This document shows positions 1 through 64,000 of a stretch of 64,000 nt of DNA, piece by piece. A program made the translations under genes and the position numbers. The stretch lies in contig OZ374560.1 in the NCBI GenBank assembly GCA_977862235.1, positions 248,001-312,000 of the forward strand, written 5' to 3'. Source of the stretch: Dudresnaya verticillata (taxonomy: Eukaryota). The notes under the pieces are model-generated. The model saw only the letters and a program-made list of their open reading frames with translations. It was not told where the DNA came from and did not search any database. Numbering within the stretch: position 1 is the stretch's first letter; each line of letters begins with the position of its first letter.

Positions 1-1
1 G

Positions 2-373
2 CCGCCGCAGCTCCACCACCACCACCACCACCACCACCCCCACCTCGCGAAGGTCGAACGGCAGCCGGACCCGCGCATCCAAACCCAACCGCACCACCCG
101 CATACCAACCACACCACCACCACCACCATCACCACCACCACCACCACCACCATGACCACGACCACCGACAACAGCAACAACAACAACAACCACGCCCCCG
201 CCCGCCCGCGCCGCGCGCCGCCCATGTGCCAGCGCGTGGGCCTGTGGCAGCTGCGCCATGCGCAAGCAGAGTCGCACCCCTCTTCCTCGCCGCCGCCCTC
301 GCCCGTGCCCGCGCCCGCGCGCGCCGCCATCGCCACCGCCGCCGCCGCCGACCACGCCCACCGGCCCAGCTGA
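2..373 (+). CDS. 3' end of an unknown host gene with poly-His/poly-Thr/poly-Asn low-complexity tail (5' part outside window)
   Basis: Frame 2 is open from position 2 to TGA at 371-373 (PPQLHHHHHHHHPHLAKVERQ...TTTTTTT...NNNNNH...RPS*). It is GC-rich and followed by UTR-like sequence. No domain recognised. Confidence 0.4.
   Translation, partial: PPQLHHHHHHHHPHLAKVERQPDPRIQTQPHHPHTNHTTTTTITTTTTTTMTTTTDNSNNNNNHAPARPRRAPPMCQRVGLWQLRHAQAESHPSSSPPPSPVPAPARAAIATAAAADHAHRPS
13..190. repeat. (CAC)n / (AAC)n trinucleotide microsatellite cluster
   Basis: Runs of caccaccac at 13-38 and ~110-151; aacaacaac at ~176-190. Confidence 0.9.
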
Positions 374-1036
374 CGACTCGCGGCCCCCGCAGCCCCGTTT
401 GCGCGCGCGCGCGCACATGCGGCGCCAAGAGCCGCGGCGGGAGCGCGGGAGGCGCACGGGTGGATACACTGCTGCACGTGCCAGTTTCGCTGCGCAGCGG
501 CAGCGGCAGCAGCCTTGCGGGCGCGGCCGGGCGCAAGGCGCGCCGGTGCGCAAGCGCTTGCGACACACCACTGTACTGTTTGTGGACCGTCGGCGCGGCG
601 CGTCGACCCACCGCCGCCGCCGCCGCCGGTGCCGCCCGCTCAGCTTCTAACGGCGTCGTTGCGGTGCGGTGCTGTTACTCACCCACGCGCCCAACTGCCT
701 GCGGACCAACTAATAACACTCTACATCTCGGAACGAGCAGTTTAGTGTCATCAACCACCACACTACCCCTAACCGTTTGCGCTGTGCTCCGTCTTCTTCG
801 TCGCCCGCTTGTTACTACCTGCTGAGTGCCGTCTGTCAACTCGCCAATTTTATCGCTACAACACGCCCGCCCGCTTCCTTCGCTCGCTATTATCCACCGT
901 GTGCAGCACGCGTTTCCCTTTCCCACTAAACAACTTTGCTTGCTCTGCTCTCGCCTTTGGTCACTGCGTGTTGGCACACGCAACCCTCGTGCTACACTAC
1001 GGCTCTTGCTCCAGCCCTGCGCTGCCGAACGCGCCC

Positions 1037-1058
1037 GTTGTTGTTGTTGTTGTTGTTG
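1037..1058. repeat. (GTT)n microsatellite
   Basis: gttgttgttgttgttgttgttg. Confidence 0.9.
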
Positions 1059-2549
1059 GTATTGCGGCGAACCGCGGCGTCCAACGAGGCGCAGTTGGAG
1101 AGGGACAGCAGTTGCACGCAAGTCGCACAACGCAGCCACCACATCAAAAAGCGGTGCAAAACACGCGCAACAACGATAACCGCTATTGCTCATAATGCTG
1201 TACATTACTGTATTACGCCCACCTTTGACGCATTTCCCGCCGCCCAATGTCGCCCACTGAGACGCCTCAAAACAAACATCTCAGCAATTTTGCCAACCGA
1301 TTTCCACGTAGCACCTCCGTCCGCCAGACCCAACAGCTGCCTGAGCAACGCCTTCTGCAATGTCCCCAGTGGTGCCAGCCCATCCTTATACTGTAGGTAT
1401 TGCTCTCTCACTCTCTGCCGTCGTCTTTAAAAGCAGTAGCATTACACGCAAACTAACATACACGCAGCTACGCGCTGTCATGTTGGCCTTTTCAATGCCA
1501 AAAAGTCCTTTGGGCACAGCGCCGGAACGTAATCGCATTTTGGCAACGATATTGGCAGAGATCACACTCGCATTGGCGAGTCACAACACCGTGTTAGTTA
1601 GTACGGACAACTACAATTCAATCAATGGCAGCGGCCATGCTCTTGTTCATAACACCGCAATCTCAGCAAACCATAAGCAAAACAAAACGCTCTTCTCTTC
1701 CGCTCACAATAAATTCGAGCTCCGCTAGACCTCTCACATTACAAATTCCGCACCGCAGCTCAGAACAATGGCGATAAAGAGACGGGGCGTATAAAACAAA
1801 TTGCTACAAATGTATGCGCATGCCAAGTTTTGGCTTTTCTGCTGGTCTTACCAACAACATATGGAAACCCACCACGTCCAAGGTCATTGTAGAAATCATT
1901 CTCCTTCAGCATGCCAGAATAAGACGAGTCCTCTAGTACACAAACAGGAAAAAGTTGCTTGCATTACCAATTGCCAGCCCAGCAACCCCATGTTCATCTT
2001 CGAGAGTGTTTTGCGGTCGACTTGGACCAGTCATCTAACTCTCGGCAATATTCTGCTGCGGATAATAAAGGATCCCGATTCTAAACCTACACCATGCAAC
2101 AAGTAGACATATTCTGCTCTGTCTACGTGACCAAGTCCAAGCAGTCCCGAGCCAATCTAGTCCTTACCTGCTTACGTGCCCAAGGTGAAACCACAACCGC
2201 GTACAGTTCAGGGAGACTTTGAATGATTCCGGAAGCATCAGCTTTTGCCCTTACAAATGCTGACTCCAGGCTGGCCAATAATTCGGCTGCGACACACATC
2301 ACATCTGTACAATCATCTCACCAGTCTCTAAAACGAACCAGCTTTATGGCGCCTCATGACACAAGTCGCCTGCACCAAAACTCTCAAACAATCACCTCTT
2401 GCACGCTGTTGTCACGCATAAAGATCGTCCCAGAACATTTGCACATCTCCTCACAAGCCCATAAGCCCCCCGGACAACACCATCCACGATTCTCCCACTG
2501 TCGCGAAGCACACGAAACGGCATCTACCAGCCTAACCGAGCACTCGCAG

Positions 2550-2730
2550 TGGCTATGCACTGGAGACAAGGTTGAAGTATGGTGGGACGGCGAGCAATCA
2601 TACTTTCGCGGCGTCTTCTATCGCCAGGCCATAGCGACTGGCACCGATCCTCACCGTTTGCGTTTCTCCTCGCTTACGATGACGGCGACCGGCTTTTTCA
2701 TGACCTGAACGAAGAGTATTAGCGTTTCAC
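2550..2730 (+). pseudogene. Frameshifted Tudor-like domain fragment
   Basis: LCTGDKVEVWWDGEQSYFRGV (ORF 2223-2708) continues after a frameshift near 2657 as FAFLLAYDDGDRLFHDLNEEY*RF. This matches the Tudor pattern G..V.VWW....Y.G....Y(D)DGD....L....W seen in MSH6/PDS5-type Tudor domains. Confidence 0.55.
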
Positions 2731-3911
2731 TGCAGCGCATTTGGACAAGCTCACTTGCTTTGTGCCGGGGGAATGTAGCGAGCTTTGGGGCTGTGGGAAG
2801 GCGGCACAGCGGGAGCTTGCAATTCGGGAATTTACGAGACAGAATGTGAGTGGGCACGTGCGGGGCGAGGGGTTGTTACGGACGGCTTCCCCCGGGAGTG
2901 CATGGATGTGTGGGGAGAATGACGGAATGTTCCCTCTCAAGGTTTGCCTGAAACGTGCGTGTATGCAGGATGGATTCTGGGGCCTGGCGAATTGGTGTGC
3001 TACCGATTGAGACTCTGAATGAGACACTTGGAATTTTTTCTTCTGTATTGTCGCAACTGCTCCTAGGAGTGAAGCAGAACACAGCCTGCCGTAGGATACA
3101 TTGCGAGCTTGTATGTCGGAGAACTGTGTATCGCCCTGTACAGTAAGTACTACTTTCGTTATCCGTAACTGTGAAATAGCTCTGGCTCAAGCCGTTGCGA
3201 TAGGTCTATAATCTGATTAGAGTCATGTTAGCCGTGCAGTGAACTTTGGTTCGGAAACGCGAAAAGATGCCAGACTCCTTCATTAATGCCTTCCATACCA
3301 TTGGCAAGAAGGTGATTTGCATTATGCCGCTCTTCCTTCCGAAGGATCTCAAGTTGCAGAGAGGTTGAACAGTTTACTGAGATCCTTTAAAAGGGATTAG
3401 GAACTACTGCTTATCGTCGCAACTACATTGCTTTTTCCTGCCGCACTCGCAGGCAGACAATTCTAGAGGCACTCAACATTGTGCAGAAAGATTGTGAAGT
3501 TGATGACTTGACTCCTGGATGAAACCACTCTGACTTTGGTCAAGGGCAATACCACAGCCGCAGAGCAAAAGAAAAAAAAGAATTTCTATCCCGTCAGAAC
3601 TGGGCCATTGTTACAGCCGCCGCCTAGAGGGTTACTTGAGAATGTTGAAGGTTACTGATCTAGAAATACTGAAAAATCTGCGTTCTTGCCGTCGGTAACA
3701 TATGCTTACAGTGCAATCGACAAACCCACACTATTAGGAGCAGTAAAGATTAATATCAAAAATATTCGGGACGGTTTGTAGTTTCAATATTTTCTTTACT
3801 TCACACACCCGGCAGTAGCCTTCTACCAGCGGCTACCAGCGGCTATCGAATGTACGGTAACTGCTCGCGCTTCAGACTCTCCGTCTTCGCATCTCGTCGG
3901 TAGAACAATGC

Positions 3912-5021
3912 TCACTCGACATCAACATTGATATAAGTGTACACCACCTCGCAATGCGAAGCTGCAAAAATCTCGGTACCGGCAAGACGGCACCCGTACT
4001 TTTGCACAAGCTTCTTCTCACACCGTCTCACATGCTCATCAAGCGTCGTCTTCACGAGCCACGCCGCATTATCGTACTCCAACCTGGTCGGGTCTGAATA
4101 GCGCGCATATAGTTGCGATAGGAACCCCTCCTTTACGACCTCCTCATGCGCCTCATCCATGGCTTTCCTCACGTCCCGAGCATATTCAATGCTGACCCGG
4201 ATATCGAGCTTGGTTCCTAGCCTCCCGTGCCCAGCACTGAACGTTTCAAAGTCAATTTGCAACAGCTCATCCAGTACCATGATGTACCGCCCGAAATCCA
4301 CCGTCTCCCCGAATGATATGAACTGTACGTAGCCCGGTGTGAGCACGTCAGCCAAGTGCACAACACCGCCCCAATCCCGACTGCGCAGGATGTGCACCAA
4401 TAGGTCGGACGCCGTATGCCCTCCAATTATCGATAACTTCACCTTGAGATTTGGATTGAGCGTGATGAAGCGATCTTGACGCCGGATGTGTCGGGTTATC
4501 TTCGGGATCTGCGACCCTGCGTTCCGTCCCAGGAAATGCGTTGTTTCATCAGAGCCCCAAACTCGGATCGGAACAGCTGGAAAGGCCTTCGACCCGTACC
4601 TGAAAAACGCCGTTGCACCTCCAATGTGGTCAAGGTGCCGATGTCCGTATACCATGTGAATAATCTTCGGGTATCTTCCTGAAAGTATCTTGCTTACTGC
4701 CTTGTTGAGAATGTAAGCCCCTTCCTTATCGAACAAGGTCGGCGTGAATGGAAAGTCGATCATCGTGAGTACCCTGTTTGCAAACAGAATTAGCGAGTAA
4801 TAGCTTCCTTCAGTGAACGCGAATACTCCTGGACGGATCTGGGTGACATTGAAACCATCTGGGGAGATTGGAGGACTCAGCGCACTCTCGGGAATCGGCA
4901 AAATCTCGCACTTTCCTAAACGGAGGCACTCTTGGCGGAGTTCGAGACACGAAGCCGTTGCATGGGCTTGGTAGCAAAGAGCAGTTGAGTGCAATAAGAA
5001 CACTAGAATCTTCGGGTTCAT
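3912..5021 (-). CDS. Secreted metallo-beta-lactamase-fold hydrolase, 369 aa, intronless
   Basis: N-terminal hydrophobic signal-like peptide; MIDFP; HxHxDH motif (GHRHLDHIGG); GGHT; LADV; AGHG - the canonical MBL metal ligands in order. Confidence 0.88.
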   Translation of the reverse strand: MNPKILVFLLHSTALCYQAHATASCLELRQECLRLGKCEILPIPESALSPPISPDGFNVTQIRPGVFAFTEGSYYSLILFANRVLTMIDFPFTPTLFDKEGAYILNKAVSKILSGRYPKIIHMVYGHRHLDHIGGATAFFRYGSKAFPAVPIRVWGSDETTHFLGRNAGSQIPKITRHIRRQDRFITLNPNLKVKLSIIGGHTASDLLVHILRSRDWGGVVHLADVLTPGYVQFISFGETVDFGRYIMVLDELLQIDFETFSAGHGRLGTKLDIRVSIEYARDVRKAMDEAHEEVVKEGFLSQLYARYSDPTRLEYDNAAWLVKTTLDEHVRRCEKKLVQKYGCRLAGTEIFAASHCEVVYTYINVDVE

Positions 5022-5100
5022 TCTGAGAGTGAGGTTAGAGAGACTTCGGCGCTGTTGGATATGGCAAGATGCTTGGGGTACTCGAGCACCAGAGACTGAT

Positions 5101-5107
5101 ATTTATA
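5101..5107 (-). promoter_or_regulatory. Possible TATA box (TATAAAT) of the MBL-fold gene
   Basis: TATAAAT on the minus strand ~80 nt upstream of the ATG at 5021. Confidence 0.35.
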
Positions 5108-8100
5108 GTCAGAAACCCGCTCTCAATGGGCAGAGGAAGATTCTTCTACCTCTGAACAGTAGCTGTGATTGCCCCTCTGTGATGAGTGTGCACGGAGCGT
5201 AGGGGCCCCATGTTTTGTCGCTTTCGAGACGTAGACTACGTTTTGGCCGGCCGAGAGCTCCCACGGGTCAGACACCACGCTATAGTATTCCGTCCAAGTC
5301 AGTAGCCGCGTGTATCAACCGCGACCTCCATCACGACCAGTGGATTCAGTTATTGTCGAAGTCCGCGTCTATTTCTCTCAGCGAAGGGTATACAAAAACA
5401 AAAATCACATGCATCCGTGGGCTGTGCCCGATCATGCAGCCCAGGAAGACAATCAGCGAGCTAAACAGAAACACTCTCGCCCCTGTGTGTCCATCAAAAA
5501 GTCTGCGGATCTCAAACCATCTAGTTATGTAACATGTTTTATCTGCTGCTGTCTGCGCTACTCATCTGTGGCAGTGACAATGGAAGAGGCTGAAAACGAA
5601 CAGCAATATGGTCGAAGTTAAATCCAACCCATGAGGAGACTTTTTAGTTTCATGGCATCCAGCAAGGGACGTAGGCATCCGACACGTCGCTTGGGAAACT
5701 GACTACTGAACTAAAACCGTGACCGTTGTTCTTTTACAGAATCTCGATACAGCGTCCTGGGCCGTTGGACTCTTGATCGGCCGGCTTGGGTAACTTGGTT
5801 CCCAGAATACAAGCCCTGGGCTTCTGGTATCCATTCTTACGCGGCAACTGTTTTCTCTTGCTCCGCAAGGAAAATGATGGGCGTATGCATGCAACAATGA
5901 GTTAGCAAGGAATTCAGAGCTATTCACCCCCTCTTTTGATAAGCAGATAGTATGCTAGTGAGCGTGAGTTCGCAGCGTTGAATTAGTTTAAGGTGAGCAA
6001 TTCTCAACGCAGGAGGACTTCTCTTCTGCAAGAATCTTTGAAACAAAAGCCTGTACCGTGAAGCTTCGCGCTTTGGAGGGATACTTCTGATTGAGAAGCC
6101 TGCTGTTGATAAAAGCAAACAAACACGAAATTGTGGAAGTACGGACAGCAATTACCCAAACAGTAAGCTATGGCAGTGCTGTACACACAACCTGAAACAA
6201 GATATGATAAGGTTGCAACCAGCGAATTCATGGCTGGCTGTGTACAGTTGTACAGAAGCAGGCTTTCCAACCTTTCATTGTCATTCAGTCTCAGTCTCCA
6301 CAGTCGGCACACCTGTTCTTATTGGAACCGTTACCAAATCCTGCTCGCTGGATTTGATCCCTCGAACTGAAGGTGCCCTCTCGGCGTTCGCTGTGTATGG
6401 AAGGAATCCTAAACAGTCCTTCCATGTCGCCCATGATGTGAACTCACGCAGTGAGTGGTGCTGCTTGGTCCTGCTTGTTTGAACTGTTGGTGTTAGCACC
6501 CCTGATTAACGCGGAATCGCCGCCAGGCGATTCAGGGCAATCAGGGGAGGATATTCAAGATACATGGTACATATACTTGATGTCTACGTGGGGGAAATCT
6601 TCCAGCACGAAGTAGGTGCTTTTGCCGACGCAGCAATTCCGATAGAGGCATCTTTCCAGCGGCCGTTTTATGCCAGTAGTGCCTGTCTACCGTACCTCAC
6701 TTTTATGGACACCAGGAAAAATACAATCCGCAAGCAGCCACGACCTTCGATATGCTGCAACCATTTCACAACACAGCACTCCACAAAAGGAAAACCATCT
6801 CTGCAGGTGTGTTTCAAGGCGCGAGATGAGCTCTGGGTGACATGCTGTGCCGTTAACCCGTGTGTCGTGACGTGGCGCGCTCCAAGCACAGGCTCAAAAA
6901 GCGGAGCGGAGGGCAACGTTATGGTTTCCGCAGACCCTCTCATCTTGGCGTGGACCTGTTTCTTGCGGAAAGCCGGGGAGCGTTCCCGCCCAAATATGAC
7001 TTGCTGCCCTCCAAAGCTGTGTTTGTCCAGTATTTCTCGGGCCGGTGTGCAAGTGCGCCTTGAAGAACACTCGAAGGGTACAAAAATCCACATCCGACCG
7101 AGCCCGATCGTGACCCATACTGTTTCGATGCTGCATCTTGGTCTGGGACCCCAGTTCCTCTTCTCGACCGCAAGTTGTTTGCGATGCCCCTGTCGAAAGT
7201 CTGCATTCTTTTTCTAGTAGCACAGTACTGGCCGAATTACACGTGAGCTCATCGCATAAGCGCGCGAAAACCCGTTACTGTCAACCACAGTATTGAGAGA
7301 AGATGGCACCTTGTTGAAGAGATAAAAGGGAGCTCTAGGAAGCTCCCGGGGATAGCGGGAATATATGGGCATGAATGCGGCACCGGTTAATTGCCAGACC
7401 TTGGTAACGACGCAACGTATTAGCCGCCTTTTCGGCTTAACATTCATCCCATAGTGCTGGACATTTATGACCGGATTGTCACTGGGATTAGACTGGACGC
7501 TCAGGTCTTCGCCAAATTCCTCGCAGAGAAGAAGCGTATGACCCCTCTTTCCAAGACTCAGTCATTGATTACCTGTCTCGTTTCTTTGCGCCTAGGGTAT
7601 ACCGCGGTCTGCATTAATCGTCGCATATTACTTACAACCTGCTGGCTAGGGTACCACCTACGGGTGAAAACGTTTCTGAGTTGATTGGTTTATTGGTTGT
7701 TTGTAGTGTTCCTGCCCAGGCAACTGTCGAAAGCAACTTGGGCGCATGGGCAATCGCACTGCACGGCAGGGGGTATTTTAGCTCCTTCCTTTTCTAGGAC
7801 GGGGAGCAATGGATTTGATGTTTGGGGCTTATGTCCCGGATGGCTGCAAATGCTCGTCGCACATCGAGGATCTGTGAAAGGAATGGATTCGCCAGAGTCA
7901 GGGCTTGTAGGGTGCTGGATTGTGGTCCGATGGCCGAAAGACATACTTTGCAGGTTGGTGATATATGGGAAACGTACCCAGTTGCCAGCATATCGCAAGC
8001 TTGCGATCTTTGGGGTCAGAACCCCCGCAAGCTTTGTAACGCTACAACATGGTTGAGGTGTATGTCATCTCTCAGAGGGATTGGCGTGGGTGGGAACGGA

Positions 8101-11100
8101 GAGCGTGTAGGGTTAGGCGGGAATGCCTTGAGTATTCCTCACTTTGCTGCTCAGGTTGTGGAGTACAGTGGTAAGCTGGTGCACAGCAGTTGTGAATCCC
8201 CTATGTACGCCAAAAGCTTCTGCACAGCGAGTACAGATGATACAGTGCGCGGAGTTCCGGAGTCTGCTTTGAGATGCATAGCCGGACAGGAAGAAATATC
8301 CCGTCTAGGGCATTGACTGCAAGCTGTTCTGTTTAGGTACAGAGAACGAGAGAGAGGCAGTACTCCTATGTTGTTCTTACGAAGGCCATGTACATAACGG
8401 TGGCCGGGCCGGGTGGTTTAGATGAATAGCCGAAGATGAACAGCATGTACAGTGCCGTTCTTGCCGCTTCAATGCGACGAATCAAACGCCCCGGCTTCGC
8501 ACCATCCGCAGAACTGGTGAAACCCGAAGATGCTACGAATCTGATCGCTATTTTCTTACCAACCAACTTGAACACTGTGCTAATGTACCTCCGTGTCGAT
8601 GTGAGAGCATTTCGGATGTGATATGTGCGATATCCATGATAGAGTAATTTTCCTCAACTATGACTACTAGAGACAGAAACTCATCACTACATTCTGAGGC
8701 TAGCGCCCCAACTGCGACACAAGGCAAACAAGCATCTCTCTACCCGTCAGATTGACGGTAAGCCCCTAAAGGAGCCTTAAAATCACCAAGATGTAATGCA
8801 AGAAGGGCACACGCCCTGTGATGTTTTATTGTTTCTATATTCCAATCTGTCACATAATCCTCTCAGCAGACATGAAGCAGATCTGGTTTCCTTCCTCATT
8901 GTAACAGCCTCAAGCTTTCTTCCCCCGAAAATTCTAGCTTCAATGGCAATCCATGTCAATCCATCACATCCCTTCTTACAACCATGACGACTACATAAAT
9001 TATCCTACAGTTAAACTATCTGCAATTCACTATCCGTCTCGGTCCTCGTTTGAAGCGACGGTGTGTCGTTTTAGTATCTGTTTTCCTTTCGATTAAAATG
9101 GAAGCCAAACGTGAAGCTAGCACGAAGAAAATGGCAAGTTATGTTGCTTGCTGCTAGAGGGTTCATGTCCGGGCTCTCGTTACGAAAGGCCCCTTTTACT
9201 AAGGGTGAGTCGTGTGCGTGTCGTGTATGTCTCTGGTGTGGGTATGGGAGCAGGCGCAACTAAATAGAGACTTTTCATTAAAACAAGGAACTGCTCAATA
9301 AGGGAATTGTTGTGAGCAGTAACTCTACATGTGCAGTTGTCTCAGATGTTGCTCTGTTATCTGAGTGTAGCTGTAATTGTGGTCGAGTGCATCCGAAACC
9401 GTAACGCTAACGAGCAAGCATGCAAGAGTCTCTGGACAATCTAGAAACGTAACTAGACGAAGTATGTGTAGCGTCTCATGGATAGATTTCTCGCTTGTCT
9501 ACATATTGGTTTGTAGAGTTTGAAACACTGCAGTTTCTTGAAGAAGAGATTCTTCAAGTTCTTGTCCATGTTTCGGACCGAAAAAGCTATCTATGTATGT
9601 CTCCTTAAGGCACCAAGTTTACTGCGACTCTCATTAGGGATGGCACATAATGACCATGACGCTTCGTGAGCGAGCGCCCAGAAGACTAAAACTTGTCCGT
9701 AATCCAACATAATAGTCTCGTCAGTTTCGCGACTGGCCCTCGCTGGTTTTCTAAGATCTTGTCGTGACTAGGTGTAACATTCGGGTCGTTCAAACTGGTC
9801 GTTCAAGAGGCCTATTTTCCGACCGCACACTGAAAAGCTGTAGATGCGTTACAGACCCCCACAATCAGGGAGGTGAATATCACTGAGATGATTCTAGTTT
9901 GGTTGTATCTGTGTGCCGAAGTACCGTCCGCCAACCATAATCGTCAGACGTATCGCGGCGTTGCAAGATCTTGCTTGCCGGTGGGCCTAAGGTTTCAGTT
10001 GTTCCTGTCAAGCCACGGAGAGCTTTTTGCGTGCCAAACGCATGGCATGCACGCATCATACTGTATACTCTGCAAAAATCACAGATGAGGACGCACGTTG
10101 CTCGTGAGCGCCCTTCGAATAGGCTCGAGCCTACTGAGACTGTTGCAACAAAACGGTCTAGTGATGATTCAGTTTTAATGCGTTGTTTAAGGTGGTCCTA
10201 TGCGGGCGACAAGGGCCCCTTAGCATGTACACCAGGCCAGAGGGCCAAAGCAACGTTGCTTGGTATCGTTACAGAGCATCTGTAGGGGGTGTTACTGGGG
10301 CAGGGAGTGGAGGGGGCGTCTAGTGATGTAATTAACTTTGCCGGTTAACTCACCTGCTCTAACTTCCGCCAATTTGCCTGGTTCTCACCATTGAGAATAG
10401 CGAATGGAATGACCTCATGCGATCTTGTCGTGGAAATGCAAGACCACAAATGGACCATTGTTGCACTGTTGACATATATCCGCATTTGTGGAGAAGACGC
10501 TGCGCCAAGTATAGATCTGTATGCCATCGAGCGCCTTTGCCTGGAGTATCGAAACTAGGACCAGTAGTTATCGGCATTGCTCATGCTGAATGGATGAAGG
10601 GCCAAGTGGTCTTCTTAGCCACTGGAATAGTATCGCATTGGGATTTGAGATGTCCTCAGTCTGTACGGGTCTTCTCCACCACGTATCCTTCTCACGAGTT
10701 CCGTCTTTGTCTTGAGCTTCAGACTCCATGTCATGAAACCTGCAGATGAACGGAGGTAAAAAACTTTCCTTCACACAACTGATCTATAGGTCAACTAGCT
10801 TTTCGATAGACAGCAGAAAATGACGGTGAACCGTCACTTCAACTCGTTTCCTATGCGGCATTTCTTTTTTATCTTCTGTTTAGTTGAAGCGCATGGGAAC
10901 GAGATTTTCATTCTTGTCCAGAGCTACACAACAGTTTCAGTACCACTCGTTCTTTTGATCACATTGTTGTTAGCCGCCAGAACTGCTGTCTGCAAAATAT
11001 CTATTTGCCAATTGCGCTTCGCTCGTCATACGGTAAGGGTCAGTCCTTGTCTAGGAAATCTGAGAGATTATCAAGCTGCTAGCGAAGATTTGCATCCACT

Positions 11101-14100
11101 GTATGGTCCGGGATCAGTCGTGCACTTAGCGGACAGTGCATTACAAAAGGGAGGAGCTCCAATCGTCCGGCACTCTCCTCATGTCGATAGCATTTGAGTG
11201 CGTTCTCCTCATGGAAATGAAAATCCTTTCTGTCTATGCCGCGAGAATGGTTCGGTTCGTCAGTCGGACAGGAGAAACTTGAAAAATCCATGTCACTAAC
11301 CTCAACGCCAAAGAAACCTGAAAAGGAACGAAATCCCTTTAGCATGATCGCATGAGTGCGGATGAAGTTGTCCCCAAACGATACCCGTTATATTAACGTT
11401 AATAGATAGCCCCGGTGTAACTGATTTGGGGTTTCGCCACATGATGTAGCTGGTGCCGGATTGGGCGTCTAATGCGGTTCGTAAGCGACTTGGGTTAGTA
11501 CGGCAATCTTTAATAGGTGTTGTGGGGACCTTGTGCCGCCGGGACTCGACTTGCACTCTTCTAAGTTTCACAGAATGCAATGTAAGAATCCGTCCCAATA
11601 GCAGCAGTCCCCTGTGATCATCCGTTTCAAAGACAAAATATTCTTTGCACGGCTTTGCAAAGCCGTCTGATACATCTCCAGCGATATGGACAGAGTGCGC
11701 CAATGTGTCTATCCGCTGACTCCTGCCGGTTCGACCCAAGCGTTTATCGCCTCTTCTTCTTCTGCCACAGGATTTTGATGCGATTGAGTCTCATCTGTGC
11801 TTGCACAGGTGCAGGCAGTTGTACCAGTATAATTGTGGTGACACGATTTGCTCTCCAAAGATGCCAAATCGCTTTGATAGGAACTACTCATCGGCAATAT
11901 TGTCAAAGAAAGGACCTCTTGGAGAAATATTTCAAGGGGAACTTTGCCCGGAAAGCAAGGTCGATAGGTACCGCGAGGCTTTCCCCCGCCCGCAGTAGGG
12001 GAGGCCTTTGTTCATCCATATAATTCTTGCGCTTGATGCCATTCCGTTGTTGACCAAATATCGTCTTTTGGTGGTCATGTTCCTGGTGATCGTCTCGTGG
12101 TAGTTTTCTCTAGCATGGCTTTCTGAGCAAAGTTCATCTCTTTCCCCGGTGTTCATCGCGACGGACGAGTGGAACGCGAATGCTTGTCCACGGTAAGTTG
12201 AAAATATTATTTTCATCATGTTAAGTAATTAAGTCACTAAAATACGCTCTCGCCGAAGTCGTTTGTTCAAACACGAACAAACCTCCGTACCGCACTTCCA
12301 ACAATACCACCAGTGCTACGTGTTGCGAAACGCCTTCTTGGCACGCATCACCACCACTGACCCCAAATGCGACCCATATGCAATGCGCATGCACGTACCA
12401 ACCGCAGTGTTCAACATGTTAGAGGCCAGAGCAAGGGTGGACAGTTAGTGGTAGCCGCCTGCCGGCAGGCTGGATCGGGTGCTATCTTGGTGGTGGCGGA
12501 TGTCGCCTGTCAAGAAGTACTAGAGTCGACATGTTAATTATCGTGTGTCAGTGCAAGTGTAGACGAAGAGAGTAATCAATTCTCTTTTGTTAGGGCAATT
12601 GTAGGCATGGCTCTTTACCGGTACGTAACAAACAACAACGAAGAACGCCACACCGCCTTGCACTGTGCTCGGCTCTAATAACGATCTGTAGCTTTCTTTC
12701 CACTGGGTTCACAGCATGGATCAGTTGTGAGAGAATCGTTATTAGTTTTAATCACATGCTGAGTCTATGGCACTGATGCTCAGCTTCACTCGCGTTAATC
12801 GCTGGAAATTTGCATGTTTGATAGACGTGCATTCCAACAAGGCAGTCATATAAACGCTTCAGTTGTTTCATCAATGCGACACTCGCACGCCATCGTACCC
12901 GTTGTCTCTTGCCTATTCGTTTTTCGAATGTTTCCTTACTGAGATAGGGACCGCACCTTCCTGGCATTTGTGGTGGCCAAACTGCAATAAATACGAGCTT
13001 ACAACTAGCGCTGATAGTTTTACACATTTCACTTTGCAGCGTGGCAATTTTGCGGTTTGAGAAGCATCATATCACATCTATACCTATTGTTCGTTGTTGA
13101 AGATAGTTCAGACAAGGTATCAACTAGAGCCACAACAATTTTCCTCCCACCAGTGACCACCAGGTGTAACAAAAGAGTTGCCTTGCAACAAATCGCTGGC
13201 AGTCAACCTTTACGCTGGCTTTTCCATCTTATAATCTACAGCTTTAGCAAAGGGGTATCACTTTATTATCTGTTGTTTCTTCATCGTATAGACCCTGCTT
13301 ATTATTCCCACGGTGCCTATCTCACAGACCAGTAACTTTCCATATTCATACCTTGGTGACAAGAGGTCAGACATACCAAACTACCATATGCACGTTAGTA
13401 ATGCCGTGTCCGTTATAAAAACTCTTCCGCCTCAACTACATGAGAACCGCAGCTCAGTAAGGCAGTGGCTTTTGCTTGTTATAAGGACATGCAGAAGGGC
13501 GAAAAAACTCACCCAGTTCTCCATCAGAGTGCAGAGTTGAGAAAGCTCCGTCACAAATCAGTACAAGGTCGTTGGAGACGAATTCGGTAGAGAGCGCCCG
13601 AAATGTCTTCCAAGTGTGACGCTTGCGGATCTCCTCTAGAGGTGATTCGTGCCTGCAGGATTCGAAACGGAAAACATATCGTGATGTGCATAAGCTCGAC
13701 ATGCGACAAGAAGAATGAGTTCTCATCCAGCAGTTGTCCGGCTCGCTCCCATGGTGCCGTCAAGAAGCCCAAACCAAACTCGTACGCAGCCACGCCGGCA
13801 GGATTTGTTTCGGGTTGCGCTGAAAAGCTTCTGAAATAGTAGTATCAAGGTTCAGAAGGACAAGTCGACCTTGCTGCTTGAGAATGTTCAGGACTGTTCT
13901 TCCCTCATTCTAGAAACTCGTGCTCTTACAGCGCAAGTTGAGAAGACATACCGTGACGCAACATGCCGGGAGAAGCTCAAAGCATTGTACTCTACAGCAT
14001 GAAACCGTCTTTCTCTTCCATCGTAACTACACCGTGTGGGCAAGGGATTTTTAGTCTTCTTTCATTAAAGTGTCTGCAAACTTTAGTTCCGTCACCTTGA

Positions 14101-15987
14101 GGGGCAATTGCTTGTCTTAAGTCATTTGGCTACCTAGACCTTTCCACATAGCCTGCTTCAAGGCGAGGGAAAAGATTGCCCTTACTTTCATCGCCTTATC
14201 GTTAACAGTAGCAACAGCAGTGAATATAATATTTGCACAGTGAAGCTGCTTCCCATCTCTCCATGACCTCCTTGCTCTGTTCCAGTAACGGGAACCGCAC
14301 AGCTGTATGCTCGCCTCCACCTTAATATATCTTATTGACTTCACATCCAGGCTCTGTCGTTCTGGATACAGTATGCCCGATCAAAAGGTCCATACCTTCA
14401 GAACCCCTACTGAAAGGCATACAAACTAGTTATCGATCTTGTTACATATGGAACTCCAAACTCGTATTCCGAGGATTCCAGCAATCCCAGAGGAGCCTTG
14501 GATGCAGATCGGAGCAGAGTCATGCTCCTAAGCACAGGTATTTTCGCTTGAGCGGTCCTCATACTTCCAGAATCTGGCACTAGCCTGCAACGCTTCGACA
14601 ATATTCTGCAGTCTGAAGAGGTGTTTTGGGACGAAGCTTTCTATATTTCCACTAGAACAACCTATGGCTTCCTTCGTTCTTGGCCTGACCTCTCGGTATT
14701 GGGCCCTCTCATCATCCATAAAGTTCTGAAGATTATGCTACTTGAACAGAGAGGAACCCTGGATGTAAGCGACCCAGCTGCAGTGGAATGACAGGAGTTA
14801 TTCACAGACTGTCTCAGATTTCCTGCAGATTGTCGCTTGGTTACTTCTTAGAATAAGCCCTTGTGTGTGAAGACGTATATTCTCCAAACTGACCCAAATG
14901 GCAGGCCTTTCATCAGGATGCTTGACGCTGTATCCAAGGCCTTGGGTGTGGAGATCACGTGATATTAAACTTTAAAGGACAGTTTTGAGTGCACCGGCAT
15001 CGGCAACAAAGGCCTAGGCAGATCATATGCAACGGAGCCTACCAAAGATGCTTACTCAAAGGTAATTCAAGGGTGTGAAACGTGGGACGTGCAATGAGCC
15101 ATTTGCCAAGCAATTTGTGAGTCCTGAAATACGCGTCGAATCAGCAGTGTATGAGAAGTTCGCGCTCCGAATGCGTCAGCAGGGGAGAGTCTTTGCCAAT
15201 CATCAACCTGAAGTTCAGCCTGCACAATGCTTCGACGACTGCAGGGCGAGATGCCATTCGTCGCCAGTTCGATGGAGATCGTGCACACAATTGAGCAGCC
15301 AATAGGGCGACGTACGGCAAACAACCCATAAAGGAGGAGTCGGGGAAATGCCGAATCAGGGCTTTCAGGAAGCTCAATGGAGGGAACCCGGAGGGCTGCC
15401 AGACAAGCCCCGACAAGCTCGAACCGCGTCGCTGTAGCTGTTCCGATGTACTTGCAGATTAACCATCGCCAGAGTTTCCTTGCCGACTGGTGCAGTCTAT
15501 TCTTCGGCAAAGGACGGAGGGTCAGAGTGGTGGACGACAACAGTCTCTTCTTCGGCATGGAGGAGGGTTGGAAGGGCGAACGATAGCTTGCCTGGGTTTC
15601 CAACAACAGGGTGAACAGAGATAGAGCGATACTTGCAGCAAGAAAGCAGCACATGTCCAACTAGGTTGTCACCGAAGCTTCTCACTTCCATGCCTTTTGT
15701 CATTGTCGTAAGGGATACTTGCTGTTATTGTCGCCAGGGCGCCCCGGGCTGTTACAGTACGACGTGCTGAAACGAATGAATCTCTTCTGTCGAGACCGTT
15801 TCCAAATATCACTGCAAGCATGGGTCCCTGTACACCTTGCACATCGTCGAGAAGAGCTTGGCGGCATCACGTGTAGTCTCATCGTCATTCCACAGTGTCC
15901 AAGAGCCGCAGCTCTCCACGAGCCTGGAGTCGAACGAGCTGGCGCGTCAATCCTCTAGCAGTACCTCAGCCTCCCACACCTTGCAGT

Positions 15988-16308
15988 TTACCTTGCAACG
16001 CGCGGTGGCTTCCTCACCTTCGGAATGCTGCCCCTCTGGTGACTTCGGTGGTGTCCGAAAGATCTCGCCTTATCGCGGAGCTCGAGCCCCCACAGTAGCG
16101 CCCAGATCCACCCGATGAGGAAAACCGGCGCCGTAAGCGCCTGCAGCAGGCCGACAAGAACGGTCTCGGCCTTACATGAGGAGGCTAACACTGCGGAGAT
16201 GAGGGTACCCAGCCCTGGTAGGAAGAGGTTTACCACGATTACCACTGTTGCTGTGTTCGAGGAGATGCCGGGCGGGAGCCCGTATTGTAGGAAAGCGCGT
16301 CCAGACAT
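15988..16308 (-). CDS. SPEC3/Stum-family small membrane protein (106 aa from MSGRAF)
   Basis: VVIVVNLFLPGLGTLISAV...VGLLQALTAPVFLIGWIWALLWG matches the Spec3/Stum signature N..(I/L)PG.GT...G.LQ......GW.W...WG. The start was placed at the ATG at 16308; the ORF is open to 16494. Confidence 0.75.
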   Translation of the reverse strand: MSGRAFLQYGLPPGISSNTATVVIVVNLFLPGLGTLISAVLASSCKAETVLVGLLQALTAPVFLIGWIWALLWGLELRDKARSFGHHRSHQRGSIPKVRKPPRVAR

Positions 16309-16857
16309 AATGTCGTAGGTGAATGGCGATGTTGTGGAGACGATGGGGGTAGGGTTTGCGCAGGAGCGCCACCGGGACCGAGTTGTGTTTGTAGTGAAGC
16401 TCTTATCACGTGAGGTCCACCAAGCTTGCAGAAGACATGTTTGGCAAGGGAGCCGCGGGACAATGTTCGTCTGGATGGCTATAATGCCATCCAAAATGAC
16501 GAGGCTTCCTATCTAATTGTATCGATTTTTTTCTTGCGTTATTCTGATTTCGCCATGCATAGTGATCCGATTGGATCACGGTCATTGATAGCTAGGCGAG
16601 CCATTTGTCAGTGGCCACATGTAACACTCTGTTGCCCGCTGAGGGGCACGTTCGGTCCTGCCGCGTTAGCCCTGTGTCCCAAAAGGGCCCTCTTTGCTAG
16701 AGTCCTCCTGGCGTGCGGCAGAACCTATCTCTCAACTGCCCGCAACGGCAATGCCCGGTCCGGCCCGAAGGGACCGAAGGGACCCAATAGCTAACACTTC
16801 CCTGGCATGCGGAGGAGTGGGAGGTTACCGACATTTAAATTATTACTGGCAAGAAGT

Positions 16858-16970
16858 TGAAATCTAGTGAGATCCACAAACTTCCGTAACGGGCAGCTGG
16901 CCTGCACGGAGTGAGTGCGCCACTAACTCCACGGGGTGGTACAGTAGTTCGCATTGAGATGTGAGAACGG
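16858..16970 (-). mobile_element. Old LTR F (related to family A LTR), left fragment; host of element C
   Basis: tgaaatctagtgagatccacaaacttccgtaacgggcagctggcctg...ctccacggggtggtacagtagttcgca aligns to the LTR A start; the sequence resumes at 52523. Confidence 0.7.
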
Positions 16971-17134
16971 TGCAGTGTAAATCTCCGAATGAGGCTCGCA
17001 ACCAACACAACCCACGAGTCCGACATGAAAAGGAATCCGCGGTGACGCGTATGAGCGCGTCGGCGCGTGGTAGGGTAGAGCAAGGGGAAGGCCCCAGTGT
17101 GCGGACTGTAAACACACACCAAAGCCCGTGTGAG
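16971..17134 (-). repeat. Element C 3' LTR, piece 1
   Basis: Homologous to 51741-51904; interrupted by element B at GTGAG. Confidence 0.85.
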
Positions 17135-17866
17135 ATTAGTAGAATGACTTCTAAGTCAACGAGGACAACAACACAACAAGACAGCTGTCTTAGAAGATAC
17201 TCCACTGCGTAGATGGTCACTCGGTAAAGGGGTTTGGTAGAGACTTGATAGGGCTTAAAGCCCTAAGAAAACGGGGAAAGGGAAGGCGAATCCAGCCGTG
17301 TAGAGCAGTTCGTCGTATACGACGGGGCTTGTAGACGCCCAAGAGGGATTGTAGCAGTAGCACCGTAAGTATAACAAAGCAAAATGGGGAAAACCCAAGG
17401 CACAGACCGCTGCCGGTTTAGTGCCGGGCCCCTGCTACTCAGGGGCCCCATAAATACGGCGAGAGCCGAAAAGGTGCTACTCGCTCAGTTAGAGTTCTAA
17501 TGCTAATAATTCGCTACTACTTTACAATACATTCATGATACGTCCTTAGATAGGAATGAGTGGTCAGGCCACGAGGCGAACGTGGCGTCACTGTCAGGGG
17601 CCGCGGGGCAAAACTCCGCCAGCAATTCATAGCGCACTGATGCGGTCATAGTTAATCCCGAAATGGCATAGTGCCATATCACCTGGAGCAGTGCGCCTTA
17701 CAGATTAAAGCTGTACACGTGTTCCCTTACAGCGCAGGAGCGCTTCAGCAATTAAATCAATCTGTAAGCGAGCGATATCACCCGGGCGGTTGTGCGCCTG
17801 AACGTTCTTACAGAGGACTCGTGTCCACGTGGCTCCTTACAAGAAGTCAACGCCCGTTGTACCACA
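17135..17866 (-). repeat. Element B 3' LTR (~730 bp)
   Basis: Direct repeat of 35518-36247; left TG mutated to AT; ends ttgtaccaca; next to the PPT. Confidence 0.9.
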
Positions 17867-17879
17867 CGGCCCCCTTCTT
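17867..17879 (-). other. Polypurine tract of element B
   Basis: Minus strand AAGAAGGGGGCCG abuts the 3' LTR. Confidence 0.75.
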
Positions 17880-17937
17880 AAAACTAAGCGACCACGCTCA
17901 GTCCACAGTTGACAGCAACGCCGTTTCCAATTACATT

Positions 17938-18612
17938 TGTGGTGTAGTGAAAACGCACGAACTCCGAGACGGAGATCTGGCCTGACTTTCCTTAACGGAC
18001 GAGAGCAACACTACCTCCACGGGGTGGAAGAGCAGTTCGCACCGAGACAGGAGAACAGCGAGCGGCTAACCGAGACGGATATTGGGAAGCAACAGACAAG
18101 GGGGTGGTACAAGTGCCGGGACGGACTCCGTAACGGTGGTGGTGGTAGACCGCAACGGGCTCGGCGCGGGGAAAACCGTAAAGGATTGGGCTAAGGTTGC
18201 TTACCCGTTTACCTTAGGAGCCGCTGCGGTGCCGCCCTGATATACAAGTCAGGGTGGCACCGAGCGGTCCGGTCCGTGGGGGCCAGACCCTAGTGGTATG
18301 GACCCATGGTGGAATCGGCCCTGCTGGTCCCAATCTCCGACACGGACATGCGCAGCATTCTCATTGGCTGGCGCACTACTCTACATACTGTACAGATACT
18401 CACTAAAAATAAAGAATAAACACTACAAATACTCCGGTATGGTTGTTGCGCTTCACTGCTGTACAGCAATGCGTACCGGCGTACAGCAATGCGCACAACA
18501 TCCGACACGGTTACACGTTGCCAGATCATCAGCGTGGCGTATTGCCACATCACCCGTTACGGTTGGCTCGCCGTCGGTGGGCCGCATGCGCGCCACGGCT
18601 CACTTCACCACA
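17938..18612 (-). repeat. Element A 3' LTR
   Basis: Direct repeat of 28647-29321; 14 differences counted by eye. Confidence 0.95.
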
Positions 18613-18627
18613 GACTCCCCTCCTTAA
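18613..18627 (-). other. Polypurine tract of element A
   Basis: Minus strand TTTAAGGAGGGGAGTC abuts the 3' LTR. Confidence 0.8.
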
Positions 18628-21600
18628 ATGGCGCCACGTCCTCGGGCGCCCACCGTAGCGGATCACTATCGCTTCTCCACCCACGAACACACACACACCC
18701 GATACGGAAGTGTTCTCATCAACCCCTTCCCCTTTGTGCGCGCTTCTCCCACCATGTCAGGGGAGAAGACCAAGCGCTCACCGTCGCCCTTTCAACCGAC
18801 ACGGCGTTCCCGCGCTGCTTCCACTACTCGGGCGCAGGGCGCGCGAACCGTTACCGATGCTTCGACGCTAGCGCCTGCTTCTTCCTCGGCGGCAGCGACG
18901 CGACCCGCGACGGGCGGTCGTACGAGTATTTCCGTGACGGAACCTTCACCGGCTCCGTCAGCGAGCCGAGGGTGGTCGGTCTATGATCCGAATCGGTTTG
19001 CTGCAAGCGCAGCCACAAGGACCGTGCTACCAGGGAGTGCAGCGACCCACCGTGACGGAGAGGCGCCAACCAAGGAGCGCGATGATGCGTTCCGTCCTGG
19101 TGGCGAGGAGCTCAGCTTGGCAGACCTACCGGCCATTCCGTTACGGAAACCATCGACACCGGTATCGACGCCGAGTCGTAGGATGGTTTCCAGTCCACAT
19201 CCTTCCTCAAGTACACCGAGACGGATGCGTGGGCCCCCGCAAATCAACCCACCTGCACCGGGGCCTTGGTGGCCGGTGGTGCATACCCGTGACGGAGAGG
19301 GCCCTGCCCCGAGTGGTTATTGGCCGGAGCACCACTTTGATCATCGCGCGGGGCGACCGGCTAGAACCGATGCGGAACGGGCAAATATTAAGCCCCCGAT
19401 GACGGTGGACCTCTTCATTGAGAAATATCCAACCGTCTTGGAAGCAAGAAGGTACAAGGCCGTCATGGCGCAACCCTTCAAGGCGAATCAACGCATTGGC
19501 GTTGTTCCGAATCGGAGAGAATTTGTGTGGCAAAGCCGATGGGTGCATGGCTATTGTCAATCAAGGACCTCTATCGTTTCGGATTTGTTGTGGTATCGCT
19601 GCCATGGGGAGGTAGGATATACCGCAAAGGTGAGTCACCTGTTGGCCACAGGTTTCCGTCTCCGGGGTGCGCCGGTCGGAGTGCAATTCAATTGCTTCGA
19701 CCGCCCCTATGACCAATCGGTATATTGGTTCCGCTATGCCGATGGGTGGAAGGACGATGCCGCGACGGAACACCGTTTGCGAACTCGTTCCCGTGACGGA
19801 ATACAAGTTGGTTCGCCAATCCTGCATACGTGGAACACTAAGGAGTTCTTCCATCTTCCGTATCGGGTGCGTCGTGAATTGTACCTTACGGCTCCGTCAT
19901 GGTGGGCGCGTTATGAGGTGACCCGTTGGTTGTCTGTCCCCACGCCGTCCGTCGTAGCGTACTTCTCGGCGGACTTACTCACCGAACGGGAGTGGAATCA
20001 CAAGCATCCGAACGGAGAACGTCCCCCGAATTAAGATCAGCTCGATGTACTGTGGCGCATCTTCCGATCGGAATGGGCCATGCTGGTGCTCTTCTCGTGG
20101 CTCCAGGTGGCCTATTACGGAGTACAGTATAACACCAAGTTAGCTGACTGGCGAGGCTTCCCACGGGATGAGGATGACCTGCCCGGGGGAGATTGTGGCC
20201 GTATTCTTCAACTTCCCGTAACGGTGATCGCCCTAATTCGCCAAGTCGGCGTAGCCGATTTGGTGACGGGGTCGGCGTACCCTCTCCATCGGGTTGAGCG
20301 TCTTTTATCCGTACACGGATAGCAGGATTGGGCACGCACTCCGGGCTTCTTGGGGTATAATTGGGACGACGACCGTGTCCTATCGGTGCCCCCGCTTAGG
20401 CCCGGAGTGCGTGAGCCATATTTCCTTCATCGAGAAGATCCGCGTCCGGAATGGTCGGCCTTAGAGGTGCAGGCCCATCGGGACTATGCCCCTCGCCAAG
20501 CACCAAGGGATGCGTACCGTGACAGTTTGGATGCGGCTGAAGATTGGGGGAGCTGTCAGGAGGCAGCGTGGTGTCCGCGTACAATCGACCCACGCGATTC
20601 CGTTACGGTGAGGCAGCAAGAAGCTGACCCCTTCTTGGAAGAACAGGAGGAGGTCACGCCCGTCGCCTCAATGGCAGCGGGTAGCGAGAAGACACCCGCT
20701 CCAATCCTTCCGGTGGTCGCGACACCCACGTCGCGCGATGTGGATCGTGAGACTACTACTCCCGTATCGGATAAGGCCCCAACGCCCATAGGCGTGGTTG
20801 CGCCGATTATGGCGGTACCCAAGCCTGTGCCACCATCCGAGAAGGGGAGCTCAAAGGAGCAGACCGTTGCGGAAGTGGCGCCGGATACTGTGCCGGCGGC
20901 ACTGTCTCCTGCGACGCAAATGCCTGCTGCCGCTGAACCGCTCCCGCCAAGTGCTCCGCTGTTAGCGCCCACTCCCACACCAGCTGGGAATGCGGCGTCG
21001 ATCACCGTATCGGAAGTGGCTGCAACGCGCCCAAGTGTTGGGGCAACTGGAGAGAAGCCCTCGGTTCTCGCGCCAAGTCCTGAACCGTTACGGAAAAGCG
21101 ATATCGCCTCGCCAGAAGAGGACACGGGTCCACCGCTGCGGAAGGACGTACCTTCACCCGAGTCGGGACCATCCGTATTGGTGGTTTCCTCAACGGAACA
21201 TTCACTCGAAGCCGGGGTTAGGGATAAGCCGTCGATCTCCCCTAAGGTAGAATTTCAAGAAGATGAGGATCCCCCCGTTACGGTTCCGGCTCATTTAGCC
21301 GCTACGGAAAGTGGGTTACAGGTGCTACCGGGCATTTGCCGTACGCAGCGCTTCCGATTGCCAGGATCCGTTCAGGAAGTGTTACCCTTAACGGAGGGGC
21401 TGATGGAACAGGTAATTCATCTCCGCGCGGTGGTCCGTCGTCAGCATCGGCGCATGGACAGTGCGGTTCGCGTCTTGGGAGACACTACGCAGCGCGTATT
21501 CCAATCGGATCCGAGTGGGGAACCCGGCTTACGAACGGGTCAGGGGAGCAACGAGGAAGATACAGTTTCCCCTGCTCCCAAACGGCGTCGACGTAACTCT

Positions 21601-21654
21601 TGGAGTTACAGTTCGACGATCTCCTTAACGGTTTCCATTATGCCTCGATCTTAG
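18628..21654 (+). pseudogene. Antisense ORF of element A (~1000 codons, unknown protein, two in-frame stops)
   Basis: ORFs 18628-20034, 20080-20322 and 20350-21654 are all in one frame, broken only by TAA 20032-20034 and TAG 20320-20322. The termini are S/T/A/P-rich and flank an aromatic-rich core. Confidence 0.8.
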
Positions 21655-21703
21655 CTTGCGATAAACGTTGTATGTTCTCACACCCCAGCACTCCAACTGT
21701 CCG

Positions 21704-24700
21704 TTACGGTGAGTGACGTGTTGGATTAGCACGTCGCCGTGGCTTACCCTTAGCGGATGTCTTTTTCCTTTGCTTCCAATATCGGTAGATGAAATTCTGC
21801 GGTAACTCCTCCGCGGGCTCAAAAGTGTCCTGATCCGGAGGGTAACCATACCAGCGGGCTTTGTATGTCATCCCAGTAGGTTCGTCGCGGTGACCGAAAA
21901 TCTTGTCAATCACATATTCCGTATCGGCTTGCAGTGGTTCCATCGCGGAGGGAGTAGTACCTTCAGAAGGAGGTACTACTGTAGTACCTTCTGGATGTGG
22001 CACTACTTCCCCGTAGACGGTTGATGGCGTGACAGGCGGCACTGTTAAGGGTGCCGGCTGAACCGCAACTCCGATCGGAACCTTCGTGATGCGATCGATA
22101 CTTACGGGGATCAATACCCCTTCCTTGCGGATTGTAACGACATGTTCCGTTGCCGATTCCACTTCATAATGCCCCGTGGCTTTCGGAAGGAGTTTCTTCA
22201 TTTCCTGAGCCACCTCGCCCACATCGTCCGGTTTGCCTTCCAATCGGTCCCGCTCACGGCGTTCGGCCGGCCGCAAGTTATGGGGCGGCCGGTCGACATA
22301 GACTTGATCTCCACTACGGATTATGGGCCTAAAGCGCACCTTACGGTCAAACAGTGCCTTGGCTTTTTGCTGAGCCACTGTCTGCTTCGTGCGCGCTGTC
22401 TGGAGCGCGTACCGTAAACGGCGCATGGTGCTCCGCTTCTGTAGCACCGGGGTCATACGTCCTTCCGTAATGGTTTCTTGATGCTCGACAGGAGCCCCTC
22501 GTACAACAATGTCCGATGGGTGGCGTGTCAGCACCAAATCAAATGACGTTGTTTCCGTAATACGGTGTACCTGCATGTTGTACGCCTATGTCAACGGTTG
22601 CAGGTACAAATCCCAATCGGAGTGATGATCCTCATTGTAATGGCGCAATCGTTGGGCGATTGTCTTATTAAATCGCTCAGCTTGCCCATTTGTCTGCGGA
22701 TGGTAGGCAGCGGTAAGTAGATGCCTGACTCCGAGTAAGGAACACACTGCGTCAAAGAACTTAGCAGTAATCTGCGGTCCGTTATCGGTTAGGACAAATT
22801 GGGGTGCGCCATACGCATACACCCAAAAGTCCAGAAAGGCGTTAGCCACAACAACGGCTGTTGTTGTCCGTAACGGAATACAGCGCGTCTGCTTAGAGAA
22901 CCGATCGGTTATTACCAGAACGTATACATAACCCCGTTTTGTCTTCGGAAGTGGCCTGAGAATGTCGATAGCGACAAACTCCAAGGTCCACTAGCGGGGA
23001 AAAGTTTCATAAACCTTTGATTCCGAAAGCGGGTTCCCTTCGTCTTCACGCAGGAGCGACATGTCCGAACGGATTCAAATACATCGTTGGCCATATGAGG
23101 CCAATAATAATCCTGTCGGAGTGTATAATACATCTTAATTCCGCCTGGGTGACCCGACATCAGGGTGTAGTGGGATAAATACAACACCCGTCCACGGAGT
23201 TCGCTTGGCACCACCTTCTGCAGAGCACCATCCAATTGGGACTTGCGTACCAAGAATCCGTTACGGTCATGGTCAAACTGTGATCCAGGGGAGCCTACCG
23301 TATCGGCTTTGAGACGACAGAAAGGGTCTCTGGCTTGCGCTTCGAGGAACTCCTCCCTGGTAATTGTCTCATCCTTAACGTCGGATTCTTGGATTACAGT
23401 AAACCGTGACGGTATTGCGTCGGGCTTGTCGGGGGAGGCGGATGAACTCCCACTGGCGGGCTCCACGGCGCATATTACGTTATTTTCCGTAGCGGTTTCT
23501 CGTGATGTGGCCCAATCGGTTAAATAGACTCCATGCTCATATAATCCGTCGACGGTATTTTCGGCGATAAAGCAGGGTATCTCTTCATCCAAAGGTCTAT
23601 CGTCACCGCCATCCGTTCGGAGCCGCGACATCCCATCGGCGAGTTGATGCTTAATTCCAGGACGGTATTGCACCTCAAATTCAAATTCCGATAGGCGGAG
23701 CCTCCACCTGGCAAGGCGGCCAGATGAGTCTGCGAGGTTCAGGATCCACCGCAGGGCATCGTGATCCGTTCGGAGAATAAACTTGTCACCGTAAAGGTAG
23801 GGTCGGAGTGTTAACATGCTCCAGACCACGGCTAAGCATTCCTTTCCGGTTGTCGTATAATTTTTCTCCGCATCTGTGAGGCTTCGGCTCCAATATCCAA
23901 TAGGGAAGTGATCGCCATTCGGTTGTTCCTGCAGAAGGACACAGCCGACTTGGTGGTCACATGCGTCAGTGTCCAACGTATATTTATATCCGTGACGGGG
24001 TAGAGCCAATATAGGTGGAGAGATAAGGCGTCTCTTCAGTTCCTCGAAGGCTTTATATTCCGTATCGGATAATATTCCAAACTCAACGGGTGAGCCCTTG
24101 CCGGTTTTCTTATTTGGCGGTGCTGAAATCCGAGCGAAGTTGGGTACAAAGCGACGATACACGTTGCACATTCCCAAGAAGGATCGCAATTCCGTTTGGT
24201 TAGTCGGCGGCTTCGCGACCTTATCGGATTGGATATTCCGATTATCCACTTCTAATTTTCCGGGACGGATAACATGCCCCAGGTATTGTACAGACGCGTT
24301 GAAGAAGTCACACTTTGACAATTTCAACGTTACCCCAGCGGATCGTAAAAGCGTAAGGACTTCCTTCAAGTGGTGCAAATGTTCCGTAACGGTTTTTGAG
24401 TAGACAATTACATCGTCTAGGTAGACGAGGGCAAATTGCCATTTAACCGTAGAAAGGATTATATCCACTGCCCGTTGGAAGGTTGCCGGTGCATTTTTCA
24501 ATCCGAATGGCATTCTCCGAAAACGGTATAAGCTGAAATGGATAGTGAAGGTACTTTTGTCCCTTTCCTCTTCCGGAATCTCGACTTGCCAATATCCGCT
24601 ATTGAAATCCAGGGTGGTAAATACAGTAGCTTCCCCAAGGGAATCTATGCACTCATCCATCCTGGGTAACGGATATGAGTCCCTAACCGTTACGGAATTG

Positions 24701-25976
24701 AGCCTTCTATAGTCAACACAGAACCGCATGGTGCCGTCCTTTTTTGGAACGAAAACCACGGGGCTTGCCCACTCCGATGAGGCTGGTTCAATTACCTTAG
24801 CGGAAAGCATGCGATCGATCTTTGTCTTTTCGAGATCTCGCTGCTTATGTCCGGCACGGTATGGGGCTTGATATACTGGCTTCGCTCCGGGAGTTAACTC
24901 GATCCGGTGCTTGGCAGCTGTAATGTTGCCTAGATCGCCACTCCACATCGACTAATGTTCCTCGAGTAGGGTTAAAATCCGTTTGCGGAGCGATGCTTTT
25001 TCTGTTCCGATCTGGACTTGATCCTTCCAGTCGGTAGTATTTGTATTTTCCGTTACGGGTTTGCTTACTTCCTTATCGTGAGGGGAGATGCTGCTGGCCT
25101 TTTCGGAGGTAGGGTTAGAATTAAATGATTGAATAATTCCTCGCCCCTCCTTAAATGGAGGTATACCGTCAACGGTAAAAATAGCAGAAGGGGCAGCAGT
25201 AGCGAGGCCCACGACAGTATATTTGGGCAACCGTACCGGCTTGTTAGAAAAATTAGAGACCCAGATCCGAAACGGTTTGTTAGGTACAACATCCATAATA
25301 CCATTAGCCATCAACGTAAGGTGCTTAAAAGCCGGCTTAGGATGATTTTGTAGAAAGCATAACCCACCCGTGGGGTATTAACCGTTACGGTGGTTTGAGT
25401 CATAGGGGGAATAAGGGTAGATTTTGCGAAACGAATTTTCTGAGAAACCGTAGCGGTAGAAAGAGGTGAGGGCTGTAGGGTTGCAGTGGTTCCCGTCTTC
25501 GGAATTTTGGCTTGACCAACAAGGGATACCGGTGGGTAATGATGAAAAACAACTTTCCGTAACGGAGGGAGGATTGCCTTGACGTAGCGGTCGATGAAGG
25601 TAGTTCCCAAAATACAGGGAGCCGCCAAGTTCGCGACCACTAGAAAATGGACGCGAGCACGGAGCTCTCCGATACGGACGAAAAGTTGGATCTGACCAAG
25701 AGGGCGTATAGCGCGATTAGACGCATCCCGTAATATAGGACTGGCTGCTGGGTGTATGAGTGGGAGTCATTGGCGCGGAAGGCGCCTGGAACTAATGAGA
25801 TTGGGCCCAGCGCCAGAGTCTAAGACCGAGATTAAAGGAAGCATCACTCTATCTGTCCGTCCCACGGTAATTTGCATCTTGTAATTTTGATGTTGCATAA
25901 AGCAGATAGTATCATTGGTCTGATAAGCCAATGGGAGTTCCGTAACGGTATCTCGCCGATCCCCTGGCGGGTCCAC
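21704..25976 (-). pseudogene. pol: Element A pol: aspartic protease, RT, RNase H, integrase, chromodomain (disrupted)
   Basis: LDSGAG (protease); RFCVDYRRLN, MPFGLKNAPATFQ, YLDD (RT); TDACD...RTDH (RNase H); HPG...CRSC, AIDIL, TDNG, HPQTNGQAERFN (integrase); EYVIDKIFGHR...YKARWYGYPPDQDTFEP (chromodomain). Confidence 0.95.
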
Positions 25977-26034
25977 ACTCGCGAGAGGTGGAACGCCGTG
26001 AGGCGGGGATGGCGGCGCCCTTACGCATCCCCCC

Positions 26035-28498
26035 TTGAGTTTTCCGAATTCAAGGTTGCACCAGTCGGATCCGCCTCCATGGGCTCGCGCAATTCTGCGA
26101 GTTCCACTCCGTCATGGTCCTCCACCGATAGTATCAGGGCATTCCGTTGCGGAGGGGGCGTATGCGGCCTGCCCCGATTCCCTTGCGGATTCGAACTGGT
26201 TCCTACTACGAACCTGCGACCTACAGGGTAGTGCTTCTGGAAGTTGCGCTCGCGCTATTCCATAAGCCTAACCCGATCGGAGTCATGTATCCAGGGGCAA
26301 ACAACGTGCTCTGGCGAAAGGCATATGCGACAGTTACCACTTCCGTAAAGGCGTCGGACCCGAGGATCCGACTCATCCCGTAACGGAGGTGCTGGTTGCT
26401 GCTGTCCACGCCCATCGTGGGCATTATTTCCGTAACGGTGACTCGGCTGCTGTTGGAGGCCAGGAGCCGGGCGAGATCCACCATAGGGGGACCTTGCGCC
26501 CGTGGCATCCTGGGCGGAGTAGGGTGGACGCTTTGCGGGGGCGAGGAGTACGGGGTAGAAAAGGTAACCCCCGTGCTCGTTCCCGTAGCGGCACCGTGGC
26601 CTCCCTCGACAGCTAAGACTTGAGCATCCGTAACGGAAGGATCTGCTTGCGGATCATAGTGTACATCCGAGACGGAATCCAGCGATAACACCTTAGACGG
26701 ACGTGCTTTAGTGCACCCATCAAAAACGTAAGCCGGAACGGTTTGGCGTCGAGATGCCCGATGGGATTGACCCAGGCCAGTCGCGTAGCGAGTGATGGCC
26801 TGATAATCCAGCTGGGAATGCGTCGCCAGATAAGTTCTCATCTGTTGACGAGTGCCCGGTAGGAGTCCTTCAACGAACAGTGACTTCAATGCCCGATCGT
26901 AAAATACTGTACCGCAACGGAGAGCCTTGGCCCAGAGCTGGTTCGAGAACTGCTCTTCCGTCATGGCGGATGTTTGCCTGAAGTTGCTGACATCCGTATA
27001 GGCTTCAGCAATCACTTCATCCGTAGCGTAGGTTCTCAATAAAACGTTCACCACCTCGGAATATGTGCGGAGCATCTCGGCCTGCTCCACGTCAACCGCC
27101 ATGGTACCTCCAGCAAGCCTAGCCTGTAGAAGGGCTTCGGCCTGTCCTTTAAGGAAAAACTGGAAGCACCAGACGGCAACCCCTTCGGCGATGCCGTTGA
27201 TGTTACAACCGTCACGGAACTTGGCGAGAAATCCCAAGACGGTAATAGGGTCCGTCCCATCGAATGTATGGGACGACATCTGGACGTGGAGTTTCTTCCG
27301 TATACGGCTCATGTTTTGTGAGAACTTAGAGCCGTATGTCTTACTCCTCTTATCCAATCGGTAGGTGCGGTAGTCCAGCGCCTTGACAAACTTGTCATGT
27401 AGCGGCCGGAATACCTTCACCTTTCCTGATTTGGCACCGTGTTTTCTGGCCCGGTGCCTATTCTCTCTATCCGTTACGGAAGAACTCTCTGAGTCTGAAT
27501 CCGTAGAGGTAGAGGAGTCATGCCTTTTTTCGCGTTTCCGCGATCTTCTGTTTCTCCTCTTACGGCGGCGGTGTTGGCTACCCTCTGAGCTGCTCTCATT
27601 GGATTCCATACCGGATTGGTGGCGTCGTCGCTGGGTGTGGTCGCGCATGTGCGACCGACGGGGAGGGTCAGAGCGGGAGTGTCGGGCATCTCGTTTATGC
27701 CGACCTCGACCGGTCCTCCGACTCGGATGGGGTTAGCTGGACGCATCGCTGAGATGGTCGCTGCCTCCACCTGATCGAAAGGAACGGTATAGCGCTCTTG
27801 CTGATAGCGCCCTGGCGTAGGCACATCTATGTGTCCAGGAGAATACCGTAACCGTGGCTGAGTGTGTGTTGGTCCCATAGGGGCGTGTTGATGTTAAGAA
27901 TCCGTTACGGGATCCGGTGGCAGTGGCCCAGAGGGTACTGTGCCCGGCGGCAATCCCATAACGGGGGTTGTTGCGGCTGCTGCGTTCTTCCCTCGACCGG
28001 GAATTCATTCCGTAACGGTGGTTGCTCAGTGAAAGCTTCCGTAGCTGGAGGCCTTGCCATGCCGGGAGAAATCTGTCTCTCGAGCTCGGCGGCCACCTTT
28101 TCCTGTAGGATCAAAGCTTGCACTATCCGAGGAAGGTGCTGCTCCAGATAGGAATTAACCAAAGACGGAACAGTTTCCGAGAGGGATATCTCCACCTCTT
28201 TTACCATTCCAGGTTGTACTTCCAATCGGAGATGCTCTAACACCCTATGAAGGACCTCCGACAGGACCCAGTGGATCCGATGGGATTCCGGCTTGGGTTG
28301 CGGAGCTGCCTTCTTGGAGGCGTCTGATCCGACACGGGAACGGGTAGCTTTACCAGCAGCAGCCTTTAGGATGTCTTCTGGGTTCTGCACTCCGGACCGG
28401 ATTTCACCTCCTTCACTGCGCAAACTGCGCGCAGCGGGGGTAGTGTCACCCGCTTTAGGTTCCGTAACGGGAGGGTCTGCGTTTTCTTCGTTCTGCAT
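26035..28498 (-). pseudogene. gag: Element A gag (frameshifted)
   Basis: ORFs 27905-28498, 27474-27878 and 26221-27648; LDYRTYRL and FDGTDPITVLGFL motifs are shared with gag of B and C; FRQTSAMTEEQF resembles a retrotransposon gag motif. Confidence 0.8.
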
Positions 28499-28622
28499 GA
28501 TACCTTAACGGAACACAACGGTTGTTCTTGCTTGTCTATCCAATATTCCGTAACGGGTTGTCGGTACAGCCGAATTCCTACCATAGCGGATTTCGACGGC
28601 TGTTTCTTCCAACCGTGACGGT

Positions 28623-28641
28623 GTTCTAGGTCGGGAGACCA
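28623..28641 (-). other. Primer-binding site of A (TGGTCTCCCGACCTAGAAC)
   Basis: Starts with TGG 5 nt inside the 5' LTR; the same motif occurs in B, C and D. Confidence 0.85.
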
Positions 28642-28646
28642 AAAGA

Positions 28647-29321
28647 TGTGGTGTAGTGAAAACCCACGAACTCCGAGACGGACAGCTGGCCTGACTTTCC
28701 TTAACGGACGAGAGCAAAACTATCTCCACGGGGTGGTAGAGCAGTTCGCACCGAGACGGGATAACAGCGCGCGGCTAACCGAGACAGATATTGGGAAGCA
28801 ACAGACAAGGGGGTGGTACAAGTGCCGGAACGGACTCCGTAACGGTGGTGGTGGTAGACCGCAACGGGCTCGGCGCGGGGAAAACCGTAAAGGATTGGGC
28901 TAAGGTTGCTTACCCGTTTACCTTAGGAGCCGCTGCGGTGCCGCCCTGATATACAAGTCAGGGTGGCACCGAGCGGTCCGGTCCGTGGGGGCCAGACCCT
29001 AGTGGTATGGACCCATGGTGGAATCGGCCCTGCTGGTCCCAATCTCCGACACGGACATGCGCAGCATTCTCATTGGCTGGCGCACTACTCTACATACTGT
29101 ACAGATACTCACTAAAAATAAAGAATAAACACTACAAATACTCCGGTATGGTTGTTGCGCTTCACTGCTGTACAGCAATGCGTACCGGCGTACAGCAATG
29201 CGCACAACATCCGACACGGTTACACGTTGCCAGATCATCAGCGTGGCGTATTGCCACATCACCCATTACGGCTGGCTCGCCGTCGGTGGGCTGCATGCGC
29301 GCCACGGCTCACTTCACCACA
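28647..29321 (-). repeat. Element A 5' LTR
   Basis: TG...CA, flanked by the PBS and TSD ACATT. Confidence 0.95.
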
Positions 29322-29393
29322 ACATTGACCGTTGAGATTTCAATCTTAGTCCGTTCATTGACCCAGTCAACGCAGTTGGCAATCCGCCTCCCA

Positions 29394-31180
29394 ATGTTTC
29401 GGGTTCCCACCTGTCTCGACCCGCGTCGAAGGCCAAATTAGGACGGCCATAGCCGCCGTCGGCGGCGGCGCAACTTCGCGACTGGTATCGATTGCGAGGG
29501 GAGCCTGACTGGCGAGCGCCTATTAAACCGACTGGCACTCTTGTCCCTTTCCCACTCTCCGGGGGCAAGACCGGACGAGACCAACCTCCCTTGTCTTCCG
29601 GGCCGGATATCAGTGCTCTGTCGACCCCCTTCCAACCGCGCCGGTGGGCGCCGCCTCGTCGCGGTGACTCGTTTTTGCGACCCACGTCGCGTCTGTGCAC
29701 CCTACCGGCTGGCGCCGCCGATTGCGACTGCAGGCCTCCTTGGCTGCTCCAGTGCGGTTGTGGGTGGGTGCCACTTGCGCCGGAGGCTCTTGCGCGAAGA
29801 ATTTGCCAAGTCGCAGGAGACTTTTCAGGTCACGCTCGCTGTCTCTGCGGAGCGGCTTTGGAGCCGACGGTCAGAAGGCCTCCGTGCCTTACGAGAATCA
29901 CTCAGGTCGTGCTCGTCGAGTCTTCGGATCGGCTCTGGAGCCGACGTATCATTTGAATTCACGTCGGGGCAATGGCGCCCCCGCTAGCGTATGGAGCTGC
30001 CGGCTCGAGTGAAAATGTGCTCGGGCACGAGTTTGGATGCGGCAGGTGTGCCGTTTGCTGTTTCTCATAGCTGCGACTGGCTCCTGCGTACCGACCTTGC
30101 ACACCTTAAGCTGCGGGCAGGTGCCAGTCGCGAGGAGATTCGACGTCGCGGAAGTCGTATGGCTCAAAGTCGCGTTTGGAACACCCTTATGCGAGCTCGG
30201 TTGAGTATCCTAACCGGTACGAACCGCTTCTTACCCCGTCTCGATGGCGATGCCAATACCCTTCAGTGGGATCTCGCCTATGTGCGATTCCGGCATGAAA
30301 TGCCTTGGAGCAACACCATAGCTCAGAAGCTAGCTTCGACCGCCAACGCACTGGAAGAGATCCGCCAGAGCGGCGAGTGGTATCTAAGTATGGTTATGCA
30401 CGAGCGGCCGCTTATTCGTGCGGGCAGGGATAATTTCCCGTATACTTTGGCTCGCATCGTGAGATGGGATGAGTCGTCAAACTGAATTATGCCCTTGACA
30501 ACCCGCAGACGGCGAAGCCGTTAGAATATACTATCTTCGAGCATCGTGAACGTCATAAGACGAGTTGCTTGGTTCCTTGCCATTGCCAAGAGGTATCGGC
30601 TATCAAGCCGGCATTCTACAATGGGAAGTATCCCCATGTGCTGGACGAGCACAAGAACTATGAAGTGTCCTATTCCATGCCAGTTGGTATTCCCACCATT
30701 ATTGCCTATTTGGGTCTATAAATTATGGCGAAGGCCATGGACGATAGTGTGCTGTGGAGCATCTTCAGACATGAGTGGGTCGTCTTGGTAGCCCAGACCC
30801 TTATCTATGAGGTCCTTCGTGGCCTATTATTCTTCATTGGGCAGCCGCTTCGGGTGGCGATTAGGGCCCTGGGCCCAGCGGGGTTGACCGCTAACGACTC
30901 CGACGCTGAGGACTTGGAAGCCCTGCTTTTTGTGGAGCGGATCAAGTGGAGTCGTATCTCCAAGCGCAATCGTCATCTCCCAGAAAACACGGGGCATATG
31001 ACGCCGGTCTTTGACCGCGGGGATTGGGTCGACTTCGACCCCCTCAAGTGGCATCCTGTTTTGCCCGACTATATCATACAGCCTGCGCCGTCCGAGGAGA
31101 GTCCTCTCATTCTTGACGAAGGCATTCGTATGACCGGCGTCACCACTGGCTGGGTTAGTGCGAAATGGCATGAGCCGTGA
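29394..31180 (+). pseudogene. Antisense ORF of element B (disrupted, 3'-truncated; start approximate)
   Basis: Fragments 29541-29987, 29991-30485 and 30725-31180; contains NYEVSYSMPVGIPTIIAYLGL*IMAKAMDDSVLWSIFRHEWVVLV, homologous to the antisense ORFs of A and C. Confidence 0.7.
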
Positions 31181-32200
31181 CCTTGACGGTTCCTAATTTC
31201 CCGTCCCACATGTCGGCGAAAGGACGCAACATTTTGCGAACGCGGCGTCTGTCAGACGGGGATAGGTGTTCCAATTCCAAGTCGTCGACTGTGAGCTCCT
31301 TTGTGGCGGTTTTGACGCCTACTTTGGCGTTGGTCGCGCCAAGAGCAGGCGCTAGCCCTGCCCCTCTACATCGAACGATGTATCGGCAGGAGGACTCGAG
31401 TCCTGTGGCTTCGGGTCCGTATTGTCGGGGACATCGGCGATGGAAAGAGTATAAACCGGCGTGGCCGTCGGAGCGGGAACGGCGCGACCAATGACTTCGT
31501 TCTTGGTTAACCGTTGCACTCGGGGAGAGAAGTTAGCGATCTTAACACGGAAGAGAACGTTCTCTTGTATCTTGACGATTCCATTCGTGACGACCACTTT
31601 CTGACGGTCGTAGAGGCGTTGGAAGGAATGCAAGAAGTGGGTTCCTTTGGCGGTGCAGGAAACCGCGACCCAGGTTTCAGAACCGGGCTGTAAGTTAGTT
31701 GTTTGAGCAACCCGTACGAGGCGCGACGTAGTTAGTGGAGGGACCTCCATGGGTTCGCCAGAGCGTGTGGCTCTCGGGATTCCGCATCTTCGTCGTATAA
31801 TGGGATGTACCCAACCGTCTCGTAAGACTACGTGTTGCTTACGCACTCGAAGTTGTTCGACGCGGCTATCGATATAGGTGCATCCTAGTATCATATCGAC
31901 GGCTAGCGCCGAAACCACGACGAAGGGTTGACGTACCGTGTAGATTCCAATCCTGACGACGAGGGAGATCATTCCTGATGTTTGTAAGCGGTGGCTTGAT
32001 GCCGAGGTGAGGTTGACGATCGACAGGGTCGAGGAAACCTTCTTCCGGTCGTCCAAAGAGAGCACGTCAGCTCTGATGAGATTGGGGCCTGCGCCCGTGT
32101 CCAGAACTGAAAGTACTTGAGTCATATGTCCAACAGAGGTCCCAACGGACGCGAAAACGTTATAGTTGTATCTCTATAGCGCGCACACTGGGTCCTCAAT
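31160..32200 (-). pseudogene. pol: Element B protease and first residues of the RT region, then deleted
   Basis: LDTGAGPNLI (31352-32125); LTVDDLELEHL...MWDGKLGTVKVTAHAI ends abruptly at ~31163. Confidence 0.85.
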
Positions 32201-32393
32201 GTGCTCCTCATACTTGCACCCGGGGGGTAAGCCCACGGGGCGTGCTAAAACCTTCTTTGGAAGAGGAAGCGGGAGTTCCCGCGAGACCGATCGTTAGGGT
32301 GAGGGAGGACATAGGAAATGGCATTCCTCGGAGCGATCTGGGGTTCCGATACGACTGGAGTCGCCCAGTGGACCGAAACCGGTTCCCCCATTG

Positions 32394-35108
32394 CTAGTTT
32401 TTCGGCCTACTAGCAGGCGACTGCGGCAGCGGTGGAGGCGGCGGAAGGCTTCTGGAGCCTGGTCTTGGCGACCGTGGCGCCGTCGGCGGATGTTTCGGAG
32501 TGTCCACTGGATGATTCAATCCCCCTTGAAATTGGACATGGCCATTTCGGCTTGGGGCAGACCCCAAATTTTGAGGAGGCCCCCTCGATGGCCCTGCTCC
32601 ACGTCCTGATGACGTATAATCGGGCTGTTCCCTACGGGTATTCCCCGGGGCGAAATCAGGTAGTCGCCCTATGGTGGCTAGCCATGCCTTCTTTTCGCGA
32701 GACAGTTGATAAAACTGCTGGCTTTTTAGCACCTCAAATGACGGTTCATTCGTACGAGCCAGATATGGGCAATTCGGCTTTTTATGGTCCACATTCCCAG
32801 ACACTCGAAGCATATATCATTTGGCCTGTCTTCGACAGCCACCCAACCGGGACGTTGTGTCCTTGTGGGCTCAGCCCACGCAGGCATCCTGTGGTTGTAG
32901 TTCTGAAGGACTGTGTCCACAGCGCCATGGTATGGGTCGTCACTCAACGCGGCAGACCACGAGTCTAATTGGGTTACGCTGGACAGAGGCGCTTCGTGAT
33001 CAATGGCTGCAACCACTGCATCCTCACTGTCGGCCTCAGAACTGCTGCTCTTCGAGGAATCGGTGTCTGAGGACTGTTGAGTCCTATTTTGCCGAATGAG
33101 GAGCGCTCTTCCAGACTTGTGTGTCTTGACCTGTGCCAGTATTTTGCGAGGTAACGAGGAGCTCGCCTTCTTGAGACGAGCACCACCCGCAAGGGCTCGG
33201 TGCGAATCTCCCTGAGCTGTCGCTAACTCGATATAGTCGGCTAGTCGCGCGGAGCGCGGGTCCAGAGAGGATGTATTTAGAAGCGGTTTCACCGCGGGTA
33301 GAAGCCCGCGTATAAAACACGTTGTCAAGTCCTGTTCCGAGTATACCCCCGCGACCTTTCGCGCCTTATTCTGTAGACATCTTGAAAAAGAGACTTCGTC
33401 TTCCTCTGACCCTTGGGTCATCGTATCCATTTCATAAGAAATCTGTTGAATGTAAACGTCTTTGGCGTAAGTCCGGAAGAGGTAATTGATGGCCTCGGGC
33501 CACTCATTGAATCTACCATTGTCGTCGCCGGCCGCGTCGAAATTTGCTTCGAACATGTCCTTCGCGTCCTTTTCAAGGAATTCAGGTATGACCAGGATGG
33601 CCGCTCCTTCGCTCACTTGGGCTTGCTCCAACTGTCTCTTCAAGGTGGCTAGAAAGCCTATGATTGACACTGGGTCCCTCCCATCGAATCGCCGAGTCCT
33701 CATTACGGATTTAATCCGCTTGATCTTTTTCGAGGTGGCTTACGTTACCTCGGGCCCACGATATGAATCGACATTCAGTAATCGGTATCTCCAATACGAA
33801 AGTACTTGTATGAACGCCGGGTTTCGTGGAGTTAACTCCTTAATTCCCGCTCGACCCTTCCTCGCCAGGAGCTCCAGGAGGGTCTGGAGAGACCCCGTGA
33901 CGACGGCTCGTCCTCATCCGATTGCATCGGCGCCGGGTATGAGGCGTTTCGACGCTGCCCCTCACCATTGTGGCTTGAAAGCCGGTCTTGACGGGAGTCC
34001 CGTGTATTACGACATACAGTGGGACCGTGCGATGATCGGCAATCACACCGGGGGTGCGTGTACTTCCTACGACTAAATTCGTCTTGTCCAGACTCCCCGT
34101 CCGATTCACGTCTTGGAGACGTCCTGCGAAGGTCCCTCGTGCCACGGGGAACGGGGGAACGTCGCCGCTCAACCTCAGGGATTAAATCCCTCTCGCAGCT
34201 GCGTCGTCGCGTCTTGTCTTCTAGCAACGTTACCTTCCGCTTTTCAGCTTCAAGCTCTTGTCTCAGGAGCTCAATAGCTCTGTCTTGTTCGACACACCTG
34301 GTGTCGTCTACGTTCCGTCGAACGTCTTCAATAGCCAATACGGCTTTTTCTCGAGTTAGGTCGGTGACCTTGGTTAGCGTATGGAGGTTTCCATGGACGG
34401 CGTCCAATTGGTCACCTAATGAGTCCATTTGTGCTGGCAGGGTTTCGACCCTCTCTTCTTCTAATCCTCTAGGAGGACCTTGCCGGAATCGAGATTCCAT
34501 CTCTTGTTGGCACTTAGCCAAAAGACGGTCGTCACGGCGCGCCGACGCCTCGTCGATACAACTCTTGACCTTTGCAAAGGTGTCGTCGGCTTGACTTTCC
34601 AAGAGCGCCACGACACTTGTCGTCAAGGAACGCTCGATTCCCAACTCGACCATTCGTCCGATTTATCTTGCAGTGAAACATCGGACGTCTGACGAATTGT
34701 ACTTCGTTTTCGTCGGCATCCCCACGTCCGGGGGCGCCAAGAATTCTTCTTCTAGGGCCGGTCCGCCCTCGGCTTGCATACTGGCAAAGGCCATTGACGG
34801 CGGCAACATTCCAGGGTTCGAACCCTCATTCTCCCCAATATCCCGGGGACTCCTCTTGCGGTTCGAACCGTGTTCTCTCCTTCTGGGACCTGGTCCCCAC
34901 TTGGGCCAGGTACTCCTCCTCCGGCCGGGGCGACCGTCACTTGAAGCGGGCGTCCCGGACCACCCGTTAAGGGGTTTACTACGAGAGCGGTGGTGGTCGC
35001 ACGGGTGCGAACTCCCGTAGTAGTTCTCGCGGAGGCAATACTGCCTGTACGGCTTACTCCCCGGCTCGATAGTCCGGGTCGGGTAGTATCACCAGTAGAA
35101 GTGGGCAT
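32394..35108 (-). pseudogene. gag: Element B gag (disrupted)
   Basis: Coiled-coil ORF 33832-34653; LSYWRYRL; FDGRDPVSIIGFL (32726-33703); frameshifted zinc knuckle CFEC...H...CP. Confidence 0.8.
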
Positions 35109-35497
35109 TATTGCCGCTATTATTCTCGTCTCTGCCGATGAGGTAGCGGGGACTTCTTCCCAAGCTTCTCGACGGTCAGAACCGTAGGATTAAACGTGTT
35201 TTCTCAGTTTGCACGGAAAACCTGTTGAAGCGGGCTCAACCCGGGCGTCAATCCGCCGTTGAGGGAGACTTCTGGGGACGGTTTTAAAACCGTTAAATGT
35301 AGTTTGCATGCTCACAAGATTTGACGTTACTCCGGAGCTTGATGTAAAGCGTAGAAACCGTCGACAAATAGACGACTAGGGTTTTACCCTTCGATGTTCC
35401 AAGTCTTGGGACTTCAACGGACGGTATATCCTGTCTTGAATCTTTTGATTTGGCCCGTCGAGGGTAATGTAGAAAAAGGGTCCGACCCTGAGAACTT

Positions 35498-35516
35498 GTT
35501 CTAGGTCGGGAGACCA
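35498..35516 (-). other. Primer-binding site of B
   Basis: TGGTCTCCCGACCTAGAAC 1 nt from the 5' LTR. Confidence 0.85.
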
Positions 35517-35517
35517 C

Positions 35518-36247
35518 TGTAGTAGAATGACTTCTAAGTCAACGAGGACAACAACACAACAAGACAGCTGTCTTAGAAGATACTGCACTGCGTAGATGGT
35601 AGCTCAGTAAAGGGGTTTGGTAGAGACTTGATAGGGCTTAAAGCCCTAAGAAGAGGGGGAAAGGGAAGGCGAACCCAGCCGTGTAGAGCAGTTCGTCGTA
35701 GACGACGGGGCTTGTAGACGCCCAAGGGGGTTTGTAGCAGTAGCACCGTAAGTATCCAAAAAGGGGAAACCCAAGGCACAGGCCGCTGCCGGTTTAGTGC
35801 CGGGCCCCTACTACTCAGGGGCCCCATAAATACGGCGAGAGCCGAAAAGGTGCTACTCGCTCAGTTAGAGTTCTAATGCTAATATTTAGCTAATACTGTA
35901 CAATACAGTTACTGTATGATACGTCCTTAGATAGGAATGATTGGTCAGGCCACGAGGCGAACGCGGCGTCACTGTCAGGCGCCGCGGGGCAAACATCCGC
36001 CAGCAATGCATAGCGCACTGATGCGGTCATAGTTAATCCCCAAATGGCATAGTGCCATATTACCTGGAGCAGTGCGCCTTACAGCTTAAAGCTGTACACG
36101 TGTTGCCTTACAGCGCAGGAGCGCTTCAGCAATTAAAGCAATCTGTAAGCCAGCGATATCACCCGGGCGGTTGTGCGCCTGCCATTCCTTACAGAGGACT
36201 CGTGTCCACGTGGCTCCTTACAGGACGTGAACGCCCATTGTACCACA
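35518..36247 (-). repeat. Element B 5' LTR
   Basis: TGTAGTAG...TACCACA; repeat of 17135-17866. Confidence 0.9.
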
Positions 36248-36737
36248 GTGAGCGCGCAGTGAGCCGGAAGACGAGGGCTCTGGCACAACAGAAGCGTGTG
36301 AACACGAAGGTAGAAAGGTGTCAGCACCACAGGCGTACGTAGCCCAGCTCCGCGATGGCTTCACTCGCCAAGCGCACGGCGTTAGGGGTACCTTAAGTGG
36401 GGAGCCGAAGCTTCGTTGGGTTTACTGTAGGAGGGTGGTCCTAGCCCCTTAAGTCCCACCGCCGGCGGCGGCGCCGCGGCGGTGGCGACTAGGGCTACTG
36501 TACACTGGTAAATAGACTAACACTAGAGTACGATAAACTAGCACTACAGTAGCACAGTGTCGTTGCTGAACACCGACACCAGCACGCTGTAAGACTTGCC
36601 ATGAAGCGTGCGTGTGATGAAGCGTGCGTGTGCGCGTGTGAACGTGTCACGCGTGTTGGGCGTGTCTTGCGAGCACTTGCATGGCGGTGGCTGTAAGGCG
36701 GCGAGTGCGGCCCAGTAAAGGCGACGGCGGGGGAACG
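36248..36737 (-). repeat. Element C 3' LTR, piece 2
   Basis: Homologous to ~51900-52370. Confidence 0.85.
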
Positions 36738-37956
36738 TGTGGTGAAGTGAGTCGTGGCGCGCGTGCAGCACGCCGAAGGCGCGCCAACCGTAACGGGTGA
36801 TGTGGCAATACGCCACGCTGATGATCTGGCAACTTGTAACCGTGTCGGGTTTGTGCGCATTACTGTGCACTGGTATGCATCGCTGTACTGTAAGTGGAGC
36901 GCACCAACCGTAGCGGAGTATTTGTAGTATTTATTATTTATTTTTAGTGAGTATCTGTACAGTGTGTTGAGTAGTGCGCCAGTCAATGAGAATGCCGCGC
37001 ATGTCCGTGTCGGAGATTGGGACCAGCAGGGCTGATTCCACCATACGACCAGACCACTAGGGTCTGGCCCCCACGGACTGGACCGCTCGGGGCCACCCTG
37101 ACTTTTATAATAGTTGTAAGGAAGTACCTTTTAGATCTCTTGTGAACTCAAAGAGTGCACTCAATGAAAAAGCCACAGAGCGGGTACCTGGTAGCGGTGG
37201 TAGAGCAGGAGGAACCCAGAGGGAAGACGAGGGGACGTAACCGGATTGGAAGCACGATACTGAAGGTAGTTCACTGGGCGGGCGGTTAACCGGGCACGGG
37301 TGACAGGTGTGCTGCGGTGCCGATAGCTTGGAGACGTAGTTGGGGCCGGAATGTGCTTGCCTTTACTGTACAGTGACCGCTACGGGAGATGGCCCTATAT
37401 GGTACTCCGACTATCAGGCAGCACCCCTCATACTGGGCTATATACACGCCCCCTATCCTAAGCTATAATTTCTAAAATAAATAGACAGATACTAAGCTAC
37501 TGACCTACAGGGTGACACTTGGACCAATCATAGACTACCCGTCTTGTCCCTGTTGGTGCCCTATAGGTAACGCCATTTCAGGGCATACACGAGGGCAGAG
37601 GGCCCACTTCTGTAAGCCCTTCACTGTATTACAATAGGGCGGCACCGCAGCGGATCCTAGGGTAAACGGGCAAGCAACGCTTGAGTCTCAATCCCACTGT
37701 AGCTCTTTCCTTTACGGTTTTCCCCGCAACGAGCCCGTTGCGGTCTACCACCACCACAGTTACGGAGTCCGTCCCGGCACTTGTACCACCCCCTTGTCTG
37801 TTGCTTCCCAATATCCGTTTCGGTTAGCCGCTCGCTGTTCTCCCGTCTCGGTGCGAACTGCTCTACCACCCCGTGGAGGTAGTGTCTCTCTCGTCCCGTG
37901 TAGGAAAGTCAGGCCAGCTGTGCGTTATGGAGTTCGTGGGTTTTCACTACACCACA
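36738..37956 (+). mobile_element. Solo LTR A' (family A, opposite orientation), interrupted by solo LTR D
   Basis: 36738-37114 and 37634-37956 are the reverse complement of LTR A; TG...CA ends; flanks gaacg/attga do not match. Confidence 0.88.
37115..37633 (-). mobile_element. Solo LTR D (519 bp)
   Basis: TGTAAG...ATTACA; TSD atagt/atagg; reverse-complement homolog at 55063-55573. Confidence 0.85.
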
Positions 37957-38018
37957 ATTGAGCGCGCGAAAAAGGGGCTATCATCCCGCTCTGCGGGGAG
38001 CCCGGGCGTTGCACCAGA
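37957..38018 (-). repeat. Element C 3' LTR, piece 3, followed by PPT (38019-38030)
   Basis: Matches ~52460-52522 (gagcccgggcgttgcacca); minus strand AGCGAGGGGGTG abuts it. Confidence 0.8.
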
Positions 38019-38131
38019 CACCCCCTCGCTAAGACGCGACCGCGACACGCCAAGTTCTGGAGCTCACTCCTTTTCTCTGACACGCGGCTTTCAACACTGG
38101 GAATATTCTCCATCGTCCTAGCGGTCAACCG

Positions 38132-39037
38132 TATGGTGTAAATCGTCTAGCGAAGAGTAGCACTTCCGGGTAGTTCGGACCCGGGGGTAGCGCGCTAGTA
38201 GCGAGGGTGCGGTAGAGCATAGGTAACACGCCGAGGGCGGACTGCAAACGCCCTTGTCGGTAGAAGTGGAACACTGCCACAGAAAGGAGAGAGAAAGAGA
38301 AAGAAAGGGAGAAAGGATAGAGAAAGGGAGAGAGGCGCGTCAGGGACGTAGACGGACGCGGAGGTGCGGGCGGAGCTGCGCAGTTGCCTTCATTGGTAAC
38401 GGGAAGTACGCACTAGCGAAGGGGATTCAGGTCCGAGGCTGGCTTGCCGGGATTTACTCATATTCCCAGACGGGTTTCCTAATATACTATCGCTACGACG
38501 CGGGCTGCGGCGGCACGGCGTGGCGCGCGGGAACTCGGGACGCGTGTCGCGCCCCCGTGCGTCTGAAAAGTCGTCGTCGCCATACAGCCGCGCACGTGGT
38601 AAGGAATAGCTTACAGACGTGCGTGCGCGTAACGAATAGCTTACAGGCGGGTCCGCACGTCGGTAGAGGTGATCCGGATTCGGATCCCGATCCCTGCCAG
38701 CATTGCTGGCGCGTGGGTGTGCCTTACAGGCGTACGCCTTACATTGTAGCGGATCCCGATCTGATCCCGATGTCCGATCCAGATCCCATCCGGATCTGGG
38801 CCATCATTACAGGTACACGCCTTACACCTCCCGGATCCCGATGGGCGATCCGGATGCGTGCCGCGCGGGCGCGAAGTGCGTGAGCCGCCATGCCCGCGGC
38901 GGTTGTGGCGCCCATACGCCGTCGGGCCGACCGTCCGTGACGTGTTCGCGCGCGCCAGCGGCGGTTACGATTGCCCGTCGGTAGACGTCTTTTGGCACGC
39001 TCCGAGCGAAAAAGGGGCTCACCCCCCTTGCACCACA
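38132..39037. mobile_element. Solo LTR H (906 bp) in C's 3' region
   Basis: Perfect TSD AACCG at 38127-38131 and 39038-39042; ends tatggtgtaa...ttgcaccaca; inverted homolog at 52880-53703. Confidence 0.8.
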
Positions 39038-39186
39038 AACCGCCCGTGCGCCCATAGCCGTACCGCGCGAGCGGTGGCTGAGTTGCAACGTTGCACGTAC
39101 GTGCGTTGCGTTTAGCGTACGCGGTTTGCCGCTCTTCGTGGTGTGAACACCTTTGTCTCGACCCGCTGGTCGCACCTGACCACACG

Positions 39187-42138
39187 ATGCCGCAGTACAA
39201 CGCCGATGGCAGCTTATTGCTTGGGGTATTGTCATCAACGCCCCGTCGGAGCAGGTATCGTTTCCTGCTCCAAATGATTACTTGTAGAAAACCCCTTTGG
39301 AGCATCCAGGGCTGTTCGCGAGGGCGCCCTGGATGCATCCGCAATACGTGAAAAACCACGAAGTGCTGGAGTTGTACTCCCATAATGGCTGGTTGCCTGG
39401 TGATATCCCCTTAGATGGCGTCGACCGCAACAGCTGGAAGCTGTACGGCGCCATGCCCGCGTCTTGCGTGCGCCGTCGCTGTCATGAGACGGCGTCGCAG
39501 GCGCGGGTGTCCTTCGTGAAGCTCACGCATCAGCGTCTCTACCGGCCGCCCTGCAGCGTGCCGGTAGAGTACGAAGTGGAGTTGGACCTCATGTTCTATA
39601 GACAAGATGGGGATATCCCCTACGTATATCGTATGCTCGACCGACCGCTGCCCCCGGCGTGTCGAGGGGACGTCACCGATATTGGAGACGACTCCTTGTT
39701 TGGGGGGCAGCGGTTTATGGCGGAATTCAGCTACGTTCGCAAGCGGGATTACCCATTCTTCGACCGGTGCATCCGGTGGGAACGTGAGGCGCGGCAGCGC
39801 CACGGTGTGCTTGTTCCCTACCAAAACGTAGAGATCGAGCGCGTCCGGCGCGACGTCCTGCCACGCCTGTACGTGCGCTTCCCGCCTGGCTTGGCCCAGT
39901 GGGAAGACCCGACGGCATGCTTGTGGAGCTTCCTCCAGTCCTGTCCTACCGAGGCAAGGACTTAATGGACGATTTGGTTTCACCCTTTTGGCGCGTGTTC
40001 TACATGGAGTGGGTGGCGGCGTTCGCCACCTCGTGGCTTTGGGAGTGCTACGAAGATTTTCGTATATGGCACGTCCCCGCCCCCGTGTTAATACGTTTTA
40101 ACCGGCTCGCCCTGCGCGAGGTTCTTGGCAGTCGCGTGAGCGCGGAGGAGTTTTACTCCCTGCTGAACATCTACGGCACGATCGACTGGGACGACCACAG
40201 CGATGTGCCGTCGACTAACCGGAGAGCCGGAAGGGCGTAGGGGACTTCCCAAAGGCGTGAACGCCGTAACCTTGCACCTGGTCTCCGTCACAATTTGTTC
40301 GGCGACTGGGTGTGGTTTAACGTGTGGACGCGTGCGTTCGTGGACGACGACTAGGCGGCGTCCTTGTGCAAACAACGACGGGAAATCCCGAGGGGCCACC
40401 TGCATTGTTCGGCGTTTTCACCAGACATGGTGCCGCCGTTCGAGGCAGCCCAGCATGCCGACTCGGCCGTGGCGGACGAGTCGGATGAGGAAATGGGATC
40501 ACCCAAGGGCAACGACTCCATCGAGCCTGCCGACAGCGCGGCGACCAACGTGCCCACCGCGTCGGGTGGGTCGGCTCCTAAATCGGGACTTCCCGTGTCA
40601 CCGCCTACGGCAGCCGCGCCCGGCGGACCGGACCTCGCGGTCGTATGCCGCTTCCTCGAGGAAGCTGGCATCGTGGCGGCAGACGACGTGTTAACACGTG
40701 AAGGGTTGCTCGCGCGCGTTCGCGGTGCAGCCCCAGGCGGTTCGTACGCTGTGGAAGGGGTGAGCCCCAAAAGTACCGTAGCGGCTCAGGCGGGGCCGGC
40801 CGATGACGGACAATGTGGCATAGCTGCAAGAACAGCTGTGCCACGCACGCGCAGCTGCAAGACCAGCTGCACCACCTGTGCACCGCTGTGCGCACGCTGT
40901 CCGCCGGTGGCGCCGAAGCCCCGCTGAACTGTACGTAAGTGCGCTGTGGCGCCCTCGCGTGCACGTGTACGTGTGTGACACTGAAACTCCCATGTACTTT
41001 CTATGTCTATATTTGTGTAGTTTACAGCACTGTCTAGTGTAAGCGGCGGTCGAACGGCCTGCTATCCCGCGCGCCGTGCGCACGCACTCCGGCGTAGAGC
41101 TGTTGAGTGCGTGACACGCGCGCTCGTACTCCGGCGTCGAGCTGTTGAGTACGTGTGGACCGTTTCGCCCACGCGCGCCCCCGGGTTGCCGTTACCTATA
41201 CGCGTCGACGCGTGTCGGGGTGCCCCGGCACACCTCCCGGGTTGGTTCTGCCGCAGTCCCTGTAGTCCATTTAGTAGCCGTCCCTCTGGGCTTTAGTAAA
41301 CAAAGGCAAGCCAGCCTACGCCAGGCTTGCCCCTTTCTGCCTTAGGTTTCTTTCCCAGTCTTTCGCCCTACGGCTTCCATCTTTCCCTAGCCTCCTGGGC
41401 TTTACTTTCCTTTTCCCACCGTCAGCTTTGTGCCGCCCCACGACGGGGACGCAGGGATCCGGCCGCTGCCGCCCTCGTACGGTCCGCCCCGTGCGCGCTG
41501 AGGCTTCAACGCCGTTGATCCGCGACCGGCGACGGCGCGCGCGGCCGACACTACCGCTCTACCACTTACCGCTACCACCCTTCGATGGATCTGGGTGCGA
41601 CGACGAGACCAGCCGCGCTAGACGTCAGTTCGACCTGGCTTCTATGCCTCAGAGAAGGCGCCGGGAGCAGTCAGGCATTGCCGAGTGTGCCGACCCCGGC
41701 GTCAGCGTCTGCAACAGGAATACCTGCGTGGATGGCGCAGGGGTTATCCCCAATCAGGCCTAGTGGCGTCGTCACCCTCGCAACCATCACGGCGGCGCAG
41801 AACGCGCGCCGATAACGGATGGGGGTGGCAGCGACGTCTGTCGCCACTGATGGCGCCAAGGAAGGGGAGATCCCCAAAAGCAGGGGTGGGCCCGCTACAG
41901 TGGCCACCAAATCCGCGGCGGCCCCTTGCTTTGCAGCCAGTCTCGTTCCGATCAACGCAATGAGCGCGGCGGGGCTGGTGGTGTGCAGACTGGGACGGAT
42001 GACGTCGTTATGGGCGACGCGGGCGATCTCGACGTGGGCGCGGCCACGGAGTCACCGAACCTCAACGATTACGTCGAGGTCACGGATGGCGCTGTGGAGG
42101 CGGAGGACCGCGACCTGGTAGATTACGGCGATCTCTAG
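39187..42138 (+). pseudogene. Antisense ORF of element C (frameshifted, split by solo LTR E; start approximate)
   Basis: Fragments 39297-39965, 39899-40240, 40364-40813 and 41652-42138; contains QWED/DGMLVELPPVLSYRGKDLMDDLVSPFWRVFYMEWVAAFATSWL; acidic C-terminus. Confidence 0.72.
40814..41651 (+). mobile_element. Solo LTR E (838 bp)
   Basis: TGTGGCATAG...CTATGCCTCA; TSD gacaa/gagaa; direct homolog at 60338-61185. Confidence 0.85.
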
Positions 42139-42481
42139 CGAGGTCGCTGTATTGGCGTGTAAACACGTAGTGGCGGGCGCCAGCCCGTTAGACTCGCGTA
42201 ATAGTAAGTCGCGTCTAGCGCGTGGGTGTTCCCGAAAATAAAGCGCGAAGGCTTGGGAGTATTCCCCTGGTTGCGTGAAGCGTGAAGTGGGACGTGGGAG
42301 GTGCAGGTGTGTGCGAGCGATGCGCAGAGCGGGTGCGGGTACCGCGCGCAAGATGCGCGAACGCGAGGGCGAGCGCAGGCGATTGGCAGCGATGCGCGGA
42401 AGGTCCGTCACCTTGAGTTGTGCGGCGCGCGTGCGCAGTGTGCCTGGGCCCGGGCGGCCCCGTGTGGCATCCGTCCATGCC

Positions 42482-42531
42482 GTCCCATGGCGCTGCCCGT
42501 GCTGTCCCATGGCGCTGCCCGTGCTGTCCCA
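42482..42531. repeat. 22-bp tandem repeat (~2.3 copies)
   Basis: gtcccatggcgctgcccgtgct repeated. Confidence 0.8.
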
Positions 42532-43229
42532 CGACGTACGGGCATTGCTGGCGGGTGCGCCTTGTTAGAGTGAGAGCACATGTCTTTCGGGGCGCCACGT
42601 GGCGCCTGTCACCATGCGCGCGCAAGCCATGTAATTCGGCGCACCGATTGGTGCGCTTGACTTACAGGAACTTCGACTCGCGCATTAGTGCGCTCTGCAT
42701 ACTTCTTACACAAAATTCGACGCCCGCATTGGTGCGCTCGATGAAAGTGCTTACACGAAAGTAGCGTGCGCATACAGCGCAGGTGCCGTCGGGTGCGGGT
42801 ACAGTACGGCGGTGCCGCGCACTGCGCACGCGCGTCCGTGCAACTTGTACCTCACGGTCGAGTCTTTCGTGGCGTGCCACCTTGCGCACAGTGCTTGCGC
42901 TCGCGTGAACGCGTTCGGTGGGATCGCCCGTTCATAAACGCTAGTGTGTGTTGTTGTTGCGGTATTCCCCTAGTCGTGTGCGCAACGTTCGGCGGGCGCC
43001 GCGCAGGCGGGCGCGTCGGACCCGCGCGGACCCCGGCGGAGGGCGTGCGTCGTAGCTGGGGCAATCCCCTTTGTACCTAGTGCTGATCCTGCGTCCGGTG
43101 CTTGTGGGCGCGCCCCTTCGCGATGGTGCGGGGGTAGGGGCACGGAGCCAAAATTGGGGTGATCCCCTTGTTCGCGAATGGGCTCCATATGCGGCCAACC
43201 ACCGTAACCAGCTATCCCGCGTGTGCGTC

Positions 43230-46200
43230 TTCGATGTTGATCGGCGGCGGGAGGCGTTGTCGCCGATAATAACGGAGCACGTGAGATCGGGGGACGTACT
43301 CTAGCGGTTACCAGGTGTTATCACCAGACGCGTAGCCATACCACTGGACGTGGAGGCGCAGCGAACCATTATCAGCGACACCGTGGTCAACGACGAGTTC
43401 GATGACGTATTCGTCAGTCGGGTTGGCGTCATCGCGCGTGGACGCCACGGTGTGCGGGTGGACCCCAGTGATCCCGTGCTTCGTCGGCTGACGTGGTCGA
43501 GTGCGTGTTAGCACCTTTGAATTGCAAGGACGGGTGAGGCGCGTCGGAACTGGTGTAGACACCTCGTTCTCTTCCTGCGACGAGCAGGAGGAGGAGGCTG
43601 GCTGTCCCGTGGGGGAGCTTACCGAGCCTTCGTCATCAGATGGGGAGTTCCCCTTTATGCCTCGACGCCTTGCACGCGTGTGCTGCGCGGCGCCTACCGA
43701 GGACAACGAGCCCTCGGGTTCGCTCAGGTGGCCACAGAGCAGGTCTTCTTCAATCGGCTTGATAATGGGGCGTTCCCCTTCGGGTGCGGTGGCTTGCTTT
43801 GCGGCCTCGGGGCGGTTAGAGAGAGCGAAGGACTGTCTCCAGGGCCGAGGTCCGCGAGCCCAGTATCGCGCGTGAGAGTTCGTCGCGACTCTTTCGCGGG
43901 ATTCTGGGGGATCCCCTGTCTAGCAAGTCGGGTAGGATTCCGTCCGGCTGGTCGCCTACGACTTGCGCGCCGGCCGAGTGGGCTGGTGAAGGCGGTTGTT
44001 CCGCGAAGTTATTCATGCGCGTGAACCGAGCCATTCCCTGGCGGTCGATGACTCCTAGCCACGGCCGGCGGTCGCGCGCGGAGTTCAACGGTGGGAGGTC
44101 TGCCAGCCCCCTCGGTGTGCCAGGGGCGCAGGTCCAGACACCAGTGTGGACGCGGCCGTCTCGGGTCGTCGTACGGGTGGAGTGCGGTGATTTAATTGGG
44201 ATTTTCCCAAATTTCCAGCACCCCGCCGCGTCCTGGTAATTCGATTTTCAGGGCGCGAGGTGCTCACAGTCACACGCAAGGGAGGTACGTCGCGCTCTGT
44301 GCCCTTACGGACCCGTCTGCCTTCGCCCTGAGAGGCTTCTGAGGCAGCGGCGGCGGTTTTCCCCTCCAGATTCGCGCGCTCCCGCGGCGTTCGGGCTTGC
44401 GCCCTTTAGAAAGGGAGTACTATTCGGCGTGTATGCGGGCAGTCCTGTATTGCGTTGGTCGACCCTGAAGGCGGTTTCCTTATTGTCCGCGTTTTCCCTG
44501 GGGCTTACCCCTTCATGTGCACCTGACTCGGGCGCCGGCATGTGCGTTCCCGAGTCTTGCGATACTATGGGCTCGACCTGGTCGCCCGGGTCAGCCGTGA
44601 AAGCTTTCGGCGACGTACACCTCGCGATCTGGGGCAACGTTTCCGCGGTCGCTTTGGGGTTTACCCCTCTTGGTGCTGTGGGTACCGCCTTCGGCGATCC
44701 AACTGCGAGGGGGCGTTCCCCATCTTTCCGTCTTTCGGCGCCAGCTGTAGGCGTCCGATCGGTTCCACTGGGTATATCAGGGGTCATCCCCGTATTGCGA
44801 GGGACCAGCGCTTGCGCCCGCTCTACCTGGGTTAACCCATTATCGACACCTTGCCACGGGGATGAACTTTGTTGTCGTTCCCCCGCTGGCTCGGCGGGGC
44901 GGTCTTCCGCATGGAAGGCTGCTGGGGGCGCACTCGCCGACGTCGGGCGCACTATTTCAGCGCCGTCGATTGGCGGCTGGAGACCCGTTTGAACTATCGT
45001 GAGGCCTCCATGCCCCGGTGCCTCTACGGCCGACCGCGGTGTGTGGACGTCCTTTCATCCCGCCGGTGCGGTCGTGCGGTTATTTCTTATGGGTTTCACG
45101 CCTTGTGGACCGCCCATGGCGTTAGCGATACCCGTATTGGCAACCATTGGCGGTAATCCGCTTGGACTTGGTGCTAACACCACACGGTCGCGCGAGAGCC
45201 GTTCAAGCTGGTCACCCATTCGGACCGTTATGCTCTTCTCGTCTGCCGCGGCTACCTTTAATGGACCGTCGGCAACGGGCCACAGATTGTGCTTGCGGTC
45301 CATCCGCTTGAATTAATCCCTTCGGACGAATACTTGGGAGTTCACTCCAATATCTTCGCGAGACTTGCGCAAGCGCTCGTCGAAGTTGCGCTTATACCGC
45401 GCTTGGGCTTTACCCATTTCAACCGAGGCTGTCCTCATTAATGCGCGTAACCACTCCCGCCACTTCGTGGCGTACTGTGCTCGCGTGGGGATGTCCCCTA
45501 TCTTCGGCTCGGCTACTACCGATAATGCCGGAGGTGGACGTGCCATTCCAACACGAGTTGGAATGGGGCAATCTTCCTTGACATGTGTACTTGCGTGTTG
45601 TAGGCATAAGTTAGCGCGTCGGAGAAGAGGTCCCAATCTCGAGGATGGTCAGCCACATAGTGTCGTAGGGCGGCGAGGATCGTCCGATTGAACCTTTCCA
45701 CCTGGCCATTGGCCTGCGGGTGGTAGGTTGTCGTGAAGATGTTCTCGGCGCCCAGGTTCCTGCAGATGGCTTGGAAAATTTTGGCGACAAGCGGCTTCCC
45801 GTTGTCAGACAACAGCTATCGCGGGGGACTACATACGAACACCCAATGGCGTACAAACGCCCGTGCGACATCCATGGCGCTGATCGTGGGAATCGGGATG
45901 GTCCGGACCAGCTTGGAAAAGCGGTCTGTTATCACGAAGAGGTACCGATTTCCCCGCTTCGTCCTGATCAGGTCCCCAAGAATGTCGATCGAGACAAACT
46001 TCAGCGGCTCCGGCGCCGAGAAAAGCTTCATTGCGGTGGAGTTCCGCCTAGGCTTAACGCAGTTGCGGGCGCACGTCCCGCAATTTCGCGTTGTCGCGTA
46101 GCAATGTAAGGACATCGACGGCCTGTAGAAGTGCTGACGCAGGGAGTGTTATAACCTCCTTCCCCCGGGATGACCCGTGAGCTTCGAGTGATGAATCAAG

Positions 46201-49005
46201 TGAAGCGCTCTTGTTTGTATCGCGTATGGGATGACGATCTGCGTCCGCGCTTCGACGAGGCGGACAAGAATGCCGTTTTCGTCGATGCGAAAGGGTAACC
46301 CCTCCCCCGTTAAGATGGGAGCGGATCTGCGAGCAGAACACATCCCCGAATTGGTCATTGAGACGTTCCTCTGTTGTGATGGGTGCGACCAGCGCGTCCA
46401 ACTCCTTACGCTGCTTGGCCAAAAGGAGTTGGTCGAACGCGTCGTGCTCCTCACCAAGATAGTCCTCGTGGTCACAAAAGGCACAATCGCCATCGGTGCA
46501 GCTATGCTGACACTCTGCGGGTGTATCCCGAATGTTACCATTTCTGCGTGGTAACAAGGGACGTCGTCGTCGATCTCCACGGTGGTTTTACCCAAAGTGT
46601 GGAGTCGCGACAGCGCGTCGTCTTGAGACTTCAGGTGGCCTTTCTTGTATACCACCTGAAACGCAAACTCCGAAAGGCGTAAACGCCACCTCATCAAGGG
46701 GCCGCATGGATCATTGATCTCCATGAACCAGCGCAATGATGAGTGGTCCATGTGTATCACGAAAGCCTCCACTTGGAGGTACGGGCGGAGAGTGGTCACG
46801 GCCCAAACAACGGCCAAACACGCCTTTTCAGATACGGAATAATTCCGCTCTGCTGCGTTCAGCGTACGGGACCAAAACCCGATTGGCTTGCGACTGCCGT
46901 CGGGGTGTGTTTGAAACAGTGCACACCCGACTTGGTAGTCGCTCGCGTCAGTATCAACCATATTGAGTAAACCCGTTTGCGGTAACGCAAGAACTGGCGG
47001 CTCGATAACGAGCCGGATCAGTTGGCGGAAAGTCGCACCTTGTTCGCCGGTAAGCGGCTCAAGTTTGGGAGATTGCGCCTTCTTCAACAGCTGGTTGAGG
47101 GGCGCAGCACCGTGCGAATAACGCGGGACAAAGCCTCGATAGACGTTTAAAAGTCCCAGGAAGGGGCGAAGTTCCTTCTGCGTTCGCGGGTGCTGCGTCT
47201 TTCTAAGTACGGCCGTCACTGTCCGGTCAACCGCCAAGCTGCCCGGGTTAATAACATGGCCGAGGTAGGTGACGGGGTCCGTGAACAGGTCGCAATTCTT
47301 CAGCTTGAGCATGACACCAGCACGATGAAGCGCCTTGAGGATCTCCTCCTGCCCGTAATGGGACTCGATGTCCTTCAAAACGATGATAACATCATCGAGG
47401 TAGACCAAGCACGACTTCCACTTGTACCCTTTCAACAAACTGTCAAGGGTACGTTGGAAAGTCGCCGGTGCGTTGGTCAACCCGAAGGGCATCCACTTGA
47501 AGCCAAAGAGTCCCGCCTGGCAGGTGAAAGTCGTCTTATCGCGATCACGCGCAGCAATCCGGATTTTCCAATACCCGCTATTGCAGTCCAACGTGGTGAG
47601 CACGCTAGCCGCCCCCAAGGAGTCAATGCACTCGTCGATGCGGGGGAGCGGGTATGTATCCCGTACTGTCATCGCGTTGATGCGGCGGTAATCCACGCAA
47701 AATCGGATCGTTGCGTCTTTCTTAGGTTCAAACACCACTGGCGAGGCCCAAGGCGACTGAGCGAGCTCGATGAAGCCGTAACGGAGCATGCGATCAACCT
47801 ATTCCTGTGCAAGCTGGCGCTGCAATGCCCTCGCTCTGTAGGGCGGCGAGGCAAACAGGCGCGCGCCCGGAAGGAGGTCAATGTAATGCTCCGTCGTGGT
47901 GATTTCACCTAGGGAACCATCCCACATGGCGGAGAACCGCTGAAGTAACCGTCTTACCTGGTCTTGATGAGCAGCAGGTATGTGGCTGAGGTCGACGTCG
48001 TCGACAGTGGGAGTTATCTCCTGTGCGTCCCCCGGTAAGGGGGGTCTCGTTGCGGGTTGACCCGTCTGTTTAGTGCTTTCCACGTTAAGTAACTCGTCTA
48101 CTTCCGTCGTCGCGATGCCCAACACATCCCGCAGCTGCACGTGGCTGGGGATGACAGCAGTGGGGTGCGGCAGGGCGGTTGCGACGACTTGCCCCTTGGG
48201 GAGCAAGCGCTTCGTCGCGGAGAAGTTCGAGACGAGTATGCGGAACGGCTCGTTCGGCGTTACTTGCGCAATCCCATTCGTGGCGAGGACGCCGTCTCGC
48301 TGGTAAGTGGACCCACAGGGCTGGATGCATATGGCAACCGCCCGTTCAGTGGTGACCCGCACCCACTTCTGGGACCGCTCAGGTATTACTAACTTTTCGA
48401 CGATCCGAAGTTTTGGCGACAAGCGCCCCGTGATCGAGCTAGGCTCTACATAACTTGCGGTTCACCGCTGTGCAGCTGGGAGGTGGGAGAGGACGAAGAG
48501 TGATGGGCACTACGGTGCCATCGTCCATCTCTACCTCCCTTGAACGTGGGTGGATCGCCTCCACGAACCAGTCGCAAAAGTCGCACCCAAGTATTACGGG
48601 TGCGGCGAGCCGGTCGCATACGATGAATGCAAGCTTCACCACGCGCCGTCCCAAGCGGACCACAAGACCCAAGGTTCCTAGGGTCTTGATCGCGTTGTTG
48701 TTTGCGTCGGCGATCCTCGGGATGTTGCCCGTGCGCAGAGACTCCAGCGCGGAGGGCGCCACTGAGGTTTTCCGAATGAAGTTGGGGCCTGCCCCTGTAT
48801 CGAGAACACTCAACTTCCTCATCATGGCCGCGGTGGTGCTGCCAATGTCGGGGTACACCTTATAGTTACGCTTAGCCATGACGAAGACCCGGTCCCTCAA
48901 GTGTGGGGGCCGGTAGAGCGTCTGCGCTTTGGTGTTAACACATTTGTTAGGGTTAACCCCTGTTGATGGGGATGACTCCTTTGTCAGCTTGGCGTTCCCA
49001 GTCAC
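43230..49005 (-). pseudogene. pol: Element C pol: protease, RT, RNase H, integrase, long linker, chromodomain (disrupted)
   Basis: LDTGAGPNFI; RFCVDYRR, MPFGLTNAPATFQ, YLDD; TDASD; HPG..CGTC, SIDILG, SDNG, HPQANGQVERFN; DGPLKV; EYVIELVVDH...VQWYGYASGDNTW*P. Confidence 0.93.
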
Positions 49006-49241
49006 CTCCCATGTTGGAATATGGGGATGTGACCCCCCTGCCTGGAAAGGCAGAACCGGGCCTAGTTTTTCGGCTCGTGGTGAGCCGGCTAGGCACGGCG
49101 AAGCACACCCGGATGGGGCTCCGAAGTCCGTCCTGCGGGTGGACCCGGTGATCGAGAACGCTCGCGGGTGTTGTGTTGCTAGGCCAGGTACCGGGTATGT
49201 AGCTGCTCAGAGTAGCTGCGCGCCGGCACTTGGGCCTGCTC

Positions 49242-51343
49242 CTAGTCCGTGAGCGCCTCGAATTTGATGATGATCTGCCCGCGGTCACGGTATGTGAGGG
49301 CGCACTCCGTAGCGTAGTGCCCTAGACCGTAACACGCGTGGCAGATCACCGTTGGCCCCCGCCCTGCTGAACGTTGAGCCATCGAGCGACTTGGACGGCG
49401 GTCCTGCCAACCTGGGCGAGACCTCTCGAACCTGGGAGAATGCTTCTGGAAGGCGACGCGCGGCGCGGGTATGTGCCTTGGACCCATGGCCAGCTCGCGG
49501 TCGTCTTCCGTACCGTAACTGGTATCGGTGGGGAGGTCCGTAGTCGGGAACGACGACGGGTCCGTCCCGAGTAGGTGCAAGTCACCATCAATGTTTCGGG
49601 TGATCCCGTGTTCGCGCTCGCTGCGGTCCCGTAATTCAACCGAGGACTCATCAAGCAGCGCTTGACCACGCCCTCGCGCCGTTGAAGGCGGAAGACGGGC
49701 TTTGGCCGTAGTCGGCGAAGCGGGGACTACCCCTGGTCTGCGGGATGCACCTGTTCTTGCGCGATGAGCGTCGCCCTCATCCTGCGCAAAGTGTACGAGG
49801 TTCTCAAAGGTGAGTTCACCTCGCCGGGTCTCTTCGCGATGGCCCGCAACAAGGGAGCGGATGGTAGGGTCCAGCCCATCGATGAACAGAGTCATCTTCT
49901 CCCAGGCCGGGTAGATGTTGCCGACCCGGTGACACCCTTTAGAACGGCGCATCGCAAACGCGGACTCCGTCTCACCCGGCCGTTGCGTGATTGCACGAAG
50001 AGCGAGTGTGGCGTCACGTATGGCACTAGGTGTTGCATACGTGCCCAGTAAGTACTGCACGGCCTCTGGCCACCAGGTGATTCCACCATCTGCTCGCGAT
50101 AACGCGCCGCGTACACTCCGGAAGTGCTGCGAAGCAGTTCCACGGAGGACGTACGGTAGGGCGATGAACGCCTGGGTCTCATTCATCTCCAAGGTGTCGG
50201 CTTCGTCGACAAACCTTGCGAGAAAATCAAGAATGAGCATGGGGCCATCCCTATTGAACGCGCAGTCGCGTAAGGCCAACTAGAGCCGCTTTATTCGGTC
50301 TTTGCACTTACCCGTCTGGCGGCTCGAGCGCCTTTGGGAAGTGTCGGCCAGCCGGTATGTCCTGTAGGACAGTAGCCGGTCGAACAGGGGGTTCGTGGGC
50401 GTGAGCTCCTTCAGCCCCCTGTACTTCCTTCCGCGTTTACGCGTATTGCGGCGGGCCGAGAGGCGACCCTCGGAACCGCTGTCAGATGAATCCGAATCAT
50501 GGGAGTGATCTACAGAAGAGGAAGAGGAAGGGGACGAGTCACTGTCATCGCGACGACGACCACGCCTCTTCCTGTCCTTTGCGCGACCACGATCACGGCG
50601 TCCACTTCGGGTCCGATGATCGCGTGCGCACCGTACTTCAGCATGCCGAGACTCCGGGCCGATGATGCGGAGGTCCGTTCCGACTGGGACAACCCAGTCG
50701 TACTAGCGTGCGTCGCGTTCGGCTTGGGTGTACCCATTGCGATCCGGGTTCTCGACGTGCCCCGGACCGCGCCCACACGAGAGTGGGCTGCAAGCCTCGC
50801 CTTCGAATATCGGGTGATCCTGTGAGATGGGGTCAGCCCCTGAAACGCGCTCTTCCAGGAGACGGTTAACGTCTGCCTGGAGGATGCGTAGTTCGCGGTT
50901 GACTTCACCGCGTCGGGCGTGATCGCCATGGGGACAATTCCCGGAGGCACCAGCGTCGACACGCGTGTTACGCGCAGAGACTTGGCCTTCGAGGTCCTGT
51001 ATACGGGATTTGACTCCATCAATATGTTCACGGCAGGTCGCCGTGAACTGCGCAACTGCCGCGTCCATTCGATGTGCCAGGTTGTCAACCAGGACGGCGT
51101 CCTGCAATATGCAAATCTCGCGGACCGCCGCCCTGGGGACAGTGAGCTCTGAAACGATGTGCATATTGGCAGCTTCCGGATTACTCGTTGCTCCGGCCGT
51201 TCGGCCTTCCGGATACGGCGGGGGAGGCGCAGGTTGCGGCGGAAGAATCGGGATAGCCCGTTGACTGCGAGGCGCAGGAGACCCGTTAACGGATACAGTG
51301 TTGGCCGGACCGTCACGAGACGGTGCGTGGCCTTGCGGATCAT
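49242..51343 (-). pseudogene. gag: Element C gag with CCHC zinc knuckle (disrupted)
   Basis: LLSYRTYRL (~50350-50380); ITQRPGETESAF; CHACYGLGHYATEC (CX2CX4HX4C). Confidence 0.85.
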
Positions 51344-51564
51344 CCGCTGTTTGATCTAGAGTCGGCGCCCTTTCCACAGGGCGCTGACTGTGGACTCCGG
51401 AGCCGGTGTCGACGGCGCCAAAGGAGCCGTGGTGGTTGAAGCCGGATCGGTATAACCCGTGCAATTGGACGCAGGCGTCTGTTAAGGCGCCTGCGAGGCG
51501 GGATATTCCGGGGTTGAATACACAGGGGCCTGCGAAGGCGCCTGCGGAGCGGGATAACCTGTAG

Positions 51565-51716
51565 AGTGGCAGCATAGCTGTACCGATGGCGATTACGCGT
51601 TTTGAATCCACGAGGACTACCTCGGCGAGGAGCACGACTCGTTCGACTAACTCCTTTTGGCCAAGCAGCCTAAGGCGTCGGACGCGGTGCTCGCTCGCAT
51701 CACAACAGAGGAACAT
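51565..51716 (+). repeat. Inverted copy of C pol segment 46365-46511 in C's 5' leader
   Basis: The plus strand reads QHSCTDGDYAF*IHEDYLGEEHDSFD*LLLAKQ...ITTEE; the pol frame reads QHSCTDGDCAFCDHEDYLGEEHDAFDQLLLAKQ...ITTEE. Confidence 0.9.
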
Positions 51717-51734
51717 TTCTAGGTCGAGAGACCA
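51717..51734 (-). other. Primer-binding site of C
   Basis: TGGTCTCTCGACCTAGAA next to the 5' LTR. Confidence 0.85.
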
Positions 51735-51740
51735 GAAATG

Positions 51741-52522
51741 TGTAGTGCAACCCTCCGAATGAGGGTCGCAACAAACACAAACCACGCGTCCGACGTGGGA
51801 GGGTAGCCGCGGTGACGCGTGTGAGCGCATCGGTGCGTGGTAGGGTAGAGCAAGGGGAAGGCCCCAGTTTGCGGGCTGTAAACACACACCAAAGCCCGTG
51901 TGAGCACGCAGTGAGCCGGAAGACGAGGGCTCCGGCACAACAGAAGCGTGTGAACACGAAGGTAGAAAGGTGTCAGCACCACAGGCGTACGTAGCCCAGC
52001 TCCGAAATGGCTTCACGCGCCAAACGCACGGAGGTAGGGGGTACCCTAAGTGTGGATCCGAAGCTTCGTTGTGTTTACTGTAGGAGTGTGGTCCCAGCCC
52101 CTTAAGTCCCACCGCCGGCGGCGCCGCGGCGGTGGCGAATAGGGCTACTGTACACTAGCAAATAAACTAACAGTAGGGTACAATAAACTAACACTACAGT
52201 AGCACAGTGTAGCTGCTGTACACCGACACCAGCACGCTGGAAGACTTGTAATGACGCGTGCGTGTGCGCGTGTGTCCGTGTCACGCGTGTTGCGCGTGTC
52301 TTGCACGCGCTTGCATGGTGGTGGCTGTCAGGCGGCGAGTGCGACCCTGTAAAGGCGATGGCGGGGGAAAGCCCCAGGTGGGGGGGCGGGCCCGCTATGG
52401 TGGTTGACCACTGGCCAATGGGTGAGCCCAACTTGGCGGTGCGCGTCGCGGACGCGCGTGATAGCGCGCGCGAAAAAGAGGCTATCAACCCGCTCTGCGC
52501 GGAGCCCGGGCGTTGCACCACA
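51741..52522 (-). repeat. Element C 5' LTR (782 bp, uninterrupted)
   Basis: TGTAGTGCAA...TTGCACCACA with terminal inverted repeat; followed by TSD AACGG. Confidence 0.9.
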
Positions 52523-52614
52523 AACGGCTAACCGTAGCGGGATACTTGTTCGCAACAGAGAAGGGGTCGTAAAAGTGGCGTAACCAAATCCCTAACGGCA
52601 GTGATGGCATGCCA
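52523..52614 (-). mobile_element. Old LTR F, middle fragment
   Basis: cggctaaccgtagcgggata...gcaacagagaagggg aligns to LTR A cggctaaccgagacagata...gcaacagacaagggg. Confidence 0.65.
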
Positions 52615-52879
52615 TGTGGTGTAACGAATTGTACCCTTTGACACGGAGACGTCTCGCACTATAAACGCGATGGCCATGGAGCCGAACGGGTGGCCTCGTA
52701 GCCAAAGAGAAAAAGGAAGAGGAAAAGGGGATAGCATGGTAGAGCGGGGCGACCGGTGACGAGAACCACGGTGTCAACGAATACGTGTGCGGAAGGGAGA
52801 ACTCGAGCAATCGATCACCGGGGATGATTCCGGATGCGCGGGGCTATGAAAAGCGAGGCTCTACCATATCCGCGAACAT

Positions 52880-53703
52880 TGTGGCACACGGGCTCGGCGC
52901 TTTTATTTCGTCGCCATGGGCGTATCAAGATCGCCTCGACCGACGGAGGGTCGCTTGAAACGGCTCATTTGCCGTTGGCGCGAACACGTCATCGACGATT
53001 GGCCTACGGACGCGCGGGCGCCATCCCCGTACCATGCGCGCCCGATGCACTGTCCAGCACAACGCTGTGGAGCGGATCTGGATGGCGCATCGGGATCAAC
53101 GCGGTGTAAGGTGCTCGACTGTCAGTTTGACCCCAATCCTGATCAAATCCGGATCCGACATCCGGATCAGATATCGGGATCCGCCATAATGAAAGCGCGC
53201 CTGTAATACTGCCGCCAATCGGGCTCGGAATCCGGATCGCCTACAATACCGCGCAAGCGCGCTTCTGTAAGACGCGCGCGGTATCGTACAGCGGCTGTAC
53301 CGCCCCGGGATGTGTCAGACGCACCGCCACACGACACGCGTCCCGGGTTGCCGCGCACTACGTCATGCAGCCGCCGCGCCGCGGCCCCATAGCACTAGTT
53401 AGGTACCTCGTCTAGGACGTAGCAGTAAACTCCCGGTAAGCCGGTTCGGGTCGGACTTCCACTTTCGCGTCGCGCGAAATCAACCGCTACCCGAAGCCCT
53501 AAGCGTACGTCTGCCCGCGCTTCTGCGTCTGCTACCGTTCTGGACGTGTTTCCTTTTGGGTTTTCTTCCCCTCTCTACTTGCGATTCGGGCGTCTACAGT
53601 CCGCCCCTGGCGCATCATTTCTCAACCATCACCCGTCGCCGACGCGCTACTCGCCGAGCTGAACTGCTTGGATGCGTCTACGTCAACGACAATTTGCACG
53701 ACA
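52880..53703. mobile_element. Solo LTR H, second copy (824 bp)
   Basis: TGTGGCAC...GCACGACA; TSD aacat/aacac; inverted homolog of 38132-39037. Confidence 0.75.
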
Positions 53704-53934
53704 AACACAAACTCGAAGACACCTAACACGAAGAAGAAGGGCGTTTATCGTAGACTCCGAGGTCCGGGCGTTAGTCCCTTACCGGAAACCGTCGGAGCTC
53801 AGGCCAGAAGACTGGCTAAACACTACTACTCGAGCACGGATACTCGTCAACCCGGGAGATCGTTCGTATAGGGCTAATTAGTAACGGCCTCTGAAACCGC
53901 TAACGATAGTCTCGCGTATCGTGGCGGTTACAAT

Positions 53935-54629
53935 TGTGTTATAGACGCTGTGCGCAAATCGACTCCGTGGCCTACGTGAAACTAATCGAAAAGTACGAAT
54001 TTCGAAATGACTCCGTGATCGCGCACGCCACGATGGCATTCGCATTACAGTGCCCACCAGATACGAAATCGTCGACACCTCCGTGTTATCCCGCTGTTTC
54101 CTGCGCGAACGGCTCCGAGTCCCCCGACGCGCGTGCACTTCCGTATGCATTGCTGGCGTACTCCGTAACCGCCACCATACGTGAGACGACCGTTCATTGG
54201 CTCCGAGGCCGTTACGAATTAACCGAGTACGAACCATCTCCCGGGTTGACGCGTATTCGTGCTCAAGTAGTAGTACCTAGCCAGTCGTCTGGCACGACCT
54301 CCGAGGGTTTCCGGTAAGCGACTAACGCCCGGACCTCGGAGTCTACGATAAAAGCCCTTCTTCTTTGTGTTTCGGAGTCTTCGTGTTCGTATTCGCGGAT
54401 ACGGTTGAGTCTCGCTTTTGATAGCCCCACGCACCAAGAATTGTCCCCGGTGATCGATTGCTAGAGTTCCCCCTTCCGCACACGAATACGTTGACACCGT
54501 GGTCCTTGCCGTCGGTCGCCCAGCTCTACCACGCTACCGCTCTATTCGTATTACTCCGTGTTTTCGTGGTTCCCTTACAGCTGCGAGGCTTCTCCGCGTC
54601 ACCGTGGACTACTTATTCGTTATACCACA
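53935..54629. mobile_element. Solo LTR G2 (695 bp) inserted in inverted orientation inside G1
   Basis: TGTGTTATA...TATACCACA; reverse complement aligns with G1; degenerate TSD acaat/acgag. Confidence 0.75.
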
Positions 54630-54863
54630 ACGAGATACACCAGAAAAGTATACGGAGGTGCACGCGCACCGTGGGCCTCGGAGCCGTTGGTGCAAGAATC
54701 AAACGGGAAAGCACGGAGCTGTCAGCGATTTCGTATACAGTAGGGTACTGAAATTCGAATTCCATCGTGGCGCGCGTAGTCACGGAGTCAAATCAAAATT
54801 CATATTTCTTGACTATTTCCACATAGACCACGGTGTCGATTTTCGAACAGCGCTTATACCGCA

Positions 54864-55062
54864 TACCGCAACGGGATCAGCCATATCATTCCCCATGGCG
54901 GAAACTGTAAAACAAAAGGCTGCAATTGGTTTGATGCTCAAGGTGTGCCTCCCAGATTACCTTAGAATCAGTGCCGGTGCGACCCTGACATACATGCCAG
55001 GATGTTTCGGGCCATCTGGTCTGTGTGGAAAAGACCATTCTGGTATACGGACCCGTTCCCAA
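54864..55062 (-). mobile_element. Old LTR F, right fragment (cut by element D)
   Basis: accgcaacgggatc...ttaccttagaatcagtgccggtgcgaccctgacataca aligns to LTR A accgcaacgggctc...ttaccttaggagccgctgcggtgccgccctgatataca. Confidence 0.65.
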
Positions 55063-56221
55063 TGTAGCACAGTGAAGAGCTTACAGAAGTGGGCCCAACT
55101 TTTATGTGCCGGAAAAGCTTTTCCTATGCGGCGCCCGCAGGGACAAAACTGGTACTCTATTATTGGTCCAAGTGCTACCCTGTAGGTCTGCAACTTAGTA
55201 CCTGTCTATTGTTTTAGAAATTGTGGCTTAGGATAGGGGGCTTGCATATGGCCCAGTATGACTGGTTCTACCTGACGCTCGGAGTACCATATAAGGGTAT
55301 CTCCCGAAGCGGCCACGGTACATTAAAGGGAAGAACCTTCTGGTCCCAACAGTCTCTCGAATCCATCGGCACCGCTGCACCCCCGTCACGCGAGCCCGTT
55401 TAAACGTGCGCCCAGTGAATTGCCTTCAGTATCGTGCTTCAATTTATTCTAAAGATTAAGTGCCTTCGTGGGGTTCCTCCCGCCCTACCACCGCTACCAG
55501 ATACCCGCTCTGTGGCTATCTTAATAACCGCACTCCTTGAGTACACAAGAGACCTAAAAGGCATTTCCTTACATCTGGTCTCCCGAACTAGAACCAGCAA
55601 GTCTGGTGAGCCGTTAAGACGACGACGAATATCTGAACCCAATTGCACACTGAAAAAACCAACCCAACAAGGCCCCTGCTATTCCAAGATGTCAACTCAC
55701 TCTCTACGTAGTTCCGGTGTGGTCATAAAGCAGAGCAGACCCATCGGTCCACCCTAGTTGAGGATCCGGATTCTTGCTCCACCCCCCGAGAACGCCCGGA
55801 GTAGAACAAATGGAACCGCCTGGTCAAACATCCGCCAATCCAGTAACAGGTAAACCCTCAGCTGGTCCTTCGAAAGACGTTGCAAGGCAGCCCCGCTACA
55901 CTCCACCCAAAACCGTTTGGTCAATAATGATCTAATCCGGTTCTGATCAACTGGCTACATGACGAGTTGACCCTTCGGTTACCACAATCGTTTGAAATTC
56001 TAGTGCGACACTTTCTAGAGTGTCATGGTCCAAGGACACTCTCGGAGTTTTCCGCCGCGGCTACTGACAAGGTAGTCCACTCATGTACCATCGAGCCGGA
56101 CAGTAGTCCAATCTATGGGATGTTTACCGAATTGGTTCCCCCGTTGGTTGCTCAGTTTGTAGAGATATTTAAGCAAGCAGCGGACCCTTCAACTGGACCA
56201 AAGCCTATACCCACAGGGTAA
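55063..56221 (+). mobile_element. 5' remnant of a family D element: LTR 55063-55573, PBS 55576-55594, short internal remnant (right end approximate)
   Basis: The LTR is the reverse-complement homolog of 37115-37633; TGGTCTCCCGAACTAGAAC follows it. Confidence 0.75.
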
Positions 56222-57249
56222 ACCAAGGTGGAAACAATAAGGATGACGTTATCCCTCCTGACGCGGGATGCAGCGATGCGAAGATTCAGGCACGACGTGC
56301 GCGGAGAGCGCGGTGACAGGCGATCGGCGATACGGAATGCCCGACACCAAAAAATGCACGGCGACGAGCGCCACCGCGCCGGGATCTCACGCGCAGGCGA
56401 GGTGGGATTTAGGGCGGAACAGGGGTGGGGCGCTGCCGCGGCGCCTGCACGGAGAGTCACGAGGAGGCCGGGCGCACGGAGGCGGCCGTGGCCGGCATGC
56501 GGGCGGCTCGCCGGCAGCGTGATGACTTTGCGTCGTGGCGACGGCGGCCTGCGTGTGAGAGGTGCAGTCAGTAGCAGCGGCGGCGACGGGGACGGATGGG
56601 GGCGCGGCAGGCGGGGGCGCGCTCTCGCCGGGGGGCGGACGGTCGGGGGCGTCGAGGTTGCAGATAGGGCGGGAGGCGACATGCCGTTCACGATCTGCCG
56701 CTCTGTTCAGAGAGCTCAGACGAGCTCATCGCCGTCCCGTGCCGAAACGTTCGGGAAGTACGGCGCCACCGCCGCAAATGCAAGTATTCCAGAAAAAGTA
56801 AATGCTTGCGCCGCTCGCAAAATCCTGACAAATAAACACTCTGCCCGAGCTCGCCCTCGCCTCGCCAGGTATCGTCCGCCTCTCCTCCGTTTTCCTTCAA
56901 GACTATCAAAGAGGAACACCTCGCTCCTTATGCCTAGCCGCTATCTGCGGCAAACCTCCCCGCACTCCCCCGCCCCTGGCTCTTCAAATGCCGACGAGGT
57001 CGCTGCCGCCCCAAGAATATAGCGCCCGTGCTCCAGAACGGCGTGCAACTAACGTTATAGTAACGTATCACACAGAACTGAGCGGCAGATGGGGGGCTTT
57101 CCGGAAGCAGTACGTTCACATTTACTGAAGATGTACAAACGCGCAAGATATCTCTAAACAGTGCCTTTCCACGAACCCTTTGGCGACGAGACTGGCACAG
57201 GATACAAAGCAATTTTTTCTTTGCAGCAGGCTTGAAACGGTGGGAGTCA

Positions 57250-57945
57250 CTAATACCACGACAACGAGAAGAGTGGTTTCGCCTCACTGACTTTGTTCGA
57301 GCAGTTATGGCTTGACAGGGTTCCGAAGAGGTTGAGGCTGGGGTCTTCATTTTCATCTTCTGAAGATGAATTGGAATCGTCGCTCGAGCGCCCTTCCCCA
57401 GCGTCTGCGCGACCGTCAGTACCAACTTCCTGTGTTTACTTCCCTTCCGAACTTACCGTAACCTTCTTCCTGACACGGTCACGCAGCAGAACGTCTTTCC
57501 TCAACCCTTCAGCAGCCCAGTGCCCCGCTGTGACTTCTAGAATCAGACAGCTGCGCTCCACGGCCTTTCGGACATAGCCAAGTTCAGCAGCCTTCTTTAT
57601 GGCAATATCACGCCAATTTTTGACTCCGCACTCCATCCGACAGGCGCCCTTCGACTACGGTTCTTAGTTGTAGTAGAAGGACGTCCGGATAAGACTGCTG
57701 GCTCGTCGGACCATTGTGTCGGTCAATGGTTTTCCAGAGATTGCATCGTACGGAGTTCCAAGAGCCGTCGCGCACTTCTTGTTGAAAACCTCGCGAAGGA
57801 TTCCCTGTGTCCCGACCTTTCCAGCTTGTGTCACCCTCCTCAACTCTTCACATGTCGGAAGATCTAAAAGGATGTCTTACTGAGAAGAAGACATGGGTCA
57901 CGGATAGGAACCCTTACACTCCGAATCATTTCCTCCGCGAGGCAT
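57250..57945 (-). pseudogene. Degraded ORF of unknown function
   Basis: Protein-like pieces (DLPTCEELRRVTQ...NWRDIAIKKAAELGYVRKAVERSCLILEVTAGHWAAEGL, then an acidic S/D/E stretch) broken by stops; family not recognised. Confidence 0.3.
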
Positions 57946-58919
57946 ATCGTAGATGAGCGGAGAGAAAATATTTACAAGCCGCTCAAGCTTGTACTAGTTC
58001 AAAGTTCCGGAACAGCACGATAATATGGATTAGCCTTGAGAGCAGAAGGAAGCAGTATAATTGCCGTGTTCCAGTCCTGATGGTTTCCGGTGGGGCACTT
58101 TCTCGACGAAGCAAGCAGGATTTCGATGCAGTATCTACGGTTGAATCCGAGAAAATATCTTTTTCTTCCAGTGTTATCGAATTAATCTGGGTACGCAAGC
58201 GGATGAAGGAGATGCGTACAACTTTGGGACTCGGAATTCTCATCTTCATTCGCTTTGAGAACCAAGGAGAACTAAAACTAGTCAATAAACATATATACCA
58301 TCAAGTTTGGAATATATTGACATGAAGTAGTACTTCATTCGCGTACATGTGGTCAAACGAACAGTCGAACAGCACACACTTCCCGAAGAACTGATATCTA
58401 ACATAACTAGCAAGTCATGCTCTGCGAAGAAGCAAGCCTTTCTCACTCAGCCCATATGTTTTTAAGACAAAGTCCCTTGAGTACAAGGGGCAGTGCTGAA
58501 AGGAGTATCAAACTGCTTGGCAACCCCGAGACGGAATGATGGGAATTATAGAGTACCAAAATCGTTATGTTCTGTACGTAGTTACCTATCAAAGAGGCTC
58601 GTGGGTCAATTGCTGCTCAGTGTCTGAACAAATGCATAGACTCAGAACGACAATGTACTGGGAGGTAGACAAGTAAAACATCCCAATATTTTCAATAGCA
58701 ACCACTCTAGATTTGGTTCAGGTAAGGAAGACTTGTAATGTCTCAAGGGACTGTGAAGTGAGGGATATCCCTTTTTATCGTCTTGCACACTTTTTCCGAG
58801 AAAAACTGTTTCCGGACTTTCTTTTCACTCAAAACGTTTCGAAAGCAGGTCCCACGGTTGTGCTGTTCAGGATCAGGATGATTCAAATTACTCTGAATGG
58901 AGGCGACGTAAGAAAAATC

Positions 58920-60043
58920 CCAGGCTAACCCTAATGGCGTGAGCCAGACTATGGCGTCCGCCGGGAGGAAGGCGGCATAGGCTGACGCCCCTCCATCCAA
59001 GACGGCATGGGCCACTCTCAGGAGCTGCTCGACGTCTGCCCGAGGCTCCTGAAAACCGCGCCACTGGTCCATAGGGATCTGAAGGCGCGGCGACCCTCAG
59101 CAAAGACTGTCTCAGACGGGGCTGTGTGCTACCCAGGGGCGCCTTGGCCCATCAGGGGCGGTCCGACTGATACCGATAACCCACTGAGAGGCAAGACGGG
59201 CGCGGCGGTGGACTTAGCCCCGACCGATGCCTCCCCCTCCGCGTTAGCAGAGGCCATGGGAGACGGTTTTGGGGCCGTCGAAGGCCCCGTGCCAGCCGAA
59301 TCGCGCGGCACGAAGGGTACCGCCGCTGCGGGGACCTTCCCCGAGCCGGAGGGCGTCGGTGACCTCGAACGACTGAGGTCGAGCACCCTCGCCACACTTG
59401 GTGCCTCGTGGCGCGAAGGCTGCCCCGCGGATACCTCTCCCCACGGGGACGCGGGTTCAGCGCTCGTGTGGGCAGTGCGGCCCCCGCGAGATGGGCCAGT
59501 CGGCTGGAAGACCCGAGCAGCCGCTACTGGGCGAGGGGCGGCAGAGGCCGCCCCACTCGGGTTCTTCACCCCCTTTCCCTGTGCCGACGCGAGGGCCACC
59601 GCCTCCGACCAGGCGTCGGCAGCCGGATTCGGGACCGGACGGGCGTCTAAGCCACGTGGTTCACCCACCGCCACCTCTATGGCAGTGGGCGCAACAGACG
59701 TCGATGGGGCCCCGGGCGCGATCGTCGAAGGTCGCGCCTCTTGTGGCGAAGAGGCCCGCCCTTCGACCCCCGACGAAGGCCGTGCCTCTTCTTGATCAAC
59801 CGTTTGCGGTTGCACTTCTGCGGGAGCGGCCGCCGAAGGCCGCGCCAGCTCAGGCCGGGCCGTCGAAGGCCGCGCCTTCCCACCGATAGGAGCCTAACGC
59901 GCCGGCTCGGTGGGGGCCTCCGCGTCAGGTGATGGCGTGGGTGGCGGCACAGTCGGCACCTCCTCGGCGGGGGCGCCGCTCGCGCGGGTAGCGCGCTTCC
60001 CCATCATCGCGTCGACGCTGATGGTGTCGGAAATAGGGAACAT
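58920..60043 (-). pseudogene. Probable antisense ORF of element E (N-terminal part)
   Basis: MFPISDTISVDAMMGKRATR... is in frame with 59129-59815 across one stop; A/P/S-rich; it frameshifts into DQWRGFQEPRADVEQLLRV... and is then truncated. Confidence 0.5.
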
Positions 60044-61185
60044 TAGTACCCGTCGAAGCGGAAACTGTTGAGGGCATGGCACTGGTCGACGAGCAGCTAT
60101 ACGCGCGGGGGAGTTGACGTTCGTGATGAGCGATGAACAGACCACCCCTCGGAGCCGCAGAGGTAGCTCCCTAAATAGCCCGTCGCGGCTCAGCTCGTGC
60201 ACATCCGACATGGCATCGACGCCCATCACCGACGGACGCCCGGGGCCCGCTGGCCAATCCTGGGCGCAGTCTTGCCACCCCACAGCGTGCCCGTTGAAAC
60301 TGTCGCGACCGAGGCGTTCGCGCTTGAGGGGTGTGTGTGTGGCATAGCGGCAAGACCAGCGGTGCAACGCATGCGCAGCTGTAAGACCAGCTGCGACGCG
60401 AACACGGCTGTAAGACCAGCCGCCCTGTGCGTACGCTGTCAGCCGGTGGCGCCGGCCCCGCTGGAGCTGTAAGTCAGTGCGCTGTGGCGGCCACGTGTAC
60501 ACGTGTGACACTGACACTCTCGTGTAATTTCTACGTTTGTTTTTTGTATGTAGTGTACTATACCGTCTAGTGTAAGCGGCGATCAAAAGACTTGCTGTCC
60601 GACGCGCCGCGCGCACGCACTCCGGCGTAGAGCCGTTGAGTGCATGACACGCGCGCGCGCACTCCGACGTCGAGCCGTTGAGTATGTGTGGACTGTTTCG
60701 CCCATGCGCGCATTCGGGCTACCGTTACCCGTACGCATCGACGCGTGTCGGGAAGCGCCGGCGCAACTCCCGCGTTGGTGCCGCCGCAGGCCCTGTAGCC
60801 TATTTAGTAGCCGCCCCTCTGGGCTTGAGTAAACAAAGGCAAGCCAGCCTACGCCAGGCTTGCCCCTTTCTGCTTTGGGTTTCTTTCCCAGTCTTTCACC
60901 CTACGGCTTCCCTCCTTCCCTAGACGCCTAGGCTTTCCTTTTCCTGTCCCTACCGTCAGTTTCTTGCCGCCCCACGACGGGGACGCAGGGATCCGACCAC
61001 TGCCGCCCACGTACGGTTCGCCCCGTGCGCGCTCCGGCTTCGACGCCGTAGATCCGCGACCGTCGACGGCGCGCGCGGCCGACACCACCGCTGTACCACC
61101 TACCACTACTACCCTTCGACGGGTGTGGGTGCGACGACGAGACCAGTCGCGCTAGACATCAGTTCGACCTGACGTCTATGCCACA
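58920..61185 (+). mobile_element. 3' remnant of a family E element: antisense ORF fragment plus 3' LTR 60338-61185 (left end approximate)
   Basis: LTR TGTGGCATAG...CTATGCCACA (perfect 10-bp inverted ends), preceded by a weak purine tract GAGGGG; no TSD; GC content changes at ~58920. Confidence 0.7.
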
Positions 61186-62744
61186 GCCTGCAAGGTTCTC
61201 GAGAAACACTGTATGTAATTGGATGGTATAGACTGAACTGGCGCCATCAAACACACTACCACGCTCCGCAACAGAACTATCAGCGGCATGATGGTGACGC
61301 ATGTAACAGGCATCGGATATGCGGATAAACTTCGTAAAAGTAAAGGGCAAACGGCTTCCGACAAGCCTCGTCTCCACTCACACATTGATCGTACTGACCA
61401 AGAAACCAAGCCCTACCGGGTATGTTGTTCTCAACGCCGCCATGCCTAGACAAATAGAACTGAATTCATGAAGGAGTCGAACCGAAGAAGAGAAATTTAT
61501 CAGAGAAAGTTACATCAGCTGAATATCGCGCAATGACACATAACTTGTCCTCCTGGCCATGAAATATGTACTATTCCTAAACCGATTCCTTTCTGTACTC
61601 GTAATAGTACAGCTGAATCTCACCCATTGCTTAACCCTGGATATAAAACTGTCAAGGAATGTCTGCGATAAGTACCGGGAACGCATTCCTCGCTCGCGTG
61701 GCAAGAATCCGAACCCTACAAGTATTCCCAAATTTTTACTTAATACCCGCTTCCAAATCGGAGAACGAATGGACGCTGCTACCGGCAGTGTCAGACGCCA
61801 AGCGCTTCAGTGAATGTGAGCTGCTGGACAAGCCCCTCCAGTCTGGCGGCCGTTCCGCTCCACCGCGCAGCGTAAATTACCCGTATCGCCTCTCCCGGCT
61901 CTTGATGCGAGTCTCCTCGAAGCGCAGTCGGTCCCAAGCTCTTTGAGGTCTGGAGGGCATTTCCGTCGCGTAGAGGGTGTCTTTTCTAGATCCGATAAGA
62001 AAAGTATGAAGCCTGTTCTCTCCGCGTGATGGGAGCGGCTGACACTCCTCATCGCACTGTACCTTAACCTGGGACCCTGTATGGAATCGGTCCTTTGAAC
62101 CTCTCGTCTCGCCAACCACACAAAACAACCGGAAGTATCCAAATTGTGAGAACGCTGCCACGCGTCTCAAGCACTTCTCCGCAGATCATTGTGGTGCAAT
62201 TCACTGGAGTAAACACAATGGAGGATATACCTCGGGCTTTTTGGGGGGCCGTGAATAGCAAGGGATGGTTATTACAGCTGGGTAATGCCCCTTGGTGCGA
62301 CTGTAAAGCACCAAAAGACAGAAAAACTGGAGGAACCCAATAATAGAGGAAAAACGAAGAAAATGGGAAACCAGGGTTCTGTATGATGAAGAAGGGGTAC
62401 CCATGCACTGGATGCCCTTCTAAAGACGAACGCATCGGTCAAGGGCAGGGAGGTGTGTGCCGTGGAGCCCGAGCTTCACTGTTTTCCTGAATGAGGGCGC
62501 GTCCCTCGCTATAATATACTATCTACAAGGCTGGCGCGCCGCGGTGGAGGATTACAATAGTAAAGGGAGGGCGTGCCACTTCTCATTGCGTGTCGCGCAC
62601 AAATAAATAATTATCTAGAACATATCAACTGCCCGAACCCTGGCAGGGTGAGCTGATAGCGGGCGCCGAGGGCGCACACGGGCACGCTTGTGCCCGTTGT
62701 CGTCTTGAGGGGCCATCCATGCTGGGAGCGGGCGTTGGGGGCTG

Positions 62745-64000
62745 TCAGGCCGAACTCCTTACAGTGAAATTTCCCCAGTGCCATTGCTGGCGGTGAGTCC
62801 GCGATTTGACGCAAATGAGCGCGGTTGAATTGCAGTACAAGCATAGCCCTGAGAAGCTTGCGACTTGCATCAGACGCGATAGGTGCGATCGCGGAGTGTA
62901 CGAATTGCTTGGTTCAGTCATAAGCTCTTCCAAAGTCAGGGCCCTGTGCACTCTCATGTGCCCGGACGTGAAGCTAAAGATTTGGTCTATATCCGTGTGG
63001 GTGTGCCCGATAGGTAAAAATGAGAGAAGGACCTCTTGGAACACCCCCCATGCCACTAGGGATTCAAAGTAAGAGAACATGAATCGGTTTTTGTTTTCCC
63101 TAATGCAATTGTCTAATTGTATCAACAGGGTGGGTTGCAAGATGCTCGCCGTGTTCTTGCGCATTACCATACGATGCAGCGCCTGGATGATATGATTGGC
63201 CCCGGTTTCGTGTTCTGCTGTCATAACATAGAGTGAGAGATTGTTCTGGGGTCCGTGGTCGAGGACGCCTACCAACTTGATTTTAATGGTATGTCCAATC
63301 ACGGATTTCGTCGTGGTCTCGAAGTGCCGAAGCCCAAAGGCCAACTGATCAGATGCATCTATTACCAGAGAGCAATAATCCGAGGGATAGGCTCGAGTGC
63401 GGCCCTTAGTGATCTTGTAATCCAGCCGCTCCCTCGCAGTCATATCTAAATGGGTCCTGTACAGTGCTTGGAATTGCGCAGCTTTATTAATTTTCCCCTG
63501 CACTGGCCAGAGCGTCCTTCAGCTCTTCACATACAGCGCATTTTTTGAAGCGTTGTACTTTTCGAGGCTTCGATTGCGGGAAGTACTTCGCCCACGTGAG
63601 GGTGAAGTAGCTCATACTGGCTGGGGATTTATTTGCATACAATGAACTGTGTTCTTCTTCATATCTCTCATACAATATCTTCTTTTGAAAGTTGTGTAGG
63701 TGCTTCTCCAGCGTGTCAGGCATTATGTCTGCGGTGGACTCAGAAGGACGGTGCAGGAAGGACAGAATCCTGCCCCTCTTCTCATTATGTGTTTCCTGAG
63801 GGGCAGGGACGACTCTGTTCACGTCTGCGGACCCAGGCGTCCGTTTGACAGAGCCTTGCAGGTCGCGTGAGAATCCGAACCACTTCTCTGGAAAGGCGAA
63901 ACAAATGCGATTCCCATAAAACGTAAACGTTTGCCGTCATAATCCAGCATGGAAGCCAGGTATGCCTTCCGTTCGGTAGGATTCATCTGCAACACCCGTC
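62745..64000 (-). pseudogene. Sola-like DDD transposase (frameshifted at ~63500; runs off the window end)
   Basis: SYFTLTWAKYFP...RFKKCAVC; SLVIDASDQ; LLIQLDNCIRENKN; FLPIGHTHTDIDQIFS - motifs typical of Sola-type transposases. Confidence 0.75.

Follow-up and report, generated by a model that had tools for sequence, protein, structure and literature searches.

Judged from its sequence, element A is a Ty3/gypsy chromovirus with red-algal named relatives, and it lies in a nest of insertions. The features of the window (the whole 64-kb stretch of DNA analysed) are given below, a perfect site being a copy of the palindrome CCGTNACGG and CCG-N3-CGG the broader class of which this word is the top.

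16964..52369, minus strand: element C, with one LTR in two parts (16964-17134 and 36248-36735) that holds the inserted element B, and the other LTR at 51734-52369
17137..36247, minus strand: element B, LTRs 17137-17866 and 35520-36247, host of the element A insertion
17933..17937 and 29322-29326, no strand: 5-bp target-site duplication (TSD) of element A, ACATT, read from the sequence
17938..18612, minus strand: 3' LTR of element A (TG...CA), sharing 97.9% identity with its 5' counterpart; 2 perfect sites, 9 CCG-N3-CGG
18128..28845, no strand: the 33 dispersed perfect sites (81 CCG-N3-CGG with both LTRs counted)
18615..18625, minus strand: polypurine tract (PPT) of element A
18628..21654, plus strand: antisense ORF (aORF) of element A, one frame of about 1,008 codons with in-frame stops at 20032 and 20320; 9 perfect sites
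19324..20418, plus strand: conserved core of the aORF protein, about 365 aa, mostly helical predicted fold; 97 relatives in the full HMMER search
21704..25900, minus strand: pol of element A, with protease, RT, RNase H, integrase and chromodomain (about 21773-21916; Pfam RVT_1, RT_RNaseH, Integrase_H2C2, Chromo); 9 perfect sites
26221..28504, minus strand: gag region of element A, broken, in two frames (27905-28504 and 26221-27732) with 7 perfect sites together
28625..28641, minus strand: PBS-like sequence of element A, beginning TGG, nearly unchanged in elements B and C
28647..29321, minus strand: 5' LTR of element A; 1 perfect site, 8 CCG-N3-CGG
30479-30970, plus strand: aORF remnant of element B
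36730..37960, plus strand: older A-related solo LTR with an insertion, 86-90% identity; site 36788 and 9 CCG-N3-CGG
38.9-52.4 kb: 19 sites of the element C palindrome WGGGG-N4-CCCCW
39836-40279, plus strand: aORF remnant of element C (28.6 bits)

The order PR-RT-RH-IN-chromodomain, the LTRs, PBS, PPT and 5-bp TSD are all present in element A, as in other Ty3/gypsy chromoviruses (Metaviridae), and the element goes beyond these in its extra antisense gene and its dispersed palindrome code, neither of which belongs to the textbook chromovirus. Its pol is interrupted by several stops and frameshifts, and the Retrotrans_gag match of its gag is weak (Pfam E=0.0045, below the cut-off). The 3' LTR has one perfect site more than the 5' LTR because the 5' partner of site 18554 has mutated. 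A search of viral contigs found no close relative, and the word of element A was in excess at none of the fetched loci, with a maximum of 3 copies for the 79 metagenome loci and of 1 for those parts of L080-L169 that were scanned.

The preliminary description had counted 33 perfect palindromes in element A and only three more in the 64 kb, at 16884, 36788 and 47776; every start proved exact, and the first two of the outside sites do fall in A-related LTR pieces, while the third lies in the RT frame of element C. The word is absent from elements B and C and from host-like DNA except for one site, with none in 16.8 kb of host-like flank. The claimed excess over chance also holds: Markov models trained on A expect 0.38, 0.41, 1.5 and 4.5 copies for orders 1-4, and no more than 13 appeared in any of 150 simulations. 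Nor is protein constraint sufficient, since the 25 perfect sites inside the eight coding segments subjected to synonymous-codon shuffling compare with 1.7 after shuffling, and none of 2000 shuffles reached 25 (maximum 7). All three reading frames are used, through the peptides [SPT]VT[EDV], xR[YHND]G and P[LS]R. The broader class behaves likewise, with 73 CCG-N3-CGG against 7.8 expected over the internal region and a single LTR, and 58 against 9.4 under codon shuffles of the coding DNA; element A is enriched for one word and one spacing, the CCG-Nx-CGG dyad being in excess at x=3 only. The base before a perfect site is never G and the base after it never C (0/32 each). Perfect sites are scattered across coding DNA without promoter clustering and are spaced more evenly than random (CV 0.64 vs 0.96, P=0.005), an evenness absent from the full CCG-N3-CGG set (P=0.51), and degenerate sites reach their highest density in the LTRs (12-13 per kb vs 4.5-8.3 per kb internally). 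An origin by tandem amplification was rejected, TRF reporting a single 27-bp dimer in element A.

The anatomy of the site looks like that of a double-stranded dyad, with fixed outer CC/GG, symmetric halves and no hairpin covariation. The half-site CCGT occurs 57 times on the left and 56 times on the right, and one-mismatch variants in coding DNA number, from the outer base inward, 0, 2, 9 and 26 against 2.5, 5.7, 2.0 and 3.5 expected. The idea that the palindromes act as RNA, folding into repeated hairpins or pairing between molecules so that genomes dimerise and are packaged by Gag, draws on the fact that each copy can pair with any other and that 4-N4-4 words such as GGGG-N4-CCCC could make tetraloop hairpins. 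Against it, pairing is not in excess at the four flanking positions beyond the core (9/32 vs 11.7), covariation of the inner pair is not significant (39 vs 35.3, P=0.14), variants take either orientation (CCTT 3/4, CCGC 6/5) and few of them are G-U-compatible. Fixed arms around a loose centre are, moreover, the reverse of what loop-read packaging signals display. The hairpin reading was rejected for its lack of stem covariation, G-U tolerance and a strand-specific loop, and a role as RNA in general appears very unlikely.

Of the earlier interpretation, the dyad DNA label is supported, whereas its Myb hint and CpG-methylation angle are not. YAACGG outside the dyad occurs 8 times against 11.7 expected, so that a Myb-monomer reading, unsupported by any excess of lone half-sites, was rejected, and a C or G centre breaks the AAC in 8/32 perfect sites; CpG observed/expected is about 1 throughout. 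The dyad with its fixed spacing of x=3 resembles the sites of Zn2Cys6 zinc-cluster proteins, which are everted CCG-Nx-CGG repeats of fixed spacing, and Pfam found no zinc-cluster protein among the 29 window ORFs scanned.

The antisense gene of element A encodes a protein with a disordered N-terminus, a globular core, a P/A/T-rich linker, a helical C-terminal segment and a basic tail, PKRRRR, which appears NLS-like; basic tails are present in 12/29 long aORF matches. In the copy of element A studied the aORF carries two stops, and this was counted against the reading favoured below. With the first profile the gene was found antisense and 3' of pol in A, in B and in 14/169 loci (on the other strand in L063), and it was recovered in element C after profile iteration; the profile had no match in 89 loci set apart as non-red-algal, and a word-indexed search among longer proteins returned no homologs. 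RT diverges much more slowly than the aORF. No Pfam family was common to more than 1/55 members, none showed a recognisable DNA-binding domain, and a sequence search of the PDB gave no match below E 0.11. The core is modelled confidently by AF2 (pLDDT 89, pTM 0.91), and fold searches with the model gave no PDB hit in Foldseek at E<=0.001, best Z values of 3.4 and 3.0 in the wide VIA comparison and no hit in BFVD, a lack of matches that does not speak for a new fold or for a different one. A homodimer prediction for the core of homolog P0121, in which the alignment was not used, yielded no answer (score 0.00).

The phenomenon is general: related clades bear different clade-specific palindromes. 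Element C has its own palindrome, with no site in its RT frame, and element B a weak dyad, G[AG]CT-N4-AG[CT]C (9 vs 0.57), while further aORF-bearing clades carry CTCNNKMNNGAG, CCNNASTNNGG or GYC-N4-GRC. Three nested elements in one genome thus have three words, relatives add at least five more, and the words of different clades are near-exclusive in cross-counts. Several sites hold information at positions that were not searched for (K in 46/50 halves of L094 sites; centre S in 17/18 sites in each of L016 and L020), and L094 sites, too, are evenly spaced (CV 0.65 vs 0.94, P=0.019). A codon-shuffle search for dyads in the gag-pol frames of 27 elements was clear for A only and moderate for L038; no dyad rose above the null in the aORF-bearing L001, L004, L036 and L063, and direct-repeat dyads were mostly close to the null. 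Weaker dyads, CCC-N3-6-GGG, occur in L026, L029 and L031, which are GC-rich. An association of motif with aORF (10/19 aORF-positive vs 0/5 aORF-negative loci, P=0.047) was set aside as unreliable for want of a clean aORF-less control: rows are related, L014 and L028 probably have a divergent aORF below threshold, and L019, first scored negative, has a weak one.

L094 and L096, at 76% amino acid identity, have 7/12 sites in common against 0.34 in shuffles (maximum 3 in 1000), although their synonymous sites are near-saturated (129 four-fold sites the same, 239 different), and this sharing argues for purifying selection on the sites. In the clade of element A, TVTE stands at the motif position in 4/6 proteins vs 0/113 others, and R[YHND]G at two motif positions in 3/7 vs 3/113 and 4/5 vs 1/67, peptide conservation that is confounded with shared ancestry; the residues concerned are rare ones, yet they persist, and several changes hit the free central base (H/Y/N). 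The earlier view of a family-specific label is kept, with its scope widened from a single family to the clade, because the sister proteins of A retain peptides compatible with the motif. Site conservation between the LTR of A and the solo LTR and fragment falls short of significance (P=0.18). A neutral origin, through mutation bias, correction of quasi-palindromes or the composition of the proteins, could account for the dyads of L026, L029 and L031, which may be compositional, but a single word at a single spacing in A, an excess that persists through codon shuffles, and sites kept across near-saturated synonymous divergence largely refute it for A and L093-L096; as a general account it is barely credible.

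That a protein binds these sites is very probable; its identity is less certain. Dimeric host transcription or chromatin factors might be exploited by each clade, with the aORF serving another role: any dimeric factor fits the dyad anatomy, a zinc-cluster-type factor being a possible reader of everted CCG-Nx-CGG, and the density of degenerate sites in the LTRs agrees with this. L093 and L094, furthermore, have nearly the same motif although their aORFs are only 31% identical (gag and pol segments, 54-72%), so that Gag, integrase or a conserved host factor tracks the motif equally well. However, the different words across clades would call for many different host factors, perfect sites run through coding DNA instead of clustering at promoters, the host-like flank is devoid of them and the Myb monomer is not enriched. 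On balance host factors seem rather unlikely readers, and the aORF protein, weighed against host factors, Gag and integrase, is the somewhat probable binder.

A further possibility is that the palindromes are self-labels for an element protein (aORF, Gag or integrase) acting at the cDNA or integration stage instead of in silencing, through autointegration protection, nuclear import or steering of insertion away from its own clade. Even coverage of the whole element would suit the coating of linear cDNA, each nested insertion placed an element of one clade into an element of another (A into B, B into C), though their number is tiny, and according to the sections consulted of one report a part in nuclear import has been suggested for antisense aORFs (PMC7264820). 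Direct evidence for such a role is lacking, and A-related solo LTRs are present in the same nest. We know of no case in which sequence-specific labels are required for cDNA protection, import or integration steering, and consider such a role rather unlikely.

The reading we favour, tentatively and at somewhat less than even odds as a whole, is that selection maintains the palindromes as double-stranded docking sites, read by a protein with two-fold symmetry. The element's own aORF product is the likeliest candidate, and it would coat the copies of its clade against host silencing. The aORF protein would dock on the dispersed palindromes, coat every copy of the clade and let the element recognise its own copies, which would likely be kept from host silencing in a VANC-like manner; the sites themselves appear to have arisen singly, through point mutations in codons where the change is synonymous or tolerated. 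If the rest is granted, anti-silencing or maintenance of transcription is the fairly probable effect.

The closest parallel is VANC of the Arabidopsis VANDAL elements (Mutator-like), described in the portions of the sources consulted as a fast-evolving transposon-encoded accessory protein for which short 8-9 bp motifs have accumulated in its own family, with different motifs in related families and an effect that spreads element-wide (PMC5735166, PMC13547354). Lineage-specific short motifs have likewise accumulated inside element A, and the coiled-coil dimerisation region predicted for VANC21 in the same portions (PMC5735166, PMC13547354) recalls the C-terminal helical segment of the aORF family. 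VANDAL, however, is a DNA transposon and A an LTR chromovirus, and the asymmetric words of VANDAL, placed in non-coding tandem repeats according to those passages, differ from A's single palindromes dispersed in coding DNA (25/33). VANC has a MAIN-like fold (PDB 9LNK; PMC13547354, in part), and Pfam, PDB sequence and fold comparisons gave no sequence or structure link between it and the aORF (best sequence E not below 0.11). An antisense ORF placed between pol and the 3' LTR is also reported for Ty3/gypsy elements of plants (Retand TRP28, maize Grande gene23, rice RIRE2), where it is lineage-conserved and nuclear or predicted to bind DNA (PMC11963269, PMC7264820, as excerpted). The aORF of A is similarly conserved, antisense and placed, whereas those elements come from flowering-plant lineages outside the chromoviruses and carry a TRP28 (PF04195) domain, which Pfam did not find in the aORF family, element A having a chromodomain; the excerpts describe no dispersed cognate motif for them (PMC11963269, PMC7264820).

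Among the matches listed, no title or opening of an abstract dealt with the motif of element A, with an aORF family in red algae or with palindromes dispersed through LTR elements. Within the literature searched, in the parts seen, sequence-specific counter-silencing is established for VANDAL DNA transposons only (PMC5735166, PMC13547354), and the function of antisense accessory ORFs of LTR retrotransposons is described as unknown (PMC7264820, PMC11963269). It is conceivable, if doubtful at present, that red-algal Ty3/gypsy elements encode a family of DNA-binding proteins with sequence specificity, their fold unmatched so far, each of which reads the palindromic barcode of its own clade, with one scaffold and at least six specificities; such a code for self-recognition and anti-silencing would have evolved independently of VANC and would probably be directed against Polycomb-type and not methylation-type silencing. 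The system offers candidate proteins matched to predicted target words over several clades, so that one reciprocal binding experiment would directly address a long-standing question. The chromatin of red macroalgae is unexplored, according to the part of one report that was available (10.1101/2025.02.11.637652). Selection appears here to write regulatory words into the codons of RT and integrase, a process that may matter for LTR-driven genome growth in red seaweeds.

Element A is a Ty3/gypsy chromovirus interrupted by several stops and frameshifts, lying inside element B, which itself lies inside an LTR of element C. Its close RT homologs with names come from Chondrus crispus and Agarophyton chilense, which, taken with an aORF homolog from Gracilariopsis chorda, makes a florideophyte red alga the likely host. 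The main features of A and its surroundings are as follows.

17938-29321, minus strand: element A, with PBS, PPT, gag, protease, RT, RNase H, integrase and chromodomain; LTRs of 675 bp each, 97.9% identical to each other; target duplication ACATT
Between pol and the 3' LTR of A, antisense: the aORF, a single frame of ~1,008 codons, interrupted by two stops
3912-5102, minus strand: host-like ORF of 396 codons with an HxHxDH motif
15988-16512, minus strand: Spec3 Pfam match (E 1e-11)
62745-63518, minus strand: DUF7869 Pfam match (E 5e-41)
40814-41652 and 60338-61186: LTR-like pair, 84% identical, with TG...CA ends, one copy within the 3' region of C

The HxHxDH motif suggests that the host-like ORF, which matches no Pfam family at E 0.01, presumably encodes a metallo-beta-lactamase-fold enzyme. 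A PBS-like sequence is nearly identical in A, B and C (28625-28641, 35500-35516 and ~51718-51734) despite an A-C RT identity of ~43%, and no self-priming match to the LTR was found. Clusters of ATC-NN-GAT (ATCCGGAT/ATCCCGAT), with 8 copies at 38672-38855 and 7 at 53076-53237 in 11-13 bp steps, sit in related inverted segments (38441-38858 and 53073-53442) and are a locally repeated palindrome of another repeat family.

All 33 perfect copies of CCGTNACGG that the preliminary description listed in A are present, and elsewhere in the window the palindrome occurs, as reported there, only at 16884, 36788 and 47776. Markov simulations trained on A predict 0.4-4.5 sites. The claim that coding does not account for the motif was likewise borne out: the sites use all three reading frames, and the eight coding segments of A hold 25 of them against 1.7 in synonymous-codon shuffles, with a maximum of 7 in 2000 shuffles. 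The excess is real, and protein or codon constraint is not its explanation. The broader class CCG-N3-CGG is also enriched (73 versus 7.8 expected), strictly at the N3 spacing. Perfect sites are spaced more evenly than random (CV 0.64 versus 0.96, P=0.005), which does not hold for the broad class (P=0.51).

The 49 one-mismatch sites in A carry 0, 3, 13 and 33 changes from the outermost to the fourth base; restricted to coding DNA, the series reads 0, 2, 9 and 26 against expectations of 2.5, 5.7, 2.0 and 3.5. The two half-sites have matching spectra (CCGT in 57/89 on the left, 56/89 on the right), and half-sites standing alone show no excess (82 versus 101). The suggested Myb-like half-site found no backing, as the Myb word outside the dyad occurs 8 times against 11.7. 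Such a profile is expected where a protein with two-fold symmetry reads double-stranded DNA, not for an RNA hairpin, and A's motif, judged from its pattern of variation, has the profile of a dyad site of this kind. RNA pairing, in which the palindromes would act as hairpins, is very improbable, the flanks and inner pair showing no covariation.

We fetched 169 retrotransposon loci and compared their dyads with those at phase-matched distant spacings. The best null over 166 rows reached log10 P -4.9, against -43.7 for A, -17.8 for C, and -15.2 and -11.4 for two fetched loci, L094 and L096; some 17 weaker rows also beat the null; part of them come from outside the red-algal group, and part may be compositional. 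Different clades carry different palindromic words. Element C carries WGGGG-N4-CCCCW (15 versus 0.38; 19 sites across 38.9-52.4 kb) and element B, more weakly, G[AG]CT-N4-AG[CT]C (9 versus 0.57). The clade L093-L096 has CTCNNKMNNGAG in common (16, 22, 10 and 20 sites), L011/L016/L020/L021/L040/L073 share CCNNASTNNGG, and L018/L038/L058 have GYC-N4-GRC-type words. The loci of these clades come from metagenomes and bacterial genome bins, and the RT tree suggests that they are red-algal. Positions outside the search pattern are constrained in two clades (K in 46/50 halves; centre S in 17/18), and cross-counts show the words to be nearly exclusive to their clades. The palindrome of A is a single instance of a more general code.

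Several further loci deserve mention. L019 (719-7542) combines 40 CCNCGNGG sites with a divergent aORF, and CCTG-N3-CAGG occurs in L053 (6) and L066 (5), whose 3' sequence is too short for an aORF search. Above-null dyads in gypsy loci outside the red-algal group (L122, GAGC-N11-GCTC, 6 versus 0.06; L083, AGGA-N3-TCCT, 5 versus 0.11; L119, GCG-N1-CGC, 12 versus 1.7) could represent local repeats or additional examples. One bacterial GTDB genome bin holds at least 10 eukaryotic Ty3/gypsy contigs (L091-L096, L098-L100, L102), apparently algal contamination.

Selection on individual sites is seen between L094 and L096, whose gag-pol identity is 76% and whose four-fold sites are near random (129 same, 239 different). 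They share 7/12 motif sites versus 0.34 in shuffles (maximum 3 in 1000), and a neutral origin of the words is scarcely credible. No A-clade DNA was found among the fetched loci. Sister proteins of A (RT tree support for their inner clade 0.989) retain motif-compatible peptides at 4/5 RT sites, a pattern confounded with ancestry, and changes at these sites often hit the free central base. Site conservation between LTRs and solo LTRs of A was not significant (P=0.18).

Relatives of the aORF core number 97 at E<=0.001, most of them with 24-43% identity; a homolog of the aORF is a Gracilariopsis chorda hypothetical protein. The core matches no Pfam family and no PDB sequence. Its predicted model is confident and mostly helical (pLDDT 89, pTM 0.91), and the core's numerous conserved Arg, Asp, Glu, His, Tyr and Trp residues might contribute to catalysis or to the binding of nucleic acids. 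A profile search located the aORF in A, in B and in 14 loci, each time 3' of pol in antisense orientation, and also in L063, where it lies on the other strand. The iterated profile matched 21 loci as well as a remnant in C, a partly circular count, as the loci's own hits were added; it gave zero matches on 89 loci set apart as non-red-algal. L001, L004, L036 and L063 have an aORF and no detectable dyad. An association of aORF and motif (10/19 versus 0/5) fails, since rows are related and the "negative" loci hold divergent aORF-like frames.

Sequence change is much quicker in the aORF than in RT (identities of 31% and 77%, respectively, for L093/L094, and of 21-26% and 52-60% for clades whose words differ). 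L093 and L094 share a word despite having aORFs that are 31% identical, and their Gag and pol have diverged less, so that co-variation gives no reason to prefer the aORF to Gag, integrase or a host factor. Labels encoded by the element that serve the cDNA or integration stage are a minority reading, unlikely but substantial, and binding of the palindromes by host factors is slightly less probable again.

We tentatively favour, at somewhat under an even chance, a mechanism in which each clade's palindromes are bound by its own aORF protein and chromatin is kept permissive. The 3' LTR would drive an antisense transcript yielding a nuclear aORF protein, whose dimer would occupy the palindrome on every copy, by analogy with the VANC anti-silencing proteins of Arabidopsis VANDAL transposons (PMC5735166). 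VANDALs belong to another TE class, of which A is not a member; their words are tandem and non-coding, whereas A's are dispersed palindromes in coding DNA, and protein homology is not detectable. Plant elements with antisense aORFs have a layout like A's, but their TRP28 domain (PMC11963269, PMC7264820) is missing in A. Neither A's motif nor the aORF family is described among the literature matches listed. In C. merolae, TEs are repressed by PRC2/H3K27me3 with 5mC at background (10.1101/2022.10.24.513474), and the window shows no CpG depletion, which leaves room for an opposed mark other than DNA methylation. Under the aORF mechanism, copies gaining sites at tolerant codons would be more highly expressed and spread more, the word would thereby be written through the genes, and protein and word would diverge jointly as clades separate. 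The palindrome code is real, selected and clade-specific, and the aORF protein is a strong candidate for its reader.

Follow-up and report, generated by a model that had tools for sequence, protein, structure and literature searches.

What do the large open reading frames (ORFs) that run opposite to gag-pol in three neighbouring retrotransposons encode, and what might their product do for the elements that carry it? The window (the whole 64 kb stretch of DNA analysed here) contains a nest of Ty3/Gypsy elements in which every gag-pol lies on the minus strand. Element A was inserted just inside the 3' LTR of element B, and B in the 3' LTR of element C. The elements and the two solo LTRs associated with them are as follows:

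16964-52525, minus strand: Gypsy element C, host of B, with a decayed gag-pol and a chromodomain remnant.
17137-36247, minus strand: Gypsy element B, host of A, with LTRs at 17137-17866 and 35520-36247 (93% identical).
17938-29321, minus strand: Gypsy element A, with LTRs at 17938-18612 and 28647-29321 (98% identical) and a 5-bp target duplication.
36730-37960, plus strand: inverted solo LTR of the A family within the 3' LTR of C, itself interrupted at 37112-37633.
40814-41652, plus strand: solo LTR belonging to a fourth family, D, which interrupts the antisense ORF of C.

The 3' LTR of C is in pieces (16964-17134, 36248-36735 and 37961-38021) and is 88% identical to its 5' LTR (51734-52525). 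Gene order in A is gag-PR-RT-RH-IN-chromodomain, and the coding content of B consists of gag and protease only; no RT, RNase H or integrase match was obtained in B, which is a deletion derivative. The LTRs of the three elements had been described as unrelated, and blastn indeed detected no mutual match at E≤1e-5, but the families themselves are related: they have an identical primer-binding site, their gag proteins are 23-29% identical and the RTs of A and C are 43% identical. The common primer site resembles a tRNA-Tyr 3' end. Chromodomains had also been predicted in A and C. The chromodomain at the integrase C-terminus of A, a chromovirus-type feature, scored 33.9 bits, above the Pfam cut-off of 25.1; the one in C fell below it (18.1 bits) and is cut by a stop, and the corresponding region of B is deleted. 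The copies of A, B and C present in the window are dead.

The three ORFs opposite to gag-pol were all present, on the plus strand:

18628-21654, plus strand: antisense ORF of element A, 1008 codons, with stops at 20032 and 20320.
29394-31180, plus strand: antisense ORF remnant of element B, core at 30042-31078, with a frameshift near 30480 and internal stops.
39187-42138, plus strand: antisense ORF remnant of element C, core at 39291-40399, with a frameshift near 39910, internal stops and an approximate start.

In the A ORF the conserved core spans about 19378-20400 (HMM match at 19570-20352, see below), the ends are of low complexity and a basic NLS-like motif lies near the C-terminus. The C ORF is split by the solo LTR of family D and has a small helical tail motif at 40631-40729. 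The antisense ORF is located between pol and the 3' LTR in three of three elements, the pol side of B being deleted. The original prediction placed the start of each ORF near the 3' LTR. The distance is 16 bp in A and was about 140 bp in B before the arrival of A, but in C it amounts to about 1.17 kb, so that the prediction fails there. It also had each ORF running toward the end of pol. This was the case in A, where 49 bases separate the ORF stop from the pol stop (about 50 bp had been predicted), but in B the ORF is cut off at the deletion junction near 31174, where RT, RNase H and integrase were removed, and in C about 1.08 kb separates the end of the ORF from the stop of pol. An antisense promoter in the 3' LTR fits C poorly, because the ORF of this element starts about 1.17 kb from the LTR.

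The cores of the three ORFs are homologous, as had been proposed. Pairwise alignments gave shuffle p values of 3e-4 (A-B), 7e-6 (A-C) and 1e-6 (B-C); the aligned regions and the frameshift points had been selected by hand, and breaks were read as X. The A ORF used as a lone query in a word search had no match. A profile of the C-halves of the three cores, searched against 1.84 billion proteins, retrieved 340 clusters at E≤0.001 (each below 50% identity), 110 of them at E≤1e-10; the best 150 of the 340 were examined. A family HMM was built from 75 outside proteins (365 columns, median pairwise identity 25%) and matched only the A, B and C ORFs in the window (102, 195 and 293 bits respectively). 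The N-half of the domain, which was outside the search query, also matched in all three (18.7, 36.5 and 134.5 bits in A, B and C, vs. at most 1.4 with reversed sequences). A midpoint-rooted FastTree tree of 143 sequences, built after omission of 10 with short coverage, placed A, B and C in one clade each (15, 38 and 87 members; support 0.77, 0.98 and 0.85, respectively); comparison of the A-like and C-like clades gave a 99.9% probability over 220 columns. Of 30 relatives looked up, two have a named source, Agarophyton chilense in one case and a transcriptome assembly of Gracilaria changii (strand not given) in the other; the rest derive from ENA, Logan or JGI contigs. One outside member (P0105) was joined in frame to an integrase piece. 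We assume that the outside members reside in Gypsy elements. The clade of Ty3/Gypsy retrotransposons carrying this antisense third gene is likely red algal.

These data bear on two further readings, in which the ORF encodes a membrane protein of the env type or is open merely by chance. The interval between pol and the 3' LTR is the env position, but the ORF is antisense and no transmembrane pattern was detected (3 of 153 sequences reach a hydropathy of 1.9 over 19 residues). The A ORF has 2 internal stops in 1008 codons, whereas 2000 shuffles of the DNA had 33.6 on average and never fewer than 17, and the stop-codon and homology statistics together exclude chance. Both explanations were rejected on orientation, hydropathy and these statistics, and we give them almost no credence.

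The view that this is an old accessory gene kept by selection is supported. The ORF is conserved across families (three in the window, 340 clusters outside), and 69 of the 150 best-listed members (of 340) keep at least 290 of the 365 core columns in one open frame. A D-x4-R-x3-E-x2-Y motif and further R, E, Y and W positions are near-invariant across clades. Overall identity is low: it is 18-22% between any two of the window copies and 33-39% between each copy and its nearest relatives. Of all genes of the elements, the antisense ORF has diverged the most (18-22%, vs. 23-29% in gag and 43% in RT).

The core of approximately 365 residues was modelled with confidence as a single large globular unit (pLDDT 92.4, pTM 0.90). 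No Pfam domain matched in the 150 best-listed relatives and no match was obtained among the PDB chains searched, in agreement with the original description of an unrecognised domain with a globular core and disordered ends. Judged from the model and these searches, the domain matches no known structure and apparently lacks any relative whose fold has been solved. The median net charge of the core is +0.5. Neither a recognisable DNA-binding fold nor conserved Cys/His ligands were present in the core, except for one His at its end. An MBD profile matched 1 of 150 relatives at E 0.004 (about chance level) and an HeH profile 1 of 23 tail motifs at E 0.096; PDB chains gave no support for MBD or HeH/LEM. 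Among 64 long members, 10 have the motif K[KR]x[KR] in their final 40 residues (0.8 expected), while any NLS-like motif was present in only 14 of 78 long tails (5.6 expected).

A core of this kind might be an enzyme with a new fold that has DNA, RNA or chromatin marks as its substrate and counters host defence without reading any DNA word of the element. The near-invariant charged and aromatic residues in three clades (including D-x4-R-x3-E-x2-Y) and the predicted large single globular unit would suit such an activity, and retroelements do carry enzyme domains such as methylases (in the available text of PMC6338049). We consider it unlikely: the domain has no similarity to any enzyme family or fold, and the conserved residue pairs are explicable as buried salt bridges.

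The elements themselves offered a further clue. In a first word scan, 24 perfect CCGTWACGG were found in A, compared to 1 expected. Scanning all gapped palindromes revealed 73 CCG-N3-CGG in A (17938-28646; 7.8 expected, corrected p 7e-42), 19 perfect GGGG-N4-CCCC in C (0.5 expected, corrected p 2e-20) and a weak signal in B, 13 TGG-N7-CCA (2.2 expected, corrected p 4e-4). No word was enriched in 15.8 kb of host DNA, and the word of each element was at background level in the other two. A short family-specific motif is therefore present at high density, strongly in A and C and weakly in B. The enrichment extends to coding DNA, where A had 54 sites vs. 8.3 expected, C 10 vs. 1.2 and B 10 vs. 3.7. 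None of 400 shuffles keeping protein and codon usage reached these counts; the DNA tested overlaps that in which the words were discovered, and the word of B was picked after the fact on overlapping DNA. In A the palindromes are distributed through the LTRs, leader, gag, protease, RT, integrase and antisense ORF at 2-13 per kb, and the solo LTR of the A family (36730-37960) harbours 10 CCG-N3-CGG sites.

The spacers were specific: 73 sites at N3 vs. 12 at N2 and 16 at N4 in A, and 19 at N4 vs. 1 and 3 at the neighbouring spacers in C. The sites occurred in all three codon phases without stem extension, had no strand bias (20:13, p 0.3) and were unevenly spaced (CV 0.96 vs. 0.98 random). The single spacer, the use of all codon phases and the lack of stem extension and of strand bias fit double-stranded DNA sites better than RNA hairpins, and the palindromes look like sites for a dimeric binder of double-stranded DNA. 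We take CCGTAACGG to contain a MYB-type site and CCG-N3-CGG to resemble zinc-cluster sites, and host factors could therefore be the binders.

The observed parts are thus a gene family, its position in three elements, its conserved residues and a distinct palindrome through A and C (weakly B). Since at least two families have their own palindromic word repeated through the element, the product of the additional gene is likely to recognise its own family and to regulate it. Our best explanation, which we put forward tentatively and with somewhat less than an even chance of being right, is that the antisense gene product, with its predicted domain of approximately 365 residues, works in the nucleus as a family-specific DNA-binding regulator of its own element. 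The gene would be transcribed from an antisense promoter, and the protein may be imported into the nucleus via its basic C-terminal motif and bind the palindromes of its own family as a dimer. Many bound sites along the element could then relieve host silencing or activate transcription, as VANC does for VANDAL. The family-specific palindromes and the NLS-like tails count indirectly in favour of the anti-silencing or targeting role originally suggested. The putative pairing of protein and palindrome draws on three elements, in one of which (B) the word is weak. Points against it are the missing DNA-binding fold and near-neutral charge of the core, the small share of tails with an NLS-like motif, the uneven spacing of the palindromes and the possible binding of host factors.

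Alternatively, the gene may be unconnected to the palindromes, its product assisting replication or integration as a cofactor in particle assembly, in RNA handling or in nuclear import of the pre-integration complex, while host transcription factors, Gag or integrase read the palindromes. Retroviral accessory proteins do such jobs, and a role of this kind was proposed for plant antisense ORFs (PMC7264820). The neutral charge of the core, its conservation although the words differ among families, and the tails that look coiled-coil-like would be consistent with a cofactor. By contrast, the word differs in each family and is at background in the others, so an element-encoded, fast-evolving reader is simpler than several host factors, and the antisense ORF is the fastest-diverging gene of the elements. 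We consider the cofactor rather unlikely, though it is the alternative to be taken most seriously. The coiled-coil-like character was noted by eye, in some tails.

The regulator has a broader form, which is possible but more doubtful: in red algal Gypsy elements, a DNA-binding protein with a new fold may read a palindromic barcode, specific to the family and written in the genes of the element, and activate or shield its own family only. Such an anti-silencing system would have arisen in LTR retrotransposons separately from VANC, and nature would offer hundreds of variants that differ in specificity. What the antisense ORFs of LTR retrotransposons do is an open question (PMC7264820), to which this case adds a large, unannotated domain predicted to fold well. 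As the elements also supply candidate target words that differ by family, the idea of self-recognition is directly testable by pairing proteins with words, and we regard the present data as a strong, testable hint of such a system. If true, it would reveal how red algal retrotransposons escape silencing, and would add a new DNA-binding protein family of many specificities. Should the link between word and protein fail, what remains is a domain whose fold apparently has no solved counterpart.

Antisense ORFs so placed form an established class of uncertain function (PMC7264820), and the domain encoded here is apparently undescribed. No description of it was found in the literature (Repbase, GyDB, REXdb and supplements being outside the scope), and this ORF is not mentioned in the available parts of PMC6338049, PMC3605345 and bioRxiv 10.1101/2025.02.11.637652. 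The class of antisense additional ORFs between pol and the 3' LTR (aORF-3R) includes maize Grande gene23, rice RIRE2, Silene Retand/TRP28 and Botrytis Boty (PMC7264820; PMC11963269, available text), and the Grande antisense protein is nuclear (PMC7264820). The ORFs described here resemble this class in position, orientation, cross-family conservation and nuclear signs. They differ in their protein domain, which has no TRP28 or other Pfam match, in the family-specific palindromes through the element and in the likely red algal host. Moreover, Retand belongs to a non-chromovirus lineage, whereas element A has a chromodomain.

PMD (MAIN/MAIL1) is a large Gypsy-borne domain tied to chromatin silencing; in the available text of PMC5418596 it is Gypsy-borne in, and described from, angiosperms, and the domain of our ORFs has no sequence match to it. 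At the sequence level, neither TRP28 (PF04195) nor PMD matched the window ORFs or the 150 best-listed relatives. The domain might nevertheless be a very remote relative of PMD/MAIN, VANC or TRP28 rather than a new fold, with a mode of action close to that of our best explanation. TRP28 occupies the same antisense position in Retand (PMC11963269, available text), plant Gypsy elements encode PMD (PMC5418596, available text), and the accessible portion of PMC13547354 reports PMD (MAIN) and VANC as structurally alike. However, no PF04195 or PMD match was obtained in the 150 best-listed relatives at E≤0.01-0.02 or in 97 members at E≤1, and TRP28 is, according to the available text of PMC11963269, confined to flowering plants. 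We regard this relationship as improbable.

VANC provides a functional model for a self-recognising regulator. According to the available text of PMC5735166, the short family-specific motifs that it binds lie at high density and in one orientation, for the most part within non-coding tandem repeats. VANDAL elements are DNA transposons with non-palindromic motifs, and both binding and demethylation have been demonstrated (same text), while our elements have gapped palindromes in coding DNA and a protein that is unrelated by sequence and whose binding is putative. Common to the two systems are an accessory protein encoded by the element and a dense, short, family-specific DNA motif (PMC5735166, available text).

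The 3' end of family D, a fourth LTR family, includes an LTR (60338-61186), which is preceded by a purine tract.

58900-61186, plus strand: family D element, 3' end, with LTR, purine tract and open stretch on the antisense strand

This low-complexity open stretch lies opposite the family D sense strand and may be a remnant of another antisense ORF. Zero matches to the HMMs of the antisense-ORF core and of the tail motif were obtained in this 3' end. In P0105, an outside relative of the antisense-ORF protein, a short integrase-like piece was fused in frame with the core, probably reflecting a rearrangement or a chimeric contig.

The word CTTACA was clustered within non-coding DNA of B, C and D, always opposite to the gag-pol strand; the p values, before correction and for a word picked after the fact, run from 2e-5 to 4e-3. 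Element A was without such clusters.

17697-17836, 38610-38821, 42661-42750 and 60380-60571, strand opposite gag-pol: CTTACA clusters

A region beside element C carries inverted repeats.

52530-56000: inverted-repeat region

Within it, 53073-53442 resembles 3' non-coding DNA of C and 55063-55576 resembles the insert interrupting the A solo LTR; ATC-N2-GAT and CTC-N1-GAG are over-represented in the region.

Two further frames were found in the window.

3912-5102, minus strand: intact 396-codon frame, N-terminal hydrophobic stretch, weak match to the metallo-beta-lactamase fold (E 0.62)
62745-63936, minus strand: DUF7869 domain (E 5e-41), frame broken

The former is likely a host gene; the latter possibly represents another transposon.

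Elements A, B and C have one primer-binding site in common.

28610-28646, 35480-35518 and 51700-51733: primer-binding site regions of A, B and C

As a guess, the primer may be tRNA-Tyr. A tRNA-Met primer type has been described in plant chromoviruses, whereas the site of A, B and C looks unlike that type.
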